The position numbers and the translations under genes were made by a program. DNA of 56,830 nt from a virus (lineage: Duplodnaviria; Caudoviricetes), in the IMG/VR virus record IMGVR_UViG_3300025327_000035, positions 1 through 56,830 of that record; one strand, 5' to 3'. The notes under the pieces were generated by a model that worked only from the letters and a program-made list of their open reading frames with translations, did no database searches and had not been told where the DNA came from. Positions 1-56,830 of the stretch are shown here, piece after piece; positions within the stretch are counted from its first letter, which is position 1; each line of letters starts with the position of its first letter.

Positions 1-141
1 TAATACGCTGGGTCTGACCGTCGGCGGCTCAGAGGTCGTGAGTATTACGTCCAGCGGCCTCAACCTGGAAGGCGTCGCGTTCAACGGGCCAGTCGTCCTG
101 TTTGGCGGCCTGGTATCCAACGCCGTTACGCTAGCGCATGG
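1..141. repeat. Terminal direct repeat, left copy (circular-assembly overlap)
   Basis: 1-141 matches 56690-56830 except T127 vs A56816. Confidence 0.97.
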
Positions 142-322
142 CTTGGGAGCGACGCCGACCTTCGCCTTCTGCGGCTTAAATGGCGCGGGGGCGATCAGCC
201 AGACGATCTACATCACTTCAGCGCTGAGCGATGCCACCAACATCACGGTCAAGGTCATCGCTGGCAGCAGTGGCCTGGTATCGACCGACGACGTGACCGC
301 GCAATGCGTGGCAACGAAATGA
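1..322 (+). CDS. 3' part of an origin-spanning virion/membrane protein (~181 aa, starts at 56466)
   Basis: The frame of ORF 38..322 continues the ORF opening at ATG 56466 across the terminal repeat; the gene follows the capsid gene. Confidence 0.8.
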   Translation, partial: NTLGLTVGGSEVVSITSSGLNLEGVAFNGPVVLFGGLVSNAVTLAHGLGATPTFAFCGLNGAGAISQTIYITSALSDATNITVKVIAGSSGLVSTDDVTAQCVATK

Positions 323-323
323 G

Positions 324-839
324 ATGTTTCGCATCGCGGCTTTCTCAACGGTGACCGGGCGGGAGGCCGTGTACAAGGCGACGGGTGTTGCGCCCCGGAC
401 ATTCCCGCCGTGGACACTGAAGGACTTTCAGCGTGACTGGCTCGAAACTTTCGACGTGCTCTATTTTCACCTGCACGGCGTCGAGGGCCAGCCATTCTGG
501 TATGGTGACGGCATGATTACGGCTATGAGCGTAGCGCAAATCAAGGAATGCGGCCTCGTGGGCCAGGTCGCCTTCGTCGCCAACTGCTTCGGCGGCGGCA
601 GCAAGATGGTCGAGGCGCTGCGCGGAGTCGGCGCGGTCGTCGTCGCTGGGCCGGGAAAGAACTTCACATCGCGCCGCCGAGTGCGCGGCGCGGATCGATT
701 GGGGATGCACTTCGTCCGGGCAATCCAGGCAGGCCATTCGCCCGCAGATGCCCTGGCGGATGCTAAACAACGCATCCGGTTATGGGCAGTATTCAGTCCA
801 CTCGAGCGCGACGCGCTCGAATTCAGCATCCAGGAGTGA
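324..839 (+). CDS. Small CHAT/caspase-fold (clan CD) cysteine protease-like protein
   Basis: DVLYFHLHG (His-Gly) and VAFVANCFGG (Cys) motifs with caspase-like spacing. Confidence 0.55.
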   Translation: MFRIAAFSTVTGREAVYKATGVAPRTFPPWTLKDFQRDWLETFDVLYFHLHGVEGQPFWYGDGMITAMSVAQIKECGLVGQVAFVANCFGGGSKMVEALRGVGAVVVAGPGKNFTSRRRVRGADRLGMHFVRAIQAGHSPADALADAKQRIRLWAVFSPLERDALEFSIQE

Positions 840-842
840 CAC

Positions 843-1202
843 ATGAGCAACTACATCGTGATGGATTTCGACGAAGGCGAGGTGGGCGTCACGCTTGGCG
901 CGAACTATCGCTATTTCACCGTGCCGATCGATTTGACCATCGTCTACATGACCGTCTCGCCGTCTGCGGACGATGCGGGCTGCACGGTGGATCTCAACGA
1001 CGACGGCTCAGAAGCAATCGCGGCTGTCGATTGCTCCGATCAGAATGTGCCGGGACGCTGGCGCTCGACGCACGTCGGCGGGGCGAACGACCCGGTTTTC
1101 GTGGCGGCGGGCAGCCTGCTCAGCTTCGACGCTAACGCGGCGGCAGCCGATACCCGGATCGCAGTTCAGATCTGGGCGCTGCCCGGCTCGGTCGTCGGCT
1201 AA
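843..1202 (+). CDS. Putative head decoration / virion protein
   Basis: GGAG RBS, beta-rich 119 aa, located between capsid and head-tail genes. Confidence 0.5.
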   Translation: MSNYIVMDFDEGEVGVTLGANYRYFTVPIDLTIVYMTVSPSADDAGCTVDLNDDGSEAIAAVDCSDQNVPGRWRSTHVGGANDPVFVAAGSLLSFDANAAAADTRIAVQIWALPGSVVG

Positions 1203-1232
1203 AGACAACAACGCGATAACGGAGAGATCGAG

Positions 1233-1553
1233 ATGAATAAGGATGAGCTTATCGAAATGGCGGTCGAGGACTTCCTCGAAAAGCATGAGGCCGAGTATAA
1301 AGACCCCAAAAATCCGAAGGAGTACACCCGGCCATTCGAGGGTGAGCCTGATTTCCTGGTGACGAGCTTCTCACCGCTGGACGAGCCGAAGAGTGTCACC
1401 TTCGTGCTGCGCTCAGGCCACAAGCATAGCTTCACTGCGCCAGAGAGCAAGCCGAAGTCGGTGGCTCGCGCTGCAGGCCGTGGGCGCGGGGCGGGCCGTG
1501 GGCGTGCGGCGGCCGGCGAAGAGGAAGACGAAGCGGAAACGGGCGCAGGCTGA
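1233..1553 (+). CDS. Hypothetical protein with RG-rich and acidic tail
   Basis: GGAGAG RBS, operon context. Confidence 0.6.
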   Translation: MNKDELIEMAVEDFLEKHEAEYKDPKNPKEYTRPFEGEPDFLVTSFSPLDEPKSVTFVLRSGHKHSFTAPESKPKSVARAAGRGRGAGRGRAAAGEEEDEAETGAG

Positions 1554-1579
1554 TCGGCGTCACACAATAAGTTATTCAG

Positions 1580-1626
1580 GCGCGGCGGAAGCGGCATTAG
1601 ACCGCCCGCCGCGCTCTTGCGTTTTC
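1580..1626 (+). terminator. Probable intrinsic terminator / stabilising hairpin
   Basis: GCGCGGCGG..GCGG / CCGC-CCGCCGCGC stem followed by TCTTGCGTTTT. Confidence 0.45.
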
Positions 1627-1639
1627 AGGAGTTGGCGAA

Positions 1640-1996
1640 ATGCTAGATTCACAGAGGCTCGATTTTACCACTACGGCCGGCGGCGCGGCCAGCGGAACGA
1701 CCGTGAATCTGAATGGCAAGCTGTATGGCTTTGCACTGATCCTCGGTACGGCCACGTCGCTCGATTTGACGATCGACAACGCCGAAGGCATCACGCTATT
1801 CAGCGATACGGGCCTGAATGCTGATGCGCCGCACCTCCCGCGTTTCGCGGTTGAAACCAACCTGGGCGCGGCCATCGTCTACGGTGCAGGCAATCCCGTA
1901 TCTGAGCCTGTACCCGTCGTCGGGCCGCTCACGCTAACGATCGCCAACGGCGGCGTTACAAAGACGGCCAGCGTGATTCTGTACATCGAACGGTGA
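1640..1996 (+). CDS. Putative virion structural protein
   Basis: AGGAG RBS, beta-rich 118 aa. Confidence 0.55.
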   Translation: MLDSQRLDFTTTAGGAASGTTVNLNGKLYGFALILGTATSLDLTIDNAEGITLFSDTGLNADAPHLPRFAVETNLGAAIVYGAGNPVSEPVPVVGPLTLTIANGGVTKTASVILYIER

Positions 1997-2005
1997 ATCT
2001 CGGGC

Positions 2006-3214
2006 ATGGCAACGCGCATTCTCCAGACGACTTTCGTCACCAAGCAGGACGCGATCCTGGCCGGCATCGACACGCGACAGATTACCGCCGCCGATAAGGT
2101 GCGCTCTCTGGATTCGGCGTTGGCGCGTTACAGCCGCGACAAGCCGCGTGTCGTGGCGGTGGATTTCGCCGGCACCGACGCTGCCTATTACGTTCTCTAC
2201 GGCCTGACGACCGAGATCCTCAACTCCACGCGCGACGCCAGCATCGACCTGACCTCCAGTGGCGCCGATCAACAGTTGGCTGTGTCGTTCACGCTGCCGC
2301 GTCGGATGCAGATTCACGCCGTCCGCTTCTTGCTGCGGCGAACGGGCAGCCTGGCAGGGACGCTGGCCTGCGAGATCCGCCTGCCTTCGGGCAGCCTGCC
2401 CTCAGCGCTGGCTGCGCAGACCTCTACTGCGCTGACTTCTGCCTCGGCGCTGCCGCTCGGATTTGAATCGGGCAAGACTGAGTTCCGCTTCGACACGCCA
2501 TTGGCGCTGGACGCGGGCACGTACTATGCGGCGCTCGTGCCATCCGGCTATGCCTACGTCAACGGCACAACCGAGATCGTCCTCGGTGTCGATCAATCGA
2601 GCGTGACGAACACGGTCTTCACCTATGGCGGCGCGGTCTGGACGGCCTACGGCACGGACTCGGCCGGCGTGATCGAGGTCGTCGCCTCGCTGCCCGATTG
2701 GGATTACGAGTTCTCAGACATCAAAGGCGCGGACATCCCGGCGCCGACGATCACCGAGAACGAGATACCGCAGCCACTGGAGGACGAGGATTTCGCGTTG
2801 TCGCGCGTTGGGGAGACGCAATACCTCTACCTGCCGAATCACAGCCCGGCATCGACCGACATGGTTCGCCTGCACTACTCGGGCCGCTACCTGTTTAACG
2901 GCTCGCCGCTGGCGGCAGACATCCCGGCGGCGCACTTCGAGGCAGTGTGCACGCTAGGGGTGTACTTCGTTTGTACATGGCTTGCGGCGAAGTATTCTCA
3001 AAATGTAGACAGTGGCTTGTCCGCTGATATTGTAGACCGGCGCAATCAAAGTGACGTGATGGCAAGCAGGGCCAAAGAATTCTTGAGCCAATACGAGGCC
3101 CTACTTGGAAGAGGAGAGGGGGCAACTATTGTCCCTGCCATGAAATTCGGGGATTTAGATCGGGGCACGTACTCGAACCGGGATTTCATTTATCACAACA
3201 GGCGAAGGCGATAG
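2006..3214 (+). CDS. Head-tail adaptor (connector) protein with an inserted beta-sandwich domain
   Basis: Helical N- and C-terminal segments typical of adaptors (ALARYSRDKP; AVCTLG...AAKYSQ...DRRNQSD); ~170-aa beta-rich insert; synteny. Confidence 0.55.
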   Translation: MATRILQTTFVTKQDAILAGIDTRQITAADKVRSLDSALARYSRDKPRVVAVDFAGTDAAYYVLYGLTTEILNSTRDASIDLTSSGADQQLAVSFTLPRRMQIHAVRFLLRRTGSLAGTLACEIRLPSGSLPSALAAQTSTALTSASALPLGFESGKTEFRFDTPLALDAGTYYAALVPSGYAYVNGTTEIVLGVDQSSVTNTVFTYGGAVWTAYGTDSAGVIEVVASLPDWDYEFSDIKGADIPAPTITENEIPQPLEDEDFALSRVGETQYLYLPNHSPASTDMVRLHYSGRYLFNGSPLAADIPAAHFEAVCTLGVYFVCTWLAAKYSQNVDSGLSADIVDRRNQSDVMASRAKEFLSQYEALLGRGEGATIVPAMKFGDLDRGTYSNRDFIYHNRRRR

Positions 3215-3216
3215 GC

Positions 3217-3819
3217 ATGCCCACTCCCCCTCTTAGCCTTGAAATCGACACCTCGCAGATCGACAGCTTCGTCCAGCGCTTTCCGGTCTCCGGGCCGCGC
3301 ATCGCGGAGCGGGAGCTGCGCATCGGCTTGGATGACGCGCTCGGCTACACGGCGTCGCAGGTGGTGGACTTCACGCCGGTCAACACGGGCGTTCTGCGCG
3401 AGAGCGTCTACGACGAGATCGCCGGCATCAAGGTCGATGTCCTGGGCGGCACCGATCTGGAGGGCATCGTCTCCAGCAGTGACTACGAGCCGAAGGTGAA
3501 TGCGGTCGAGTTCGGGCGCAAGCCGGGCAAAATGCCACCGGTCGAGGCCATCGCGCTATGGGTGAGGCGCAAGGGACTGGCGGGCACGTACAGGGTCAAG
3601 ACAGGCAAGTCTGGCCGGCATGCGCGCATTGGCGGCCGCGAGAAGCAGCGCAAGGAAGACCTGAGCCTGGCCTGGGCGATCGCGATCCGCATCTCGCGGT
3701 TCGGCACGAAGGGCGCGTTCATGTTCGAGAAGGGCCTCGCGGCATCGGAAGCCTACATCGTCAAGGCGATGGATGCCGCGATCAACCGCATTCTAGCGGC
3801 GTGGTCGGGGATCAGGTGA
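3217..3819 (+). CDS. HK97 gp10-like tail completion protein
   Basis: TPVNTGVLRES, VEFGRKPGKMPP and GTKGAFMF motifs. Confidence 0.75.
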   Translation: MPTPPLSLEIDTSQIDSFVQRFPVSGPRIAERELRIGLDDALGYTASQVVDFTPVNTGVLRESVYDEIAGIKVDVLGGTDLEGIVSSSDYEPKVNAVEFGRKPGKMPPVEAIALWVRRKGLAGTYRVKTGKSGRHARIGGREKQRKEDLSLAWAIAIRISRFGTKGAFMFEKGLAASEAYIVKAMDAAINRILAAWSGIR

Positions 3820-3822
3820 CGG

Positions 3823-4563
3823 ATGACCGTCTCTATCGACCCGGAATATGAGACATTCGAGCAGGTCGCGGCGCAAATCCGCACGGCGCTAGGGACAGGC
3901 GTCAAAGTCTTTGAGTCCGTCCCGTTCCTGCCGAACGCGGCGGACTTCGACAAGATCGCGTTGGCGACATTCGAGTCCGCGAGGATGGCCTACTTCTGGG
4001 TCGTGTTCGTGGATGGCGTCGATCCAGAACAGATCGCGACGATGCACCAGCGTGAGCGCATCCTGGCGACGATCTACGGCTACATGAGCCGGAGTGACAA
4101 GCCGGGCGAGCCGGATGCCAGCGACGCGAGCGTGTCCGTGCCGTTCGCATCTGGCACGGCGACGGGCGGCTCGACGACGACGCTCACAGATTCGGGCGCG
4201 GCGTTCACGGTGGACGAGTTCGCCAACAGCCATGAGCTGTGGGTGACCTACGCGGACGGCACGATTGACCACCGACGCATCCAGAGCAACACGGCGACGC
4301 AGTTGACTATGCGTCAGGCGTTCGGCACGGCCATTAGTGCCGGCGTCACTTATGAGGTATGGCTGCGACCAACCGAGTGGATCATGCGCGAGCAGGCGCG
4401 CAAAGTGCTGGACGCACTCACTACGAATCGCAGCGGCGGTGGAGCCTGGTCAGGCAACCTGCCAAATTACCGCATCGAGGCAATCACGCTATACGAGCGC
4501 GGCATGTGGCGCGTGTCTTTCTCGCAAACGAAAGACACGTCGAAGGGAAAGAGCTATGTCTAA
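3823..4563 (+). CDS. Tail terminator-like protein with an inserted beta domain
   Basis: Synteny before the tail tube gene; GTATGGSTTTLTDSGAAFTVDEF...IQSNTATQLT insert. Confidence 0.45.
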   Translation: MTVSIDPEYETFEQVAAQIRTALGTGVKVFESVPFLPNAADFDKIALATFESARMAYFWVVFVDGVDPEQIATMHQRERILATIYGYMSRSDKPGEPDASDASVSVPFASGTATGGSTTTLTDSGAAFTVDEFANSHELWVTYADGTIDHRRIQSNTATQLTMRQAFGTAISAGVTYEVWLRPTEWIMREQARKVLDALTTNRSGGGAWSGNLPNYRIEAITLYERGMWRVSFSQTKDTSKGKSYV

Positions 4564-4828
4564 AGCAACCCTATATTTCCCCGGCATCGAGACCGGGCAG
4601 GTCTCCGTCGGCTATTCCACAGTCGACGTCGTGGATCACATCGCGGAGATAGATGAGGCTGAGGCAGCGGTCATTGCCTACTGGCAGCAGACGGCCAGCG
4701 CCACGATCGTGTCAACTGCGCAGCCGACTGCCGCCATTGATCCCGGCATTAACCCGTTCGACCCCGCGAGGCGGAGCGTAGGCAGCGATCCGGACGAAGA
4801 TGAACTTTCCATAGGAGCATCGAAATGA
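4556..4828 (+). CDS. Small hypothetical tail-region protein
   Basis: ATG 4556 overlaps the previous stop; its own stop overlaps the next start. Confidence 0.55.
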   Translation: MSKATLYFPGIETGQVSVGYSTVDVVDHIAEIDEAEAAVIAYWQQTASATIVSTAQPTAAIDPGINPFDPARRSVGSDPDEDELSIGASK

Positions 4829-6156
4829 CAGAGCAAGCAACCTGGCTCAGATGGCTGCGCATGGGACGCGAGAACGTCGCGTGGGGTACAGCCCCGGCCA
4901 ACGAGCTTGAATACAACATGAGTGGCGGGCTGTGGTATTCGTTCATCACCGCCTCGCAACTCGGCGCGCTCAAGCGCATTGAGGCAAAGCACCGCACCAA
5001 AGGCGCGACCGGGCAGCGCAGCCTCGACCAGCACCTGCCGGTAAGTGGCGCGCGCCGCAGCGAGGGCAGCCTCGACATTCCGTTCGTGTCCGACGTGGGC
5101 GGGCTGCTGCTGCGCACTGCGCTGGGCGCGGACTCGGCGGCGGACACGGACGATGTGATTCTGCTCACGGCGGGAGCCATCAACGAGACCCCTGAGACGT
5201 TCCTGGCTGCCGGCTTCGACAACCCCATCACGGCGAATCGCTACCCATACATCGAATGCGTCGTCACGGCGGCCGCGGCCTCGACGTTCATCGCTGGAAC
5301 CGTGGTGCTGACCGGCACCGACCCGGACGACCGGGCCATCACAGAGACGATCGTCACGCCGGCACTGGCCGCAACCGAGTCCTATACGGTTTACAGCAAA
5401 CTTTCGTACAAGACCTTGACCAGCATCGTCATCACCGGCTGGTCGAGCGGTACCGGCACACTCGTCGCAACGGCAATCCAGTACACGACGCACACGATCA
5501 CCTGCGCGGATACGAACGGCTCGCTCGCCATCGACGAGCACGGCGATCCGGCGGCGGCCAGCGGCAACATCTGGCGCTATACCGGCCTGGTCATCCCGCA
5601 ACTGAACCTGGCGTTTGCGGCAACCGAGGAAGAGGGCCTATTCGTCATCACGCCGACGCTGGCCGGCAAGTTCCCGACTGCAATCGCGGACCCAACCTAC
5701 CGCCTGCCCCCGCTCACGCCCTGGCCTTCGTGGATATGCTCGGTCACACGCGGCGGATCTGCCTACGCCAAGATTCAGGCAGCGAATTTCCAGATCAACA
5801 CAGGCACGCGCCTGCGCCGGGCGGCAACCGGCTCGCAGGACCCGGCCGGCAAGGTGGACGGCGGGCGAACGGTGCAGATCAGCGGAAGACTCTGGTTCGA
5901 CGACGAGACAGAATACGACGACTGGGTGAATAACGCGCTGGCAAATTACGAATTCACGTTTACCAGCCCGTATGCCGTTACATCTGCAATCAAGCAGAAC
6001 TTGTTACTGGAATGCACGGAATTCGTGTGGCTCACATACGACCCGGTCGAGGACGACGGCTTGATAGTCGCAGACTTCACCGCTTATAACAAAGCCCACG
6101 CCAGCGACAACGTGATTAAGGCTACGCTGATCAACACGAAGAACGGAGCGTACTGA
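4825..6156 (+). CDS. Major tail (tube) protein with an internal insertion
   Basis: GRENVAWGTAP start; GARRSEGSL and RTVQISGRLWF strands typical of tail tube proteins; lies before the chaperone and tape measure genes. Confidence 0.7.
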   Translation: MTEQATWLRWLRMGRENVAWGTAPANELEYNMSGGLWYSFITASQLGALKRIEAKHRTKGATGQRSLDQHLPVSGARRSEGSLDIPFVSDVGGLLLRTALGADSAADTDDVILLTAGAINETPETFLAAGFDNPITANRYPYIECVVTAAAASTFIAGTVVLTGTDPDDRAITETIVTPALAATESYTVYSKLSYKTLTSIVITGWSSGTGTLVATAIQYTTHTITCADTNGSLAIDEHGDPAAASGNIWRYTGLVIPQLNLAFAATEEEGLFVITPTLAGKFPTAIADPTYRLPPLTPWPSWICSVTRGGSAYAKIQAANFQINTGTRLRRAATGSQDPAGKVDGGRTVQISGRLWFDDETEYDDWVNNALANYEFTFTSPYAVTSAIKQNLLLECTEFVWLTYDPVEDDGLIVADFTAYNKAHASDNVIKATLINTKNGAY

Positions 6157-6629
6157 TGGAGCCATTCAAGCAGCGGATTCGCATCGAACTGAGCAAGCTC
6201 AATCCGCAATACCCGGCCGGTCACACCTGGACGTTCTGGTCCTCGCCGACGATGAAGACCTTCCTCGCGCTGTTCGGCCCGGCTAACTACCTGCGTCTGA
6301 AAGAAGCGGATCAGCCGATGGACGAAGAGACCTACCGCGAAGCGGAAGACGCCTATTTCGCCGCCATCAGCGAATGCATCCTCGACACCGGCGAATCGAC
6401 CGACCTGGCCGGCCAGCCGCTCGATTTATCCACGCCCGAAAAGGCGCGCGCCGCGTTCGCCTCGGACGCTATCGACGTAGAGTTGCTCGGCGGCATCATC
6501 ACCGACTACACGAACTACCTGACCGAGCGTTACGGGAGCCTGCTAAAAAAAGCCGCAGCCTGGTCGGGAAGTACCGTTGGCAGCTCAGGCAACGGGCAGA
6601 CGGCTATCACGTCCCCGACGCCATCCTGA
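6156..6629 (+). CDS. Tail assembly chaperone (gpG-like)
   Basis: Located between tail tube and tape measure; contains slippery CTA AAA AAA GCC. Confidence 0.75.
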   Translation: MEPFKQRIRIELSKLNPQYPAGHTWTFWSSPTMKTFLALFGPANYLRLKEADQPMDEETYREAEDAYFAAISECILDTGESTDLAGQPLDLSTPEKARAAFASDAIDVELLGGIITDYTNYLTERYGSLLKKAAAWSGSTVGSSGNGQTAITSPTPS

Positions 6630-6793
6630 GCAACGCCGAGGAGCGTCTCCCGTCCAGTTTTCATTCGGCCTCCCTCGCACGGCGATACAACATGGCGATC
6701 GGCGCCACCCTGACGCATTGGGATATAGAGCAGATGGGGCTGCTGGAGCGGGCCGAAATCATCCTCATCTCTGAGAATACGGACATCTTCTAG
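6545..6793 (+). CDS. -1 frameshift extension of the chaperone (gpGT-like, fusion ~212 aa)
   Basis: A AAA AAA heptamer at 6545-6551; -1 frame open to TAG 6793, which overlaps the tape measure GTG. Confidence 0.75.
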   Translation, partial: KKSRSLVGKYRWQLRQRADGYHVPDAILSNAEERLPSSFHSASLARRYNMAIGATLTHWDIEQMGLLERAEIILISENTDIF

Positions 6794-8307
6794 TGGCCGG
6801 CGCACGAAAACCCTTCGACATCATCATCAGCAGCAAGTACACGCCGGGCGGCGTGCAGCAGGCCCTGCGCGGCCTCAAGAGCATCGGCGAGGCCGGCTTT
6901 TTCATCCGGCAGGGCCTTGTGCATCCGCTTCAGGCTGCCGTAGGCGCCATCTTTGACCTGATCGGCGCGGCCAACCCCGAGCGCATCCGGGCAATGCAGG
7001 AGGCGTTTGACGGCGTCAAGAATAGCATCGGACAATTGCTCGATCAGGTACTCGGCCCGACCATCGATGAACTAACCCGGATCATCAATCAGGCTACATT
7101 GCTGTCAAATGCTGAAAAAAGCTTGTCGCCTGTCTATGACGATTTGATCGAGCGCATGAAAGCGCGCGGGTTATCTGCGCGCGAAATGGCTGAGGAGATT
7201 CGCAAGGCGTCGGATAGCGCCGTCGAGGCGGCCCGCCGTGAGAAAGAGGAAAACCCATTTTATTTCATTGGTGTGAACGCAAGGGATTTTGCTATCACAT
7301 CAGTGCAATTCAGACAAGCCATTCTAGATTCCTCGAAATCACTAGAGGAATACATTGAACTGCTGCGCCGGGCCGGCATCCAGATCGGAGGCCTGGAACA
7401 AGAGGCACAGCGTTTCGCGCAGGCCAAAGGCTTGAAAATATTTTCACCGGAGGATATAGCGCAGGCGGGAGAGAATTTAGCGGCCCAGGTGCGCCAGATC
7501 GAGCAGCGCCTCACGGCCACGCGCTTTCAGTCCTATATCCAACGCGGGCGCTTGCTCGAGGACATCGCATTGCGCGAGGCAGACCGCCTGGCGGACATCG
7601 CGCGCCAGAACGCGCAGGCGATAGCGGACATCGACGCGCAGCGGGTCGAATCACTGGCGCAGGCGTCGGCAGGATTGGCGCAGCAGGTCGCCGACATCGA
7701 GCGCAATTCTGCGCGTGAGCGACTGCGCATTGAGGAGCAGTTCCAGGAGCGCCTACAGCAGATCAAGCGCTCGTCGGGCGAGTCCATCGAGGAGGCCATC
7801 CGCCGGCGCGACGCGCGCGCATTGGCCCAGGCGCTGCGCGCGCGTGACGAGCAGATCTCGGACGCCGAGCGCGGCCGCGACCAAGCCCTGCGCGACCAGG
7901 CCGAGGCCGCCGCCGAGCAGCGCGCCCAGGCTCAGCAGCAAGCCGCTGAGCAAAAGAGGGCCGCCGAGGATGCGGCTCGCCAGGCGCTGCAGGACCTGGA
8001 ACGCCGCAACCGCGAAGCGGCGGAAGAGGCGCAGCGCGCCTACGGCCGCCAATTGCGTGACTTCGACGTCGCAGCCGGCCGGCGCGAGGAGGACGTCAGG
8101 CGCCAGAACGAAAAAGAGAAATCGGCGGCACGCAGGCATTTCTACGACATCGAGACGGAATACCAGAAGCACCTGAAGCGATTAGAGCAGCTCGCGCACG
8201 TGGAGGCCAGTCCGCTGATGAAGGCGCTATCTGCGTTCGTCATTGGCAAGATTGAGGAGGAGCTGGCGAGCTTATTTGCGCAGCAGACGCCGGGCGGAAG
8301 GCGCTGA
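6793..8307 (+). CDS. Tape measure protein (short, 504 aa)
   Basis: Ala/Gln/Arg/Glu-rich coiled coil; follows the frameshifted chaperone. Confidence 0.75.
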   Translation: MAGARKPFDIIISSKYTPGGVQQALRGLKSIGEAGFFIRQGLVHPLQAAVGAIFDLIGAANPERIRAMQEAFDGVKNSIGQLLDQVLGPTIDELTRIINQATLLSNAEKSLSPVYDDLIERMKARGLSAREMAEEIRKASDSAVEAARREKEENPFYFIGVNARDFAITSVQFRQAILDSSKSLEEYIELLRRAGIQIGGLEQEAQRFAQAKGLKIFSPEDIAQAGENLAAQVRQIEQRLTATRFQSYIQRGRLLEDIALREADRLADIARQNAQAIADIDAQRVESLAQASAGLAQQVADIERNSARERLRIEEQFQERLQQIKRSSGESIEEAIRRRDARALAQALRARDEQISDAERGRDQALRDQAEAAAEQRAQAQQQAAEQKRAAEDAARQALQDLERRNREAAEEAQRAYGRQLRDFDVAAGRREEDVRRQNEKEKSAARRHFYDIETEYQKHLKRLEQLAHVEASPLMKALSAFVIGKIEEELASLFAQQTPGGRR

Positions 8308-8320
8308 GGGGTGATGCATC

Positions 8321-8653
8321 GTGGCAATGCAGATAGACGGGAACAACATGCCGCGCGATCCATACGACACGCGCTGGGAGCCGCGCGAGGTCATCGACCG
8401 GGCGCACAGCGGCAAGCCGCTGCGTGACGCCTATCGCCGCGTGCTGCTCATGTTCGACGACATGACGGTGAGCGATTTCGGCGCGATCGCGGCCTACGAC
8501 GACGGCTCGTCGCACACGATCAAAATCCCCCACCCCACTACGGCTGTCTACACCGATTACGCCGGGGCTTATATCCGCGTCTCCAGTCCTCATTCGTTCC
8601 AGGATGTTCACGCCGAGGACATCGAATTCGAGGTCAGCTGGCTGGTGGCATGA
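8321..8653 (+). CDS. Distal tail (Dit / gpM-like) protein
   Basis: 110 aa directly after the tape measure gene; synteny only. Confidence 0.5.
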   Translation: MAMQIDGNNMPRDPYDTRWEPREVIDRAHSGKPLRDAYRRVLLMFDDMTVSDFGAIAAYDDGSSHTIKIPHPTTAVYTDYAGAYIRVSSPHSFQDVHAEDIEFEVSWLVA

Positions 8654-11600
8654 GAACCGCACTGACCGCTGACGAATTGACCCTCCTCCGTTCCGAAATC
8701 CACGGGACACGGCTGTACCTGGGCGTCCACAAGCCGGCCTCGATTTTCACCGCGCGAGTCAACGGCGCAGTGGTCTATCCCCTATTTCAAATCCCGTTCG
8801 ATGGCGGCAGCCCGACCACCGGCGCGATCATCAAGAGCGGCATGACGCTGTGGATCGGCTCGGCTGCCGGCCTGCGCGACAAGGGAACTATGCGCGTGCG
8901 CGGCGACCAGAGCGCTGCCGCGACCGGCAACCTGGTCGTGTCCGAGCTAGGCCAGTATGCAATAGACATTGATGACAACGACTTTTTAACCGTCGTCGAG
9001 GACTATCGCATCGGCGCAAAGTTCCCGCGCTACAGCGGCGGGGCCTGGCTGATGGACTACGACATCGCCTGGACGGATACGGGCTTGGGCAATAATGTTA
9101 AGCCGAACCAGGAGTACGGACCCCTCGCCCGCCTCGGCCCGGCGGCAGTGGGCTTTCTCGAGTCGAGCCTCTGCCGCCTGCGCTACGTCGGCGAGCGCAG
9201 CGCAGCCTACAGCCCGGGCAACTCCATCGGGACCTACGCCTGGACGTTTCCCGGCACAGCCTCGCCCGCCACATCGGCGGCGCAAGGCACGAGCGCATCC
9301 CCCATCACAGTCGATTACTCTGCGGCGATTCCCGGTGGCCGGTATCACGGCCTGACCGTGACCGAAAATACGACCACTAAGACGCACGTAGGTCGACGTC
9401 TGACATTCATCTTCGAGCGCAGCGGGGCAAATGCGCCTTACGACGCCGAGGTCATCGGCGCGATCGGCGGCGGACCGGAGCAGGGCGGATACACGGTCAC
9501 CGTGCGCGTGATCAACACGACCGCCGATCAGGACGATTTCCCGGACGGTGCGCACGTCGTCCTGTTCGAGGAGGCGTTCTACGCCGATGACGCAGGCAGC
9601 GGCAACATTGACCGATATTTCTACATTGACGACCGCGTCGGGACGTTTACGGTATCTGAGACGGTCACGGGCGGCACGTCAGGCGCGACCGGCACGGTCA
9701 TCTCGGCCTCGACGACACTCATCAAGATTCGCACGACGAAGGCATTCCACACGCAGGAAATCATCACAGGCGGCACGTCCGGCGCCACAGCCCGGCTGCG
9801 CAGCCCGAGTGTGGGCGGAAACACTCCCTATCGGACTGAGATTGTGCTGGAAGGCTGGATCGTCGACGAGACGGTGCACAAGAATCCTACGACAGGAGAC
9901 ATCGAATTCGAGATCGTGACGGTCGATGGCGTAATGCGCGGGGAGGAATCGTACCCGGTCGCGCTGACCAATCGCTCGACGACGACGACGCTCATCTCCT
10001 GGGAGGACTTTTACCAAATGACGCTCGACCGGGTGCTGTTGCACTTCTGCAAGTGGCGCTCGACGATCGGCGATGTCGTGGACGTGACGCTGCACGGCGA
10101 TTTGGTCAGCAGCTCGCCGGCCGGCGCCGAGGTCGTCAAATACTGCGATATGGATCAGACCAACCTGTTCGACCAAATCCACTCCTGGTACGCACTCACG
10201 ATGCTCGGATGGGTGTCGAGCGATCTACAGTCGGGACTCTATGGCGAGTTGGATGCGCAGATAGACGACACGACCCGGGCCGGGATACCGACCGCCTGGA
10301 CGATCGCGGCCGGCGACCGGGCGGGTACGCTCGAAATCAGACGGCGCGCGCATCGCAAGTCCAACGCGCAGGCGACGCTGTACGGCGTGGACTATCGCAC
10401 GCCGCGAGGCAGCCGCTCGCCAGACGATCCGCATGACTACCAGGGCGGGCTGGAGGAGATCCCGGCCGGCATCGCGGCGCCCGATCAGGCGACGCTCAAC
10501 CTGTGGACCGGGAACCTGCGCGCCAGGCGGAACAACGTCTACCCCAGCGTCGATCACCGCTGGACGGGCTATTGGCGCATCGACGCCGTGCCGCAATCGT
10601 ACATCGTCGAATCACTTGGCGCATCTGACACGATACGCGGGTTCGTGTGGTCGAGCCTCAGGCTCATTCCGCGCGATCTGCGCCTGGAGTATCGCGCGGG
10701 CATGCTGTTGGCCTCCAGCGACTGTGAGGGGGAGACGCAGGGCATCGGCGGCGCGACGATTACCTTCCCGCCCGTATCCGATCCGCCGCCGGCCGTCTCG
10801 CCACCGCCCGAAGAGATCGGCAAGCCGCCGGGCTGGGTGGGCGACGCGAGCGAGATCGCATTCATCGCCCGGACGGCGGCCCCGTCGCCGGTGGATCACA
10901 TCTTCTGGAGCGGCGATTTTTTCAAAGGCGGGCAGCCAACCTACCTCGAGGTGACCAAGCCGGCCGCCGTGGCGCTGCACGCGCTCGACGTGTTCCGGGA
11001 CGGATCGTTTATGTTCGTAGCGGACACCACGAATGGCGACATCTGGCAGACGGCGGACATCGGCAGCGCTTCCCCGGCGTGGACGAAAATCATGGACAAA
11101 GACACGACTGCGGCCATGGGAGAGACCGTCACGAACCTTGGCCCGATGCGCGCCGTGGGATTGGCAGTCTACGTAGCCGTGCAAACGGCCACGAAATACG
11201 GCGTCGGGAAATGGGACGGCAGCGCCTGGACGTTCACTGAGGTGTTGCATTTCGAGAGCATGGATTTCGTCGAGCCGCCCTTCCCGTCTCACTACTTCGG
11301 CTATCTCACGACCCCCATCAAGCTGCGCGTGGCGAGTCTCGCCGGCACAGTCGTGGACACGTACAACAACGAGTCAGCTAACCATTCCGCCTGGAGGCGG
11401 CACGATGCGGCCAGCGGCGATGCGATCAAGCGCTTCGCGGAAAATGTCGGCGTGTGGACCGTGCGTAACATGATGACGGGAACGAACATCTTCACGACCG
11501 TCGATCCGGCGGGCAGCGTCCTGCGCGGCGCGTTGTATGGGGATCAACTCTGCTTCCCGGACGGCAACGGCGTGGCGCGCATCGCCGACGACGGCGCGAC

Positions 11601-11826
11601 GTTCGCCGCGCGCTCGACCTGGCAGGCGGGGACGATCCTGCCCGCGCAGGTTCGCGGGGGTGATACGCTGGTCTGGCTCGTGAAGCAGACGGCGGCCAAT
11701 AACGTATTCGCGCGCATCAGCGACGATGGATTCGTTACGGCGGGCACGGACATGACCGGCAATTTCTGGGCAGACTTGTACAGCGGCGAGTTCAACCTGG
11801 TCGACGTCAGGCTTATCTTCAGGTAG
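8650..11826 (+). CDS. Baseplate hub / tail tip protein with C-terminal putative beta-propeller
   Basis: 1058 aa; PKD-like YAWTFPG segment; duplicated ETVTGGTSGAT motif; Pro linker then a beta-rich domain. Confidence 0.6.
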   Translation: MRTALTADELTLLRSEIHGTRLYLGVHKPASIFTARVNGAVVYPLFQIPFDGGSPTTGAIIKSGMTLWIGSAAGLRDKGTMRVRGDQSAAATGNLVVSELGQYAIDIDDNDFLTVVEDYRIGAKFPRYSGGAWLMDYDIAWTDTGLGNNVKPNQEYGPLARLGPAAVGFLESSLCRLRYVGERSAAYSPGNSIGTYAWTFPGTASPATSAAQGTSASPITVDYSAAIPGGRYHGLTVTENTTTKTHVGRRLTFIFERSGANAPYDAEVIGAIGGGPEQGGYTVTVRVINTTADQDDFPDGAHVVLFEEAFYADDAGSGNIDRYFYIDDRVGTFTVSETVTGGTSGATGTVISASTTLIKIRTTKAFHTQEIITGGTSGATARLRSPSVGGNTPYRTEIVLEGWIVDETVHKNPTTGDIEFEIVTVDGVMRGEESYPVALTNRSTTTTLISWEDFYQMTLDRVLLHFCKWRSTIGDVVDVTLHGDLVSSSPAGAEVVKYCDMDQTNLFDQIHSWYALTMLGWVSSDLQSGLYGELDAQIDDTTRAGIPTAWTIAAGDRAGTLEIRRRAHRKSNAQATLYGVDYRTPRGSRSPDDPHDYQGGLEEIPAGIAAPDQATLNLWTGNLRARRNNVYPSVDHRWTGYWRIDAVPQSYIVESLGASDTIRGFVWSSLRLIPRDLRLEYRAGMLLASSDCEGETQGIGGATITFPPVSDPPPAVSPPPEEIGKPPGWVGDASEIAFIARTAAPSPVDHIFWSGDFFKGGQPTYLEVTKPAAVALHALDVFRDGSFMFVADTTNGDIWQTADIGSASPAWTKIMDKDTTAAMGETVTNLGPMRAVGLAVYVAVQTATKYGVGKWDGSAWTFTEVLHFESMDFVEPPFPSHYFGYLTTPIKLRVASLAGTVVDTYNNESANHSAWRRHDAASGDAIKRFAENVGVWTVRNMMTGTNIFTTVDPAGSVLRGALYGDQLCFPDGNGVARIADDGATFAARSTWQAGTILPAQVRGGDTLVWLVKQTAANNVFARISDDGFVTAGTDMTGNFWADLYSGEFNLVDVRLIFR

Positions 11827-11832
11827 AGCATT

Positions 11833-14487
11833 ATGCCATCACTCAAACGCCTTCAGCGCCAATTTCAAGGCATCCAGGATACCCGGCAGCCCGTGCGCCA
11901 GAAGTTCCACGCGCTGATCGGGCATCCCGACGGCACGACCATCGAAGACCCGGAGTCGCCGGGATTCGTGTTCGTGCGCATCGACGGCGACGGCGATCGC
12001 GTCCGGCATGCGCTGTGCCGCAGCGTCCTGCCGCTCTACAACCAGCCCGTCATCGTCGCCTATAGCGATGAGAGGCCCCGCACGCTGGAAGTCGTCGATC
12101 TGAACATCGCCGCGCTTCCGCCGGCAGCGGACGGCGGGCCGTCCTGGGACGGCTCAGCCAGCCTGGGCAAGCATGCATCGCAACATGCGCTGCTCGGCGG
12201 CGACACGATCTGGATCCAAACTAAGCAGGTTTTGCCGCTGCGAACGCGACCGGCCGATCCGGCCTCAATGCGCGTCTTCGTGGAGTCGGGCGCGTATCAA
12301 TACGGGTCGGGCTTCAACTACTGGCCGGGCGGATACACCAGCGACATGACGGCGCACATACCTGCCACCGCCGACACGCAGCTTTTCCGCGTGATCTACA
12401 TCGATGCTGCGACGAACGCGCTGGCCTACGTCAACTCAGCGGAGACGGCAGACGATCTCTACCTGGCAAATTACGAGGACGTGCTCGATCTGATCCCGAC
12501 CAACTGCGTACCCCTGTCGGCTATCCGGCTCGCCAACGGCATGACGACCATCGTCGAGGTGGACATCTACGATCTGCGCTCGTTCGTGTCATCTGCGCCG
12601 GGCACGGTGGCGGCCGGCGGCGGGTCGGGCGTGCTGTGGGCGAATATCATTATCGTCGCGATCTCCGGTGGGGATTACACGCAAGTTCAACTGGCGCTGA
12701 ACGCAGCCAGCGGCGGGATGGTCTGGGTTGCGCCGGGGAACTACTCCGAGAACCTGACGCTGAAAGCGGGCGTCATCCTCTCCGGCATGACGCCCTCCGG
12801 ATACCAGGGCATCGCCTACATCGATCCGGCGTCAGGCGTGCCGATCACCACGTCGGTTACGGGCATCAATGAAATAGAGTATCTGCGCGTGTTGCCCGTG
12901 GCTGGGCAGATCGGCATCTCGATGGTATCTGGCCCGACACGGCTCGTCGTGGACAGCTGCCGGATCGAGGCCAGCGGCGCGGCGGCGGTCGGCGCGACGG
13001 GGGCAGACGCGAGCGCCGACCTGACGATGATCCATTGCATCGTCGTCGGCGCAATCAACACGAAGGCCGCGACGACGCTGCGCGACTGCACGATCACCGG
13101 GGACGTCGTGCAGTCCGCCGGCGCGGGCAACCTGACCCTCGACGGCGGGAGCATCAGCGGCGCGCTGACGACCGTCGCGGGCAGCACGATCACGCTGCGC
13201 AATCTGCCACAAGTCTCTGGCGTAGTCAGCGGCGCGGGAACGATCGTCGGGGCCTATATCAATTCGAGCGGCCATATCGTGTTCACGAACGGTACAGCCC
13301 TGAGCGGATTCGCCAATCCGACGGGCTTGATCAGTATGTCCGCTGTCAACGGTGCAGCGACGACAGCGACGCGCTCGGACGCGACGCATGCCATCGATCC
13401 GGCTATCGCGCCGACGTGGACAGGGGAGCACACGCACAACGCAAGACTCTTCGTGGACGGCGCATCCACGAAGGGCATCCTCGTGGGGAGTGGTGTTCTG
13501 CTCTACGAAGGGTCGGACTTCGAGAACTGCTTAGCCGTACGCAGCATCGTCATGGCCGAGGAGTTGGGCGGATCGCCGGACGATGCCATTTTCTACGCGA
13601 AGATGGCCGACACTGGGGGCGGCGATGCAAAGGTGGTACTCGCCGTCATCGGTGGATCGGGATGGCAGTTTGGCCTCGATAATTCGGACGGCGACATTCT
13701 CAAGATTGCTCAAACGACGCCAGGCGATCAAGCCTGGACGAATACCCGGTTTTCAATGGCATTGACCGGAGCACTGACGCTGCCGGGGGCGGCTCTCAAC
13801 ATCGGCAGCGCGTCCGGCGCAGCTGCGGGTGAGGCGCGGGCGAGCGTCGGCTTCGCGGCGCGCGTGGACGGTAGTGGGGGAGGATTCTACGCAGGTGTAG
13901 CCAGCGATGTGCAGATATATCGTCATGCAGCGAACGTGTGGCGCACACCGGCCACATTTATCATAGATGAACAATTGGGCATTGGTAATGCAGGCACGTT
14001 CTCGTATTCGCCTCTAACCAGTGTGTATGGGGTACACATCGATGCCCCATCTGGAACTCCCCGTGCAATTGTGTTTGTGGACTCTAACGCGTCAACTGAC
14101 GCCGCTGTATTCGCGATGGGTCACGCAGGCGCAGTCATTTGGCATTTCCAGAAATCCGGTGCAGGGAATTTTACTATCACGGAAACGGGGGTCGCTGATA
14201 GACTATTCATCAGCGCCGCGGCGGGGAATGTGGGTATCAATACAGGCACATTCGGGACCTCGGCAGCGGGTGTCTTGGGTATTCTCAATGTCGCCACTGT
14301 TCCATCCACATCACCCGCTAATATGATCCAGATCTACAGCAAGGATTCACCAGATGGTTCTGCAAATGCAACGCTCGCCATCAGGACTGAACAGGCAGTT
14401 GCAGCCATTGGCACATTCACACCCAGTCACAAATTAAGAATTTGGATCAATGAGGTGGCTTACGATATACAACTCGACGCAGTATGA
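11833..14487 (+). CDS. Tail fibre / spike with a beta-helix-like segment
   Basis: GDYTQVQLALNAA...VWVAPGNYSENLTLK (start of a pectin-lyase-like helix); Gly/Ala/Thr-rich; GNVGINT motif. Confidence 0.7.
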   Translation: MPSLKRLQRQFQGIQDTRQPVRQKFHALIGHPDGTTIEDPESPGFVFVRIDGDGDRVRHALCRSVLPLYNQPVIVAYSDERPRTLEVVDLNIAALPPAADGGPSWDGSASLGKHASQHALLGGDTIWIQTKQVLPLRTRPADPASMRVFVESGAYQYGSGFNYWPGGYTSDMTAHIPATADTQLFRVIYIDAATNALAYVNSAETADDLYLANYEDVLDLIPTNCVPLSAIRLANGMTTIVEVDIYDLRSFVSSAPGTVAAGGGSGVLWANIIIVAISGGDYTQVQLALNAASGGMVWVAPGNYSENLTLKAGVILSGMTPSGYQGIAYIDPASGVPITTSVTGINEIEYLRVLPVAGQIGISMVSGPTRLVVDSCRIEASGAAAVGATGADASADLTMIHCIVVGAINTKAATTLRDCTITGDVVQSAGAGNLTLDGGSISGALTTVAGSTITLRNLPQVSGVVSGAGTIVGAYINSSGHIVFTNGTALSGFANPTGLISMSAVNGAATTATRSDATHAIDPAIAPTWTGEHTHNARLFVDGASTKGILVGSGVLLYEGSDFENCLAVRSIVMAEELGGSPDDAIFYAKMADTGGGDAKVVLAVIGGSGWQFGLDNSDGDILKIAQTTPGDQAWTNTRFSMALTGALTLPGAALNIGSASGAAAGEARASVGFAARVDGSGGGFYAGVASDVQIYRHAANVWRTPATFIIDEQLGIGNAGTFSYSPLTSVYGVHIDAPSGTPRAIVFVDSNASTDAAVFAMGHAGAVIWHFQKSGAGNFTITETGVADRLFISAAAGNVGINTGTFGTSAAGVLGILNVATVPSTSPANMIQIYSKDSPDGSANATLAIRTEQAVAAIGTFTPSHKLRIWINEVAYDIQLDAV

Positions 14488-14545
14488 TTCTCGTCACGTA
14501 CACGCGTGCGCTCAGCCGCCGCCCGACATCGAATAGGAGGATCAA

Positions 14546-14971
14546 ATGAAAGTCCGTCTAGGAGACGTGGTCGATTCGCAACCCGCCATTGAGCAGGTCA
14601 TGGCGCTTAAGCTCTCACCGAAGGTGGGTTATCGCATCGGCAAGGCGTGCCGCCGCATCCAGCGCGAAACCGAAGAGTGGCAGCGGATCAGGCAGCCGCT
14701 TCTGGAAGAGTACGGCGTTCAGGATGCGGCGCGTCCGGGCTGGTTCAGCGTCGCGCCTGAAAACCTGGAGAGGTTCAACGCGGCGATGCGCGAGCTGAAC
14801 GACGTGGAGGTGGAGCTGGAAGGCGTCGAGCCGATACCCGTCGAGGCGCTGGGAGATATCGTAGTGCCCGTCGCCGCCATGACGCTGTTAGACTGGCTGT
14901 TCACGGAAGACGGACTCGCGCAGAAACCCGATAGGGCAGATGACAAGACAGTGGCGGATAGGGCCAGCTAG
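14546..14971 (+). CDS. Small helical protein following the tail fibre (DUF1617-like?)
   Basis: AGGAGG RBS; LKLSPKVGYRI...LLEEYG...ELNDVEVEL pattern. Confidence 0.5.
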   Translation: MKVRLGDVVDSQPAIEQVMALKLSPKVGYRIGKACRRIQRETEEWQRIRQPLLEEYGVQDAARPGWFSVAPENLERFNAAMRELNDVEVELEGVEPIPVEALGDIVVPVAAMTLLDWLFTEDGLAQKPDRADDKTVADRAS

Positions 14972-15821
14972 AACACGAGCGGTTCTGGCTGTAGGGATTT
15001 CGATCGCGATTGGAGCAATCGCGATCGGACTGTCGCCCACGATGCCTTACATGATTGACTGGAGCGAGGTATTCCGCCCAGCGGCGTGGGCCATGCTGAA
15101 CGGCCAATCGCCCTACCTCGTCGAGGGCTACATGAATCCGCCGTGGGCCGCGCTGATGCTCGCACCGATTGCTGTTCTGCCGGAGGCGATTGGACGCACG
15201 GCTTTCGCAATCGTGTCACTCGTGGCTTGGCTATGGATTGGCTATCGCCTGTACGCAGACAGGCGGGCGCTGGTGCTGTCACTCTTCTCGCCGATGCTCA
15301 TCAACGGGCTTTTCTACGGCAACATCGATTGGCTGGCCGCGCTGGGCTTCGTGATGCCGCCGCCGGCGGGGTTGCTGTTCGCGGCGATCAAGCCGCAGAT
15401 CGGGGCAGGCTACCTGGTGTGGTGCGCAATCGAGGCGTGGCGCATCGGGCGATGGCGGACGGTCGCGGCCTGGTTCGGGCCGTTGCTCGTCGCGCTGGGC
15501 GTGAGCGTCGCAATCTACGGCGCATGGCCGGCGACCTGGGTATATGCGATGGAACAGGATCAAAGCTCCGTGGACTTGATCGGCGCGACCCGGATGCCTC
15601 TCTGGCCGTATCTGCTGCCCGTTGGCCTGACGATGATCGCACAGGCCATCCGGTCGCGCGAATCGCGCTGGGCGATGGCGGCCGGCCTGTGTCTATCGCC
15701 GCACGTGGTGAGCTATAGTCTACAGGCGCCGCTGATGCTCCTGACGCGCTCTTTCGCGCTCACACTGGCCGCCGTCGCCGGGAGCTGGCTGGCGGTCATC
15801 ATTCTGGTTTTGTCCAGGTAG
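14940..15821 (+). CDS. Polytopic membrane glycosyltransferase, GT87/DUF2029-like
   Basis: DW..F....W..LNGQSPY...YMNPPW, GNID and IKPQ motifs; about 8 hydrophobic segments. Confidence 0.7.
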   Translation: MTRQWRIGPARTRAVLAVGISIAIGAIAIGLSPTMPYMIDWSEVFRPAAWAMLNGQSPYLVEGYMNPPWAALMLAPIAVLPEAIGRTAFAIVSLVAWLWIGYRLYADRRALVLSLFSPMLINGLFYGNIDWLAALGFVMPPPAGLLFAAIKPQIGAGYLVWCAIEAWRIGRWRTVAAWFGPLLVALGVSVAIYGAWPATWVYAMEQDQSSVDLIGATRMPLWPYLLPVGLTMIAQAIRSRESRWAMAAGLCLSPHVVSYSLQAPLMLLTRSFALTLAAVAGSWLAVIILVLSR

Positions 15822-15832
15822 GAGGAGAGGAG

Positions 15833-16138
15833 ATGTTCGTCGTGTTCTACGATCCACTGCGGTTGCTGAGCCGGTATGCGATCGTGGCCTGGTTCGAGCA
15901 GAGGTTCGGCAGAATCCCGCAGAGGATGTATGCGCCGGGCGACTTCGGACTGGCTTGGGCCTGGTGGCACGTGGGGTTCGTGACACCGGCTGAGGGCGAG
16001 ATGCTGCCGAGGCTCCCTACCCCGCCGGGCGAGAATCCATATCGGGACCCGGCGAACGATGTGGATTCACCTCTGTTTCGGGAGATACTTAGATTTTCGC
16101 CGAAGACAACATTCTTGCCAGTGGTGCTAAGGGGATGA
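15833..16138 (+). CDS. Hypothetical protein ending in TTFLPVVLRG
   Basis: Strong GGAGGAGAGGAG RBS; C-terminal motif resembles the Chloroflexota [FY]LPxxxR surface-protein tail. Confidence 0.6.
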   Translation: MFVVFYDPLRLLSRYAIVAWFEQRFGRIPQRMYAPGDFGLAWAWWHVGFVTPAEGEMLPRLPTPPGENPYRDPANDVDSPLFREILRFSPKTTFLPVVLRG

Positions 16139-16481
16139 AGCATCGAGGCGCAGAAAACGAACCGGCCACGGGATCGCTATGCGTTGCCTGCGCCGATGAG
16201 AGCGATCGCGTGGTCCGGGTGCTCGGGTTGTCAGGTCCGCCGACAGAACAATTGTGCCACATGTGGCGGATTGTGTCAATGTGACAAATTGTGTCACTCA
16301 TCTGTAACGCGGTTTTTACGCATTTCTCACGATTTGGTAGTCTCTTTTCTAACCACTTCGCGGTATCTCATTGCAGGTAGCAACGGATGCCCCGGCCGGC
16401 TAACTCGAAGGCGCAAGTCCCCCTCGCCTGCCCCCATCGGCCGGGGCGTCCGGTTTGCGGAAACTATAACCAATTTCTTAC

Positions 16482-16509
16482 TTGCAATTCCGAAAAGTGG
16501 GGCTATAAT
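16482..16509 (+). promoter_or_regulatory. Sigma70-type early promoter
   Basis: TTGCAA-N16-TATAAT in an AT-rich intergenic region. Confidence 0.65.
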
Positions 16510-16550
16510 AATGGCGTAGTTGTACTTAAGTGTCACATCCGGTCGCGCAA

Positions 16551-16597
16551 CCTCCGCCAGAGCCTAACGCGAGCGGACCCTAATCAACCGAGAGCGC
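16551..16597 (+). promoter_or_regulatory. Early leader motif, copy 1
   Basis: CCTCCGCCAGAGCC-N12-ACCCTAATCAACCGAGAGCGC, near-identical to 23038-23087. Confidence 0.6.
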
Positions 16598-16646
16598 AGG
16601 ACTCCCCCACTCCATTCGTCCTCGCGCCCTCGCCCAGGAGGGTGCA

Positions 16647-17018
16647 GTGTCACAAACTATTGTTTCCATGTCAGCGCGAGCTGGCAAGTCTCCGCGACCC
16701 TGTCGTACCCCGGGCTGCAAGAATCTTGTTGTACCTCCCAAGCGCTTGTGTTCAGGCTGTCTCCGCAAGCATCGCAACGCCGCCGCGCGCGCGCGCAATG
16801 GCCGCAGTTTCGGATGGGGCGCGGCGCGTGTGCTGTCCTCGTCTGTGCTGCGCGCGTCGAGTGCCATCAGCGTGAATACGGATTTCTATCGAGATCGGCA
16901 GAAACGTGGCCCGAACGGCGAATGCCCGTTCTGTGGCCTCGTCAACTGTGCCTGCGCGTCGGAGTCCGAGATCCGGCGCGCGCGCCTGCCGGAGGTGGAC
17001 AGTGGCGACACAGACTGA
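16647..17018 (+). CDS. Cys-rich (zinc-binding) early protein
   Basis: AGGAGG RBS; CRTPGC...CSGC and CPFCG...CAC. Confidence 0.55.
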   Translation: MSQTIVSMSARAGKSPRPCRTPGCKNLVVPPKRLCSGCLRKHRNAAARARNGRSFGWGAARVLSSSVLRASSAISVNTDFYRDRQKRGPNGECPFCGLVNCACASESEIRRARLPEVDSGDTD

Positions 17019-17178
17019 GGAACTGGCCGCGCTGAAAGAGTGCATCGCCGCATGGCATCAGGATCGCGCCGGGTGGCTTGCCCGGCACGGCGATGAGCCT
17101 TACCCGCACATGCTCACCATCCTCGACCTGGAGGATGCGCGCGACATGCTCTGCGTGGGGGTGGATGATGGCAGATGA
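17002..17178 (+). CDS. Small hypothetical protein
   Basis: GGAGG RBS before GTG 17002; overlapping operon. Confidence 0.4.
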   Translation: MATQTEELAALKECIAAWHQDRAGWLARHGDEPYPHMLTILDLEDARDMLCVGVDDGR

Positions 17179-17377
17179 ATTTCGCGCTTTCGAGCAAAAA
17201 AACTCAACGCGCTATGTCGTCCATCTATTCAGCGGCCCGGAGCATTTCAAGACCTGGTGCCAGGCGCATTGGCCACAGCACATGGTCGCCGCCAGCGCCG
17301 TTCGCGGCGTATGCGAGCGCTATCCGGTAGACCATCGCTTCGAGAATGAGCAAGAAATCATGGAGGTGCAGACGTGA
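17168..17377 (+). CDS. Small hypothetical protein
   Basis: Overlapping start/stop arrangement. Confidence 0.45.
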   Translation: MADEFRAFEQKNSTRYVVHLFSGPEHFKTWCQAHWPQHMVAASAVRGVCERYPVDHRFENEQEIMEVQT

Positions 17378-18132
17378 ACGACGAAAAGGCGATGGTTCAG
17401 CTTCAGGCCGCCACGGTCGCGGCGCTTCATCGCATCGCGACCGCGCTCGAGGCCATCGCGCTGAGTAAAGCGCCCGCCCCGAATTTCGTGAGGCCTCTCG
17501 GCGAATACGCTGAATTCGATTTTGATTCGATCGGCGCGAAAGTCGCCGCACGCGATCGGCACGGACCGACCACGCTGGAGTGGGGCGGCTATCAATGGAC
17601 GCGCCGTTCGCCGTCCAACAAGTTCGGATCGGCCATCTGGTTCTCGCGCCCGATTGGCAAGGCCGAGGATGGCAGTGTGCGCTATGCGCGCCTGATCACG
17701 TTCCGCGAGCCGAGCGAGGCTGAGCCTCTGCCTGAGAAGGTGGCCGAGAAAGTGAGAAACGGCGAATCGGCTGGCATCGGCAGGCAAGCTGCGACTCCCG
17801 GGCCCGAGCAGACACATCCAGCCGAAGAGACACAGGCTCACGCGCCGATCAACGCCGATGTGGCCCAAGCGAAGGCCAAGCTGCAGACCACGCCGGCCGC
17901 AAGCGATAACCGCAAGCTTGCGCGTATCATATCTGGTGCCTGGTTCGAGCGCGCGAAGAAGCTCGCGGCCCGGGTCTCATATTATCAGAAAGATGGCCAA
18001 CCCGACCTGTACCACCTGGCCGGCTCTGCATTGAAATGCGGATACCCGGAAATCACGGACGACAATCTTGCGGATGTGCTGCGCGCTCTGGAGCAGCACG
18101 CAATCGAGCAAACGGTCGAAGTGCCGGCATGA
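17374..18132 (+). CDS. DdrB-like single-stranded DNA binding/annealing protein
   Basis: FDFDSIGA...WGGYQWTRRS...AIWFSR...YARLITFR resembles the DdrB-family core. Confidence 0.6.
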   Translation: MNDEKAMVQLQAATVAALHRIATALEAIALSKAPAPNFVRPLGEYAEFDFDSIGAKVAARDRHGPTTLEWGGYQWTRRSPSNKFGSAIWFSRPIGKAEDGSVRYARLITFREPSEAEPLPEKVAEKVRNGESAGIGRQAATPGPEQTHPAEETQAHAPINADVAQAKAKLQTTPAASDNRKLARIISGAWFERAKKLAARVSYYQKDGQPDLYHLAGSALKCGYPEITDDNLADVLRALEQHAIEQTVEVPA

Positions 18133-18386
18133 GCTACCGGATCGCAGAAGAAACCCTGGCGGGTTACCTATCGCACATCTTCGAGTCGTGCGACGAATTC
18201 CAGAAGTGGGCAAAGACTCACCCTGGGCACGGGGAGATTGTGAGCCGGGCGCTCGCGGGAATGTCCGGTAGGCCAATGGCGGGGACGATCGACCATCGCG
18301 CCGACAAGCCCCCGATTGACCCTGTCGGGGGCCAGTGCCAGGAGGCAGAGGCGCCGGCGCCGGTGGAGAATGAAAGACTTTTCTGA
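18129..18386 (+). CDS. Hypothetical protein
   Basis: ATGA overlap with the upstream stop. Confidence 0.5.
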   Translation: MSYRIAEETLAGYLSHIFESCDEFQKWAKTHPGHGEIVSRALAGMSGRPMAGTIDHRADKPPIDPVGGQCQEAEAPAPVENERLF

Positions 18387-18398
18387 AAGGAGAAAACC

Positions 18399-19247
18399 AT
18401 GATTCCCCAAGAGACTCAAGAGATGATCGCGCGCGGCACGGAGCGCATCCAGCAGGAGTGGAAGCGCCGTGACGAAGAGAAGGCGGCACAAGAGCAGGCT
18501 TATCAGGCCCAGGTCGCCGAGGCGTGGGATCGCTTCGAGGCTGGCGCAAGGGCCGCGCTACCGCCGGAGCTGCATCCGTTCTTGCGGATCGAGCGGAAGA
18601 ATGATCACGAGCCAGATCGATGGTGGGAGGTGGCCGAGATCCAGATCGAAGGATTGGTACCGATCCGGATCAGTCTTCATCGCGGAGACAATGGCGAATA
18701 CACATCGGCTACGAACGGGAAGAGGCTGATAGTCGCTGGCATGCGAGACGCCGAAATCTCCTGGAGCGACGGGCAGAATTACGGCAATACCCACAAGACC
18801 GACGATCTGGAAGAGGCGCTCGGCTTGGCGCGCCTGCGCCATGAGAAGCTGATACTCAACGAAGCCACAGTCGAAGCCGAGCAGGCCAGGCGAGAAGCAG
18901 AGTACCGGGAGATAGAGCGCAAACAGGCCGAGCGCCATGCGCGCAAACAGGCCGAAGATCAGCGCGAAGCGGATGCCAGGCGGGAGCTATTCGATTCGGT
19001 TGCCCGGGACCCTGTCGCGCTGGTAATGCTCCGCGTTTTCGTCGCGCTCCAGGGTGAGCGCGCAGAGTGGGAAGAGCGCCTGAGCCAATCTGCCGAAACG
19101 GCATCGGCGATCGAGTATTCCTACGATCAGCAGCTCGCCAATGTGCGCGCCAAAGAGAGCCGCGCGCTGCAGGAAGCCGACGATGCGCGCCGGCGCGCCG
19201 AGGATGCCGAATACGAGTTAGCCCGCGCGAAGCGGGCTGCGCGATAA
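18399..19247 (+). CDS. Coiled-coil hypothetical protein
   Basis: AAGGAG RBS; E/R/A/Q-rich helices. Confidence 0.7.
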   Translation: MIPQETQEMIARGTERIQQEWKRRDEEKAAQEQAYQAQVAEAWDRFEAGARAALPPELHPFLRIERKNDHEPDRWWEVAEIQIEGLVPIRISLHRGDNGEYTSATNGKRLIVAGMRDAEISWSDGQNYGNTHKTDDLEEALGLARLRHEKLILNEATVEAEQARREAEYREIERKQAERHARKQAEDQREADARRELFDSVARDPVALVMLRVFVALQGERAEWEERLSQSAETASAIEYSYDQQLANVRAKESRALQEADDARRRAEDAEYELARAKRAAR

Positions 19248-19318
19248 CAGTCGCTTTAGTCTTTGCTCCCCCGCCGCCGGCGTGCTCTCGCCCGGTGGCG
19301 GGGGATAGCGAGTCCTCA

Positions 19319-19666
19319 ATGAGCCACAGACACGATCTGACAAAGCGCGAGCGCCAGGCTGCTCGCCTGGTCGCGGCCGGCCTGACCAATCGAGAGATCG
19401 CCGAAAGACTTGGCGTCGAAACCGCGACGGCAAAGACGCATGTGAGCCAGGTCTTGCGCAAGCTGGGCGTGGAGAGCCGGGAAGATGTGCGCGAGCTGCC
19501 GGAGCCGAGCAACGGGCAACATTCTGCGTTTTCAAATGATGACGTGATCGAGATTTTATGGAGCATCCATGCGCTGATGCTGCGCAGGGGCAGCCCGGAG
19601 CTGGCGAGGATCGTCAACCGGGCCTTGCTCCATATCCGCCTGCACCGGAATGGGTACGAGCGATGA
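19319..19666 (+). CDS. LuxR/NarL-type HTH regulator with no receiver domain
   Basis: LTKRERQAARLVAAGLTNREIAERLGVETATAKTHVSQVLRKLGVESR. Confidence 0.9.
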   Translation: MSHRHDLTKRERQAARLVAAGLTNREIAERLGVETATAKTHVSQVLRKLGVESREDVRELPEPSNGQHSAFSNDDVIEILWSIHALMLRRGSPELARIVNRALLHIRLHRNGYER

Positions 19667-20106
19667 AGGCAAGCAGCATCTTGACCATCTGCGCCGGGGG
19701 CGGATTCCGTTCCCGGATCATGGCCGTGCTGCTCGCGCAGCGAACGGGCCTGCGCACGGCCTACGCCGGCACGACGACGGACTGGCAGGGGCGTGTGAAC
19801 CCGCACGCCACGGCGGTCTTGGAGCATGCCGGCATCTATGATCGTCCGCTCATCTCTCACCAGGTTCGGGCCGATGAGATCACCGCCGCCGGCATCGTGA
19901 TCTGCGCCGAGCGCCGGCATCGCGAGCAGTTGTGTGAGATGTATCCCGAGGCAGCGGAGAAGATGTTCACATTGGCGGAATTGGCCGGCGTCGAGGACGT
20001 CGCCGATCCGACGCCGATCGCGCACCTGGGGCACCAGCTGACGCTCGACGAGCTGATGCCGACGTATCAGGAGATTCGTGCGGCAGTGGAGCGGATTGCG
20101 CTATGA
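19663..20106 (+). CDS. Low-molecular-weight protein Tyr/Arg phosphatase (ArsC/LMW-PTP fold)
   Basis: N-terminal P-loop ICAGGGFRS (C-X5-R-S), YAGT, and DVADP general-acid motif. Confidence 0.85.
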   Translation: MKASSILTICAGGGFRSRIMAVLLAQRTGLRTAYAGTTTDWQGRVNPHATAVLEHAGIYDRPLISHQVRADEITAAGIVICAERRHREQLCEMYPEAAEKMFTLAELAGVEDVADPTPIAHLGHQLTLDELMPTYQEIRAAVERIAL

Positions 20107-21137
20107 ACTTCCACGAAGTATCAAACTTATTCCCATTGATGTCGGACGAAGAGCTAGACGAGCTTGCAGACGACATCCAGGAAAATGGCCTCAAGGAGGC
20201 TATCTGTATTCACGACGGCAAGATCATTGATGGCCGCAATCGGTACCTGGCGTGCGAGCGCGCAGGCGTGGAGCCGCACTATCAGGAATGGGATGGCCAA
20301 GGCTCGCTGGTGTCGTTCGTCGTTTCGCTGAACCTCAAACGGCGCCATTTGAGTGAGAGCCAGCGCGCAATGGTCGCGGGGAAGTTGGCGAATATGCGTT
20401 CGGGTTCACGGACCGATCTTGTGAGAAATGGTGCGGAACCTCCCGCCAATTGGCGGGAGGTTAGTCAGACCGAAGCTGCAACCTTGCTTAATGTCGGCGA
20501 GCGCAGCGTGCAGCGCGCCAAGACGGTCATCGATCGCGGTGTACCCGAGCTTCAACAGGCCGTCGAGCACGGAGAGGTGTCTGTATTAGCCGCGTCCGAA
20601 ATCGCCCGCGCGCCACAGGAGAAGCAGCGCGAGCGCCTCAACGTGCACTTCTCAAGCAGCAGCGATGACCATAATACGCCGAGACATATACTCGACATGG
20701 TGATGGCTGTGATGGGCGAGATCGACCTCGACCCATGCAGCAACAGCAAGGAATCACCGAACGTCCCGGCCAAATACCATTACACAAAAAGCGACGATGG
20801 ATTAAGCAAAAAGTGGTTTGGCCGGGTCTATATGAATCCCCCTTACGGCGATGAAATCCCGAAATGGGTAGGCAAGCTGGTCGATACCTTCGAGTCAGGT
20901 GAAGTCAAGGAGGCCATCGCATTACTCCCGGCCAGGACGGACACCGCCTGGTTTAACCAGGTATGCAGCTACACTATTTGTTTTGTGCGAGGCCGGCTCA
21001 AATTCGGAGATGCGAATAACTCGGCCCCGTTCCCGTCCGCAGTTGTCTACCTCGGCTCTCGCTCGAAGCGCTTCATAAAAGCCTTTTCTGAGATTGGGCC
21101 GGTATTCCAAAGGGTCGATCGAGATGTACAAATTTGA
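20103..21137 (+). CDS. ParB-like N-terminal domain fused to a phage Dam N6-adenine methyltransferase
   Basis: LADDIQENG...IIDGRNRY; HNTP...DLDPCS, MNPPYG, LLPARTDTAWF, RGRLKF, APFPSA. Confidence 0.9.
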   Translation: MNFHEVSNLFPLMSDEELDELADDIQENGLKEAICIHDGKIIDGRNRYLACERAGVEPHYQEWDGQGSLVSFVVSLNLKRRHLSESQRAMVAGKLANMRSGSRTDLVRNGAEPPANWREVSQTEAATLLNVGERSVQRAKTVIDRGVPELQQAVEHGEVSVLAASEIARAPQEKQRERLNVHFSSSSDDHNTPRHILDMVMAVMGEIDLDPCSNSKESPNVPAKYHYTKSDDGLSKKWFGRVYMNPPYGDEIPKWVGKLVDTFESGEVKEAIALLPARTDTAWFNQVCSYTICFVRGRLKFGDANNSAPFPSAVVYLGSRSKRFIKAFSEIGPVFQRVDRDVQI

Positions 21138-21582
21138 TATACAGCTCGAAAAAGGCGAACTTCAAGAAAAACGCCTCGATGTGTTTTTCTCGAAGTGGTA
21201 CACCATCCGCAAGACTTCCCGGCAGATGCAGCGCGCGGGCATCGATCGGGTTTATCGGAGAAACGGCAAGGAGACGCGGATTGAATATAAGTCCGATTGG
21301 ACAGCCAGCAAAACGGGAAACGTGTTCATCGAGACGGTATCCGTGGATAGCGAAAATAAGCCGGGCTGGGCCTATACCTCACGAGCAGACATCTTGATCT
21401 ACCTGCTGCCTGATGACGATTTGGTCTACGTGGTAAAAATGAAAGACATTCGGAGCCACATTAAGGAATGGGCCAAGCGATACTCAGAGAAGTCGATCCA
21501 AAATCAGGGCTATTGCACGCGTGGACTGCCTGTCCCACAAATGGAGTTTGAAAAGCTTGCGGTTCAAGTATTGGTGATATAG
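21124..21582 (+). CDS. PD-(D/E)XK nuclease-like protein
   Basis: GID...IEYKSD...TGNVFIE...PGW..TSRAD; coupled to the methyltransferase. Confidence 0.6.
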   Translation: MYKFDIQLEKGELQEKRLDVFFSKWYTIRKTSRQMQRAGIDRVYRRNGKETRIEYKSDWTASKTGNVFIETVSVDSENKPGWAYTSRADILIYLLPDDDLVYVVKMKDIRSHIKEWAKRYSEKSIQNQGYCTRGLPVPQMEFEKLAVQVLVI

Positions 21583-21590
21583 GCACGAGA

Positions 21591-22493
21591 ATGGCGATCA
21601 AAACTCAAATTGAGTGGTGTGATTCGACTGTCAACGCAATGGCCGGCTGCGACGGCTGTGAGCTGTGGATCCCGAAGGCCGGCGTCCACGACTGCTACGC
21701 AGGCGTCTTGACGGAGCGGTACGGGGGCCGCTCCGGCTGGCCCGCGTCATTCGATCAGCCCCGGCACTTCCCCGGACGCATTGAGGCGGCGCTGCGCTGG
21801 CCCGATCTGGCCGGAACGAAGCGCGCCGACAAACCGTGGCTCGACGGAATGCCGCGCTTGATCTTCCTCGACGACATGGGAGACACGTTCACAGAGAGCC
21901 TTGACGCGGACTGGCTGCCGCCGCTCATAGAGCCGATGGCCCGCGCACCGCACGTCTGGATTTTCCTGACGAAGCGGCCGCGGCGGATGCGCGCATTCTT
22001 CGAGCGGGTGGGCATCCCGGCCAACTTCTGGCTGGGCACGACCGTCACTGGCCCGGCGACGCTTGGCCGGCTGCGCGACTTGCAGAGGCTGCGCGACATC
22101 GGCGATAACATCCTGTGGTGCAGCTTCGAGCCACTGATGGCGCCGCTTGAGTTCTCTGTCCGACAGGGGAACGGGGTGTTTGAATCCAGGGAAGGTTTTG
22201 TCAACGACGAGCCGGTTGACCTCGATCTCGAGCCACTCATAGACTGGGCGGTAGTCGGCGGCGGCAGCCACATGAAGCGCAAGATGAAGCCAGAATGGGC
22301 TTACGATTTGATCCATTGGCTTGATGTGACCGACGTCCCGACATTCTTCAAACAATGGGGGGACTTGTCCGCGAACCCGGACCCGGGCGACCCGACCGCG
22401 CGGGAGAACGGCGGGTACGCGAAAGGCGGACGAACAATCGGCGGCAGGACGCTGAGCGAATTTCCGAAGGTGGTTGGACTTGAGCGACAATAG
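21591..22493 (+). CDS. DUF5131 / phage Gp37-Gp68 family protein
   Basis: TQIEWCDSTVN..GC..C...DCYA, DMGDTF, LTKRP, SFEPL, DWAVVGG, FFKQWG. Confidence 0.9.
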   Translation: MAIKTQIEWCDSTVNAMAGCDGCELWIPKAGVHDCYAGVLTERYGGRSGWPASFDQPRHFPGRIEAALRWPDLAGTKRADKPWLDGMPRLIFLDDMGDTFTESLDADWLPPLIEPMARAPHVWIFLTKRPRRMRAFFERVGIPANFWLGTTVTGPATLGRLRDLQRLRDIGDNILWCSFEPLMAPLEFSVRQGNGVFESREGFVNDEPVDLDLEPLIDWAVVGGGSHMKRKMKPEWAYDLIHWLDVTDVPTFFKQWGDLSANPDPGDPTARENGGYAKGGRTIGGRTLSEFPKVVGLERQ

Positions 22494-22686
22494 CCGCCTG
22501 CAAATTATCACAGAAGCTCGCGCCATCATCGGCGGCGACGACGTGCCGCTGTGGTCGGTCGTCGCCGCGCTGGCGCTCGGCTATCAGGGAGAAGGCGTCG
22601 TGCTGCATGTGGCGCGTGTCATCCTGGAGTGGCACGATCTGTATGCCGTGAAAACGGATCGCGCTGCCAAGATCGGGCCAAGGTGA
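22474..22686 (+). CDS. Small hypothetical protein
   Basis: Overlaps the DUF5131 stop. Confidence 0.4.
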   Translation: MDLSDNSRLQIITEARAIIGGDDVPLWSVVAALALGYQGEGVVLHVARVILEWHDLYAVKTDRAAKIGPR

Positions 22687-22703
22687 AACGGATAAATTCC
22701 ATG

Positions 22704-22732
22704 TTGACAACAATTCAAAGCGGGCTTATACT
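22704..22732 (+). promoter_or_regulatory. Sigma70-type promoter
   Basis: TTGACA-N17-TATACT upstream of the HTH gene. Confidence 0.8.
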
Positions 22733-22760
22733 GCGTCGCAACTGTCACATAGGGGGCGCA

Positions 22761-23000
22761 GTGAAAAGAGAGCGAATCTTGAACATTCGCGAAGTTGCCG
22801 AAGTCTTTGGCGTATCGACGAGGACAATCCTGCGCAGGCTGGCGGTCGGATGGCTCCCCGGCGCGTATAAGTCCGGTCCGGGGAAGACATCGAAGTGGCT
22901 GTTTCCCGAAAGATCGGTAAACGCGCAGATCGAGGAACAGCAGTCAGAGCGTGCCTTGACAGCGCCGCAGAAGAAGCGGCGCGCACAGTCCGAGGACTGA
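22761..23000 (+). CDS. Excisionase-like / HTH_17 DNA-binding protein
   Basis: ILNIREVAEVFGVSTRTILRRL..G.LPGAYK.G....KWLFP. Confidence 0.8.
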   Translation: MKRERILNIREVAEVFGVSTRTILRRLAVGWLPGAYKSGPGKTSKWLFPERSVNAQIEEQQSERALTAPQKKRRAQSED

Positions 23001-23037
23001 ACGCGCCGCCGCGCTTCGGCCACTACCCTGATAGCCC

Positions 23038-23087
23038 CCTCCGCCAAGAGCCGGGCTGATCAAGGCACCCTAACAACCGAGTAGCGC
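23038..23087 (+). promoter_or_regulatory. Early leader motif, copy 2
   Basis: CCTCCGCCAAGAGCC-N14-ACCCTAACAACCGAGTAGCGC. Confidence 0.6.
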
Positions 23088-23144
23088 TTGCACGACATCC
23101 CCATGCGTAGGGGATGGTGTGCCCCATTTGGCCGACGGCCTCAG

Positions 23145-23188
23145 CAGGGGCTTATGAGTCCCCTGCTCTGCCACTGAGCTACGCCGCC
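23145..23188 (-). other. 5' half of a tRNA(CAT), Met/Ile2 type; candidate attP
   Basis: Minus strand GGCGGCG TA GCTC AGTGGCA GAGC A GGGGA CTCATAA GCCCC TG gives the acceptor 5' strand, D arm and anticodon arm; no T arm follows. Confidence 0.8.
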
Positions 23189-23219
23189 AGCGCCAAATGA
23201 GCAAAGCGCTTCGGACTGG

Positions 23220-23228
23220 ATTATATCA
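23220..23228 (-). promoter_or_regulatory. Extended -10 promoter facing the tRNA half
   Basis: Minus strand TGATATAAT about 30 nt upstream of tRNA position 1. Confidence 0.6.
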
Positions 23229-23230
23229 CG

Positions 23231-23258
23231 AAACTCTACGCAGGTAGAGTTTTTGTTT
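23231..23258 (+). terminator. Hairpin + T-tract before the replication operon
   Basis: AAACTCTAC-GCAG-GTAGAGTTT then TTGTTT. Confidence 0.5.
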
Positions 23259-23282
23259 CGACATTCAGTTCAGGAGCTAACG

Positions 23283-23486
23283 ATGCAATACGATCTATAT
23301 AAAGTGTTTACAAAGGATTCTTTGAGAGCGACGGTCTACGTCGCGTCCAATGAGGATCCTGACTTCGAGATTCGACGTTGGCTGGGCCAACAGAACGTGG
23401 CGCCGGCAAACGTGTCGAGCATTTCTCCGGCCGGATACCGGACGGAAGATGTCCGGCCGAAGAACACGCCGTTCGTGGCGAGCTAG
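23283..23486 (+). CDS. Small hypothetical protein
   Basis: AGGAG RBS before ATG 23283. Confidence 0.55.
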   Translation: MQYDLYKVFTKDSLRATVYVASNEDPDFEIRRWLGQQNVAPANVSSISPAGYRTEDVRPKNTPFVAS

Positions 23487-23495
23487 GAGAGCGCA

Positions 23496-23705
23496 ATGAG
23501 TGCAGAACTGGCGAAAGCGTATTGGCTCGTCCTTGGTAGTGGCTGGACCGACGATGGGGCGCGCCAACGTTTCAAGGAAAAGTTTGGATACCATGCGGAA
23601 CAGGTCATCCGAGAGAAGGGCTATGCGTGGGTCGGTCCGATCAAAGAGGCAACATTGAAGCCGACACCCAGGCCAGAGCCGACGCCGGACTTGATTGTTC
23701 TATAA
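23496..23705 (+). CDS. Small hypothetical protein
   Basis: AGGAG RBS; ARQRFKEKFGYHAE. Confidence 0.6.
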   Translation: MSAELAKAYWLVLGSGWTDDGARQRFKEKFGYHAEQVIREKGYAWVGPIKEATLKPTPRPEPTPDLIVL

Positions 23706-23819
23706 ATGGATCGAGCCACGTCCCCCAACGTGGCCCGCTCCCCCAAGGTGGTGCAGTTGCTGACATACCTGCACCCCCAGTATACACCCGTCTGTCAAGA
23801 CAGGCAATGGGGGTCAATG

Positions 23820-24647
23820 ATGAGTGTCAAGGCAATGACTGCCGTATTCGATGCGCGCAGACTGACTCCAACCGAAAAGCTAGTGCTCTTGGCGCTGGCC
23901 GATCATGCCTCCGAGGATGGATTGAATATCTATCCGAGTGTGGAGACTGTGTGTAAGAAGACCGCATTAGGAGACCGCACAGTAAGGCGCACCATCAAGT
24001 CGCTGAGAAGCGAAAAGAGAGGCATCCTGTTTCTGGTCAGGCGAAAAGGGCGACTGCAAAATGAATACGGCATGAATCTGGCGAAGTTGCAAGACCTGCC
24101 AGACGATCCACTGAGACCTGCCACTGTGGCAGGTCAAGACCTGTCAGACGATCCACTGAGACCTGCCACTGTGGCAGGTAAATCATCAGTAGAATCGTCA
24201 GATCATCCATCAGGAAATCTTAACGCTGCTACGCCGCGTAACGCTCGCCCGCAAGACCTGCACTTTGAAGCTCTCTCGGATGTCTCAAACCTGACACCGC
24301 CCGGGCGGGACTGGAAGCAGCTCACGCGGACCGCCGCCGGCCAGCTCAACCGCTACGCCAAAGAGCTGAGAGACGCCGGCGCGACACCGGAACAGATCGC
24401 GGCCTTTGGGCCGTGGTGGTACGCAAACGATTGGCGCGGCCAGAAGCGACAGCCGCCGAAGCCGGCGGACGTAGCCAGAGAGTGGCCGCGCTACAGGAAC
24501 GGAGATCGAACGAATGGAACACATCAGCAAAGCACTGGCCCGTTTGCAGGACTCGATCCCGCCGAGCGCGAACGGCTCCAGGCGCTCGCCGACAAGATCA
24601 ACGCTCGACGAGCGGCGAAGCGCGCAGCGCAGCGCGGCGCTGCGTGA
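23820..24647 (+). CDS. Replication initiator (N-terminal HTH_36-type winged helix)
   Basis: MSVKAM...KLVLLALADHA...YPSVETVCKKT.LGDRTVRRTIKSL; internal tandem repeat; followed by DnaC; the start could be upstream (23706/23817). Confidence 0.85.
   Translation: MSVKAMTAVFDARRLTPTEKLVLLALADHASEDGLNIYPSVETVCKKTALGDRTVRRTIKSLRSEKRGILFLVRRKGRLQNEYGMNLAKLQDLPDDPLRPATVAGQDLSDDPLRPATVAGKSSVESSDHPSGNLNAATPRNARPQDLHFEALSDVSNLTPPGRDWKQLTRTAAGQLNRYAKELRDAGATPEQIAAFGPWWYANDWRGQKRQPPKPADVAREWPRYRNGDRTNGTHQQSTGPFAGLDPAERERLQALADKINARRAAKRAAQRGAA
24090..24179. repeat. 2 x 45-bp tandem repeat, probable replication origin iterons
   Basis: CAAGACCTG(C/T)CAGACGATCCACTGAGACCTGCCACTGTGGCAGGT x2, each ending in the palindrome ACCTGCCAC-T-GTGGCAGGT. 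Confidence 0.85.
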
Positions 24648-25368
24648 GTACGCCGAGCTGCTGGGATCGACGCCCGGCATCGAGCGTTGTCCGAAGTGTG
24701 ACGGCTCCGGCGTCGTGGTCGATCCGCTTGGCTTCGGGCATTCGTGCCCGGAGTGTGAGCCTCGTCGGCAGGCCGAGCGGATGCAGGTGATGTCGGGCCT
24801 GAACGCCGACGAGCGCGCTGTTCGGCTCGACGACGTCGACTTCACCGGCGGCGGCACGGATGGACTGATCGTCGCGGCGCGGACGTTCCTGGTGCGGCCC
24901 GCCGGCATCCTGACACTGTGGGGCGGTCCGGGCAACGCCAAGACAATGGTGCTGCAGGCCATCGTCGGCGAGTGCCTGGCGCGCAGCGTGCCGGCGGTGT
25001 ACACGACATTCTACGATCTCGCGGGTTACGTGCGCGAGGCGTTCCGGGACGACAGCGAATCGGCCTGGCGGCGCATGCAGCGATTCCAGTCGGTGCGCGT
25101 GCTGTGCATTGACGAGCTGGACAAGGTGAAGGATACAAGTTGGTTGCGCGAGCTCGAGACAGCGATCATCGACAAGCGCTACCGCGATGGCCTGGCTGGT
25201 CTGACTGGAACGGTGATCGCCATGAATGAATCACCTGACTCATTGCCGGAGTGGATCAAGAGCCGGCTGCGGGATGGGCGCAATCGGATCGTGCACAATT
25301 CCGATCCGGATGTGCGGACGGCGATGTCGGATGAGAGCGGTCCGAGCGCGCGGCCGGCGGGGTTGTGA
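24514..25368 (+). CDS. DnaC/IstB-like AAA+ helicase loader
   Basis: CPKC...CPEC zinc motif; variant Walker A GGPGNAKT; Walker B LCIDEL; IKSRL. Confidence 0.9.
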   Translation: MEHISKALARLQDSIPPSANGSRRSPTRSTLDERRSAQRSAALREYAELLGSTPGIERCPKCDGSGVVVDPLGFGHSCPECEPRRQAERMQVMSGLNADERAVRLDDVDFTGGGTDGLIVAARTFLVRPAGILTLWGGPGNAKTMVLQAIVGECLARSVPAVYTTFYDLAGYVREAFRDDSESAWRRMQRFQSVRVLCIDELDKVKDTSWLRELETAIIDKRYRDGLAGLTGTVIAMNESPDSLPEWIKSRLRDGRNRIVHNSDPDVRTAMSDESGPSARPAGL

Positions 25369-25369
25369 T

Positions 25370-25564
25370 ATGACGATGAAGCAAGACGGAAACGTGAATC
25401 AAAGTTACATCGACCTGATCGTCGAAGCGTGGCACGAGCTGCAGGAGATCGAGGCGGGCCATGCCGCCAGGATCGACGGATGGCATCTCAAATGGTCGGC
25501 GCGATCCATCAGGGTTGGAGATCGCGAGGCGATGATCAGGAATCTGAAGAAGGCCAAAGTGTGA
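25370..25564 (+). CDS. Small hypothetical protein
   Basis: ATG directly after the DnaC stop. Confidence 0.4.
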   Translation: MTMKQDGNVNQSYIDLIVEAWHELQEIEAGHAARIDGWHLKWSARSIRVGDREAMIRNLKKAKV

Positions 25565-25771
25565 CCTGCGGCCCCGATGGGCGCATAGAGTCTCTAGGTC
25601 AGCCCGGGCCGGCCAGTCACGGCCTGGGCGCCTGCACCTGCCCGCGCGGGCGGGAGGGCCGGGAGTGATGCGCACCGAGTAGGCCGCTGAATCCAAATCG
25701 GCGAATGTGGTTGGAGATACAAAAAGGGACTCAGGGCAGAGGGCTGGCTCTGCCCTCCTTGAGGAGGAACA

Positions 25772-26008
25772 ATGGCGATCAACTCATACACATTACGGTC
25801 GGACGCAGATAGATTAGCGCAGGGACAAGCCGCAGGCGCATGGGATGGTGTTGTCAACCGCCTGCGCGAAGCGGCTGATGAGATTGATCGCTTGCGCACG
25901 GATTGTGCCGTGAAGCAAGGCGCGATAGATGCGATGTGCGGGGCGCTTGGCGTCAAGACGGTGCGCGAGGCGATGGCTGCGATCAATAAGCTGCACCTGA
26001 AAGGGTAG
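25772..26008 (+). CDS. Small hypothetical protein
   Basis: GAGGAGG RBS; LREAADEIDRLR. Confidence 0.65.
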   Translation: MAINSYTLRSDADRLAQGQAAGAWDGVVNRLREAADEIDRLRTDCAVKQGAIDAMCGALGVKTVREAMAAINKLHLKG

Positions 26009-26017
26009 GGGGATAAT

Positions 26018-26983
26018 GTGAAAACGATTTCCGCTGTTTTTCTGCTCGTGGCGCTCGTGCTCACCGGCTGTGTATCGGCCGAAGACCAAATCGCGTTGAT
26101 CAACGCGCGCCGCGCCGATGAGCAGAAACGCATCGATCAAGCGGCATACGAGACCATTGCGCCGGCGCTGGCGCAACTCGACCTGGAGGCGCAGCAGGCT
26201 GAGCAGGACCTGCGCATCGCGCAGGAGCGCCAAGTCAGCGTCGAGGAGCACGAGACACGCATGACGCAGATCTTGGCTGAGCGGACTGCGCTGATCGCAG
26301 GCATCCAAGTCGACGTGGCCGGCAAGGTGAACCGGCTCAACGCTGACTACGAGCGCCAAATCGCGCAGATTCGCCAGCAGACCGACCAGGCGAATGCTGA
26401 AGGATGGGGGAAGGTACTCATCATCGGCGGATTCTCGGCCTCGGTCACGCTGCTAATGCTTGCTCTGGTCTTTCTGATCAAGGCACAGGGCCAGGCCTAT
26501 GTGTTGAGGACTCAGACCGAGGCGCGCAGGCTGCAGGCGGACGCGAATGGCAAGTACGGTCTGGTGGCCGTCGATCAGGATACGTTTTTCGACGCCGACA
26601 TGCGTACCGGTGCGGTGACCTCATTTGATCGTATACCCTGGGCGATCAAGTTGGCGCTGTTGTGGATGGCTTGGAAGAGTGGCAAGCTCGACCTCGATCA
26701 GTGGCGCGAGGTTACACGCACGCGAGCTAGCTTCACCGACGACGATCTTAGCGAAGAAAGCCGGCTGGCCATCTATCAGGCCAATAAGGCGCATCAGATC
26801 GTCGCCGCCGCGACGAAGCCCGGAGCACAAGCGAATGACAAGATCGCTGGCGCGGTCCAGGGCCGTGTCGCCGGCGCGGTGAGCGGCCTGTTCGGCGGCG
26901 CATCGCAGGCGCTGCGCCTGATACGGACCGATGACCCGCTCGAGCTGGAATGGGTGCAGAAACATCTGCGCAATGGAGAATAG
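26018..26983 (+). CDS. Putative lipoprotein with coiled coil and transmembrane helix
   Basis: Lipobox LTGC after a hydrophobic leader; ~110-aa coiled coil; TM segment VLIIGGFSASVTLLMLALVFLI. Confidence 0.75.
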   Translation: MKTISAVFLLVALVLTGCVSAEDQIALINARRADEQKRIDQAAYETIAPALAQLDLEAQQAEQDLRIAQERQVSVEEHETRMTQILAERTALIAGIQVDVAGKVNRLNADYERQIAQIRQQTDQANAEGWGKVLIIGGFSASVTLLMLALVFLIKAQGQAYVLRTQTEARRLQADANGKYGLVAVDQDTFFDADMRTGAVTSFDRIPWAIKLALLWMAWKSGKLDLDQWREVTRTRASFTDDDLSEESRLAIYQANKAHQIVAAATKPGAQANDKIAGAVQGRVAGAVSGLFGGASQALRLIRTDDPLELEWVQKHLRNGE

Positions 26984-26985
26984 CC

Positions 26986-27198
26986 ATGAACAAAAGCCTC
27001 ACTGTGGTTTCATCTCATGGAACAGAGATTGTTTTTGACTTGGATAATGGCATGAAGTGGTCACGCGGGGAGGATGGTCGCGTCACCATCGAAAACCTCG
27101 ATGGCCTGATTGCCATTGTCCCGATCGACTGGTGCGTGACCGGTATCGAGCGCAGTAAGCTCACCGTAATATCTCCCGATGGCGAGGAGCGGCAATGA
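26986..27198 (+). CDS. Small hypothetical protein
   Basis: GGAG RBS; ATGA overlap with the next gene. Confidence 0.55.
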   Translation: MNKSLTVVSSHGTEIVFDLDNGMKWSRGEDGRVTIENLDGLIAIVPIDWCVTGIERSKLTVISPDGEERQ

Positions 27199-28025
27199 GA
27201 CGATGTTTGATTCTCGTCTTGCTGGGCTTGGCATTCATTGTGCCAGCGGCTCATGCGCAGGATCCAAGCCCGACGCTCGACCCAGTTGCCCAGGCCGAGG
27301 CATTGCAGGCCCAGGCCGATCGCGCGCTGTCCGAGGCGCAGGCCGCGGCCGGCCAGGCGTCTTCGTTGCGCGCCCAGGCAGCGCAGGCGGACGCGCGCGC
27401 GGCCCAGGCGCGTTCCGCTGCGCAATTGGCGCTGGCCGAAGCCGAGCGCTTGCGCCTCGTCGGCGCGCTGAGCGAAGCCCAGGCAGCCATCGAGCAAGCG
27501 CGACTGGCCGAGCAGCAGGCCGCGCAGATCGAGGTCGAGGCTGCTCAGGCCCGGGCGCTGTACGACGAGGCTTACATGCGCGCGCTTGGCGCGATCGCCA
27601 ATGCCGAAGAGGCAATGAAGAGCGCCGGGATCTCCGTGGCAAACGTCGAAGCGCTTCGCGCTCAACTTGCCGCGATGCAGAGCGATCTGCGTGTGGCCGA
27701 AGAGCGATCGCGCATCCTGGCAATCGCCGGCGCCGGCCTGTTCGCGCTGGTGGCACTCAGCGCGCTCGCGGCATTGCAGATCATGCGCCATCAGCGTCGA
27801 ATGATCATCGGAAGCGTCGACGTCGCCGTGCGGTCGCTGTCCCGCGAGCGGGCGCAGGTCACGGAGATGCTTATGCACATGCTGGCCAGCATCGGCGGCA
27901 AAGACGGAGAGACGATCATCGATCACGGCGCGCCGGCGCTCGACGGGGACGATCTATTCATCCGGCGCTACGCCGATGCGCCGGAGCACATCGTCGAAGG
28001 CTTGAAAGATTTATTCCATGACTAA
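27195..28025 (+). CDS. Signal-peptide / coiled-coil / TM membrane protein
   Basis: Leader ending AHA-Q; Ala/Gln-rich coiled coil; TM segment ILAIAGAGLFALVALSALAAL. Confidence 0.75.
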   Translation: MRRCLILVLLGLAFIVPAAHAQDPSPTLDPVAQAEALQAQADRALSEAQAAAGQASSLRAQAAQADARAAQARSAAQLALAEAERLRLVGALSEAQAAIEQARLAEQQAAQIEVEAAQARALYDEAYMRALGAIANAEEAMKSAGISVANVEALRAQLAAMQSDLRVAEERSRILAIAGAGLFALVALSALAALQIMRHQRRMIIGSVDVAVRSLSRERAQVTEMLMHMLASIGGKDGETIIDHGAPALDGDDLFIRRYADAPEHIVEGLKDLFHD

Positions 28026-29565
28026 CACCGCATTGGCGGTTATATCCGACGCGGACATCTTCAAGGCCGCCAGCCGGCTTGCTCGTGGCCTGGAGAGCCA
28101 TCCCTCGCTGCGCCACGATAACGGCGACGGCTCGATCTTTCGCGTGACGATTATGCAGGATGTCACGCTGATCGCCAATCGCTATCTGCTCGTGCCGGTC
28201 GACCTGAATCGCCTGTGGCACTTCGACAAGAGCCGTCTGCGCCGGCCCCGACTGCTGGAGCACCTGGAGATCGAGGTTGGAATGCCTGTCAGGTATATCG
28301 CATCCGATCGGGGCTTCTTCTATGTACTCGAGTGGAACTCCGGGCGCGGGAATGGCGCGCCGGCCCGGGCCATAGCGCTGCCGGGGATGGTGGCACTGCC
28401 GTCTGTCGAGCGCGATCGGTTCGCGCTGGGCGTTGCCGATCACGGGCCGCTGCTTGCCGAGCGCCGCGAGCTGCGTGGTGTGGTCGTCGGCGGCGGGCCT
28501 CGCACGGGCAAGACGAGCCTGCTGCGCTCGCTGGCTTACCAGGCTGTGAGCAATGGCTGGATATTGTATCTGGCAGATAAGCCGCTCGGAAACACGTTCA
28601 TGCCGGCGCTGTGGTCGCGTGTGCCGAGCGTCGCAGGCATTGCCACGAATGGATCTGAAATCGATGAGCTGCTCACGGACATTGACGATCAGTGCAGCCG
28701 GCGCGCTGCGCTGTTCGCTGAGGCGGCGCGCAATTACATTCCACCCGAAGACCTGGAGCAGTTCAACGAATGGACCGGCTCGCGCTTGCCGCCGATCCTG
28801 TTCGCGGCTGACGAGTTCAATACGTTCAGCCACTACATCTCGATGGAGCGGTTCGCCGACATCGCGCGCCGCAATCAGAAATACGGGTTGATGATTGTCA
28901 TCGCTGCGCACGAGTGGAAGAGCGACGCCATCAGCAAGTCGCTTTCCGAACTTCTGGAGACGCGCATCTGCTTCCACATGGCGAGCCGTGAGGCAATCCG
29001 CGCGGTGATGCCGTTTGTCAGCCCGGCGCAGGTGGCACAGCTCGGCCGTATCGCCGAGCAGGGCAGGGTGGCGATCAATCTGATGGGTCATCACTCGCTG
29101 ATGCAGGCTTACTATCTCGATCCGGAGCGGCTGTCGGCGATGGCCGTGAGCCAGGCCGTCGAGAAGCCGCGTGTGACGCTCACAACGAATGAGCAGGAGA
29201 TCGCCCGCGCGGCGATCGAGGAACTGGACGGTTACTTCTCCATTGAAAAGCTGGCCGCGCTCGGCATCAGCCGGCGCCAGATTGTCAAAGCGTCGAAGGC
29301 GTGGGCAGACCGGGGCTGGCTTGGACCGGTGACGGACAGGGGACGAGCTTTGACAGATCGCTTCGCCGATGATACCGGCCTGGAGCAGGGTAGGCCCCAA
29401 GAGGCCCCAGGGCGATCAGACCGATCAGACGATCAGGGCGATCAGACCGATCAGGCCCCCGAAACATTGGGCTTTGCCGGCAGAGCGACGGAGCGCGACA
29501 TCGCGTTCGCGGAGGGTCTGATCGCCCGCAGAGGGGGTCTGAACGCCGGTCTGACCGGGGTCTGA
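28018..29565 (+). CDS. FtsK/SpoIIIE-family DNA translocase with a C-terminal winged-helix-like domain
   Basis: Walker A GGPRTGKT; ILFAADEF Walker B; ARRNQKYGL; TRICF; GISRRQIVKASKAWADRGWL. Confidence 0.8.
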   Translation: MTNTALAVISDADIFKAASRLARGLESHPSLRHDNGDGSIFRVTIMQDVTLIANRYLLVPVDLNRLWHFDKSRLRRPRLLEHLEIEVGMPVRYIASDRGFFYVLEWNSGRGNGAPARAIALPGMVALPSVERDRFALGVADHGPLLAERRELRGVVVGGGPRTGKTSLLRSLAYQAVSNGWILYLADKPLGNTFMPALWSRVPSVAGIATNGSEIDELLTDIDDQCSRRAALFAEAARNYIPPEDLEQFNEWTGSRLPPILFAADEFNTFSHYISMERFADIARRNQKYGLMIVIAAHEWKSDAISKSLSELLETRICFHMASREAIRAVMPFVSPAQVAQLGRIAEQGRVAINLMGHHSLMQAYYLDPERLSAMAVSQAVEKPRVTLTTNEQEIARAAIEELDGYFSIEKLAALGISRRQIVKASKAWADRGWLGPVTDRGRALTDRFADDTGLEQGRPQEAPGRSDRSDDQGDQTDQAPETLGFAGRATERDIAFAEGLIARRGGLNAGLTGV

Positions 29566-29580
29566 CCGCCCCGATCAGAC
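29413..29580. repeat. Cluster of ten 7-9 bp repeats (CGnTCAGAC) in both orientations
   Basis: CGATCAG at 29413, 29422, 29430, 29439, 29448 and 29572; inverted GTCTGAnCG at 29516, 29537, 29549 and 29560. Confidence 0.85.
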
Positions 29581-29679
29581 CAGGGGATTACACATGAAAG
29601 CTGTCATGGCGATCGCCTTGATCATGGAGAACAAGGCAAAGGCGGTGCTGGCGGTGATTGACGCGGAGCGGCCGCCGGC

Positions 29680-30021
29680 ATGCGAGTGCGGGAGGTGCTC
29701 GTGAGCGACAGAGAACAGCGATACATCGTGACCTCGCGCGATTTCAGTGGCGGCGTCACCATCTGGTACGTGAAGGATTCGCGCGTCGTCGCCGGCGGCG
29801 AGCCAGCTATCGTCGCACGTTGCAATAATGAATCAGACGCGCGGCTGGTGCGGGACGCGCTGAATGCTCCCGCCGATGCCGAGGCGTTCCTGCGGCACTG
29901 GCTGCGCGAGCGGATGCAGGCCGATGGGGCGCTGGTGGAGATGGCGATACGCGATTTCCGGGAGTGGCAGAGATCCCGGATTTCGGGAGTCTCATCAGGC
30001 CCCAAAAGTGCCCCCGGTTAA
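29680..30021 (+). CDS. Hypothetical protein
   Basis: GGAGG RBS before GTG 29701, the likely start. Confidence 0.5.
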   Translation: MRVREVLVSDREQRYIVTSRDFSGGVTIWYVKDSRVVAGGEPAIVARCNNESDARLVRDALNAPADAEAFLRHWLRERMQADGALVEMAIRDFREWQRSRISGVSSGPKSAPG

Positions 30022-30060
30022 ACGGAGAAGCCCGTCACGATTCGTGACAGAGGTCGAACG

Positions 30061-30531
30061 ATGCCTGATACGTTTCCGCCCAAATTTGGAGGAAAATTCA
30101 AATTCTATCGCACGCGCGATCTGGCCCGATTTCTGACGAGGCTTCACGAGCGGGAAAGGCTTTCGTGGCGCGACATCGCTCAAGAGAAATTCGGTAATGG
30201 GATACCGCCTGGCACGCTATGCCGAATCGCAAAAGGCGACTATGATCCGAGACACAACAGCATTCGAGAGAAGCTTGGCTTGCCAAAAACGATCAGGCTC
30301 GTGGTGTTGAATGGTCATATCCGCGAAGGCGCGGTTGTTCTGGGTCATTCGCGTCGGTGTGCCTGGCGGCGATGTCGTGTGCACTTCGTCGGCGACGCAA
30401 GCCGGCGATACTGCTCGGATGAATGCGGTCGCCAGGCTCACGCTGATCAGCGGAAGCGATCAGCAAAAGAGCGCCGCGAGCGGGCGCGCCGGCTGGTGGC
30501 TCGCAAGCGGAACGAAAAGCGGAGGAAATGA
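30061..30531 (+). CDS. HTH + zinc-finger DNA-binding protein
   Basis: LSWRDIAQEKFGNGIPPGTLCRIAKG; CAWRRC...YCSDEC; basic tail. Confidence 0.65.
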   Translation: MPDTFPPKFGGKFKFYRTRDLARFLTRLHERERLSWRDIAQEKFGNGIPPGTLCRIAKGDYDPRHNSIREKLGLPKTIRLVVLNGHIREGAVVLGHSRRCAWRRCRVHFVGDASRRYCSDECGRQAHADQRKRSAKERRERARRLVARKRNEKRRK

Positions 30532-30532
30532 C

Positions 30533-32203
30533 ATGCTCAAAATATCCGATCGCCTTTCGCTTCCTGTCGAAGCGATCACCCAAACGTTTGGCATTCTGGC
30601 CGTGCGTGGCGCCGGCAAGTCTAATCTGGCCGCCGTGATGGCTGAGGAGATGTTCGATGCTCGTCTGCCATTCGTGGTCATCGATCCGGTCGGCGCATGG
30701 TGGGGCCTGCGCTCGTCAGGCGATGGCCGTTCTGCCGGCATCCCGGTTCCGATCTTCGGCGGCCGGCATGGGGATGTGCCGCTTGAACGCGCAGGCGGGA
30801 ACCTGATCGCGGATCTCGTCGTCGAGCATCGGCTTAGTTGCGTTCTGGACGTCAGTGAGCTAAGCGAAGGCGACAAGGTGCGTTTCTTGTGCGACTTCGC
30901 CGAGCGTCTCTATCGGCGCAACACAGAGCCGTTACATCTCTTCTTGGAGGAGGCCGACGATTATGCTCCGCAGCGTCCCATGCGCGAGCAGGCGAGACTA
31001 TTACGCGCCTGGGAAAACATCGTGCGCCGTGGCCGGGCGCGCGGCCTGGGCATCACGATGGTCACACAGCGGAGCGCCGCATTAAACAAGAATGTGCTCA
31101 CGCAGATCGAGACGCTATTCGTGCTGCGCACCACGTCACCGCAAGACCGTAAGGCGATTGCGGCTTGGGTTGAATACTACGATCAGAGCCGTGACGTGCT
31201 CGAATCGCTTCCCAGCCTGATGAACGGCGAGGCGTGGGTTTGGTCGCCGTACTTTCTCAAGACGATCAAGCGAGTCCATATTCGCCGCCGTCGCACATTC
31301 GACAGCGCTGCAACGCCGAAGCAGATACGCGGTGGTCGAAAGCCCGCGACGCTGGCGGACGTCGACCTGGCTGCTATCGGCGAACGAATGCAGGATACAA
31401 TCGAGCGCGCGAAGGAAATCGATCCGACGGAGCTTCAAAAGCGCATCGCCGATCTAGAGCGCCGATTACGCGCACAGCCGAAGCCAGAAATTGAGCGCGT
31501 GGTTGATCGAATCGAGATTCCAATTTTCAAGGACAGCGAGGTGGCACGGCTCGAAAAGGCCGTTGCCGGCATCCAGGAATTCGGCGCGCAATTGGTGAAT
31601 GTGGCGCAGGAAATCAGCGGCGCGCTGCGGGCGGTGACGACCAGGCCAATGCCTGCACCTGTGAATCCGGTTTGGGTGCGTCCCGTGGTTTCCCCTGCCC
31701 CACGTGCGGCCAGGACGGAAGCAGCTGAGGCAGATGTCAAGCTGCCAAAGGCGGAACGATCGATCTTATCTGTGCTGGCACAGTATTATCCGCAAGGACG
31801 AAACAAGACGCAGCTCGCGATCCTGGCCGGCTACTCTGTGAAGGGTGGGGGATTCAACAATGCGATCGGCGCGTTGCGCTCCTATGGATTCATTCGCGGT
31901 GGCAAAGAGCACATCGAGATCACAGACGCCGGTCTGTCTGCAATCGGCAGCGATTGGGAGCTACTGCCGACCGGTCGGGTACTGATCGATTATTGGCTGC
32001 GTGAGTTGCCGAAGGCCGAGCGGTCGATCCTGAGTGTGCTGGTGGACGCATATCCGAATGCAGTCGAGAAGACCGCGCTTGCCGAGGCGGCCGGCTATCA
32101 GGTCGGAGGCGGTGGATTCAACAATGCGCTTGGCAAGCTGCGCACGCTCGAGTTGGCGAGAGGACGAAATGAGATCCGGGCGAGTGATGCGCTGTTTGAA
32201 TGA
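30533..32203 (+). CDS. HerA/DUF87-like ATPase with tandem C-terminal winged-helix repeats
   Basis: GILAVRGAGKS, VIDPVGAW, LFLEEAD, RRGRARG, TQRSA; LPKAERSILSVL...GGGFNNA occurs twice. Confidence 0.85.
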   Translation: MLKISDRLSLPVEAITQTFGILAVRGAGKSNLAAVMAEEMFDARLPFVVIDPVGAWWGLRSSGDGRSAGIPVPIFGGRHGDVPLERAGGNLIADLVVEHRLSCVLDVSELSEGDKVRFLCDFAERLYRRNTEPLHLFLEEADDYAPQRPMREQARLLRAWENIVRRGRARGLGITMVTQRSAALNKNVLTQIETLFVLRTTSPQDRKAIAAWVEYYDQSRDVLESLPSLMNGEAWVWSPYFLKTIKRVHIRRRRTFDSAATPKQIRGGRKPATLADVDLAAIGERMQDTIERAKEIDPTELQKRIADLERRLRAQPKPEIERVVDRIEIPIFKDSEVARLEKAVAGIQEFGAQLVNVAQEISGALRAVTTRPMPAPVNPVWVRPVVSPAPRAARTEAAEADVKLPKAERSILSVLAQYYPQGRNKTQLAILAGYSVKGGGFNNAIGALRSYGFIRGGKEHIEITDAGLSAIGSDWELLPTGRVLIDYWLRELPKAERSILSVLVDAYPNAVEKTALAEAAGYQVGGGGFNNALGKLRTLELARGRNEIRASDALFE

Positions 32204-32373
32204 GGGCGGCTCAATGCCTGTCGAGAATGCAATCGTGGTAAGCGGGATAGAACCCCGACCACATAACTAGCGACAAGGCCACTTATCGTTAGTGCGGTAT
32301 AGGTCCTTACACGCTACCGGGAACCTCTCATAAAAAAGATTATGTTCAATACTTGCTTAGCCGCTGATAGTAT

Positions 32374-32607
32374 ATGCGCGATTTTCCCCCTGCCCCGCCT
32401 GGCCTGACCCATTACTGGTACTGGCGCATCCGCAAATGGCACCCTGAGCGCTTCGGCCAGCCGTGCCGCATCCTGGCGCGCGGCAAGCTGAACACCGTCC
32501 TCGTTGAATTCGAGGACGGCTACCGAATGACCACGAGCCGATGGTTCGTGCGGCGCATGACTCCAGGCGCGGCCCAGCCCGTGCGGGCTGCGTTCGGCGA
32601 GAAGTAG
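32374..32607 (+). CDS. Small phage hypothetical protein (SH3-like?)
   Basis: ERFGQPCRILARGKLNTVLVEFEDG. Confidence 0.6.
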   Translation: MRDFPPAPPGLTHYWYWRIRKWHPERFGQPCRILARGKLNTVLVEFEDGYRMTTSRWFVRRMTPGAAQPVRAAFGEK

Positions 32608-32626
32608 AACGCGCGTGCAGGGGCTG

Positions 32627-32655
32627 GCCCGGCCGGAGCGCCGGGCTTTGTGTTT
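32627..32655 (+). terminator. Intrinsic terminator
   Basis: GCCCGGC-CGGAGC-GCCGGGC-TTTGTGTTT. Confidence 0.6.
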
Positions 32656-32690
32656 ACAGCGTTTTCGCTGCGGAATTTCTAACCAATTTT

Positions 32691-32732
32691 CAGGTAATTC
32701 CCTATTGACAAATAGGTAATTACCTGTATAAT
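32691..32732 (+). promoter_or_regulatory. Consensus promoter overlapped by a double operator
   Basis: TTGACA-N16-TATAAT (32705-32732); 16-bp inverted repeat 32691-32706 / 32711-32726. Confidence 0.8.
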
Positions 32733-32765
32733 AAAGGCAAGATTGAGAAAGGAAAGGAGATAGCA

Positions 32766-32984
32766 ATGAATCAAGCACAGAAATTCGATGGTAAGTATGT
32801 TGATGTTTCGGAAATCCTAGCCGCTGGCGCGGTGTGGGATGAAATCGGGAACGTCTACATGTTCCCGGATCATAGCATCGGTGGATTCACCGACATTCGC
32901 AACGGCGGCGCGGAGCGCACTGTTACCGGAGAAAAGATTTTCCATTTAGTTGGCGGCGACATTCACCCCGATTACGCTGACTGA
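32766..32984 (+). CDS. Hypothetical protein
   Basis: AAGGAG RBS right after the promoter. Confidence 0.7.
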   Translation: MNQAQKFDGKYVDVSEILAAGAVWDEIGNVYMFPDHSIGGFTDIRNGGAERTVTGEKIFHLVGGDIHPDYAD

Positions 32985-33014
32985 CCTGCTGCACCTCGGG
33001 GGCCGTGGATTGAT

Positions 33015-33389
33015 ATGACCAAGAAGCGCGTTCGACGACCAATAGTATCCGGCCTCCGCGTGAATGGCAAACCCGTTCACGCGGAGGCCGGCGTGCGCGA
33101 AGTCTGTCGCGCGCTCCAGTACGTCGCCACGACCGGCAGCGGCGCAGGCGTGGAGCCAGCGCCGCGCCAATTGCTGGAGGCCATCGGCACGGGCCAGGCG
33201 GCGGTGTTCAACATCCACGACGACTCGGCGCTGGAACTCGCGCCGGTGCTGCGACAGATGGCGCAGCGGGCTGATGCCGAAGATGACAATGATCTGGCGT
33301 CCATTCTCGCAGCGGTGGCAACCGCGCTGGAGATGGCACGAAAGCTTGCCAAGGCCGACGAAGAGCACAGGAAGCCGCGCGGGAAGTAG
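33015..33389 (+). CDS. Hypothetical protein
   Basis: Operon context, Ala-rich helical. Confidence 0.55.
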   Translation: MTKKRVRRPIVSGLRVNGKPVHAEAGVREVCRALQYVATTGSGAGVEPAPRQLLEAIGTGQAAVFNIHDDSALELAPVLRQMAQRADAEDDNDLASILAAVATALEMARKLAKADEEHRKPRGK

Positions 33390-33414
33390 CAGCGTTGCGG
33401 TGGTTGAGGATGAA

Positions 33415-33768
33415 ATGAAATTACAAGAATTTTCTTTCCTGCTCAAGGCCAAATATCCTGATGCCGAATGCTGCCGCAATCGTGAATTCGGCGGCACGCC
33501 AGTGAATAATGGTTTGGCAATCGCCTTCAAGCCTGACGGCAAGGTCTATCATTATCGCGGCTCATTCGATTCGATTGCGGTTCAGCTGAAGCTAGTATCT
33601 GTCTTCTCGGTGCGACGGGGTGGTGAAATTATCGGAGAAGCGTTCACGCACGAGGAAGCTGAAACCATTCTCGTGCGTGAGCAGGCGCGATACGCCGAGA
33701 TGGCCGCGAGATGGCCGTATAGTTGGAATCATGGCCGCGATACATTTGACATCGTGCAGACACAGTAG
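33415..33768 (+). CDS. Hypothetical protein
   Basis: GAGGA RBS before ATG 33415. Confidence 0.55.
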   Translation: MKLQEFSFLLKAKYPDAECCRNREFGGTPVNNGLAIAFKPDGKVYHYRGSFDSIAVQLKLVSVFSVRRGGEIIGEAFTHEEAETILVREQARYAEMAARWPYSWNHGRDTFDIVQTQ

Positions 33769-33817
33769 TTGTTGCGGCCCAGGCCGCCGGGAGCGCCCGT
33801 GACAGCGCGGAGAGGAA

Positions 33818-34117
33818 ATGCCAACGGCATCATGGGGAAACGGTGGTTGGGCGGATTTGGTCAATGTCGGGGATGTAAGAGTTTTGCTCATCCGCGCCGG
33901 ACGCGGGCCGTATGCGTCCAGGCAGCGTCCGGCCAGTGAGGCCGGATGGACGAAAGATGAATTGAGGGAGATCGCCGTGGAGGCGGTCGAGAAGGCAAAG
34001 TTTCTCGAATACGGCATTTTGTCCCTCTGCGTGAACTTGAGTCGGGGCTGCATTCTCAGCGGCTCAAATTCGTGGAAGACGACAGGTAGAATCGAAATCA
34101 AGTTGCCGCCAAAGTAG
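33818..34117 (+). CDS. Hypothetical protein
   Basis: GGAGAGGA RBS. Confidence 0.5.
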   Translation: MPTASWGNGGWADLVNVGDVRVLLIRAGRGPYASRQRPASEAGWTKDELREIAVEAVEKAKFLEYGILSLCVNLSRGCILSGSNSWKTTGRIEIKLPPK

Positions 34118-34143
34118 CGCGGTTTACACTCCGACCAATCCCC

Positions 34144-34177
34144 GCAGGCCACGTCGCGTATCGCGTGGCCTGCTTTT
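34144..34177 (+). terminator. Terminator between convergent genes
   Basis: GCAGGCCACG / CGTGGCCTGC stem + TTTT. Confidence 0.75.
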
Positions 34178-34190
34178 CATCCCCCCTACC

Positions 34191-35132
34191 CTACTCTTTC
34201 TCCGGCGGCAGCCACGACACCTCATTATGCCGCCGGTGTATCTCTTCCTCATAGTAGATCGCATAAAACGTCAACGTCGTCCTGACATCCTCGTGACCGA
34301 GGATCTCCTGCAGCTCGCGCGGATTCGCGCCGCGCTGGATGGCGCCGCGTGCGAAGCCGTGCCGGAAGGCGTGCGGATTGAATCGGCCCGTCACGCCAGC
34401 GCGACGCGCCAGGCGCTTGAGCACCTGGTAGATGCCGCCGGTCGTCAGCGGTCTGCCATGCACGCCGACGAAGATGAGCGGCCCGGCGTCAGTCGGCCGC
34501 TCCTCGTCGATGTAGCGCCGCAGCGCATTCGCGGCGCGCTCGGGCAGATGCACGCGCCTGGCCTTGTCGCCTTTCTCGCGCACGAGGATAACACGCGCGT
34601 CGAGGTCGACGTCGTCCACCCGCAGGCCGGCCAGGCCGCCGGCGCGGATCGCCGTGCCGGCAAGCACACAGACGATGGCGTAGTCGCGCAGCCCCCGCTT
34701 GCTTCCAGCGGGGGGCTGCGCCGCATCGAGCAGGCGCAGCAGGTCGTCGAAGCGCAGGTCTCGCGGCGGCATTTTCGGAAGCTTCGGTCGCTTGAGGCGG
34801 TGCGCGGGATTGGCGGTGATGACCCGCTCCTCGACGAGCCAGTTGAAAAAGCGCTTCCAGGCGCGCACATGCTTGTGGAGCGTGTAAACGGAGAGGCCGC
34901 CGGACTGCGCCGGGCGCGAGGGATGATCGGCGTAGCGCGTCGTGCGGTCGCGGAGTTGGGCGTAGACCAGGCGCAGATCGTCTATCGTGACCTCGCCGAC
35001 GGGCTTGTCAATTGCGCGCAGCGGGCGCAGGCACTTCTCGTAATCGGCGACAGTAGCGGGCTTCACCTCCAGGCCGACGGCAAACAGGAATCGGTCGATG
35101 GCCTGCGAGATGTGAAGAGTGTCGGCCGGCAT
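34191..35132 (-). CDS. Tyrosine recombinase / integrase (XerC/D-like)
   Basis: Catalytic R (TAIRAG), K (EKGDK), HAFRH, LGH and Y (TTLTFY); N-terminal SAM-like domain. Confidence 0.95.
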   Translation of the reverse strand: MPADTLHISQAIDRFLFAVGLEVKPATVADYEKCLRPLRAIDKPVGEVTIDDLRLVYAQLRDRTTRYADHPSRPAQSGGLSVYTLHKHVRAWKRFFNWLVEERVITANPAHRLKRPKLPKMPPRDLRFDDLLRLLDAAQPPAGSKRGLRDYAIVCVLAGTAIRAGGLAGLRVDDVDLDARVILVREKGDKARRVHLPERAANALRRYIDEERPTDAGPLIFVGVHGRPLTTGGIYQVLKRLARRAGVTGRFNPHAFRHGFARGAIQRGANPRELQEILGHEDVRTTLTFYAIYYEEEIHRRHNEVSWLPPEKE

Positions 35133-35291
35133 GAATGTAGTGTATGCGATTTGGTTAGCCGATCAGTTGGGGATTGGTGAGTTGCGATCATGTTACAGGC
35201 GGCTGTGTTTTGTCAAGGCGGTATAACAGCACGGTATGAATTTGGTCGGGGATGGTTTCGCTTGGAGCAGTTGTGCGGTAAAGTGATTGGC

Positions 35292-35477
35292 ATGGCCTCG
35301 CAAATTTCGTCGTCGAACGATGATTCATCGTCGTCGACGCAGTTCGACAAGCAATTTTGGTCAGAGTATCGGGAAAGCCTGATAGCTGAGGTGCGCGCGT
35401 TGCAAAGGCGGATCAAGGCGATCGAGCGCAGCATGCAGAATCCTCGGCGTGTTGACACAAAACAGGAAAAGCAGTAA
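35292..35477 (+). CDS. Small helical protein overlapping the late promoter
   Basis: FWSEYRESLIAEVRALQRRIKAIER. Confidence 0.45.
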   Translation: MASQISSSNDDSSSSTQFDKQFWSEYRESLIAEVRALQRRIKAIERSMQNPRRVDTKQEKQ

Positions 35478-35496
35478 ACTGAGCGCAATCGAATAG
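35452..35496 (+). promoter_or_regulatory. Late promoter 1 with AATCGAATAG at the start site
   Basis: TTGACA-N17-TAAACT-N6-AATCGAATAG. Confidence 0.7.
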
Positions 35497-35550
35497 CCGC
35501 GCCGGTCCGATGTTGAGGCCGGTCAGGCTTCATGACACGGAGCACCGCGT

Positions 35551-35583
35551 AACGCGCAGCCCGGATTGGGTGGCGCGTTTTTG
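35551..35583 (+). terminator. Leader terminator before the lysis cassette
   Basis: AACGCGC-AGCCC...GGGT-GGCGCGTT-TTT. Confidence 0.55.
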
Positions 35584-35607
35584 CGTCTCCATCACGAGGA
35601 GGACATC

Positions 35608-35910
35608 ATGCTTACCGCAGAGCAACTCGCTGCAATCGCCGGCGCGATTCTCTCTCTGGTGCTGAGTTACGTTCCGGGTCTCAGCGATTGGTACGGCGGC
35701 CTCGACGCGACGAAGAAACGTCTCGCGATGGCCGCCTTGCTTTTCGTGTCGGCGGCCGGTGTCCTGGGCCTGTCGTGCGCAGACGTGCTCGATCTCGTCG
35801 AGTGTACGACCTTCGGCGCGGTCGAGTTGGTGAAGATCTTTATCGCGGCGCTGATGGCCAACCAGGCAATTTACCTGATCAGTCCGAAGCGCGCGGGCGG
35901 CGCTTCTTGA
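35608..35910 (+). CDS. Holin-like membrane protein (3 TM)
   Basis: GAGGAGG RBS; 100 aa; three hydrophobic helices and a basic C-terminus; upstream of an M23 peptidase. Confidence 0.7.
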   Translation: MLTAEQLAAIAGAILSLVLSYVPGLSDWYGGLDATKKRLAMAALLFVSAAGVLGLSCADVLDLVECTTFGAVELVKIFIAALMANQAIYLISPKRAGGAS

Positions 35911-35991
35911 GGCCGGGCGGGGTATTGCGGCAGGGGCGCCCGGCCGGCGCGGCTTTCGCCGCGTTCCTCCTACCCCTGCCGCTTCGCAATC

Positions 35992-36774
35992 ATGCCGAGA
36001 CCAGGAGTTACGCAACTATTGCACGAGCTGAATGACGAGGCGCGTATTCTGGTCGCCAACTCGCCGGACATCATGATCCGGCTCAACCTGGACGGCACGA
36101 TCGGCTGGGTCAACCCGGCATGGACGCATCAAATCGGTCACCCGTCTGCGGAGGTGAAAGACAAGCCGTTCACGGAATTCGTGCATCGCGACGACGTTGG
36201 CCTGCTGTCGAGCGCATTCGCGCATCTGCGCACGGAAGACCTGACGCGCCGCACACGGTTCAGAATGCTCACGAAAGCCGGCGGCGAGCTGTGGGTTGGG
36301 GCACGAGGCTCGTTCTTCAACGGCCTGGGACGGGCCTACCTGATCATCCGGGATGTAAGCCTGTCGATGGCTTACGAGCGTGAGTTGGAGCGTGAGCGTG
36401 GACGGTTCGAGACGTTGCTGCGATATTCGATGATTGGCGTCTCGACGCTCGACGCGACGGGAATCATCACCTACCAGTCGCCGACCTCGTTCGACATTCT
36501 GGGGTACGAGCCGGAAGAGCTGATCGGAAAAAACGCCTTCGAATTCACGCATCCGGAAGAGCGCATGGTGCAAGGGAAGATTTTCGCGAGCTTACTGGCG
36601 GACCCGGGTGGCCGGCGGCGCTCGATAGCACAGTGGCGGCATCGGTCGGGCGTGTACATTCCTCTCGTTGTGCATGCGTGGAATCTGTTGAACGAAGAGG
36701 CCGTACAGGCAATCGTGATCAACTTCTGGCGCAGCGACCGTCCGATCGGGTTCGGGGGCGGAGGCAATGAGTGA
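35992..36774 (+). CDS. Tandem PAS-domain protein with no output domain
   Basis: NSPDIMIRLNLDGTIGWVNPAW...FVHRDD and LDATGIITYQSPTSFDILGYEPEELIGKNAFEFTHPEE. Confidence 0.9.
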   Translation: MPRPGVTQLLHELNDEARILVANSPDIMIRLNLDGTIGWVNPAWTHQIGHPSAEVKDKPFTEFVHRDDVGLLSSAFAHLRTEDLTRRTRFRMLTKAGGELWVGARGSFFNGLGRAYLIIRDVSLSMAYERELERERGRFETLLRYSMIGVSTLDATGIITYQSPTSFDILGYEPEELIGKNAFEFTHPEERMVQGKIFASLLADPGGRRRSIAQWRHRSGVYIPLVVHAWNLLNEEAVQAIVINFWRSDRPIGFGGGGNE

Positions 36775-37225
36775 TGCCACGCCACCGCCGTTTGATCTGT
36801 CCGCTATCCGATATATTGCCGACGAGGTCGTTCGGGTTCGCAGCGAACTCAACGGACTACGAGATACGATCGGTGCGAGGCTGCTGCAGCAAGACGAGGC
36901 GGTAAGGCACGTCCTCTCTATCTCCGGCGATATGGAGCGCGTGCATCGCCTGATGGAAACGCACGCGAAGCTCTGGAACGAGCTAAGCGACGAGGTGCGT
37001 ACCTGGACGGCGCTGCGCGGAAGGGACATCGAAGTGCTGAGGCGAGACTTGGAGAAAACGGAGAGCGACGCGAAAGAGCATCGCGCCATGCACGAAAGAG
37101 GCGCAGGCGAAATGGTTGCGGTGACGACAGCGCGCATCGACAGCCGCACGCGCGTCTTGCTGGCGCTCATCGCGCTGGGCCAATTCGTGCTGGGCGTGCT
37201 GATCGGTCGAGGCACGGCGCCATGA
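36767..37225 (+). CDS. Coiled-coil protein with a C-terminal TM helix (second holin / antiholin candidate)
   Basis: Coiled coil + VLLALIALGQFVLGVLIG; overlaps both neighbours. Confidence 0.65.
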   Translation: MSDATPPPFDLSAIRYIADEVVRVRSELNGLRDTIGARLLQQDEAVRHVLSISGDMERVHRLMETHAKLWNELSDEVRTWTALRGRDIEVLRRDLEKTESDAKEHRAMHERGAGEMVAVTTARIDSRTRVLLALIALGQFVLGVLIGRGTAP

Positions 37226-37881
37226 CGTACCGGAATCTGGCGATCTCCATAGAGCGCAACGTCGTCGGCGGTTATCGCGCGACGGATAACCGCAGTCAGG
37301 TAATGGGCTTCGGCTCATCGGAGGCCGAGGCGCTTCTCGAATACTATGCCGCAGCCGTGCAGGCCAACGTATTCGACGCCGACGATCTCACTCCCCTGCT
37401 CCAACGCGTTAAGCTCCTGTGGCCCACGGACTTCAAGGTCTACACGCAGAGATTCGGCGAACGACCGGAGTTCTACGCCAAATTCAGGCTTCCCGGTCAC
37501 GAGGGCGTGGACATCCGTGCTCCGTTCGGGGCGCCAGTGCGGGCCTGCGCGCGGGGTGTGGTGACGATGGCCGGCTGGCATCCTAAGCGCGGCCGCGATC
37601 ATCCATATGGTTTCCAGGTGCGCATTCGCCACGTTTTCGCCGACGGTGAGTACGAGACGATCTATGCGCATCTACGGGAAGACTCGGCCGTCGTCAAGGT
37701 CGGCGACGAGGTGCACGCCGGCATTCAGATCGCCAGCGCAGACAGCACCGGCAATTCGAGCGCGGCGCATCTCCATCTGTCGCTCAAGAAGATCGGCGCG
37801 AAGAACGGGGGCTACGGCGAGCTGATCGACCCGGCACCGTTTTTCGTGGATGGGCCTTTCACGGGCCAGGAGACGGGGTGA
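37222..37881 (+). CDS. M23 metallopeptidase (endolysin candidate)
   Basis: HEGVD (HxxxD), YAHL, STGNSSAAHLHL (HxH), IDP. Confidence 0.9.
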   Translation: MTYRNLAISIERNVVGGYRATDNRSQVMGFGSSEAEALLEYYAAAVQANVFDADDLTPLLQRVKLLWPTDFKVYTQRFGERPEFYAKFRLPGHEGVDIRAPFGAPVRACARGVVTMAGWHPKRGRDHPYGFQVRIRHVFADGEYETIYAHLREDSAVVKVGDEVHAGIQIASADSTGNSSAAHLHLSLKKIGAKNGGYGELIDPAPFFVDGPFTGQETG

Positions 37882-38090
37882 GCCGGGATGTGCGAAACGG
37901 TGAGTTGGACGCGCAGATCCTCGAAGCGATGTACACCGGGGATGCGCGGCGCATCATTACCCTGCTCGGCGAGAAATATGGTCTGCGAATGAGCGAGGAC
38001 GAGATCCGGGCGGGGATAGAGCACTTGCTGATGATCGTAAATCTGCCGCTACGAAAGCGCGCGGACGAGCAGAACGGGGATACTCCATGA
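37878..38090 (+). CDS. Small hypothetical protein
   Basis: GTGA overlap; AGGAG RBS. Confidence 0.55.
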   Translation: MSRDVRNGELDAQILEAMYTGDARRIITLLGEKYGLRMSEDEIRAGIEHLLMIVNLPLRKRADEQNGDTP

Positions 38091-38410
38091 CAGACCTCAT
38101 TGCACAGGCAATGAACCTGAGAGAGAGATTGGCGGCGCACGTTTCCCGGCATGCAGACGGCGAGGACGATGCGCTCGAATGCGTCAGGCTGGCGGATCAA
38201 CTACTGCATGCCATCCGGGACATCCGCGTGAACGCAAGCGCGGACGCTGCGCTCCAGGAAGCCAACGAGATCGCCGTAATCATTGGTCAGTATCCGCGCA
38301 TGATGAACTCGGACGAGTACCACGGCAAGCTTGCCGAGCATGGGCGCCGGCTGCGCGCGTTGCTGAATGCTGCCGGCTATCCGGCGCCGGGCAGCGTGCC
38401 GCCGGAATAA
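38087..38410 (+). CDS. Hypothetical protein
   Basis: ATGA overlap. Confidence 0.55.
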   Translation: MTDLIAQAMNLRERLAAHVSRHADGEDDALECVRLADQLLHAIRDIRVNASADAALQEANEIAVIIGQYPRMMNSDEYHGKLAEHGRRLRALLNAAGYPAPGSVPPE

Positions 38411-38416
38411 GGAGGC

Positions 38417-38650
38417 ATGAAGATGTTTCATTGGAATCACGGTTGGTTCTTTAGGCGATTGCCGAATGGATCGGTTCACATTCAAAAAAGGAAGACGGCT
38501 CACGACAATGCCGAGGTGGAGGTAGAGGCGACAATTCCCGCTGCGGAATGGGCGAGCGTTGTCGCGGCAGTGTCGCAATGGGGTGAATCGGGTCCAACCT
38601 GGCAGATTGCGTTGGCGTTCCACGGCGAGATACACCACGATCCGGTCTGA
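38417..38650 (+). CDS. Small phage hypothetical protein
   Basis: AAGGAGG RBS; FHWNHGWFFRRLPNGSV. Confidence 0.65.
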   Translation: MKMFHWNHGWFFRRLPNGSVHIQKRKTAHDNAEVEVEATIPAAEWASVVAAVSQWGESGPTWQIALAFHGEIHHDPV

Positions 38651-38660
38651 GGGGATGCGG

Positions 38661-38852
38661 ATGCTCAACGATTTCGAGATAGCCGGGCTATACGGGCCTC
38701 GGCGCGGCGGGAACGTGAGGCGTGGCGAGATGGCTGGCCGACTTGCTCGCGCGCTTCGTGACTTGGCTGCTTGGCCGTATGCGGCCGACGCCTTGATGTG
38801 GCTGGCGTACCTGACAGTCGCAGCGGTGATTGTGGCGGCGGTTTTCTCATGA
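38661..38852 (+). CDS. Small membrane protein
   Basis: C-terminal hydrophobic helix; followed by a 34-aa TM ORF at 38849-38953. Confidence 0.4.
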   Translation: MLNDFEIAGLYGPRRGGNVRRGEMAGRLARALRDLAAWPYAADALMWLAYLTVAAVIVAAVFS

Positions 38853-38943
38853 TACGACAGGGACTCATTGACGGCGTGCTCATGCTCGCGCTTGCCCTCG
38901 TGGTGGTGGCGCTGTTTGCCGTGAACCTCGCCGCGCAGGGGCT

Positions 38944-39435
38944 TTGCCGATGACCAGGGATAGCCGGCGTAAAAAGCAAGCACGCGCCAGACGCATGCCA
39001 AAGCCTGAGAGCGAGCGCAACAAGTTCAAGCCCGAGCGGGCCGCGGCAATCCTCGTCGAGGCGGCATTCATGAGCGATGAGAAAGCCGCGCGTAAGTGGC
39101 GCGTCAGCGTTCGCTCTATTACTAACTGGCGTAATCGCCTCGACGACGACGCAGAGTTTGCAGCCATTTTCCACCATAAAAAAGACATCTTCGAGGCGAA
39201 CTGGGCGCTTGAGCTATTGCCGGCAATTTATTCGGCGATCGACTATCTTAAGCGTGCCGCACAGGCAAAGCGATATAGCCATCAGATGATTCACTCCATC
39301 GCCGGCGCGCTCAAGATTTTAAGCGAGGTGATGGTCACGAAAGAGTATCTGGATGCTCGGTCTGCTAGACAGCGTGGAGAAGAGGACCAAGCGCTTGGAG
39401 CGCTGGAAACCCACCGCCACGCATCGAACGAATAA
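38944..39435 (+). CDS. Terminase small subunit (HTH)
   Basis: DEKAARKWRVSVRSITNWR HTH, directly upstream of TerL. Confidence 0.7.
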   Translation: MPMTRDSRRKKQARARRMPKPESERNKFKPERAAAILVEAAFMSDEKAARKWRVSVRSITNWRNRLDDDAEFAAIFHHKKDIFEANWALELLPAIYSAIDYLKRAAQAKRYSHQMIHSIAGALKILSEVMVTKEYLDARSARQRGEEDQALGALETHRHASNE

Positions 39436-41068
39436 AATCCAATCGGGCATCGGCCTTCTCGACTGGACGCGCCGCTATCGTCCCCTGCTCATCCCGGGCC
39501 GGCCATTCGACATCGAGCGGCATGCCTACCTGGTTGACATCTACAACTATACCGGCCACTCGATGGTCATAGACAAGGCCGGCCAGATGGGCGCCAGCGA
39601 GTACCTGATCGGCTACGCCTTCCACGCCGCCGACCAGCGCGACGCGACCGTGCTGTACGTGTTCCCGACCGACACGCACGTGAGCGACTTCTCCAGCGCA
39701 CGCATCGGCCCGGCCATCGAGGCCAGTGAGTACCTCGACAGCATCGTGATCGAAGGCTCGGGCGACAGGCGCGGCGCCGACCGCGTGACGCTCAAGCGCG
39801 TGCGGAATCGGTTCATCTATTTACGCGGCGGGAAGGTCGATCTGGACGGCCGGGCGGCGCAGCTCAAGGCCGTCGACGCCGATGTGCTCATTCTCGACGA
39901 GGTGGACGAGATGGATCCGCGTGCGCCGGCCATCGCGGTCAAGCGCTTGGGCCATAGCCTGATCGCCGAGGAGCGCAAAGTCAGCACGCCGACCTACGCC
40001 GGCATGGGCATCCACGCCGAGTGGCTGGAGAGCGACCAGCGCGAATGGCATGTGGCATGCGGGCGATGCGGGGAGTGGCAGCCGTTGACCGTCGACCAGG
40101 TCGTCACGGGATGGGATGCGCTGGGCCGGCCAGTCGCCTGGCACGGGCAAGACGAAGTCCGGGCCTGGGCCGCCTGCCGGAAGTGCGGGCGCGAGATCGA
40201 CCGGCTCGGGCCTGGGCGCTGGATTGCCACGTATCCCGAACGCGTGGTAGCTGGCTTCCATCTCACGAAGCTGTTCAGCCCGACAGTCGAGCTGGTCGCG
40301 ATCGTCCAGGCGCTCAATACCGTCGATGAGACGAAACGCAAGGAAGCATTCAACCAGGACTTGGCGCTGCCGTACACGCCGCGCGGCGGCCAGCTCACGG
40401 ACGAGGTGCTCGACCGGTGCCGGCGGGATTACGCACATGGGCCGGTCAAAGGCGAGCCTCGCGCGGTTGCGGGAATCGATGTGGGGCGCGTGCTGCATGT
40501 GGTCATTCGCGGACCGGCCCACCCTGAGACGGGCGAGCGCCCGCAGCGCTTCGCCGGCGAGGTGGACTGGGATGAGGCGGGCCGGCTGATGCAGGTCTTC
40601 GATGTGCGCAAGGCAGTGATGGATGCTCTGCCGGAGACGGCGAAGGCGCGTGAATTCCAGCAGGATTTTCGGGGACGGGTGTGGCTGACCTACTATGGCC
40701 AGCAGCGCGTTGGCTCGAAGAAAGCTGGAGCCATCCAGTGGAATCACGATGAAGGCGTGGTTGACCTGGATCGGACGCGCACGCTCGATGCGTTGTTTGC
40801 CGCGCTGTCTGACGAAAAGCTCACGCTGCCGGCCAACGCGCGGGCTATCCCGGACTACTACGCGCACATGAAAGCGCCGATCCGGGTGCTGGAGGATGGC
40901 CCGGGCGGGGAGAAAGTCGCGCGGTATGTCGAGACCACAGACGACCACTTCGCGCACGCGGAGAACTACTGTATGGTTGCAGGCGAGACGACCGAGCCGG
41001 CTTCGGCAACAGCGGTCAGGCGCGACGTTCACGCCGCGCGCCCGCGCAGTAGCTGGCAGAGAGGGTAA
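39353..41068 (+). CDS. terL: Terminase large subunit, lambda gpA-like
   Basis: KAGQMGASE, ILDEVD, VSTPT, CGRC...CRKC, GIDVG, DHFAHA. Confidence 0.93.
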   Translation: MLGLLDSVEKRTKRLERWKPTATHRTNKIQSGIGLLDWTRRYRPLLIPGRPFDIERHAYLVDIYNYTGHSMVIDKAGQMGASEYLIGYAFHAADQRDATVLYVFPTDTHVSDFSSARIGPAIEASEYLDSIVIEGSGDRRGADRVTLKRVRNRFIYLRGGKVDLDGRAAQLKAVDADVLILDEVDEMDPRAPAIAVKRLGHSLIAEERKVSTPTYAGMGIHAEWLESDQREWHVACGRCGEWQPLTVDQVVTGWDALGRPVAWHGQDEVRAWAACRKCGREIDRLGPGRWIATYPERVVAGFHLTKLFSPTVELVAIVQALNTVDETKRKEAFNQDLALPYTPRGGQLTDEVLDRCRRDYAHGPVKGEPRAVAGIDVGRVLHVVIRGPAHPETGERPQRFAGEVDWDEAGRLMQVFDVRKAVMDALPETAKAREFQQDFRGRVWLTYYGQQRVGSKKAGAIQWNHDEGVVDLDRTRTLDALFAALSDEKLTLPANARAIPDYYAHMKAPIRVLEDGPGGEKVARYVETTDDHFAHAENYCMVAGETTEPASATAVRRDVHAARPRSSWQRG

Positions 41069-41070
41069 AC

Positions 41071-43770
41071 ATGCCTAGGCCGAAACGCCCTGACACCATC
41101 TCCCGCTCACACTTCAACCGTACCGTACGCGCCCTACGCCGCGACATGGACGCTCTGCGCGCCGATTCCAAGAAGCGCATCCGCGAGGCCTACGCCTCCG
41201 GTCTCGACGACGGCAACGACGAGCCGCGATTCACTTCCGGCGGCAGAGTCTTTGGGCGCGGCTACCGCTCGATGCGGATGACGGTCCGCGACGAGACCTC
41301 GACCAGCCAGGAAGCGGCCATTGAGCGCAGCTACCGCCAATGGGCGACGAACCCGCTCGCGCGTTCCATCGCCGACATACGCACAGATTACGTCTGGGGC
41401 GACGGGGCAACCGTCACCGCCGATCACGAGGATGTCCAAGCCATCCTGGATAGGCACCTGAAAGACGAGGTCAACGACTGGCAGGGCAAAGGCGAGCAGC
41501 GTGTGCGCGACCTGGGACTGTACGGCGAACTAGTGATAGAGGCATTCGTCCGCTACGACGGCGTCCTGGGTGACGGGCGCGTGCGTCTGGGCGCGATCGA
41601 TGCAGCCGAGATCGACCAGATCGTCACCGACGCGGAGAACCGCGAGGAGATCGTCGCCATCCGGCTCAAGGCCATTGCCGGCGAGAATCAGAACGCCGGG
41701 CGGCTATTGAAGGTCATCGCCGAGGACGAAGCGACCGGGCGGCTCGTCGGCGTCCGGCACGAGGCGCTCGCGGCAGGCCGGCAATACGACGCCGATCAAA
41801 TCATCCGGCGCGCTGGCCGGCGCTGGCGCGTGACCGAGGCGAATCAGACGACCGATCGTTTCGCGTCTGGCTGGGGCAATGTCCGGGTAACTGAATGCTG
41901 CTATGGCCGGGCCTGGCGCGTGAGCGAGGCGACCGGCGGCATCATGTATCAGGACCACGTCGGGCGCGAGGTAAACGGCGAGCCATACGACGGCCAGTGC
42001 TTCATCGTCCAAGTCAACAAGACGAGCATTGGCTTGCGTGGACGACCGGATGGCCTGGCGTTGATCGACTGGCTCGACCGCTATGACCAGATGTTCTTCG
42101 ATATTCTGGAGCACGCGGCGTTGCTCAAGGACATCGTGTGGAATCTGTTGGCTAAAGGCGCAGACGATGCGATGGTAGCGAGAAGGGTTCGAGAATTTCA
42201 GGACGCTGTCTCACGCTCCGGTAAGGTCTTTGGTCACAACGAAGAAGTTGATCTGGCTCCACTTAACCCCGACCTCAAAGGCGCCGACTGGGACGCGTTG
42301 AGCGAGACTGTCCTGAAGCTCATCTCCGGCGGCGCGCGCATCCCGGTCTACATGCTCGGCTCAGGCGGCGACGCGAACCTGGCGACCGCGACCGCCCAGG
42401 GCAGCCCGACCTATAGAGGATTCAAGACCCGGCAAGGCATTGTGCGTCGAATGCTTGAGCGCGCCCTGACCTACGTCGTCGATTGCGCCGTCGAGGCCCG
42501 GCGTCTGCCGGAGTGGATCGAGCTGCTCGACGAGAATGGCGAGCCGAAGATGGACAAGCACGGCAACCCGGTTCGCGTCCGGGTGCGCGAGGCATTCACC
42601 GTCCAAATGCCGGAAATCTCACCGAAGGACACGGCGGCGGCGGCGACTGTGTTCGCGTCCATCGTCACGGCGGTGACGACCGCGTACGGCATGAAGCTCA
42701 TGCCTCTGCAAACAGCGATTGAGCTGATCGCACGCGGGGCAGAGCTGCTTGGCGTCGAAATCGACATCGACAAGGTCGTCGAGGCGCTGAGCGAGATGGC
42801 CGCGCCGGACACGAGCGGCCTGGCTGATGCGCTGGATAGGATAGGCACCAGTGAGCCAGCGGCGGCAGTTCAATTAACCCCCTCTATGGTCCAGGGGGCA
42901 CTGCAAATCGTTCAGCAGGTATCCGCTGGTGAATTGCCGTATGAGGCTGGTCTCAATACCCTAGTTACGCTATTTGGGATCAGCGAAGATGCAGCCAGGA
43001 GTTTGCTTGGCGGCGGCAATGGGCGGAAACCCGGCTCTGATCTATCTGCGTTGCTGGCGGTGATGAATGAGGGCGCACGGCAGGAGCCGAAGGGGAATGG
43101 AGACAAACACGCCATAGAGATGCGTATCACGCATCTTCACGACGAGCGCGCAATGGAGGAGGCATCCATGCTGAAATTCTACGAGATGATGCGCGAATAC
43201 GAGTCGAGGATCAACGGCCTCCTGGCCCAGATGGAGGATTCACGCCGGAGCGATGAGATACGCCGGGTGCTCGAATCGATCCGGCTCGCACAAGCAGAAG
43301 CTATGGCATTATTCCAGTCAGGTCCATCTCGAGCAAGCGAGGCCCAGTCGCCCGTTACGGTTCAAATCCAACCCAACGAAGAAGTTCTTTCGAGAGCGTT
43401 CCAGACTATGCCCGCTCCTGTGGTGAATGTGCCTGCTCCCGTGGTGAACGTCGAAATGCCCGTGGGCGATCTGGTCGAAGCGCTGAAGCGCGTGGCTGAA
43501 TCGGGCCGATCGGGTAATACTCAGATCGCGCAGATGATCGACCTCCTGGGCCGGATCCAGGAAGCAGCGCAGTCGAGCGATGTGCAGCCGATTATCAACA
43601 TCACTGTGCCGGAGCAGCCGCCGCCGGTTGTGTTGAACACGATAAATGTTCCGCCGCAGCCTGCTCCTAATGTCACGGTGGAAATTCCTGAGCAGAAGCC
43701 CGTCACGAAGCGGGTCATCCGCGATAGGCAGGGAAATATCACGGAAATCAAAGAAGAGCCGGAGGGATAA
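41071..43770 (+). CDS. Portal protein with a long C-terminal extension
   Basis: TNPLARSI...DYVWG, LYGEL, RGRPDG, GDANLATA; follows TerL; PAPVVNV repeats and KRVIRDRQGNI tail. Confidence 0.85.
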   Translation: MPRPKRPDTISRSHFNRTVRALRRDMDALRADSKKRIREAYASGLDDGNDEPRFTSGGRVFGRGYRSMRMTVRDETSTSQEAAIERSYRQWATNPLARSIADIRTDYVWGDGATVTADHEDVQAILDRHLKDEVNDWQGKGEQRVRDLGLYGELVIEAFVRYDGVLGDGRVRLGAIDAAEIDQIVTDAENREEIVAIRLKAIAGENQNAGRLLKVIAEDEATGRLVGVRHEALAAGRQYDADQIIRRAGRRWRVTEANQTTDRFASGWGNVRVTECCYGRAWRVSEATGGIMYQDHVGREVNGEPYDGQCFIVQVNKTSIGLRGRPDGLALIDWLDRYDQMFFDILEHAALLKDIVWNLLAKGADDAMVARRVREFQDAVSRSGKVFGHNEEVDLAPLNPDLKGADWDALSETVLKLISGGARIPVYMLGSGGDANLATATAQGSPTYRGFKTRQGIVRRMLERALTYVVDCAVEARRLPEWIELLDENGEPKMDKHGNPVRVRVREAFTVQMPEISPKDTAAAATVFASIVTAVTTAYGMKLMPLQTAIELIARGAELLGVEIDIDKVVEALSEMAAPDTSGLADALDRIGTSEPAAAVQLTPSMVQGALQIVQQVSAGELPYEAGLNTLVTLFGISEDAARSLLGGGNGRKPGSDLSALLAVMNEGARQEPKGNGDKHAIEMRITHLHDERAMEEASMLKFYEMMREYESRINGLLAQMEDSRRSDEIRRVLESIRLAQAEAMALFQSGPSRASEAQSPVTVQIQPNEEVLSRAFQTMPAPVVNVPAPVVNVEMPVGDLVEALKRVAESGRSGNTQIAQMIDLLGRIQEAAQSSDVQPIINITVPEQPPPVVLNTINVPPQPAPNVTVEIPEQKPVTKRVIRDRQGNITEIKEEPEG

Positions 43771-43773
43771 AAC

Positions 43774-44370
43774 ATGGCTACCTTCACATGGAATGCATTC
43801 ATTGGGGCCGTCCCAGCCTGGACAGACATCGCCGCGAACACAATTGTGTTCTCATCGTCGCCAACTGATTTGGCAACGAATATCACCGTCGCGGCGTTCA
43901 ACGATGGCACCCACGTCGGCAACGGAGATCCAGGCACTGACCAATGTGGGGCCAACCATCAGAACAACAACAAGTATCTCACTGATACTACGATCTCCAT
44001 CAATGGAGGTGGCAGCGAGACGCTCAATGACACTAACCTGACTGCCAACGAATGTACGCTTCAGGTGAACTTCTCGCATGGATCGGCGGTGGCGCTATCG
44101 AGTGTTCTGTTCTACTGCTTCGACGGCGCGACGACTACTGTCCGTGCACCGGGGCTGGACGTGTACGACTTCGAGCGGGGTGTGGGTGGCTCGGCCTGGG
44201 TGAAGATCAACGATGACAGCGGGGCAGTGGGTGGTTCCGGCAGCGGCGACAGCTTCGCGAACCGCACAGCGGCCACATCGCACGATTATTACATCGCGCT
44301 GAGCGCATCACCGGAGTCGGTTGGAGCGAAGGCGAGCTTCGATTTCGGGATGTCGCTCGTTTACAGTTAG
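43774..44370 (+). CDS. Putative virion structural protein
   Basis: GGAGG RBS; beta-rich, T/N/S/G-rich. Confidence 0.6.
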   Translation: MATFTWNAFIGAVPAWTDIAANTIVFSSSPTDLATNITVAAFNDGTHVGNGDPGTDQCGANHQNNNKYLTDTTISINGGGSETLNDTNLTANECTLQVNFSHGSAVALSSVLFYCFDGATTTVRAPGLDVYDFERGVGGSAWVKINDDSGAVGGSGSGDSFANRTAATSHDYYIALSASPESVGAKASFDFGMSLVYS

Positions 44371-44406
44371 ATAACGTTTTCATGGTATGTAGTAAGGGAG
44401 ATCAAG

Positions 44407-44640
44407 ATGGCGAACAGTTCGATTGACTTCCATACCTATGGTCGCAACGAGCGCGGATTCGGCGAGTCTCTGCGATGCGTCTGTGATCCATGCCTGAACC
44501 TGGCTCCGTATCACTTGAGGCTAACCGAGTGCAGGGTGGAAGGCGAGGTCATCTTGTTCGACGGAGATGTATGCAAAAAGCATGCGCGCATCAAGGTCAC
44601 GGAGTTGGCTCCTGCTTATGTGGATAGCATACCTGTCTAA
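44407..44640 (+). CDS. Small Cys/His protein, copy A
   Basis: IDFHTYG...C..C...APYHL.LTE...DVC..H; paralogue of 44711. Confidence 0.6.
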   Translation: MANSSIDFHTYGRNERGFGESLRCVCDPCLNLAPYHLRLTECRVEGEVILFDGDVCKKHARIKVTELAPAYVDSIPV

Positions 44641-44701
44641 CGGCGAGACCGTGCACGAATCGGCTCCGAAGCAGAACGAGCTGTCGCTGACGTACTCATA
44701 A
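44618..44701 (+). pseudogene. Truncated duplicate (27 aa) of the gene at 44922
   Basis: MWIAYLSNGETVHESAPKQNELS vs MWIASLSNGETVSETAPRQNELS. Confidence 0.7.
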
Positions 44702-44710
44702 GGAGGGAAT

Positions 44711-44944
44711 GTGGGCAACAAAGGGATTGATTTTCTAACCTATGGATTCAAGGATCGTGGGCCGGGGGAGCATCCTTGTGCGTTCTGCAAATATCATGCA
44801 CCTTACCATCTAACGCTGACTGAACGCACAACAGAGGGGATGGTCACGCTGATCGACGAGGATGTATGCCCTGATCACGTACGTGAGAAGATTGCGGAAT
44901 TGGCACCGGCCTACGTGGGCTATGTGGATAGCGTCGCTCAGTAA
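44711..44944 (+). CDS. Small Cys/His protein, copy B
   Basis: AAGGAGG RBS; offset exactly 304 bp from copy A. Confidence 0.65.
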   Translation: MGNKGIDFLTYGFKDRGPGEHPCAFCKYHAPYHLTLTERTTEGMVTLIDEDVCPDHVREKIAELAPAYVGYVDSVAQ

Positions 44945-45311
44945 CGGCGAGACGGTAAGCGAGACTGCGCCTCGGCAGAACGAGTTGTCGCCGTGGCAGC
45001 ACCTGCTCATGCGCTGCAAGGCCGACAACCTGCGTATCACGCAGTTGCGCTTGCAGGTCGCGGGTCGCACGTTCCACGCGATCCCGAATGCAGATGGGTA
45101 TGTCTGCGCGTATGAGGTGCGATCAGCACTCAATAGCAAGCAGCAGCAGACATTTCAGATTGTTGGATCAGTGGACACAGACCTCGGCTTAGTGTTTGTG
45201 ACGAAGGTCAACCAGCAAGGTGATAGTTGGCAAGAGGTGCGTCCGCTGGGCAGTTTACATGTGCATAGCACGGTGCGTGAGCAGAGGGACTTGATCGTTA
45301 GGAACCACTAG
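44922..45311 (+). CDS. Hypothetical protein (MWIASLSNGETV...)
   Basis: ATG 44922; intact copy of the duplicated gene. Confidence 0.65.
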   Translation: MWIASLSNGETVSETAPRQNELSPWQHLLMRCKADNLRITQLRLQVAGRTFHAIPNADGYVCAYEVRSALNSKQQQTFQIVGSVDTDLGLVFVTKVNQQGDSWQEVRPLGSLHVHSTVREQRDLIVRNH

Positions 45312-45375
45312 CGTACATCTGACACGGTAGGTGCATATACCTCATTTGAGGTAGGGAGGATGACATGGCTATTTG

Positions 45376-45891
45376 TTACTTCGCGAATCTTCCGTTCTTG
45401 TCTCTAGCTCGGCTCAGATTATGCAGTTTCGAGTGTTGAGACTTTGTTAGAACTCGCAAATTTTGGGAAAGGTTATTGAAGGGATTATCGTCAATATGAT
45501 GCACGACTTCGTTAGCTTTCAAGGACCTACCTATCATCTTCTCGGCAACCAGAATATAGTCGAAGACCCTGCCTCGTCCTGGAACATAGGTGGTCGGTCT
45601 ACCGACCCTGATGCCGTGTTTGGTTTTTGTACGAGAAATCTTAATTTTGAACTCATTGGTCGGAGGGTTTTCTTTCCAGCGATGCTTTGTCGCCTCGCTT
45701 ATTTTCTGTCTATGTTCTGGAGATTTTCCGCCCAAGAACCCTCTCCACTTAGGAGCGCGTTCGATGCCGAACATGATTAGGCGGTTTCTTACAGTATTTC
45801 GAGATACTCCCAATCGTTTCGCTATAGATTGCAGAGAGTTGTCTGGGTACACAGATCGAAGCCAGTCCGGGTCATTCAGATGTCTATTCAT
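45376..45891 (-). CDS. HNH homing endonuclease (HTH + NUMOD3-like + HNH)
   Basis: EVVHHIDDNPFNN...NL...H...H; KSPEHRQKISE; AT-rich; antisense to its neighbours. Confidence 0.88.
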   Translation of the reverse strand: MNRHLNDPDWLRSVYPDNSLQSIAKRLGVSRNTVRNRLIMFGIERAPKWRGFLGGKSPEHRQKISEATKHRWKENPPTNEFKIKISRTKTKHGIRVGRPTTYVPGRGRVFDYILVAEKMIGRSLKANEVVHHIDDNPFNNLSQNLRVLTKSQHSKLHNLSRARDKNGRFAK

Positions 45892-45898
45892 AGAATAG

Positions 45899-45927
45899 AT
45901 AGTAACACGAACGTAGTAAGTTGTCAA
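45899..45927 (-). promoter_or_regulatory. Promoter of the HNH gene (probably leaderless)
   Basis: Minus strand TTGACA-N17-TACTAT, 7 nt before ATG 45891. Confidence 0.65.
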
Positions 45928-45946
45928 ACTGCAAAAGGAGAGTACG

Positions 45947-47434
45947 ATGTCACAATACTATGTCCGCAAGAGTGGTAATGACTCTAACGATGGCCTATCT
46001 CCCGCGACTGCTTGGCTCACCATTGGCAAGGCGCTCGGCGCGTCGGGGATTTCGAGCGGGGATACGGTGTACATCGGCTCTGGAGTATACAGAGAGAAAG
46101 TAAACTGCAACTTGGTTTCTCCGACTGCGGAGACGTTTGTGATCGGCGATATGCTAGGAGAACATACGGGAGATGTACCAGGGCAAATACGATTAACTAA
46201 TTATCTTACCAATGACAAGACCGCACCGACCGATCAGGCATTACTTGAATTGAATGGGAGAGATTATTTGACATTCCAAAATATAATGTTCCATATATAT
46301 TCTAACTCCGAGATTTATCCAATAGATACAGGTATCACGCTTTCCGCCTACATCAAGTTTATTGAGTGCACATTCTTTGGTCAGAATGTAGCTAATCTTG
46401 ATGCCCCATTCCTATACGTTATCGGCGCAACAGACACACCGGTTCATTGGCTGATCAGTAGGTGTTATTTCTTTGCACCTGGCTATCGAGCCGTTTCCCT
46501 CGATTATTCTGGGCTTACCCATACGGCTGATTTCGATGCCGATTTTCAAATATTGAACTGTGTCTCTGTATTTTCTACTTCACTCTTCCATATCAATGCT
46601 GGTTCATTTGGTTCACCCCGATACCAGGCATGTGGGGAAATTGTTAGAGGATGTTCAATATTCACGAACTCGTTTGCTATGTACTATACTGTGGCTGCCT
46701 CGACTAGAGTTCCATCTATACCTGCGCGCTTTGAGGGTAATTTCGTGATTACCCATGACTTCTCTGCTCCCTCTTTGCAAGCAGATGGCACAGGCCAGAT
46801 AATAGCTGAGAAGAATCTTATCGTCTCAGGTTACCCCTATCTCAATGTTACTGAGGGAGCAGGAAGCGTTAGCAATGGAAGCTATGCCGTCCTGTTTGAT
46901 ACGGGACAGGAGACATTATTGGGACTGAATCCTAAACCCATATTCACCCCATCAGATAGTAGCCCGCTACTGGGATTTGGAACAGTATTTGGGGGGCCCA
47001 CTGTTGATGTACTGAATCGCCCTCGCCCTGCGGGGGGGCAATCCACTCTAAATGCAGTTGGTGCATATGAACGCCACGACACTGGCATTGAGGATACTTC
47101 CGTTTATGATTCTGCGCCTTCCAGCGTCAAGATCATCGGCCCTGGCGACCACGATTTCGAGTTGCCAGTCAATCCAGTTGCCACCAATATCACCATCATG
47201 GTGCAATACGATGCTAATCACGGAGAGACTAATAAGCCGCAGGTGCAGCTATTGGCAAATCCGTTGATTGGCGTATCTGCTGAGACCAAGACTCTGACTG
47301 AAGTCGCGGATATCTGGGAGAAGATAGAGTTCACGCAATTCACGCCGACTGGTTACGGTGTAGTGACGCTACGCTGCATCAGCCGAGCCGCAGCGGGAAA
47401 CGGACAAGCCTGGTTTGATTCGATAACCGTATGA
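45947..47434 (+). CDS. Pectin-lyase-like beta-helix protein (DUF1565-type N-terminus)
   Basis: [25 protein letters not shown]...[13 protein letters not shown]; AT-rich centre. Confidence 0.8.
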
Positions 47435-47444
47435 GGCAAGGCGA

Positions 47445-47906
47445 ATGATTATTCTGACTCGGCGCGGCTTCCTAAAAATTTCATCGGTTCTGGCTGTTGC
47501 CCTGTATCTACCCAGACTCCTGATCGTTGCGACACGCGATCAGCTTAGAACGATGTACGGCTTTTACTTCAAGCCATCCGGCGATCCGATGAGACGACTG
47601 TGGCCCTCCAATCAGGTTACGATTCCGACTCAAACACCAACTATGACTGATACGCCAACTCTGACTTCAACTCTGACACCTACGCCAACGGACACGGCGA
47701 CGCCCACTCAGACTCTGACTCCGACGTCTACGTCTACATCGACTGATACGGCAACCGCTACCGCGACGCTTGCACCGACTAACACACCGACGCCGACCAG
47801 AACACCCACACCTACACTGATTCCTACGTCAACGCCGACTGCAACGCCCTCGCCGACAGGGACGTTTACGCCGACTCCCACGAGAACGAAGCGACCGAAG
47901 CGATGA
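47445..47906 (+). CDS. Twin-arginine-signal protein with a Thr-Pro repeat tail
   Basis: TRRGFLK + hydrophobic stretch; ~90 aa of TPT repeats. Confidence 0.7.
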
Positions 47907-47907
47907 C

Positions 47908-48717
47908 ATGCCTAACAGCAACAGTTTGGATTATTTCAAGCCATCCGGCGAGCCGCTCAGACGGCTCGATGGAGCAAGCACGCAATCTGCTGGCCCTGTG
48001 CCCGTCTTCCGCTCGGTGGGTGCATATGGGTTTGGTACAACTTCTTGCGTTGCCGCTGTCCCGACGGGTGGAGCTGCGCCACAGGCAAATGACATCTTGG
48101 TTATTGTGGTCGAGTCTACCGATTCGACGACCGCTGCCGGCACGCCCAACACCCCGTCTGGTTGGACTAAGCTGTTTGAGGAGACCCAGGGGGATGGGGC
48201 AACGGGCGTCACCACGCTCACTGTATTCGGTAAACGTGCGGGAGCCGGTGAGACGGATGTCACAATCGACGGCGTTGGCAATCATTGCAGCGCCAGTATG
48301 TACGTTGTCGAAGGGTGCATTACGACAGGCGATGCCTGGACGGTCGGAGCGGGCAACGGGGCGAATAGCGGCAATGGCACGTTGCTTGGCGTCACGACGC
48401 CATCAGACAATTGCCTCGTCCTGGCTCTATGTGGAACAACACGAGATGCCAATAGCTCTGCCACATTCTCGGCCTGGACGAACGCTAATCTCGCCAATCT
48501 CACGGAGCGGGGCGACAATACCAGAAACACTGGAGCAGGCGGTGGGCATGGCATTGCGATGGGCGAGAAAACCACAGCCGGTGATACCGGCAGCACCACT
48601 GTTACCATCTCCGTCTCGCAGCAGTGGCGCGGCGTCCAGATTGCGCTTAGGCCACCTGAAGTGACGCAGACGCAAGCGCCACGCTCGGCGCACCAGTACC
48701 GGCTGAGGAGGCGTTAG
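47908..48717 (+). CDS. Putative virion decoration / adhesin protein
   Basis: G/T/A-rich beta domain (NDILVIVV...TPSGWT) similar to the N-terminus of 49818. Confidence 0.65.
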   Translation: MPNSNSLDYFKPSGEPLRRLDGASTQSAGPVPVFRSVGAYGFGTTSCVAAVPTGGAAPQANDILVIVVESTDSTTAAGTPNTPSGWTKLFEETQGDGATGVTTLTVFGKRAGAGETDVTIDGVGNHCSASMYVVEGCITTGDAWTVGAGNGANSGNGTLLGVTTPSDNCLVLALCGTTRDANSSATFSAWTNANLANLTERGDNTRNTGAGGGHGIAMGEKTTAGDTGSTTVTISVSQQWRGVQIALRPPEVTQTQAPRSAHQYRLRRR

Positions 48718-48720
48718 GCC

Positions 48721-49671
48721 GTGTGGCTCAAGCAGAACACCGCGATCACGTTTAGGATGGGGCCGTTTGTAGATTCCACAGACGGTTTCACGCCAGAGAC
48801 GTTGTTAACCATCACGCAGCCCGATGTGAGGGTCAGCAAGGCAGGCGCCGCGTTCGCACAGAAGAGCGACACAGGCGGCGCCACGCATGACGAGAACGGT
48901 TGGTATTCTATACCGCTCAATGCGACTGACACAAATACATTGGGGCTGTTCAGCGTGGCGATCTACGAGGTGGGCGCGCTTCCTGTATGGCGGGATTTCA
49001 TGGTCGTGCCCGCGAATGTTTATGACTCACTCGTTGGTGGAAGCGACGCGCTACAAGTGCACACTAATGAGATTACGAACGACCTTATCACTGCTGCTGC
49101 TATCGCCAATGGTGCCATTGATGCTGCCACGTTCGCGGCTGGCGCGATCGACGCCGCTGCCATTGCGACAGATGCTATCGGCGCAGCCGAACTCGCCGCT
49201 GATGCTATCGCGGAGATCGCAGACGCGATGTGGGACGAGGCGCGCAGTGGACATGTCGCAGCCGGTTCATTTGGTGAGGGCGTCGCATCTGTTCAGGGTA
49301 ACGTCACCGGTTCGGTTGCTTCTGTATCCGGTGGTGTGGGTGGGAGTGTGTCTGGATCGGTTGTTGGATCGGTCGGATCAGTTGACACTGGTGGAATCAC
49401 CGCTGCGTCTATCGCCACAGGAGCATTCGATGCAGATGCACTGGCTGATGATGCTGCTGCAGAAATCGCTGATAAGGTTCTGGGTCGAAACATCGCGGGC
49501 GGCTCGGATACGGGCCGCACAGTCAAGCAAGCGTTGCGGATCCTCAGGAATCGCCGGGCTATTGCCGCTGGGACTTTGACCGTCTATCAAGAGGACGACT
49601 CGACGCCGGACTGGACGGCTGCCGTGACTACTGCGGCGGGTAATCCAGTCAACTCGGTTGATCCGGCATGA
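48721..49671 (+). CDS. Putative fibre/structural protein with pentapeptide-like Ala-Ile repeats
   Basis: MWLKQNT...GPFVDSTDG...NGWYSIPL..TDTNTLG; AAAIA/GAIDA and GSV repeats. Confidence 0.65.
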   Translation: MWLKQNTAITFRMGPFVDSTDGFTPETLLTITQPDVRVSKAGAAFAQKSDTGGATHDENGWYSIPLNATDTNTLGLFSVAIYEVGALPVWRDFMVVPANVYDSLVGGSDALQVHTNEITNDLITAAAIANGAIDAATFAAGAIDAAAIATDAIGAAELAADAIAEIADAMWDEARSGHVAAGSFGEGVASVQGNVTGSVASVSGGVGGSVSGSVVGSVGSVDTGGITAASIATGAFDADALADDAAAEIADKVLGRNIAGGSDTGRTVKQALRILRNRRAIAAGTLTVYQEDDSTPDWTAAVTTAAGNPVNSVDPA

Positions 49672-49817
49672 TGTAGATTATGAGATAGCACACGCGGCCT
49701 GGCCCTCGCTCGTCATCATGACGAGTGCCCCTACGGGAGTCTGGGTTTGGCATGGAGACTTGGGCTATGGTGTCTCAGCACCGAACCTTAACAACTGTAG
49801 CACGAAGGTAGCGGAAG

Positions 49818-51962
49818 ATGACTGCCCCTGTCGTCCGCGCCACGGCCACGCCGCATAAGTTCACGGCTACCGATACGGTCACCATCACGAAGCCATCTGG
49901 CACAGTGGATGGCGATCTGCTCGTATTCGTCCTGGAGTCGGCTGAGGCGGCGACGGATGTCAGCACCTGGCCGGACGGGAGCTGGGTTCCGGGCCATCGC
50001 ACAACAGGCAGTGGTCAATGCGGGCTGATCGGCTATAAATTGGTCGCTTCGAGCGAGCCGAGTTCGTGGACGTTCACGCTAAACGGGGCTCGCAACGGCA
50101 TTGCCACCGTAGTTGTTATAGATGGCTCTACGACAGCCAACACTCTGTCCGGCACTGAAGCCGGTCAGCAAACAGCCAATGGGACCTCGCACGCGACCCC
50201 CAATATCACGACGGATGTTGCCGATTGCCTGCTTCTGACGCACTACGGCTCGGACAGCGGTGGCTCACGCACTTGGACGCAGGGCAGCGACACGGAGTTG
50301 ATGGACGACGAGGAGACGAGCCTGTGGGTGAGCTTGGCGATCTTCTCCGCTGTCGCGGCGACCGCAGATACATATTCCAAGACCGGCACGTCGAGCGCGA
50401 ACTGCATAGGCGATACCGGTATCATGGCGATCCGTCCCGTGTCGGGGACACAGGTAAGCGACAACCAGACCGCGTATCTCAAGGGACGTGACACTGCCAG
50501 CGATAATCAGCCCGCCTATACAAAGGGACGGGATGTATCTAGCGACAACCAACCGGCTTATCTCCGGGGCCGAGCTGCTGCCAGCGATAATCAGTCCGCG
50601 TACCTCAAAGGCCGGGACGCGGCGAGTGACTCACAGCCCGCCTACCTGTTCGGCGTCGAGGCGGCAAGTGACAGTCAGACAGCTTATTTGCGAGGTGAGG
50701 CACCTGCCAGCGACAATCAGGCGGCATACACGCGGGGGCGCGATACTGCAAGCGACAACCAGATCGCTTATCTCAGGGGCCGCGACTCCGCAGTCGATAG
50801 CCAGCCCGCTTACGCGAGGGGCAAAGATACTGCTGTCGATAATCAGCACGCGTACGTCAACGGTCAGGCTGCTGCGAGTGACAATCAGACCGCTTATCTG
50901 AACGCAGTATCGGCAGGCACTCCGGCTAGTAGCGGGCAGATCGCATATCTAAGGGGGCAGGATACTGCCACTGACGGTCAACCTGCTTATCTCAGAGGGG
51001 TAGCCTCTGCCGAAGACTCGCAACTAGCCTACTTGTCAGGTGCAGCCTCAACAGCCGACAGCCAGGCTGCTTACCTGAGAAGTGAGGCCCAGGCGAGCGA
51101 TTCGCAATTATCGTATCTGGTTGGATCGGAAGTTGCAAGTGATAGCCAGCCTGCCTACCTCGAAGCCCAAGCGACAGCTAGCGACAATCAACCTGCCTAT
51201 CTGTCTGGGCCAGTCGAGGACGCGGGTGCGCTCGATGCGATTGATGGATCGCTGTTCTGGTCAACGACAGGTGCAGTCGAGGCAAGCGATGGCCAGCCCG
51301 CTTACCTGAGAGGGCAGGATACCGCCAGTGGCTCTCAAGCAGCTTACCTGAGTGGCCTGGCAGTCACCAGCGACGCGCAACCGGCCTATCTCAGCGGTTC
51401 AGACACGGCGACGGATTCGCAGCCCGCTCACCTGCGCGGGCAAGATGTAGCAGTAGGTTCTCAGCCGGCTTACCTATCCGGTGTAACGGGCGCAGTTGGA
51501 TCGCAGGTAGTCTATCTGCGAGGGGAAGATGCCGCCGCAGATTCGCAATCGGCCTATCTCGTTGGGAGTGATGTTGCATCTGATGCACAGATCGCGTATG
51601 CCCGTGGACAAGATGCAGCAACGAGCGCACAACCAGCCTATCTCGCTGGACGCGACACGGCGGTCGATTCGCAATCGGCGTACCTGCGAGGCTCAGCGGC
51701 AGCGAGCGACTCGCAGCCGGCCTATCTCTCTGGCGCGTCAGGCGGAACCGAGACCAGCGATAACCAGCCCGCTTATCTTGCTGGCACGGCGACGGCGGCT
51801 GATTCGCAACCCGCATATTTATGGAGTGGTCAGGCTGTAAGCGATTCACAATCTGCATACCTCAATGGCGTGCAACCTCTTGGCCGCTCGAGGGACTGGC
51901 GTCGTGTTAAGGCGCAGCGAAAACAGAAGGAAGAAGAAGAAATTATCATCATCGAATCCTAG
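49818..51962 (+). CDS. Fibre/adhesin-like protein with ~30 copies of a 14-aa repeat
   Basis: SD[NS]QPAYLxGxxxA units; C-terminal RKQKEEEEIIIIES. Confidence 0.8.
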   Translation: MTAPVVRATATPHKFTATDTVTITKPSGTVDGDLLVFVLESAEAATDVSTWPDGSWVPGHRTTGSGQCGLIGYKLVASSEPSSWTFTLNGARNGIATVVVIDGSTTANTLSGTEAGQQTANGTSHATPNITTDVADCLLLTHYGSDSGGSRTWTQGSDTELMDDEETSLWVSLAIFSAVAATADTYSKTGTSSANCIGDTGIMAIRPVSGTQVSDNQTAYLKGRDTASDNQPAYTKGRDVSSDNQPAYLRGRAAASDNQSAYLKGRDAASDSQPAYLFGVEAASDSQTAYLRGEAPASDNQAAYTRGRDTASDNQIAYLRGRDSAVDSQPAYARGKDTAVDNQHAYVNGQAAASDNQTAYLNAVSAGTPASSGQIAYLRGQDTATDGQPAYLRGVASAEDSQLAYLSGAASTADSQAAYLRSEAQASDSQLSYLVGSEVASDSQPAYLEAQATASDNQPAYLSGPVEDAGALDAIDGSLFWSTTGAVEASDGQPAYLRGQDTASGSQAAYLSGLAVTSDAQPAYLSGSDTATDSQPAHLRGQDVAVGSQPAYLSGVTGAVGSQVVYLRGEDAAADSQSAYLVGSDVASDAQIAYARGQDAATSAQPAYLAGRDTAVDSQSAYLRGSAAASDSQPAYLSGASGGTETSDNQPAYLAGTATAADSQPAYLWSGQAVSDSQSAYLNGVQPLGRSRDWRRVKAQRKQKEEEEIIIIES
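50454..51870 (+). repeat. Degenerate 42-bp coding tandem repeat
   Basis: Repeats conserved at protein level, synonymously diverged in DNA. Confidence 0.85.
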
Positions 51963-51973
51963 AAGGAAATGCT

Positions 51974-52900
51974 ATGCCCGATTCCCCACGTCCCGGCACT
52001 AAGACCGACTACATTCGGCGCATCGACGACCTGGTGAACCAGGTCAAGCGCATGGAGGATGAGGCGGCGCGCCGGGCGGCCCGGTTGTTGCTGGAAGCCC
52101 AGCGCGAGATTACGCAGCGCGTGATCACGGCCGAAGGCTGGCGGCTGGAGAATTTGCAATCGCTCCAGCGGCAGGTCAACGACATCCTGGCTCGCTTCGA
52201 GCGGGAATACACTGCCGCGCTATCGGGCATCCAGGTGGACGCTTACCAGCTCGGCGCCGAATCGGTTGACGATCCCCTGCGCGTCAGCGGCGTGACGCTG
52301 GCGCCGGCGCGCCTGAATCCAGCCGTGATTTCAGTCCTGCAGGGCTTCTCTGCCGACCTGATCCGCAACGTCTCGGCAGAAACGCGTGCGGCAGTGAATG
52401 CGACGATCGCTCAATCGCTTCTCGGCCTGCAATCGCCGTTCGAGGCGCAGAAACGCATCACGCAGATCATCGGCGCGCACGACCGGCTCGGCGAGTTGAC
52501 CGGCATCAGCGCGCGGGCGGAATCTCAATTCCGAACCGAGACCGGGCGGGTCTACTCGATTGCGACACAGGCCCGGCAGGAACAGGTCGCGGAGTTGGTG
52601 CCGGACTTAATGAAGGCATGGGTTGCGACGGGCGATACACGCACGCGCAGCGGGCACTTGGACGCGCACGGACAGACGGTGAAAGTAGACGAGTTCTTCG
52701 AGGTTGCGCCCTACCGGGGCGCGCCAAAGGAACGGCTGAAGTTTCCGCGTGATCCACGGGGCAGTGCGGCCAATACGATCAATTGCCGCTGCCGGCCCGT
52801 GACCTGGCGCGCCGGCTACGGCGAAATCTTGCCGCGTACAACAGCGCGAGTCGAGAAGGAACGCGAGAGGCGGGCGAATGAATTTGCGTGGACGACCTAA
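51974..52900 (+). CDS. Minor head protein, Mu gpF / SPP1 gp7 family
   Basis: RTET, KAW.ATGDTRTRSGH...HGQ, FPRDP...NTINCRC. Confidence 0.9.
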   Translation: MPDSPRPGTKTDYIRRIDDLVNQVKRMEDEAARRAARLLLEAQREITQRVITAEGWRLENLQSLQRQVNDILARFEREYTAALSGIQVDAYQLGAESVDDPLRVSGVTLAPARLNPAVISVLQGFSADLIRNVSAETRAAVNATIAQSLLGLQSPFEAQKRITQIIGAHDRLGELTGISARAESQFRTETGRVYSIATQARQEQVAELVPDLMKAWVATGDTRTRSGHLDAHGQTVKVDEFFEVAPYRGAPKERLKFPRDPRGSAANTINCRCRPVTWRAGYGEILPRTTARVEKERERRANEFAWTT

Positions 52901-53141
52901 ACCAAAGCCGTCACTGTATGCGCATGGCGGCACGGCGACCCGTGCCAATGGCCGCCTTCGACAGCCGCATTTTCAACATGATATTCCGCCAAGGGTGGCA
53001 AAACTCATGATCGATTACGCGCGGGAGATTGTGCGCATGTCGCCGGCGCGGTACGAATTGCATATGCGCTCAATAGAGTCCATTATCATGCATTCCCAGG
53101 ACAAAAGACAACATGGAATCTCTGCGAAAACAACTGATTGA
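52878..53141 (+). CDS. Hypothetical protein
   Basis: Overlapping operon context. Confidence 0.4.
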   Translation: MNLRGRPKPKPSLYAHGGTATRANGRLRQPHFQHDIPPRVAKLMIDYAREIVRMSPARYELHMRSIESIIMHSQDKRQHGISAKTTD

Positions 53142-53391
53142 AGCTGGTGTCTGGTCGGCTACCGATGCGCGCGATCCGTCAGTCGATTTACTTGCGGCTT
53201 ACGAATTGCGCGATTACATCGTCAAACACCATCTCGCAGGCGATTACGAGCGCGCATTGCTGGACATATTGGAAGAAGTCAACGGCTTTCAGACCACCAT
53301 GTTTGATCTTGTCTTTGCTGCACCATTCCATCGCTGTAAGGCGCTTTTGCGCGTAGTTCTGGTGGGGGACTTGACATTTGGACAAATCTGA
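53113..53391 (+). CDS. Hypothetical protein, possible phage ABA-sandwich-like domain
   Basis: DPSVDLLAAYEL...FAAPFHRCKALL. Confidence 0.45.
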   Translation: MESLRKQLIEAGVWSATDARDPSVDLLAAYELRDYIVKHHLAGDYERALLDILEEVNGFQTTMFDLVFAAPFHRCKALLRVVLVGDLTFGQI

Positions 53392-53414
53392 GTAAGATAT
53401 TCATAATCGAATAG
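53371..53414 (+). promoter_or_regulatory. Late promoter 2 with AATCGAATAG at the start site
   Basis: TTGACA-N16-TAAGAT-N6-AATCGAATAG. Confidence 0.7.
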
Positions 53415-53470
53415 GCTAAAGTCCCTTCAATCGCGCCCGAATGGGCGAGGAGCCAAACAAAAGGATTTCT

Positions 53471-53556
53471 AGGGCGACCAGGCTGAATAGCTTGGCCGCC
53501 CTTTTTATTGCTTTACAACGGGCGACCGGCAGACAGCCGGTCGTTCGTTTTTTGTT
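53471..53556 (+). terminator. Two tandem intrinsic terminators in the capsid leader
   Basis: AGGGCGACCAGGCT/AGCTTGGCCGCCCT+TTTT and AACGGGCGACCGGC/GCCGGTCGTTCGTT+TTTT. Confidence 0.75.
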
Positions 53557-53578
53557 GCACGGCAGCAGGTAACAGTCT

Positions 53579-56404
53579 ATGCCTTACGAGATCAGAGAAG
53601 AGAACGGCAAATTCTGCCTCTACAAGGAGTCCGGCGGCGATTCGCTGGGATGCCACGAGTCGCGCGATGCGGCGATGGCACAGATGCGCGCCATTTACGC
53701 CAACGAGGCCACTCAAGAAAATCTCGTCCTGGCTGATAGCGATTTGAGCGCCGGCCGGCGCGTCTTCGAGTTGGATACCAGCGACCCCGGCTTCTTCACC
53801 AACTGCATGAGCGACGCCGAGATGGTGGAGCACTACGGGGACGAGGAACGCCGCGCCCGTGTGTGCGCCACGCTCCACAAGAAAATCACCGGCATCTCCC
53901 CCGTTGAGCACGAGAGCGTGAATCCGGCCATGGCTCAGGAATCCTTCACCGCCCAGCGCGTCACCCTCTCTGACATCCACTTCGGCGCGCCGGCTGACAA
54001 AACCGGCCGCTCGTGGGACGTCATCATTATCGGGCCTGAGAAGCCTGACGATGTAGTGACCGTGGATGGCACAACGTATGTCCGCTCGAAAAACGGCAGG
54101 CTCTGGTCGGCGACGGCACTCGAGGCCGCGGTCCCAATGTTCGAGGGCGCCAAGAGTTACGACGACCACCTGACTGACGCAGAATTCGCACAGCGCGGCG
54201 GCATGCGTCCGCCCGGGCGTGATTGGCTCGGCTCATTCGTCAATGTGCATTGGGACCGCGTCGCAAACAGCCTGCGCGCCGTGTTCAAGGTCGTCGACGA
54301 CGCCTTCGCACGCAAGCTCGTCCGTGCGCAAGAGGGCGACGTCCTCAACACGATCGGCCTGAGCATTGACGTGCTCCGCGACTTCGTTCGCCGGCGCATC
54401 GGTGAGTCGGTTGTGGAATTGGTTCACAAGATCACCCGCGTCATTTCGGTGGACGCGGTAGGCGATCCAGCAGCAGGCGGTCGATTCGTCCGTGCGCTGG
54501 AATCCATTCAACACGTGCAGCACGCACGGGAGGCAAACATGGAAGAGGTTCTCAATCAGGTCGAGCAATTGATCGCAGCGGTCGACGCCAGCATGCTGCC
54601 GGATGAAGCGAAGGCCAAGCTCAAGGCGCTACTGGAAGAGATTAAGGCGGGACTGGCCGCACCCCCTGAGGAGGGCATGCCAGCCGAGGAAATCCCACAG
54701 GCGCAAGAGGCGAAGATCGCGGCGGCGAAATATGCGCTCCGCACGATCGAGTCTGTGGTCAAGGCCGCTGGCGTGAAGCCGGCGCCGGTCTCTGCGCCAG
54801 CCATCCCGGGCCTGGCCGAAGTGCAGCGCATCCTCGACGAGGCCAAGCGCGCATCCGAGGCAGCCAAGCACGAAGCCGATCGCATCCTCGAGGCGGCCAA
54901 GATCGCCCAGGCGCAACAGACACTTGATGCGATGCTGGCCGGCTCGGGCCTGCCCGAGCCGATCCGCAAGCTGATCCACAAGCAGTATGCCGGCCGCGCC
55001 TTCGAGGCCACCGATCTCCAGGTGATCATCGAAGATCATCGCACCGCGCAGTTGGCAATCGACGAGAGCGGCCAGGGCCAGGTCACAGGTCACGGCGGCG
55101 CGCGTCCTCGCGTCAAGGTCGGCGTCAACGAGGCCGACCAGTTCACGCTCGGATTCGTGCGCCGGGTGTGGGGTCCGAACGGCCTGCGGAAGTTCCGCGA
55201 GGCGCTGGGCATGAAGTGGAAGGATGGCGCTCCAGTGATCGGCAACGGCCAGGACGCGGCGCAAGACCCATCCTTCGCGCTGGCCGTGCGCGCAATCGAG
55301 GGCTGGAAGGCCGGCGGCTTCTCGATGTCGTCCGTGCCACTCTACACCGGCCTCGACGAGTGGTACTGGGACCTGACCGGCGGCGGCGACCGCAACCAGG
55401 CCGATTTCTTCGGCGAAGGCCGGTTCAGCGCCCGGGCGCTGGAAGCGAATCTTAGCACCGGAACGCTCGCCTCGATCGTAAAAAACGCGGTCAACGTTTT
55501 ACTCGCGGCAGATTACGCTGTGCAAGAGCAGTGGTGGGCTGATCTCGTCGAGGAGATGGACGTCGACACCTACGATACGGCGACTCTTGTTCGCCTGTTC
55601 GGTGTGTCGGCGCTTTCCGTGGTCAATGAGGGTGCGGCCTATCCCGAGATCGATTGGGAAGACGAGGAGGAGACAGCCACGGGAGTCAAGCGCGGGAATA
55701 CCGTAGGGATTACACTCGAAACCTTCCTGCGCGACAAGATCAAGAAACTCCAAACCATGCCGGAGCGTCTCAGTAAATCCTGGTACAACACCATCGCCGA
55801 TCGCGTGGCGCAGGTGTTCACCACCAACAGCGCAGCCGGCCCGGTGCTGTCGGACTCTGGCGCGCTATTCAACGCGACGGCCGCGACCAGCGCGGGCGGC
55901 CATGCGAATCTGCTGACGGCGGCGCTGGCTTACGCCGCGCTCGACGCAGCGGTGACGGCGATGAAGAAACAAACCGATCAGCCGCTCGGCGCCGGTCGGC
56001 GACTCGGCGTGGAGAACTTCCCCATACATTTGCTGACCCCCATCGATCTCACCACAGCAGGAGAGAGAATCATCAACAGCGACAAGATCCCGGGCAGCGC
56101 CAACAATGACGACAACCCGTACTATAAGAAGATCAAGGTAACGGAGATCCCGGTATGGACAGATGCGACGGACTGGGCATTGCTCGCCAAGCCGGGCGGC
56201 GTCAGCCCGATCAAGCTCATTTGGCTGCGCGGCAAGCGCACGCCGGAGCTGTTCGAGGCGCGTACCGAAGAGGGCGGATTGCTTCTCACTAACGATACGA
56301 TTCTCTACAAGGTCCGCCAGTTCGGCTTCGAGTTCTCGTCTACGTATCGGGTGGCTCCGGTCGCCGACTGGCGCTCGATTCACAAGAGCAACGTGGCCGG
56401 GTAA
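53579..56404 (+). CDS. Prohead protease - scaffold - major capsid fusion (Mu gpI/gpT-like)
   Basis: SKNGRLW, YDDH, IGLSI, SVDAVGDPAAGG protease motifs; helical scaffold; capsid motifs VNEGAAYPE, KRGNTVGITLE, MKKQTD, YKVRQ. Confidence 0.9.
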   Translation: MPYEIREENGKFCLYKESGGDSLGCHESRDAAMAQMRAIYANEATQENLVLADSDLSAGRRVFELDTSDPGFFTNCMSDAEMVEHYGDEERRARVCATLHKKITGISPVEHESVNPAMAQESFTAQRVTLSDIHFGAPADKTGRSWDVIIIGPEKPDDVVTVDGTTYVRSKNGRLWSATALEAAVPMFEGAKSYDDHLTDAEFAQRGGMRPPGRDWLGSFVNVHWDRVANSLRAVFKVVDDAFARKLVRAQEGDVLNTIGLSIDVLRDFVRRRIGESVVELVHKITRVISVDAVGDPAAGGRFVRALESIQHVQHAREANMEEVLNQVEQLIAAVDASMLPDEAKAKLKALLEEIKAGLAAPPEEGMPAEEIPQAQEAKIAAAKYALRTIESVVKAAGVKPAPVSAPAIPGLAEVQRILDEAKRASEAAKHEADRILEAAKIAQAQQTLDAMLAGSGLPEPIRKLIHKQYAGRAFEATDLQVIIEDHRTAQLAIDESGQGQVTGHGGARPRVKVGVNEADQFTLGFVRRVWGPNGLRKFREALGMKWKDGAPVIGNGQDAAQDPSFALAVRAIEGWKAGGFSMSSVPLYTGLDEWYWDLTGGGDRNQADFFGEGRFSARALEANLSTGTLASIVKNAVNVLLAADYAVQEQWWADLVEEMDVDTYDTATLVRLFGVSALSVVNEGAAYPEIDWEDEEETATGVKRGNTVGITLETFLRDKIKKLQTMPERLSKSWYNTIADRVAQVFTTNSAAGPVLSDSGALFNATAATSAGGHANLLTAALAYAALDAAVTAMKKQTDQPLGAGRRLGVENFPIHLLTPIDLTTAGERIINSDKIPGSANNDDNPYYKKIKVTEIPVWTDATDWALLAKPGGVSPIKLIWLRGKRTPELFEARTEEGGLLLTNDTILYKVRQFGFEFSSTYRVAPVADWRSIHKSNVAG

Positions 56405-56465
56405 TCCAAACAACGACCGATGACGGGTAGGGCAGAGTTCCGCCCTACCCTGCCGGAGAAAACAC

Positions 56466-56830
56466 ATGAACTTCGATCTCAGGGGCATCAAGGGCATTCT
56501 CGTCTCACTCGCCGCCGCAGTCGCGCTGGTGTTGTCCGTGCTGAATGCCGTGATCGGTGTTCTGCCGGGTGATGTCGAGACGCTCGGCACGACCAATTTC
56601 GACACGCTTCAGGTCGAGTCTGGCTCAGCATCTGCGCCATCGCTATCGTTCACCGACGACCCGGACGTTGGTCTCTTCAGGCGGGCGGCTAATACGCTGG
56701 GTCTGACCGTCGGCGGCTCAGAGGTCGTGAGTATTACGTCCAGCGGCCTCAACCTGGAAGGCGTCGCGTTCAACGGGCCAGTCGTCCTGTTTGGCGGCCT
56801 GGTATCCAACGCCGTAACGCTAGCGCATGG
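56466..56830 (+). CDS. 5' part of the origin-spanning protein (N-terminal hydrophobic helix)
   Basis: GGAG RBS; MNFDLRGIKGILVSLAAAVALVLSVL...; continues at position 142. Confidence 0.8.
   Translation, partial: MNFDLRGIKGILVSLAAAVALVLSVLNAVIGVLPGDVETLGTTNFDTLQVESGSASAPSLSFTDDPDVGLFRRAANTLGLTVGGSEVVSITSSGLNLEGVAFNGPVVLFGGLVSNAVTLAH
56690..56830. repeat. Terminal direct repeat, right copy
   Basis: Matches 1-141 with one mismatch. Confidence 0.97.

What the first reader, a model, noticed from the sequence alone, without database searches (positions are those of the whole stretch)
22704..23290. Candidate repressor-less lysogeny switch: attP separates the replication operon from its promoter
Seen, in order: strong promoter (22704), xis-like HTH, conserved leader motif (23038), tRNA-half/att core (~23155), terminator-like hairpin (23231), then the rep-DnaC-FtsK-HerA operon. 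I recognised no + strand promoter between 23190 and 23283. The only convincing minus-strand CDSs are the recombinase and an HNH gene, and there is no divergent cI/cro pair. Inference: recombination at ~23155 would put the promoter and leader motif at one prophage end and the promoterless, terminator-insulated replication genes at the other, so integration itself would silence replication. Established precedent: integration-dependent immunity in mycobacteriophages such as BPs, where attP lies inside the repressor gene, which is a different arrangement.
Basis: partly seen in the sequence, partly recalled or inferred. Interest (0 to 1): 0.85.

Follow-up and report, generated by a model that had tools for sequence, protein, structure and literature searches.

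The report
Phage attachment site splitting an operon
This stretch is the site where a soil phage inserts into a bacterial tRNA gene, and it sits between an early promoter and the phage's replication genes, so insertion must pull the two apart.

Summary
At 22704-23290 there is a near-consensus promoter and an excisionase-type HTH gene. A leader conserved in relatives follows. Then come the first 41-44 nt of a tRNA-Met(CAU) on the minus strand (23145-23188), a hairpin with a T-run, and a replication module with no recognisable promoter of its own.

New evidence supports the attP reading. In an Anaerolineae-class MAG (G715) a collinear prophage ends exactly at this tRNA piece. It sits at the native plsX/tRNA-Met locus, which is intact in three sister genomes. 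The promoter, HTH gene and leader lie at the prophage's extreme end, facing outward. The integrase homologue is 42 kb away, not beside the junction.

The site is of the rare reversed (5'-distal) tRNA type. The phage carries the 5' part of the tRNA plus a host-derived promoter (TGATATAAT, minus strand) that would drive the rebuilt tRNA.

Not shown: the second junction (the contig ends first), any transcript, or that the split silences replication. "Repressor-less switch" is an inference. Other strong promoters remain in the prophage, and P22704 itself must be controlled.

The closest known mechanism is Tn916 (promoter, antiterminator, joint, insulating terminator, replication genes), not BPs. 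I class this as a new variant of a known kind. Interest 0.55.

The parts
22704..22732 (+). Early promoter P22704 (TTGACA-17-TATACT)
   Evidence: 11 of 12. The hexamers are identical in L029 and in the G715 prophage.
22761..23000 (+). 79-aa excisionase-type HTH gene (xis-like or regulator)
   Evidence: HTH_17 at 25.3 bits, below the cut-off. PHROG 66, E 4e-7. The G715 homologue is 47% identical. The three homologues align.
23034..23095 (+). Left arm: two conserved sequence blocks (the 'leader motif' and ACAACCGAG-TAGCGCTTGCA)
   Evidence: Conserved in the window, L029 and G715. Single copy in the window. No Rfam family matched.
23096..23116 (.). Left-arm hairpin CATCCCC-ATGCGTA-GGGGATG, followed by conserved GGTGTGCCCCATTTGG (23116-23131)
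   Evidence: -12.3 kcal/mol. The stem sequence differs but still pairs in L029 and G715; this was read by eye from alignment A3.
23148..23188 (-). attP core: positions 1-41 of tRNA-Met(CAU). The tRNA likeness runs to 23145 (position 44).
   Evidence: Rfam tRNA 23.7 bits. 41/41 identical to the tRNA-Met of G780/G781 and to the G715 junction. Position 42 is C in the phage, L029 and the G715 junction, and T in intact tRNAs.
23220..23228 (-). Extended -10 promoter TGATATAAT reading into the tRNA 5' end (31 nt from the hexamer's end at 23220 to tRNA position 1 at 23188)
   Evidence: Read from the sequence. Identical in L029. Homologous to the native tRNA-Met upstream regions of G783 (TGTATAAT) and G715 (TGGTATAAT). 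The scan did not list it because it has no -35 match.
23230..23259 (+). Hairpin GAAACTCTAC-GCAG-GTAGAGTTTT plus TGTTTC. It is terminator-like on +, and an A-tract/-35 region of the minus-strand promoter.
   Evidence: -12.3 kcal/mol. 100% conserved in L029. G783 native DNA has CCAAC-TTGC-GTTGG at the same place.
23283..23705 (+). Two small conserved ORFs (67 and 69 aa), the first with RBS AGGAG at 23273-23277
   Evidence: Both are conserved in L029 at protein level. No family matched.
23706..24647 (+). Replication initiator (O-like, HTH_36) with two 45-nt direct repeats inside it (24090-24179)
   Evidence: Pfam HTH_36, 6.6e-13. PHROGs replication initiation, 8e-16. Repeats are family D14.
24514..32203 (+). 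Rest of the replication module: DnaC/IstB-like ATPase, unknowns, FtsK-like (28018-29565), HerA-like (30311-32203)
34191..35132 (-). Tyrosine integrase (312 aa, XerD-sized), the only recombinase found, 11 kb from attP
   Evidence: PF00589, 3.1e-36. PHROG 1, 9e-52. Homologues are 61% (G676) and 57% (G715) identical.

Best explanation
The 22704-23290 stretch contains the attP of a temperate tailed phage. The genome is about 56.7 kb with a 141-nt terminal repeat. Its host belongs to the Chloroflexota class that holds Anaerolineaceae.

The site is of the rare reversed (5'-distal) tRNA type. The phage carries positions 1-41/44 of the host tRNA-Met(CAU) gene, together with a host-derived promoter upstream of it on the minus strand. 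Recombination in or near the anticodon loop leaves two products. One is a truncated tRNA (native promoter plus positions 1-41) fused to the phage left arm. The other is an intact tRNA driven by the phage-borne promoter, at the opposite end.

Shown: identity with intact host tRNA genes, and one natural prophage junction at the native plsX/tRNA-Met locus with P22704-like promoter, HTH gene and leader at the prophage tip.

attP lies between the early promoter/xis-like gene and the replication module. Integration must therefore put them at opposite prophage ends; this follows from the geometry.

Inferred, at about 40%: in the circular genome the replication module is transcribed mainly by read-through from P22704 across the joined att. 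Integration then uncouples replication from its promoter, as in Tn916.

I do not think this is a complete, repressor-free lysogeny switch. Overall the attP part stands at about 0.85 and the regulatory coupling at about 0.4.
For: tRNA piece:
- It is the only tRNA-like sequence in the window.
- Positions 1-41 are identical to intact tRNA-Met genes of G780/G781. The match stops sharply at position 42.

Lysogen (G715:C138):
- FabF and plsX are followed by a promoter, then tRNA positions 1-41 plus C. Next come the left-arm blocks, the HTH homologue (47%) and TTGACA-17-TATACT, and then phage genes: HNH, DUF5131, ParB, portal, capsid.
- plsX and an intact tRNA-Met lie <=1 kb apart in G676, G781 and G780. 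With G715's truncated copy, the locus is shared by 4 of 22 family genomes.
- The integrase homologue (57%) is on the opposite strand, 41.7 kb from the junction. The same path in the phage is 44.7 kb. Helicase and FtsK-like genes on the HTH strand follow it up to the contig end.

An independent 5'-type island in a Planctomycetota MAG has tRNA-Met positions 1-45 and an intact copy 28.7 kb apart, with an integrase beside the intact copy.

The phage right arm is homologous to the native tRNA-Met upstream DNA of G783, 74% over 122 nt.

5'-distal tRNA integration is rare but known (passage in PMC6563490).

For the coupling:
- No + strand promoter candidate lies between the core and the first replication ORF, in the window or in L029 up to ORF1's start.
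- The layout is conserved in L029.
- A relative with 70% identical Rep has a TTGACA-17-TAGAAT promoter directly upstream of Rep. I read this by eye in the L002 sequence.
Against: - Only one integrated relative was found, and only one of its two junctions. G715 holds a single copy of the 41-mer and the contig ends at 163427.
- G715's tRNA-upstream DNA also resembles the phage right arm (ACCCTACC, TGGTATAAT). The breakpoint could therefore lie up to about 75 nt right of the core.
- The integrase is 11 kb from attP, which is unusual for tRNA-targeting elements. I did not show that it acts on this site.
- No host with an exact junction appeared among 185,579 species genomes scanned with the anticodon-arm pattern.

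Against the coupling:
- The hairpin and T-run would also hinder P22704 transcripts in the circular form.
- A strong convergent promoter (TGATATAAT) faces P22704.
- Promoters of unrecognised type cannot be excluded.
- L029 has TTGACA-17-TACAAA at ORF1's start.
Confidence: 0.6

Rival explanations
1. attP is here, but the split is incidental. The replication module has its own unrecognised promoter or an activator-dependent one. The hairpin and T-run are simply the captured upstream architecture of the host tRNA promoter. Lysogeny is kept by an ordinary repressor that Pfam does not recognise.
For: - The hairpin and A/T-tract are homologous to native G783 DNA upstream of tRNA-Met.
- The hairpin is weak, -12.3 against -17.5 to -25.3 kcal/mol, and the terminator scan did not list it.
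- Most small early ORFs have no family.
- Other strong promoters need silencing anyway.
- L029 has a TTGACA-17-TACAAA site at ORF1.
Against: - No + strand candidate with >=4/6 in both hexamers lies in 23140-23300 of the window.
- The L029 site is not conserved in the window.
- The promoter, HTH gene, att and replication order is kept in L029.
Confidence: 0.3
2. Integration alone is the lysogeny switch, and no repressor is needed because the replication operon loses its promoter.
For: - The geometry is shown in G715.
- No XRE/S24/CI family in 70 ORF translations.
- No divergent regulator pair was seen.
Against: - Promoters at 32705 (12/12), 35452 and 53371 stay with their genes after integration.
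- P22704 and the xis-like gene stay intact and face outward in the G715 lysogen. An unrepressed excisionase-type gene would destabilise lysogeny.
- The 79-aa HTH protein may itself be a regulator (PHROG 66 name).
- A missing Pfam hit does not show that a repressor is missing.
Confidence: 0.07
3. The tRNA piece is not an att site. It is a phage RNA gene (a T-armless tRNA-like RNA or decoy) or a decayed phage tRNA gene, and attP lies elsewhere.
For: - It has its own extended -10 promoter.
- Rfam aligns it end to end with an acceptor-like closure in the window (23.7 bits), L029 (26.1) and G715 (29.1).
- A strain variant changes 23135 A>G, turning a G-U of that helix into G-C. Another has a 2-nt insertion in its bulge.
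Against: - The closure is reached by 742 of 5000 (window), 766 of 5000 (L029), 749 of 5000 (G715) and 3359 of 5000 (G005) shuffles. It is therefore not beyond chance.
- In G715 the piece sits at the native tRNA-Met locus next to plsX, with host genes on one side and phage genes on the other. This is what a junction looks like.
- The minus-strand fold is not better than shuffles, z -0.90.
Confidence: 0.05

Closest known systems
Tn916: Porf7 promoter and canT antiterminator at one end, terminator T1 and DNA-processing/replication genes at the other (Wirachman & Grossman 2024, PMC11658703; abstract, introduction and one discussion section read)
   Same: A promoter followed by xis-type genes and a cis leader lies on one side of the joint. 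A hairpin and promoterless replication genes lie on the other. The two are joined only in the circular form. The terminator is described as an insulator against host read-through.
   Different: Tn916 is a conjugative element with rolling-circle replication and AT-rich targets. Here the element is a tailed phage with an O-like initiator and a tRNA target. No antiterminator or terminator activity was tested here. The hairpin is weak and derives from host DNA.
Reversed (5'-distal) tRNA-gene integration (Zhao & Williams 2002 and others, as cited in a passage of PMC6563490; the 2002 paper itself was not held)
   Same: The element carries the 5' part of the tRNA gene, so the displaced fragment is the 5' part. 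The intact gene is rebuilt with element DNA upstream.
   Different: The integrase is 11 kb from attP. In the Planctomycetota island found here it lies beside the intact tRNA. Also, attP here lies inside an early transcription unit.
Integration-dependent immunity of mycobacteriophage BPs (abstract of PMC4557955 and listing of PMC3694055)
   Same: Integration changes phage gene expression because attP lies inside a functional unit.
   Different: In BPs attP lies inside the repressor gene. Here it is intergenic: the HTH stop codon is at 22998-23000 and the core starts at 23145. No gene product is truncated.
Lambda sib retroregulation of int, and the lambda PR-cro-nutR-tR1-cII-O-P layout (recalled; only the Schindler & Echols 1981 reference was seen, in PMC6379469)
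   Same: An att site separates a cis-acting RNA element from the gene it controls. The order is early promoter, small HTH gene, leader, terminator, O-like initiator and loader.
   Different: In lambda attP is not inside the PR operon. No N-like or nut-like element was identified here; Rfam gave nothing.

Membership tests
tRNA-gene attP of a tyrosine-integrase element (5'-distal type) | A block of identity with a host tRNA gene that ends sharply inside the gene | tested here: met
   41/41 identity to positions 1-41 of the tRNA-Met of G780/G781, with divergence from position 42.
tRNA-gene attP of a tyrosine-integrase element (5'-distal type) | An integrated copy flanked by a partial tRNA at one end and an intact tRNA at the other | tested here: inconclusive
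   One junction was found in G715, at the native plsX/tRNA-Met locus. The other end lies beyond the contig end, and G715 holds only one copy of the 41-mer.
tRNA-gene attP of a tyrosine-integrase element (5'-distal type) | The element encodes a tyrosine recombinase | tested here: met
   PF00589, 3.1e-36. Homologues are present in G715 and G676. Action on this site was not tested.
tRNA-gene attP of a tyrosine-integrase element (5'-distal type) | Integrase gene adjacent to att (the usual arrangement) | tested here: not met
   11 kb apart in the phage, and 41.7 kb from the seen junction in G715.
tRNA-gene attP of a tyrosine-integrase element (5'-distal type) | The element supplies a promoter for the rebuilt tRNA | tested here: inconclusive
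   TGATATAAT lies with 31 nt between its hexamer and tRNA position 1. It is conserved in L029 and homologous to native promoters. Its activity is not testable here.
Tn916-type excision-coupled expression | An outward-facing promoter at one end of the integrated element | tested here: met
   In G715, TTGACA-17-TATACT and the HTH gene face the junction.
Tn916-type excision-coupled expression | Replication genes without their own promoter at the other end | tested here: inconclusive
   No sigma-70-like site was found in the phage. The prophage end was not seen, and other promoter types are not covered.
Tn916-type excision-coupled expression | A functional terminator between the joint and those genes, and a cis antiterminator upstream of the joint | not testable with these tools
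   A hairpin of -12.3 kcal/mol with a T-run. A conserved leader plus a hairpin with changed but still pairing stems. No assay was possible and no RNA run was listed.
BPs-type integration-dependent immunity | attP inside the repressor gene, so that integration truncates the protein | tested here: not met
   The core (23148-23188) lies in the 282-nt intergenic region between the HTH stop (23000) and ORF1 (23283).
Functional tRNA gene | A cloverleaf with a T arm that reaches the caller's thresholds | tested here: not met
   ARAGORN found none. Rfam gave 23.7 bits, under the 29 cut-off, with the T arm absent.
CI/Cro-type switch | An XRE or S24 repressor, or a divergent regulator pair | tested here: not met
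   None in 70 ORF translations scanned with Pfam. Unrecognised repressors are not excluded.

The most novel reading that the evidence does not exclude
A tailed phage uses the Tn916 principle. Its replication module has no promoter of its own and is reached only by RNA polymerase that starts at P22704. That polymerase would be modified by the conserved left-arm leader/hairpin acting as a cis antiterminator, and it then crosses the joined att. Integration into tRNA-Met removes both the promoter and the antiterminator, and leaves a hairpin that insulates the module from host transcription. Prophage replication would then be off for structural reasons, and could resume only after excision.
Probability: 0.2. 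Interest if true: 0.75.

Novelty: new variant of a known kind. Interest (0 to 1): 0.55.

Why it matters
Three points.

First, this is a documented case of the rare reversed (5'-distal) tRNA integration in a phage of Chloroflexota, a phylum with almost no studied phages. A natural lysogen pins the site. The attP sits far from its integrase.

Second, attP lies inside the early transcription unit. Integration must therefore separate the early promoter and xis-like gene from the replication genes. If transcription really runs across the joint, excision-coupled control of replication would extend from conjugative elements (Tn916) to tailed phages. It would also give a testable explanation of why induction-independent prophage replication is avoided.

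Third, the phage's tRNA promoter arm is visibly captured host DNA. This shows how such a site can arise.

Tried and rejected
Junction reads. The best DNA holders (X1, X2; also X3, X4) were laid on 19000-37000 at 85% likeness. The tRNA part is covered by the tRNA genes of many organisms: summed depth is in the thousands, and the loose ends at 23148/23152 and 23188/23189 have consensus agreement of 0.4-0.8. No host-phage junction could be told apart. 596 loose ends and 806 pieces were not shown. Contigs of strain variants bridge the site in the phage form. No RNA holder was listed.

Relatives:
- Phage collection, megablast of 15000-39000: no match.
- Viral contigs: the 38-mer of the tRNA piece gave 0. 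A right-arm 26-mer gave 0. The leader consensus gave 0. ORF1 gave 0 relatives. Rep gave 1 (L002). The integrase gave 3 at 40-42% identity, without a tRNA-Met piece.
- Metagenome contigs with Rep: 4 loci, of which only L029 is close.
- Genome contigs, anticodon-arm pattern: 5 loci, none a junction of this phage.
- Rep in 401 Chloroflexota genomes: 10 weak hits of <=40% identity.
- Rep in the 22 genomes of G715's family: only G608.
- Left-arm DNA in 401 class genomes: G715 only, plus three 26-36-nt hits that I judged to be chance.

T-armless tRNA idea. This was tested with shuffles and found not significant.

Other points:
- No second tRNA-like sequence was found near the integrase.
- A put/nut/EAR-type antiterminator gave no Rfam match at E <= 10.
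- A boxA-like GGCTCTTGG on the minus strand of the leader was noted by eye only and not pursued.
- Supplements of papers were not consulted.
- Zhao & Williams 2002 was not held.
Full report
What the window is. The window is a virus record of 56,830 bp that IMG/VR classes as linear and CheckV rates 69% complete. Its first and last 141 nt are 99% identical (family D4), so it is probably a complete circular or terminally redundant genome of about 56.7 kb. GC is 60.6%. Nearly all likely genes are on the + strand. The recognised minus-strand genes are a 312-aa tyrosine integrase (34191-35132; PF00589 3.1e-36; PHROG 1) and an HNH gene (45376-45927). Terminase, tail tube and Mu-F-like head genes mark it as a tailed phage.

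The observation. P22704 is TTGACA-17-TATACT, matching 11 of 12 positions. The 79-aa gene at 22761-23000 is an excisionase-type HTH. HTH_17 scores 25.3 bits, just under Pfam's cut-off, and PHROG 66 'excisionase and transcriptional regulator' gives 4e-7. The 282-nt intergenic stretch 23001-23282 folds better than all 200 shuffles (z -4.15), but it contains the complement of a tRNA arm set. On the minus strand, 23188..23145 is positions 1-44 of a tRNA-Met(CAU): acceptor 5' strand, D arm and anticodon arm, with no T arm (Rfam 23.7 bits against a cut-off of 29). ARAGORN calls no tRNA. It is the only tRNA-like stretch in the window.

To the right of the tRNA piece, the minus strand carries TGATATAAT (23228..23220), with 31 nt between its hexamer and tRNA position 1 (23188). 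Next is the hairpin 23230-23253 (-12.3 kcal/mol), followed on the + strand by TGTTTC. Then come an AGGAG ribosome site and two small ORFs. An O-like initiator follows, with two 45-nt repeats inside it. After it come a DnaC/IstB-like ATPase, an FtsK-like protein and a HerA-like protein. No + strand promoter of >=9/12 lies between 22732 and 24500. No candidate with >=4/6 in both hexamers lies in 23140-23300. The hairpin is weaker than the genome's other terminator-like hairpins (-17.5 to -25.3 kcal/mol), and the scan did not list it.

Relatives in phage form. A 2.1-kb metagenome contig (L029) is about 93% identical in the flanking genes. It keeps the same order: identical promoter hexamers, a diverged but homologous HTH gene, the leader blocks, an identical tRNA piece and an identical right arm from ATTATATCAC through the hairpin and T-run. 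Contigs of strain variants in two soil runs also bridge the site in this form. Among the differences shown, none falls inside 23145-23189; that table was cut. A more distant phage (Rep 70% identical; L002/L028) has no tRNA piece. By eye I read a TTGACA-17-TAGAAT promoter directly upstream of its Rep gene.

Who the tRNA belongs to. The anticodon-arm pattern found five loci among the species genomes, three of them in Chloroflexota. The integrase's named relatives are Caldilineae and Ardenticatenaceae MAG proteins. In a sample of 401 genomes of the class that holds the Anaerolineaceae MAG, 33 had an integrase match at E <= 1e-40. The two best were 61% (G676) and 57% (G715) identical.

The integrated relative. 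Around the G715 integrase lies a prophage. At its far end, 41.7 kb from the integrase, the order on one strand is as follows. FabF and plsX come first as host genes (PF02504, 1.2e-98). About 400 nt later there is a TGGTATAAT promoter, then tRNA-Met positions 1-41 plus C. Then come the same left-arm blocks as in the phage, an HTH homologue (47%) and TTGACA-17-TATACT facing the junction.

In three sister genomes (G676, G781, G780), plsX and an intact tRNA-Met lie on one contig, 0.8-1 kb apart. In the other family genomes with matches, the two are on different contigs (22 genomes searched, 20 with a match). The G715 site is therefore the native tRNA-Met locus, interrupted after position 41. The phage's 23148-23188 is 41/41 identical to those intact genes. 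Position 42 is T in the intact genes and C in the phage, in L029 and at the G715 junction, as expected if the crossover lies 5' of it.

The two genomes are collinear at their ends. The integrase is on the strand opposite to the HTH gene in both. It lies 44.7 kb (phage, the long way round) or 41.7 kb (G715) from the junction. In G715 it is followed by helicase and FtsK-like genes on the HTH strand until the contig ends at 163,427. The second junction is not assembled, since G715 holds only one copy of the 41-mer.

Type of site. The element carries the 5' part of the tRNA. A passage in PMC6563490 describes 5'-distal recombination as considerably less frequent than the usual 3'-distal kind. I found a second, unrelated example in passing. 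In a Planctomycetota MAG, tRNA-Met positions 1-45 and an intact copy lie 28.7 kb apart in direct orientation, with an integrase beside the intact copy.

A 5'-type site needs a promoter for the rebuilt gene, and that explains the minus-strand TGATATAAT. The arm carrying it, including the A-tract and the hairpin position, is 74% identical over 122 nt to the native upstream region of tRNA-Met in G783. The phage's right arm is therefore captured host DNA. This weakens the reading of the hairpin and T-run as a purpose-built insulator, although they are 100% conserved between the window and L029.

A side idea tested. Rfam aligns the piece end to end, closing an acceptor-like helix a few bases after the anticodon arm. 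This holds in the window, L029, G715 and the Planctomycetota fragment, and two strain differences fit that helix. Shuffles of the downstream 60 nt reach the same closure in 742, 766, 749 and 3359 of 5000 trials. I treat a 'T-armless tRNA' as unsupported.

How it most likely works.

Shown:
- The identity block with the host tRNA.
- One natural junction.
- The position of promoter, HTH gene and leader at the prophage tip.

Following from geometry: the replication module ends up at the other tip, next to the rebuilt tRNA, and is read away from it.

Inferred: in the circle the module is transcribed from P22704 across the joint, and in the prophage it is not. I put this at about 0.4. In favour:
- There is no other recognisable promoter.
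- The layout is conserved in L029.
- The left arm is conserved, with a hairpin whose stem changes but still pairs across three lineages (read by eye).

Against:
- The hairpin and T-run would also act on P22704 transcripts unless something suppresses termination.
- A strong convergent promoter faces P22704.
- Unusual promoters are invisible to the scan.

The full 'repressor-less switch' is unlikely, at about 0.07. Integration leaves P32705 (12/12), P35452 and P53371 with their genes. The outward P22704/xis-like unit is intact in the lysogen and needs control. Finding no XRE/S24/CI family in 70 ORF translations does not show that no repressor exists.

Comparison with what is known. The proposed layout is that of Tn916. 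[quoted passage not shown] BPs differs because its attP is inside the repressor gene (abstract of PMC4557955), whereas here attP is intergenic. Lambda's sib/int retroregulation and the PR-cro-nutR-tR1-O-P order are further resemblances that I recall; they are not tested here.

Verdict. The attP reading is well supported, with the twist that the site is of the reversed type. The regulatory reading is plausible but unproven, and its strong form is improbable. I class it as a new variant of a known kind, with interest 0.55.

Noticed in passing
window 1-141 and 56690-56830: A 141-nt direct terminal repeat, 99% identical. The record is labelled linear and 69% complete, but it is probably a whole circular or terminally redundant genome.
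   Followed up: partly
window 24090-24179: Two tandem 45-nt repeats (98% identical) inside the O-like initiator gene, each holding a GACCTGCCA...TGGCAGGT palindrome. They are a likely origin of replication, as in lambda O.
   Followed up: no
window 50440-51800: At least 13 copies of a 42-nt (14-aa) repeat inside the 714-aa ORF 49818-51962, probably a fibre or decoration protein.
   Followed up: no
window 35992-36774: A 260-aa protein made of two PAS domains (PAS_3, 1e-18). It lies between a small membrane-like ORF and an M23 peptidase (37222-37881), which is an unusual sensor-type gene in a lysis region.
   Followed up: no
window 17374-21137: DdrB-like ssDNA-binding protein (17374-18132), low-molecular-weight phosphotyrosine phosphatase (19558-20106), Dam-type methylase (20103-21137) and DUF5131 (21591-22493), all upstream of P22704.
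   Followed up: no
G005:C1:1175355-1204191 (L034, L035): In a Planctomycetota MAG, a 28.7-kb island lies between a 5' fragment of tRNA-Met (positions 1-45) and the intact gene, with a 465-aa integrase beside the intact gene. It carries a DNA methylase and a subtilase. This is an independent case of reversed tRNA integration.
   Followed up: partly
L004 4590-4740, L005 860-1010, L007 1020-1190: Chloroflexota MAGs carry partial or degenerate tRNA-Met copies of the usual 3' type near intact tRNA genes. G676 and G783 have HTH or integrase genes just downstream of this tRNA-Met. The gene looks like an integration hot spot in the phylum.
   Followed up: partly
G715:C138:112000-163427 (L051-L054): The prophage related at its ends to this phage has its structural module inverted relative to the window. 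It also carries a second tyrosine recombinase (126875-127786), ParB, and a MoxR/VWA pair.
   Followed up: partly
window 23109-23114, 23235-23250: The left-arm and right-arm hairpins share GC-GTAG(G/A)G on their 3' sides (GTAGGG, GTAGAG). L029 has GTAGAG and G715 has GTAGGG in the left arm. This could be a protein site or alternative RNA pairing. It was seen by eye only.
   Followed up: no

Follow-up and report, generated by a model that had tools for sequence, protein, structure and literature searches.

A putative reversed-orientation attP site carrying the promoter and 5′ half of tRNA(CAT) in a tailed phage

Anticodon-loop attP sites reportedly form a general class among the sites used by tRNA-targeting tyrosine integrases, and some integrative elements are said to recombine instead with the 5′ part. 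The rule that the 3′ end of the gene is replaced underlies most finders of prophage and island boundaries, as well as the usual account of tRNA genes as safe sites. Archaeal cases of the 5′ kind are listed in a passage of Krupovic et al. (2019; PMC6563490), where they are called "considerably less frequent" than recombination with the 3′ part. Integration through the 5′ part of a tRNA gene is already known but rare, and its principle is not new. What the locus described here seems to add is a tailed-phage lineage of Chloroflexota, the use of both orientations within one integrase group and the mirror-image decay of the unused half, none of which we claim to be unpublished. As in the known 5′-part elements, a phage inserting in this way must supply the 5′ part, and hence the promoter, of its target tRNA gene. 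We propose, with a probability of about 0.7, that the locus is the attP site through which a temperate tailed phage of Anaerolineae inserts, in reversed orientation, into the anticodon loop of tRNA(CAT).

The tRNA 5′ half, its promoter and its host

The window, that is, the whole stretch of 56,830 nucleotides that was analysed, has an entry in IMG/VR that describes it as linear, with a completeness of about 69%, so that about 31% of the genome of this soil phage is missing. Its genes for a terminase large subunit, a portal, a head protease/major head protein and an endolysin-like peptidase are those of a tailed phage. Almost all of its long open frames lie on the plus strand, and the tRNA element is therefore antisense to its neighbours. 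On one flank it is faced by an HTH_17 gene, while the opposite flank holds a small ORF, a Rep (O-like) gene (23706-24647) and a DnaC-like loader (Table 1).

Table 1. Features of the tRNA 5′-half element and of associated genes in the window
Feature	Position	Strand	Basis or remark
9-bp hairpin AAACTCTAC / GTAGAGTTT, directly upstream of the −10	23231-23252		Inverted repeat; T-rich run after it on the plus strand
Extended −10 TGATATAAT	23228-23220	−	Read in the sequence; TATAAT 31 nt before the tRNA start GGCGGCG at 23188
Leader, presumed transcription start to tRNA position 1	23213-23189	−	Start site presumed
tRNA 5′ part, positions 1-41 of host tRNA(CAT)	23188-23148	−	41/41 identical to the tRNA of host locus L004
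Inverted repeat of 8 bp around the loop	AGCAGGGG 23167-23160 / CCCCTGCT 23150-23143	−	Read in the sequence
Core ACTCATAAG, presumed crossover region (anticodon loop)	23159-23151	−	Common to the attP sites of the integrase group
Anticodon loop CTCATAA	23158-23152	−	Coordinates read in the sequence
Decayed 3′ half	23150-23129	−	CCCCTGCT as anticodon-stem 3′ strand, T arm deleted, remnant CGTCGGCCA
Hairpin H1	23122-23090	−	Inverted repeat; outer stem GCAC..GTGC, inner stem CATCCCC/GGGGATG
P′-arm block ACTCGGTTGTTAGGG	23082-23068	−	Common to classical attP sites
16-bp hairpin, end of the minus-strand unit and HTH_17 stop codon	22976-23009		Inverted repeat; T run weak
HTH_17 excisionase-like gene facing the element	22551-23000	+	Pfam, PHROG
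Xer-like tyrosine integrase, 313 aa	34191-35132	−	PF00589, 125 bits; 11 kb from the element

The tRNA part comprises the acceptor 5′ strand, the D arm, the 5′ strand of the anticodon stem, the loop and the first bases of the 3′ strand, and it matches a host tRNA(CAT) with a blastn-short E value of 8.8e-19, well past what chance would give. An earlier note, made from the sequence alone, had described here the minus-strand 5′ half of a tRNA(CAT) with neither T arm nor 3′ acceptor strand. The unbroken host match bears out the 5′ half, and no tRNA caller accepts the element: ARAGORN, which the note had expected to call no full tRNA, finds no tRNA gene in the window, and Rfam gives no match there at its gathering score. 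At loose thresholds RF00005 aligns with 23.7 bits, short of its gathering score of 29, and does so only if the T arm is left out; in the decayed 3′ half, 19 model positions are reduced to 7 bases. No complete cloverleaf is formed, and the element is not a member of the RF00005 tRNA family. As regards the acceptor strand, the description has to be corrected, since a degenerate remnant, CGTCGGCCA (23137-23129), is present; it can pair with GGCGGCG with one bulge and has equivalents in four relatives of the element.

The 37-mer from the start of the tRNA was found without mismatch at 12 loci in GTDB species-representative genomes, all of them Chloroflexi/Chloroflexota/Anaerolineae/Anaerolineales metagenome-assembled genomes (MAGs). 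It starts a complete tRNA(CAT) at 11 of these loci, and at the remaining one (L007) the contig stops 9 nt past the match. All 11 host tRNA genes with a visible 3′ end carry CGCCGCCA there, which pairs with the phage GGCGGCG. The shared tRNA places this uncultured phage in hosts of the Anaerolineae (Chloroflexota).

The extended −10 reported upstream of the tRNA part was confirmed, and TGNTATAAT occupies the same place in all five elements of the window's kind, though a simple promoter scan calls no minus-strand promoter because a −35 match is lacking. TATAAT lies at a similar distance in host tRNA genes. The leader region contains CCGAAGCGC (23214-23206), of which a direct repeat lies at 23019-23011, and its AGCGC motif is invariant in the five elements. 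Phage and host leaders resemble each other, as seen for TATAATCCGCGCTCGAAAG in the related contig G001 and TATAATCTCGCGCGCTCGAAAG at host locus L012, which suggests that the phage captured its 5′ part from a host gene. The note had gone on to place the host tRNA under prophage control; what stands of this is that the promoter would be phage-borne, and it resembles the promoter and leader of the host's tRNA genes.

The hairpin upstream of the promoter keeps its place in all five elements, with the letters of its stem changed in L069 and G001. At the other end, the 16-bp hairpin is likely a two-way terminator, and its equivalent is visible by eye in the alignment rows of the relatives. A simple terminator scan calls neither hairpin. 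The HTH_17 protein of the window scores 23.5 bits in Pfam, below the cut-off of 27, and matches the PHROG "excisionase and transcriptional regulator" with an E value of 1.8e-6; its homologues in G001 (35.7 bits) and in L089, a phage described below (43.9 bits), lie above the cut-off. The true start of the window's HTH_17 gene is probably near 22761, past a promoter-like site at 22704-22732.

Elements of the same kind and classical sister sites

One other IMG/VR contig, G001, contains the 37-mer, in mid-contig and with the same neighbours as in the window. A metagenome scan for the end of the 5′ half followed by a non-host 3′ strand returned 60 loci. As judged by eye, 48 of them run on as T-arm-like sequence and 12 do not, and these 12 include three loci of the window's kind (L075, L066 and L069), which together with the window and G001 make up group A. 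The phages concerned are distant, since the proteins of the window and G001 are only 28% identical for Rep and 56% for the DnaC-like loader. All five elements nevertheless keep the hairpin before the promoter, TGNTATAAT, the AGCGC leader motif and the whole 5′ half through ACTCATAAGC, with not one change in TGNTATAAT, this motif or the columns of the 5′ half, and the T arm is absent from all five.

Past the loop the five sequences diverge on one plan. The 3′ strand of the anticodon stem survives as a remnant (lost in G001), the T arm is lacking, and there follow the acceptor remnant, H1, a block of the form (A/T)(C/T)TCGGTTG..., a long stem and a terminal hairpin, with which the unit ends about 180 nt past the loop in each case. 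The 8-bp inverted repeat on which the note had centred the anticodon loop holds for the window; it is intact in only three of the five elements, has one mismatch in L075 and is lost in G001, where the right-hand core arm has diverged (GCACACGCT), so that a symmetric core is not universal. In the window, G001, L075 and L066 the element lies between phage genes. In L069 the region upstream of it has no match to genes of the window, yet it shows the same hairpin and promoter. All five copies are in the unintegrated arrangement.

No integrase was found in the 35.6-kb contig of G001 (43% complete), and none related to that of the window in the 15-kb contig of L075. GenBank phages gave no DNA match to 22400-24700. 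A search of IMG/VR with the motif TGCAAGCGCTNNTCGGTTG returned G001 and a chance match inside a coding region (L017). The 17-mer CTCTTCRGTTGGTAAGG occurs at 12 IMG/VR loci, three of which are attP sites (in the records of G001, L089 and L090); the other nine look unrelated, their flanks having no tRNA(CAT) core by eye.

The Xer-like integrase is the sole recombinase found in the window, being its only PF00589 match, with no match to PF00239, and it scores below the XerC and XerD equivalog cut-offs. A scan of IMG/VR with this protein gave three relatives, L089 (40% identity over the full length, with HxxR, LGH and Y kept), L090 (41%) and L091 (42%). In L089 and L090, within about 100 nt past the integrase stop codon, there follow (G)GACTCATAAGCCCTTGG and then, both intact, the T arm and the 3′ strand of the acceptor stem; after this 3′ half comes ...TGTGCCTCTTC(G/A)GTTGGTAAGG with the block TTC(G/A)GTTGGTAAGG; in L089 a facing HTH_17 gene comes after the block. 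L091 has no such site within 3 kb, and a tRNA-Ala lies nearby.

A 21-mer across the loop occurs at six viral loci, of which L105 to L108 are complete tRNAs and L103 and L104 are attP sites. In the latter two, an integrase (38% and 36% identical to that of the window, respectively) is followed by the core and an intact 3′ half and then by TTCGGTTGTTAAGG or TTCGCCTGTTAAGG. The L103 phage also matches the HTH_17 protein of G001, so that a facing HTH_17 gene is established for two of the four phages with such sites (confirmed in L089, by match in L103). The downstream block, of the type TTCGGTTG(G/T)TAAGG, stands after the core and 3′ half of tRNA(CAT) in these sister sites; its variants are TTCGGTTGGTAAGG in G001 and L089, TTCAGTTGGTAAGG in L090, and TTCGGTTGTTAAGG and TTCGCCTGTTAAGG in L103 and L104, respectively. 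The T stems of the four sister sites are intact, and the differences between them come in pairs. At none of these sites does ARAGORN call a tRNA, which implies that their 5′ halves are not intact, and left of the core only fragments of the 5′ half are seen, for example GCTCAGT...GAACAAAGG in L090. On this arrangement, L089, L090, L103 and L104 are textbook attP sites that carry the 3′ half.

The window element aligns with these sites column by column, through the core, the 3′ half with its T arm deleted, the block and, as in L089, the facing HTH_17 gene. Because of this alignment we read it as an attP site of the same integrase group, despite the 11 kb that separate it from its integrase. The core ACTCATAAG is present in all five group A elements (window, G001, L075, L066 and L069), in L089, L090, L103 and L104, and in the host tRNA. 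Thus, window and sister sites have in common the core, the target tRNA(CAT), the downstream block, integrases of 36-41% identity and, for L089 and by match L103, HTH_17. They differ in that the sisters carry an intact 3′ half directly after the adjoining integrase gene, whereas the window carries a promoter and 5′ half with the integrase 11 kb away. The two types show a mirror pattern of conservation: the classical sites have an intact 3′ half and a decayed other half, and group A has an invariant promoter and 5′ half and a decayed 3′ half. H1 is specific to the 5′-half type and is missing from L089 and L090.

The element combines features of an attP site, namely identity to the host tRNA over a stretch with the anticodon loop in it, a flanking inverted repeat and homology to related attP sites, with features of a 5′-distal element, in that it carries a promoter and 5′ part and no working 3′ part. 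The relatives do target tRNA(CAT), in agreement with the note's view of the target. A candidate attP beside the integrase was also considered: at 34095-34111 (+), about 80 nt away from the stop codon of the integrase, 15 of 17 positions match the 3′ end of the tRNA. This candidate was rejected as a chance match, at most a relic, given its E value of 11, its lack of a ACTCATAAG core and its position on the strand opposite to the integrase, unlike in the sister sites.

Reversed integration at tRNA(CAT) in another lineage, and a proposed scheme for group A

An integrated island of reversed orientation was found in another lineage, on the metagenome contig L038. There, a remnant of the host-side 5′ half runs into foreign sequence at about 6595-6549, and a complete tRNA(CAT) lies at 2346-2272 on the same strand, 4.2 kb from the remnant, with a 5′ half that differs from it by one D-loop base. 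The stretch between the two holds a tyrosine integrase, 33% identical to that of the window, which begins 133 nt upstream of the complete tRNA and is directed away from it. One flank of the island holds tilS (TIGR02432, 165 bits against a cut-off of 93.6) and, by eye, an FtsH-like frame, and the other an enolase-family gene; CAGTTATAGGCTCAA occurs in both arms. In L038 the 5′ fragment of the host is thus seen displaced to the distant end of the island, whose layout indicates that reversed-orientation integration does occur at tRNA(CAT) in nature.

The window element shares with L038, and with four loci whose left junctions are related to it (L056, L063, L064 and L067), the reversed orientation at the tRNA(CAT) loop and an Xer-like integrase; the integrase of L056 is 67% identical to that of L038. 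It differs from the L038 island, which is only 4.2 kb long, belongs to another host, has its integrase 133 nt from the supplied 5′ half and carries CAGTTATAGGCTCAA on both sides with no tRNA-like 3′ remnant. At a further locus, L073, a 5′ half is continued by a 3′ half that has decayed, and an integrase gene is directed away from this 5′ half; the arrangement looks like the unintegrated form of another such element. The integrase of the window is nearer to those of the classical sites, at 36-41% identity, than to the L038 protein, at 33%, and these pairwise identities suggest that the flip in orientation probably arose more than once. The one hint that the target is tRNA-Ile2 rather than elongator tRNA-Met comes from L038, where tilS adjoins the tRNA(CAT) homologue; tilS was not found next to tRNA(CAT) at the 12 Anaerolineae loci.

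We propose the following scheme for group A. The Xer-like integrase would exchange strands within ACTCATAAG. At one junction, the phage extended −10, the leader and tRNA positions 1-38 would be joined to the host 3′ half to give a working gene; on the simplest reading, the working tRNA of a group A lysogen thus consists of the phage promoter and 5′ half followed by the host 3′ half. The other junction would link the promoter and 5′ half of the host to the T-armless 3′ remnant of the phage, and the structured stretch and terminator hairpin beyond it would stop read-through into the facing excisionase-like gene. The hairpin upstream of the −10 may be a terminator that insulates the edge of the P arm, so that the two outer hairpins would shield phage genes from host transcription at both junctions. 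Both types of site could descend from a common ancestor with a whole tRNA gene in its attP, from which one or the other half was lost.

An anticodon-loop attP with phage promoter and 5′ half and host 3′ half had been proposed in the earlier note. The comparison with relatives speaks for it, and the searches for lysogens found no group A lysogen or junction among the genomes covered. The 12 host loci with the exact 37-mer hold host-type tRNAs only (11 complete, one cut by the contig end) and no attL or attR. The element pattern was found in none of 401 Anaerolineae genomes and the DnaC-like protein, at E ≤ 1e-30, in none of 201 Anaerolineales genomes; both are MAG samples, for which absence is weak evidence. 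Five host genomes searched with the whole element gave matches to the tRNA only; the second copy in G005 is a complete tRNA. Junctions at repeats assemble badly, and the missing lysogens in MAGs lower the attP claim only slightly.

If the reversed attP reading is right, expression of the host tRNA depends on phage DNA after insertion and, if the target is tRNA-Ile2, the host promoter is also left driving a new chimeric RNA. Prophages of this kind would be missed, or given wrong bounds, by tools that look for a 3′ fragment beside the integrase. One integrase group would have used both orientations at the same core, and the mirror decay of the unused half would show how such a switch can happen.

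The downstream structure and other explanations

H1 and the long distal stem, with their paired changes, point weakly to selection on an RNA, which a plain attP arm does not need. A bolder form of the proposal takes up this point, and we hold it as a speculation that is probably wrong in at least some part: the ancestral attP held a whole tRNA(CAT), its descendants kept opposite halves, and in lysogens the host's strong tRNA promoter drives a conserved, structured chimeric RNA of about 240 nt with a possible function. Most descendants would then have kept the 3′ half beside the integrase, while the window's group kept the promoter and 5′ half and its integrase moved away; transcription of the lysogen's tRNA, which may be the single tRNA-Ile2 that AUA codons require, would start at a phage promoter. 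The chimeric RNA, made up of the tRNA 5′ half, H1 and the long stem, could mark or stabilise lysogeny or block a tRNA-directed enzyme.

A different view of the same homology is that the element is a former attP, stranded in a lineage that no longer integrates here, with the promoter and 5′ half kept for another use or the integrase re-used, for example in dimer resolution. The Xer-like character of the integrase and its distance of 11 kb would fit this, as would the contigs of G001 and L075, in which no integrase (for L075, none related to that of the window) was found, and the unintegrated state of all five copies, no lysogen having turned up in the genomes searched. A stranded site should, however, decay on both sides, and here the 5′ half, the leader motif and the −10 are invariant between phages whose Rep proteins are only 28% identical. 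Such asymmetric decay fits a 5′ half that must work in the lysogen, and we consider the stranded site unlikely.

We also find it improbable that the main product of the locus is a phage non-coding RNA of about 240 nt, with a T-armless tRNA-like 5′ domain and a structured 3′ domain, a function with which a role as attP would be compatible. Its tRNA-like domain, composed of an acceptor-like helix, a D arm and a CAU anticodon arm as in tRNAs of RF00005 and T-armless tRNAs, might divert a tRNA-binding enzyme or nuclease as a decoy, or else have a regulatory role. This explanation draws on the conserved promoter and terminal hairpin of the unit and on the Rfam alignment, which runs from end to end of the element with the tRNA model minus its T arm. 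H1 folds in all five elements (−14.6 to −19.2 kcal/mol) with inner stems that differ by paired changes, and RNAalifold predicts 60 pairs, 10 of them with paired changes, in the acceptor-like helix, H1 and the long distal stem among others. Against it, the covariation term is slightly unfavourable (+2.69, from five sequences only), no Rfam family reaches its gathering score, the acceptor helix is bulged, and the anticodon stem is lost in G001; unlike in a tRNA, the 3′ end of the element is predicted to be buried in a longer transcript. Moreover, the 3′ strand aligns as a decayed copy of the 3′ half of a sister attP, which explains the resemblance to a tRNA without any function.

A complete tRNA gene interrupted by an intron, or a split tRNA with its 3′ half elsewhere, is very hard to maintain. 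Group I introns do occur in the anticodon loops of bacterial tRNAs, including a tRNA(CAU), and this precedent, together with a window that is only about 69% complete, is what can be said for it. No intron family matches 22500-23700 even at E ≤ 10, the unit ends in a hairpin about 180 nt past the loop in all five elements, and ARAGORN calls no tRNA in the window or in the searched loci of the relatives. The T arm and acceptor strand behind an intron that the note had named as a counter-case were not found in the window, where the best match to the tRNA 3′ half is 12 nt long (E 0.078) and falls within 41071-43770, a long open frame.

A host-phage junction or assembly chimera at the tRNA, conceivable because assemblies often break or mis-join at tRNA repeats and breaks within the tRNA part are seen in Logan contigs from two soil runs, is just as hard to credit given five independent contigs with the same arrangement inside phage DNA, with HTH_17 on one side and the small ORF, Rep and DnaC-like genes on the other in the window, G001, L075 and L066. 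The sequencing runs listed for the phage included none of RNA. Compared with 21500-25000, the Logan contigs of four soil runs break inside the tRNA part and are uninformative on integration. Their many loose ends at 23148/23149 and 23188/23189 belong to other tRNAs of the community.

Observed and possible integration at tRNA(CAT) in metagenome contigs and Anaerolineales MAGs

The metagenome scan for tRNA(CAT) 5′ halves lacking the host 3′ strand yielded contig L038, which carries an island integrated at the tRNA(CAT) gene adjoining tilS in reversed orientation, that is, with the element keeping the 5′ half of the tRNA. A c-di-GMP-II-GCG riboswitch (5985-6069, 56 bits) is located inside this island, and in the related contig L067 two c-di-GMP-II riboswitches are found next to the junction. 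Four additional contigs were found in which a tRNA(CAT) 5′ half continues into non-tRNA sequence. In L060 an integrase lies immediately upstream of the 5′ half on the same strand, in L073 one lies about 140 nt upstream and is directed away from it, and in L043 integrase-like segments occur to either side; no integrase match was found on contig L030.

Homologues of the window integrase were also detected beside complete tRNA(CAT) genes. On the IMG/VR contig L107 (12331-13300), the complete tRNA is followed by a partial homologue (36% over 152 aa) and preceded by an inverted partial copy of the 3′ side of the anticodon arm (GACCAAGGGCTTA), a layout that may represent another arrangement of the tRNA(CAT)/integrase system of the window. 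At L011 (1688-2810), a locus of an Anaerolineales MAG, the host tRNA(CAT) is followed after about 200 nt by a homologue (33% over 285 aa) encoded on its strand, and this locus looks like a classical island, in which the element keeps the 3′ half, at the same tRNA gene. One Anaerolineales MAG, G005, contains this tRNA gene twice, each time complete, on separate contigs (L083 and L086); the promoters of the two copies are near-identical, and one copy carries GGCGGTG in its acceptor stem. The two may be strain variants or the products of a duplication.

Repeats and a tRNA-like match in the window

Within the phage element that carries the promoter, the leader and the tRNA 5′ half, a 9-nt direct repeat, CCGAAGCGC (minus strand), occurs at 23206-23214 in the leader and at 23011-23019 near the end of the unit, and AAGCGCT is further present at 23205-23211 and 23083-23089. 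RNAalifold paired the leader copy with the middle copy; however, protein sites are equally possible, since all copies are invariant.

About 80 nt from the stop codon of the window integrase, 15 of the 17 nt at 34095-34111 (+) are identical to the host tRNA at its 3′ end (AAATC.AGT.GCCGCCA). As the E value is 11, this match may have arisen by chance or may be the relic of an older attP adjacent to the integrase gene.

Other genes and composition of the window

Coordinates of the island and of further window genes
Feature	Location	Source
Reversed-orientation island, 4.2 kb, at tRNA(CAT) adjoining tilS	L038:2272-6595	Metagenome contig
ParB-like N-terminal region fused to Dam-type DNA methyltransferase	20103-21137	Window
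DUF5131 protein	21591-22493	Window
941-aa protein with matches to head maturation protease families and to major head protein families	53579-56404	Window

The methyltransferase fusion and DUF5131 genes directly precede the excisionase-like gene. Because the 941-aa protein matches both kinds of family, it may be a protease/capsid fusion. The G+C content falls to 0.50-0.52 within 44001-48000, compared with about 0.60-0.64 elsewhere.

Follow-up and report, generated by a model that had tools for sequence, protein, structure and literature searches.

What is a compact run of genes for membrane proteins and an FtsK-like ATPase, with a cluster of short repeats at its end, doing in the genome of a tailed phage? 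The window, i.e. the whole stretch of 56,830 nucleotides that was analysed, spans a complete temperate phage genome of 56.8 kb with terminase, portal, capsid, tail tube and integrase genes, and its ends overlap by 141 bp. A sequence-only reading had proposed that the run is a DNA-spreading module of the Streptomyces TraB/Spd/clt kind, by which a virion-forming phage may pump its genome from cell to cell, for example along a Chloroflexota filament. That the phage is virion-forming was confirmed by the presence of TerL, portal, head-morphogenesis protein, a protease-capsid fusion and tail tube. The window also contains a replication initiator, which has separate iterons of its own, and the make-up of the element (integrase, replication initiator and iterons, Tra-like module, plus virion genes) resembles that of an AICE. 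A further repeat array, separate from that at the ATPase end, is located at 16250-16297. The only two genome matches were a Thermoflexales MAG and an Anaerolineae MAG, which fits the proposed Chloroflexota host; we infer both the host and its habit, and the phage probably infects a filamentous member of this phylum.

The packed run described at 26018-29580 (lipoprotein, small ORF, signal-peptide/TM protein and FtsK-like ATPase) agreed with the ORFs and with hydropathy. It consists of four plus-strand genes, named here A to D, which are translationally coupled over 26018-29565, with A and B abutting, B and C overlapping by 4 nt and C and D by 8 nt. Gene A (26018-26983, 321 aa) starts with GTG preceded by the ribosome-binding site GGGGG and encodes a predicted lipoprotein according to hydropathy and its lipobox (LTGC, Cys18), with a helical, Gln/Ala/Glu-rich ectodomain, a second hydrophobic (TM) helix at residues ~133-155 and a C-terminal domain of ~165 aa that is probably cytoplasmic. 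Gene B (26986-27198) codes for a small soluble protein of 70 aa; its mechanical ORF opens at 26950, and the ATG at 26986, with GGAG 8 nt upstream and directly after the stop of gene A, is the likely start. Gene C (27195-28025, 276 aa) encodes a bitopic protein. Its signal peptide, cleavable and ending AHA|QD, is followed by a helical ectodomain rich in Ala and Gln, a TM helix at residues ~175-197 and a basic cytoplasmic tail of 80 aa; this protein is the candidate membrane anchor of the ATPase. Searches of Pfam, PHROG and NCBIfam gave no family for A or B and none above threshold for C, which showed a sub-threshold match to the Lpp/OprI alanine zipper (E 1.9e-4, 21.9 bits vs a cut-off of 43), the one sign of a coiled coil like those proposed by the sequence-only reading; Atlas gave no usable lead for A.

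Gene D (28018-29565, 515 aa) encodes a soluble P-loop ATPase of the FtsK/SpoIIIE family, as judged by profile and alignment. The protein comprises an N-terminal domain (residues 1-120), a motor (~121-378), a winged helix (wHTH, 382-460) and a low-complexity tail (461-515) encoded by the repeats. Its motor carries the Walker A (GxxGxGKS/T) and Walker B (DE) signatures, and G164-K165 and D265-E266 are invariant in an alignment of 40 sequences. On its own, D had no match to Pfam PF01580 (FtsK_SpoIIIE) at E<=0.1, and it matched phrog_1358 'FtsK/SpoIIIE-like' at 1.3e-13; PF01580 was matched by 35 of 40 relatives, with a best value of 3e-22. The clade of D has 501 representatives at E<=1e-3. As the sequence-only reading had noted, the ATPase lacks an obvious TM helix: no hydrophobic 19-mer was found in D by hydropathy, and there is neither an FtsK-type polytopic N-terminal membrane domain nor a match to FtsK_alpha. 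The membrane segment is supplied by neighbouring genes or, in relatives, by fusion.

The affiliation of the motor was examined with a family profile. Against the PDB, the best match was EssC (4nh0, 1.5e-38), followed by the pCW3 'DNA translocase coupling protein' (7.7e-31), and FtsK was matched at 2.9e-24. The profile scored 141.6 bits on the FtsK of a Chloroflexota host and 30.6 bits, in the motor only, on pIJ101 Tra, the one actinomycete Tra compared in this way. A tblastn search of 72,556 plasmids gave no match, and Atlas placed TraB clusters at rank 10 (score 0.94) for D, which is a lead only. By sequence, the D family is closer to FtsK/EssC than to pIJ101 Tra. D was rejected as an EssC/EccC ATPase of a T7SS because it possesses only one P-loop domain and lacks FHA and TM segments, and because no WXG100-like neighbour turned up in the ORFs scanned around the module; the NCBIfam EssC and EccCb models scored 31 and 26 bits, where their cut-offs are 778 and 347.

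A C-terminal winged helix, also anticipated by the sequence-only reading, was predicted for D residues 382-460 (29161-29397, plus strand) in the canonical order H1-b-H2-H3-b-b, with a pLDDT of 87.8 in an AF2 model based on 17 aligned sequences. The alignment of the family HMM continues collinearly through the gamma domain of the Chloroflexota host FtsK, and PDB FtsK chains align collinearly into their gamma domain up to position 424-425 of the 442 in the profile. Among the wHTH domains retrieved by Foldseek was FtsK gamma (2ve8/2ve9, E 0.08); all matches had E above 0.01, and the winged helices of RuvB, MntR and MarR ranked ahead of FtsK gamma. Pfam FtsK_gamma matched no family member at E<=0.01. 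Taken together, the model and the alignments point to a predicted winged helix of the gamma type.

The repeats at the 3' end of gene D are concentrated at this locus. The window contains 11 exact CGNTCAGAC sites vs 3.27 expected, a number reached by none of 100 shuffled sequences, and eight of them lie within ~170 bp (29413-29580). With the degenerate units CGATCAGgg (29430) and CGATCAGgc (29448) the cluster amounts to ten units at 29410-29581, the number originally counted, with the longer consensus GGGCG[A/G]TCAGACC. Of the three remaining sites, two (12-20 and 56701-56709) are one and the same, as they fall in the 141-bp terminal overlap. The first sub-array (29410-29457) is made of five head-to-tail plus-strand (GGG)CGATCAGAC(C) units, three exact and two degenerate, with a spacing of 9, 8, 9 and 9 bp, lies inside the coding tail of D and is read in two frames (RSD, RSD, DQ, DQ, DQ). 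The second (29514-29581) has four reverse units (29516, 29537, 29549 and 29560; 29514-29571), the last of which includes the stop codon of D, and one forward unit (29569-29581, exact site 29572-29580), which falls past the stop. The inverted layout gives a strong predicted RNA fold (z -6.6) that is not conserved in relatives, most of which have purely direct arrays; neither a T-tract terminator nor an Rfam family above gathering was found at the array. Since the units fall in two reading frames and on either strand, the signal resides in the DNA and not in a peptide.

The sequence-only reading had also suggested that homologous modules be checked for such repeat clusters. With an array defined as at least five non-overlapping copies of one 7-mer within -250 to +300 of the ATPase stop, arrays were found at 9 of 26 ATPase 3' ends (the window and eight further loci), against 24 of 663 tiled windows and 6 of 175 control frames (about 3.5%; Fisher p 8e-7 and 8e-6). 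The remaining 17 ends had fewer than five copies, and several (L014, L016, L021, L023-L026, L031, L033 and L034) had no array at all. Spacing across loci is mostly 8-11 bp, and the motif varies from one wHTH lineage to another: GATCAGAC is shared by the window and L008, CTGCCAAACC by L002, L012 and L013, and GTCTCAAAC[CT] by L004 and L006, whereas CGCACACG, CTCCAGAC and CCGACGAAC were found in L011, L017 and L022, respectively. The motif is kept at an ATPase identity of just 45% (window/L008) or 37% (L002/L012). In L002 it lies inside the ORF and in L012 and L013 it lies 150-240 bp past the stop, which again argues for a signal in the DNA.

The membrane partners are conserved in position. A bitopic protein with a signal peptide or lipobox and a TM helix is encoded directly upstream of the ATPase in 10 of 13 lineages; in the others the partner is fused to the ATPase in one, unclear in one and absent in one. 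In 24 of 149 family representatives a hydrophobic segment precedes Walker A, and about 16-17 of the 24 are long forms that carry a lipobox and/or TM ~100-200 residues before it, so that the architecture of gene C appears fused to the ATPase in relatives. Across loci, these partners showed no detectable sequence similarity to each other or to any family, and 'Spd-like' therefore describes their architecture only. Complex prediction for the C tail with the N-terminal domain of D scored 0.56 (best of three controls 0.01), past a mark that 58 of 80 solved complexes attained, as did 2 of 110 mismatched pairs, although just 7 of those 80 complexes, but both passing mismatches, attained it with a score of 0.60 or less; at least 25% of contacts agreed between runs and the partner pLDDT was at least 56. 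This prediction lends weak support to a contact between C and D.

The module was then compared with known translocases. Homology to FtsK/SpoIIIE is the best supported, motor and C-terminal wHTH aligning collinearly with FtsK. The 8-bp class sites KOPS and SRS are read by the winged helix of FtsK gamma and SpoIIIE, respectively. However, D lacks the 4-TM N-terminal domain, is phage-encoded beside dedicated bitopic partners, and has its candidate sites clustered at one locus, whereas FtsK sites are spread and skewed over the replicon. The second-best PDB match (6o1w-6o1z), which we take to be TcpA of Clostridium perfringens pCW3, is a conjugative FtsK-family motor. TcpA acts on single-stranded DNA together with a relaxase and a T4SS-like apparatus, whereas the window showed no genes for a relaxase or a T4SS. 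Another ATPase encoded by a mobile element is TdtA of Thermus thermophilus ICETh1, which is described as a transjugation DNA-donation ATPase that drives dsDNA out of donor cells (PMC5365140). We know of no cis repeat array for TdtA.

In its arrangement, the module is a close parallel of the Streptomyces TraB/clt/Spd systems (pSVH1, pIJ101 and AICEs such as pSAM2). These combine a single FtsK-like motor bearing a C-terminal wHTH with a cis array of ~8-bp direct repeats, which lies at the 3' end of the motor gene, either within it or next to it (PMC4447253, PMC3429521). The direct 8-bp repeats of clt regions are recognised by the cognate TraB, and the pore-forming SpdB2 has an N-terminal coiled coil (PMC4447253). 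Spd proteins, as described there, are accessory membrane proteins with coiled coils, and A and C resemble SpdB2 in architecture only. Both the Streptomyces elements, as portrayed in these sources, and the phage carry Int and Rep functions, and the phage host is probably filamentous too. The module differs in sitting in a virion-forming tailed phage of another phylum, in a motor without its own TM and of low similarity to pIJ101 Tra, and in an array with half of its units inverted. Its partners are not Spd homologues, and a scan of the ORFs between 23706 and 32203 found no GntR-type TraR beside it. What holds of the proposed TraB/Spd/clt likeness is therefore the motor, the predicted wHTH, the 3' array and the membrane partners; membership of D in the TraB clade and homology of A, B and C to Spd were not borne out, nor was a TraR found. 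As a whole, the sequence-only interpretation is partly supported.

Other explanations must be weighed, some of which concern the array itself. That the repeats are incidental, as a low-complexity coding tail (GRSDRSDDQGDQTDQ), a slippage product or a hairpin terminator without a specific reader, could be suggested by the RNA fold and the position at the operon end. This is very improbable and largely refuted by the comparative data, since the units use two frames and both strands with one past the stop, L012 and L013 have the motif outside the ORF, it is kept at 37-45% protein identity, terminator and Rfam searches gave nothing, and the direct arrays of most relatives cannot form a hairpin. 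A reader other than D is a better contender, though still rather unlikely. The arrays are always at the junction with the next gene, in promoter-proximal space, and could thus be operators or centromeres for another DNA-binding protein whose gene is close by, for instance a ParR-like adaptor or the small downstream proteins. Operator arrays are frequent in phage genomes, and this one has another at 16250-16297. In type II (ParMRC) partition loci, parC sits upstream of the actin-like gene. The short direct-repeat arrays of L002 and L017 are similarly placed, 85-245 bp upstream of a gene for a ParM-like actin (ALP). However, arrays occur without an ALP in the flank in the window, L004, L005, L006, L012, L013 and L022, and are missing from three ALP loci (L014, L016 and L024). 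The arrays follow the FtsK-like ATPase and not actin: downstream genes are not conserved, the ATPase with its wHTH is the constant neighbour, and the motif shifts with the wHTH lineage.

The ALP genes also bear on the purpose of the module. They were found directly downstream of the ATPase and on the same strand in seven distinct loci (L002, L010, L014, L015, L016, L017/L036 and L024/L037), which makes septal segregation or partition a serious alternative to cell-to-cell spread, albeit one we consider unlikely. At closing division septa the A-D pump would then, in the manner of FtsK or SpoIIIE, clear replicating or episomal phage genomes or distribute them to the daughter cells, in some relatives with a ParM-like actin, and would transfer nothing to neighbours that are already separate. 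The ParB, DnaB and second FtsK-like genes of L036 are in line with this, as are the greater proximity of the family profile to host FtsK than to pIJ101 Tra and the collinearity of the D wHTH with FtsK gamma. However, the window has an integrase and, in jackhmmer searches of its whole length with two ALP queries, no ALP; its motif is essentially confined to one locus, without KOPS-like spread or skew; and large wall-spanning partner ectodomains would be superfluous at a closing septum. It is quite improbable that the module is instead a superinfection-exclusion or DNA-entry device against related phages, or a T7SS-like protein export ATPase with bitopic partners. EssC is the best PDB match of the family profile, with weak NCBIfam EssC/EccCb matches to D, and the PHROGs category of phrog_1358 is 'moron, auxiliary metabolic gene and host takeover'. 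Single-pass membrane proteins with long extracellular helical domains, EsaA and EssB, are part of T7SS, and partners of this general design accompany D; lipoprotein exclusion proteins are common in temperate phages. However, the Cor match of A spans the signal peptide only (E 0.002, residues 1-22), and D has one ATPase domain vs three in EssC, besides the missing FHA, TM and WXG100 features. Unlike EssC/EccC, D has a predicted DNA-binding wHTH and a candidate cognate array on the phage itself, which argues for a DNA substrate in cis.

We therefore propose, tentatively, that A-D and the array may form a membrane-anchored, site-directed dsDNA translocase that moves phage genomes between the cells of a filament without virions. 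From the data above we infer the binding of D to the array, its hexameric state, the membrane topology and the direction and purpose of transport. Bitopic C, and probably also A, would tether soluble D to the cytoplasmic side of the membrane, and the lipid- or signal-anchored helical ectodomains of A and C would extend into the cell wall. With its gamma-like winged helix, D would recognise the 8-10-bp units at the end of its own gene, and the array would be the site where D loads in cis, as clt/TRS is for Streptomyces TraB and KOPS for FtsK. D, presumed to be a hexamer, would pump the phage's own dsDNA through the membrane complex. Most likely, this would allow excised or replicating phage genomes to cross the septal membranes between neighbouring cells of filamentous Chloroflexota without the formation of virions.

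The module formed by genes A to D and the adjoining repeats is real and conserved. In the window, the four genes look like one translationally coupled operon: the stop codon of A is followed by the start of B, and B/C and C/D overlap by 4 and 8 nt, respectively. The product of gene A (26018-26983) bears a lipobox (LTGC) besides a second TM helix. That of gene C (27195-28025) starts with a cleavable signal peptide and further contains a TM helix and a helical stretch rich in Ala/Gln, and gene D (28018-29565) encodes an FtsK/SpoIIIE-like ATPase without hydrophobic segment. Every element named in the sequence-only reading was found.

The sequence CGNTCAGAC occurs in 11 copies in the window compared to 3.3 expected, and 11 copies were reached in none of 100 shuffles. 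Eight of the exact copies lie within 29413-29580 at the 3' end of the D gene and, together with two degenerate units, account for the ten repeats reported from the sequence alone. Five head-to-tail units on the plus strand are separated by 57 bp from four minus-strand units, after which comes one more on the plus strand; the longer consensus of the unit is GGGCG[A/G]TCAGACC. In a whole-genome sliding-window analysis of repeated 8-mers, the top two clusters were this array and the iterons of the replication initiator gene. Read in frame, the units encode R-S-D twice, D-Q three times and, for the reversed units, G-L; one unit holds the stop codon of D and one more lies past it. The predicted RNA fold at the array is strong (z -6.6) because of the inverted layout, which is shared by the related loci L008 and L017, the arrays of the other relatives being purely direct. 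No terminator was detected at the array by a promoter/terminator scan, and the only Rfam match there was a sub-threshold sRNA (20.3 bits vs a gathering score of 72). Four sequencing runs compared with 27000-31000 yielded short low-depth pieces, none of them over 29412-29545. A role as replication origin was ruled out by position, as the O-like initiator gene has its own iterons (24090-24179). Position likewise ruled out pac/cos and attP, given that int lies at 34191-35132 and the genes for TerL and the TerS-like protein at 38944-41068.

Loci with a D-family ATPase were drawn from IMG/VR, JGI metagenomes and GTDB genomes, giving 26 distinct ATPase 3' ends, each of which was scored, from -250 to +300 relative to the stop codon, by the copy number of its commonest 7-mer (non-overlapping copies on either strand). 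Nine ends had at least five copies (seven in the window, L004, L012 and L022, six in L002 and L006, and five in L011, L013 and L017), compared to 24 among 663 windows tiled over the remainder of these loci (Fisher p = 8e-7) and 6 among 175 open frames other than the ATPase, scored at their 3' ends (p = 8e-6). The question raised earlier, whether homologous modules also carry 3' short-repeat clusters, is thereby answered in the affirmative. Since L012 hardly differs from L013, it is safer to speak of eight independent lineages. Four copies, nearly exclusive to the ATPase 3' end, are present in each of L005, L008 and L015, and no clear array was seen at ten or more loci (L014, L016, L021, L023-L026, L031, L033 and L034).

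The units in the relatives are mostly spaced by 8-11 bp and are thus nearly contiguous. Their motif varies by lineage, yet it is common to distant relatives: GCGATCAG is found in the window and in L008, the ATPases of which are 45% identical, and CTGCCAAACC in L002 and L012, with ATPases 37% identical; the motif of L004, L006 and L005 is GTCTCAAAC[CT] or GTCAAACC. The recognition-helix sequences sort like the motifs (RRQI/NRQL, REAR and WPAR/WKAR), a grouping consistent with co-variation, from which shared ancestry was not factored out. The CTGCCAAACC array lies within the ORF in L002, where it reads 'RQTRQT...', and starts 150 bp past the stop codon in L012 and L013. The repeat is a DNA signal and not a peptide signal, so that the array yields the low-complexity ATPase tails as a by-product. 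The closest relative of D, the 512-aa protein P0004, ends in 'QGDQGDQP..GQGDQ', a tail that suggests the same GATCAG array. The ATPases of L003, L010 and L015, which comprise lipoprotein-fused and related forms, have no W-x3-GW wHTH. Their C-termini hold another HTH-like segment (…SKSEMARTAGF…) and, after it, an S/T tail for which 3-4 copies of ACCTCTAC or AAGTAGA code, perhaps a second pair of reader and site. Second 8-mer clusters of 5-6 copies were also observed 0.3-1.3 kb downstream of the ATPase in L001 (7676-8100), L003 (7726-8150) and L004 (8001-8400), of which those of L003 and L004 are probably origins, as they lie beside or within genes resembling HTH replication initiators.

The C-terminal winged helix that had been proposed for D was recovered by structure prediction. 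From a 17-sequence alignment of the window and 16 loci, AF2 modelled residues 382-460 with a pLDDT of 87.8 and a canonical H1-b-H2-H3-b-b order. A Foldseek search with this model returned winged-helix domains only (RuvB domain III, MntR/DtxR, MarR and, at rank 33-34, FtsK gamma 2ve8/2ve9), all with E > 0.01, which a domain of 79 residues would lead one to expect. A profile of the domain gave only weak MarR-type matches among PDB sequences (E ~0.01). On host FtsK, as on the PDB constructs of E. coli and P. aeruginosa FtsK, the family HMM alignment continues from motor to gamma domain with no interruption.

In Pfam, D alone matched generic AAA models only. It matched phrog_1358 'FtsK/SpoIIIE-like' (1.3e-13), which PHROGs files under moron/host takeover, and EssC/EccCb weakly, with one PDB EccC chain matched. 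At E<=1e-3, an exhaustive HMMER search yielded 501 cluster representatives, most of them 430-500 aa long; 162 passed E<=1e-10. When the best 40 of the 501 were aligned, 35 matched PF01580, and Walker A and Walker B were invariant; against the PDB, the 40-sequence profile matched EssC (1.5e-38), the pCW3-type 'DNA translocase coupling protein' (7.7e-31) and FtsK (2.9e-24). The D-family profile scored 141.6 bits on a Chloroflexota chromosomal FtsK vs 30.6 bits on the Tra protein of pIJ101. On account of these matches, the invariant Walker motifs and the profile scores, D is regarded as a true FtsK/SpoIIIE-family motor from a clade of its own, which would lie outside the Streptomyces Tra clade as far as the single comparison with pIJ101 Tra goes. 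The analogy with TraB and its clt repeats is apt as to mechanism but does not extend to family membership. No tblastn match to D was found in 50,697 phage records and 72,556 plasmids, and a word-indexed search gave only two relatives. Single-sequence AF2 of full-length D reached a pLDDT of 37.

Membrane partners recur next to the ATPase. A signal/lipobox protein of 290-365 aa, usually with a second TM helix near residue 170-230 and often overlapping the ATPase start, lies directly upstream in 10 of the 13 lineages with enough upstream sequence, and a further small membrane protein frequently precedes it. Among the remaining lineages, L015 has the entire unit of lipoprotein, Ala/Gln-rich stretch and TM helix fused to the ATPase, the partner of L005 is ambiguous, and L037 has none. 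A hydrophobic segment N-terminal of Walker A was found in 24 of 149 family representatives, ~16-17 of which are long forms with a lipobox and/or TM helix ~100-200 residues before Walker A. No mutual sequence similarity between the partners of different loci was detected by BLASTP or by phmmer searches of all neighbouring ORFs with A, B, C and the HerA-like protein, and a word-indexed search with C gave no relative. The predicted complex of the C tail (165-276) with the N-terminal domain of D (1-135) scored 0.56, compared to 0.01 for the best of three controls, with at least 25% of contacts in agreement between runs and a partner pLDDT of at least 56. Of 80 solved complexes, 58 passed the mark applied, as did two of 110 mismatched pairs; at 0.60 or below, however, lie just seven of those 80 complexes but both passing mismatches, so that the score lends weak support. 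Fusion and synteny are a stronger argument that C anchors D.

The window, of 56,830 bp, comprises the entire record, and its phage is tailed and temperate. Its genome encodes a large terminase (39353-41068), a portal (41071-43770), a head-morphogenesis protein (51974-52900), a protease-capsid fusion (53579-56404), a tail tube (4825-6156) and, on the minus strand, a tyrosine integrase (34191-35132; PF00589, 3.1e-36). A plus-strand ORF antisense to the integrase (34227-35180) is slightly longer, has no family match and is probably spurious; further minus-strand ORFs at 32314-36015 may make up a lysogeny module. Positions 1-141 are repeated at 56690-56830 with 140/141 identity, indicating a circular or terminally redundant genome; the single mismatch, at position 127, points to a polymorphism. 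Just upstream of genes A to D lie a lambda-O-like initiator gene (23706-24647) and a DnaC-like loader gene (24514-25368). The initiator gene contains iterons at 24090-24179 (45 bp in two copies, 97%, with five copies of ACCTGCCA), which, like those of lambda, are likely to be the phage origin and are separate from the array at D. An operator-like ~18-bp unit, AATTGTGTCACATGTGACA, with an internal palindrome is repeated 2.6 times at 16250-16297 in the early region. A second ATPase of the FtsK-HerA superfamily (30311-32203, plus strand, 630 aa) starts ~750 bp downstream of the array and matches DUF87/HerA_C, the HerA NCBIfam (8e-21) and phrog_2666 'terminase large subunit'; a segment that begins with PKAERSILSVL is duplicated at the C-terminus and resembles two winged helices. 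No homologue of this protein was found beside the module in the other loci. Also on the plus strand are a ParB-like N-terminal domain fused to a DNA methyltransferase (20103-21137; phrog_111, 2e-38; phrog_4715 ParB-like, 9e-15) and, as unusual phage cargo, a double-PAS-domain protein (35992-36774), a low-molecular-weight phosphotyrosine phosphatase (19558-20106), a DdrB-like ssDNA-binding protein (17374-18132) and a weakly matching GT87-like membrane glycosyltransferase (14940-15821).

A narrow pattern search of 185,579 species genomes gave two matches only, in Thermoflexales and Anaerolineae MAGs, with several copies each. Among 301 sampled Chloroflexota genomes, matches at E<=1e-40 came from nine; in four of these the protein resembles chromosomal FtsK (frames of 724-732 aa), leaving five with the phage-type protein; such a sporadic distribution is typical of mobile elements. 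Of five IMG/VR records carrying the module, three have a Pfam portal and two an HK97 capsid, and L037 has a tail sheath and an integrase. No homologue of the window TerL was found in seven IMG/VR records carrying the module, and no capsid on the ATPase contigs of five MAGs. Among the Atlas neighbours of D, Uroviricota and Chloroflexota clusters predominate and actinomycete TraB clusters rank lower, which is a lead only. Anaerolineae and Thermoflexales are filamentous, and we infer a filamentous Chloroflexota host for the window phage.

A gene for an actin-like protein of ParM type (ALP; PF17989, jackhmmer) lies immediately downstream of the ATPase in seven distinct loci: L002 (7193-8176), L010 (981-1541), L014 (7709-8770), L015 (7090-8079), L016 (6570-7550) and, on the minus strand, L036 (6496-7506) and L037 (8741-9736). 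L036 also has ParB, DnaB and, upstream of the module, a second FtsK-like gene (FtsK_alpha and FtsK_SpoIIIE, 396 aa). To our knowledge, the recurrent pairing of FtsK-like and actin-like genes in Chloroflexota phages or elements is undescribed. With an actin-like neighbour, the module stands in a DNA-maintenance context, which raises two alternatives. The array might be read by another protein, for instance as a parC-like centromere of the actin system; this is decidedly improbable, as arrays occur with no ALP gene in the flank in the window, L004, L005, L006, L012, L013 and L022, and are lacking in the ALP loci L014, L016 and L024 (the same locus as L037), i.e. they follow the ATPase. The D pump might instead serve septal segregation of phage DNA, which we consider unlikely.

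We regard it as probable that D is a site-directed, membrane-anchored dsDNA translocase with a wHTH that reads the array; that its task includes cell-to-cell spread along the filament falls somewhat short of an even chance. Spread is favoured over segregation because the site is confined to a single locus, like clt and unlike the KOPS sites that guide FtsK, because an integrase is present and an integrated prophage needs no partition, and because the ectodomains would span the wall, none of these arguments being decisive. A module for exclusion or secretion is very improbable, and that the repeats are incidental is hardly credible. In Streptomyces, clt holds 8-bp direct repeats read by TraB, and Spd proteins form complexes with it, SpdB2 being a pore-forming coiled-coil protein, as described in PMC4447253. 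If spread does take place, a TraB/clt-like machine, in which a soluble FtsK-family motor acts with a recognition array of its own and with lipoprotein/TM partners that span the wall, would, after excision or replication, move the circular dsDNA genome from cell to cell. That temperate tailed phages infecting filamentous Chloroflexota thereby possess a second, virion-independent route, on which the genome is pumped through the septal cross-walls along the trichome, is a doubtful though conceivable extension.

FtsK-like 'accessory' genes are common in phage genomes and have no assigned role. In a full-text literature search, no account was met of a phage that combines an FtsK-like motor, a cognate array at its 3' end and bitopic partners. 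An FtsK/SpoIIIE accessory gene is mentioned in a Chloroflexus-associated viral contig, with no further analysis (PMC8597652), and a 2012 review describes FtsK-like Tra elements as nearly confined to Actinomycetales and tied to the hyphal habit (PMC3429521). A large clade would now gain a concrete mechanism, with a DNA site (lineage-specific arrays of 8-10 bp), a gamma-like winged-helix reader and a separate or fused membrane anchor, and under either reading the pairs of array and wHTH would form a natural set of orthogonal DNA-recognition pairs. Should the module serve septal segregation, it would be a new kind of phage partition device coupled to ParM-like actins. Conjugation by FtsK-like motors has so far been seen as a peculiarity of mycelial actinomycetes. 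If the module instead serves spread, TraB-type dsDNA conjugation would reach beyond Actinomycetales, having arisen or spread independently in a second filamentous phylum, and these elements would be true phage-conjugative-element hybrids. Movement of phage DNA between the cells of a filament would then blur the boundary between phages and conjugative elements and give a different view of how infection spreads in multicellular bacteria.
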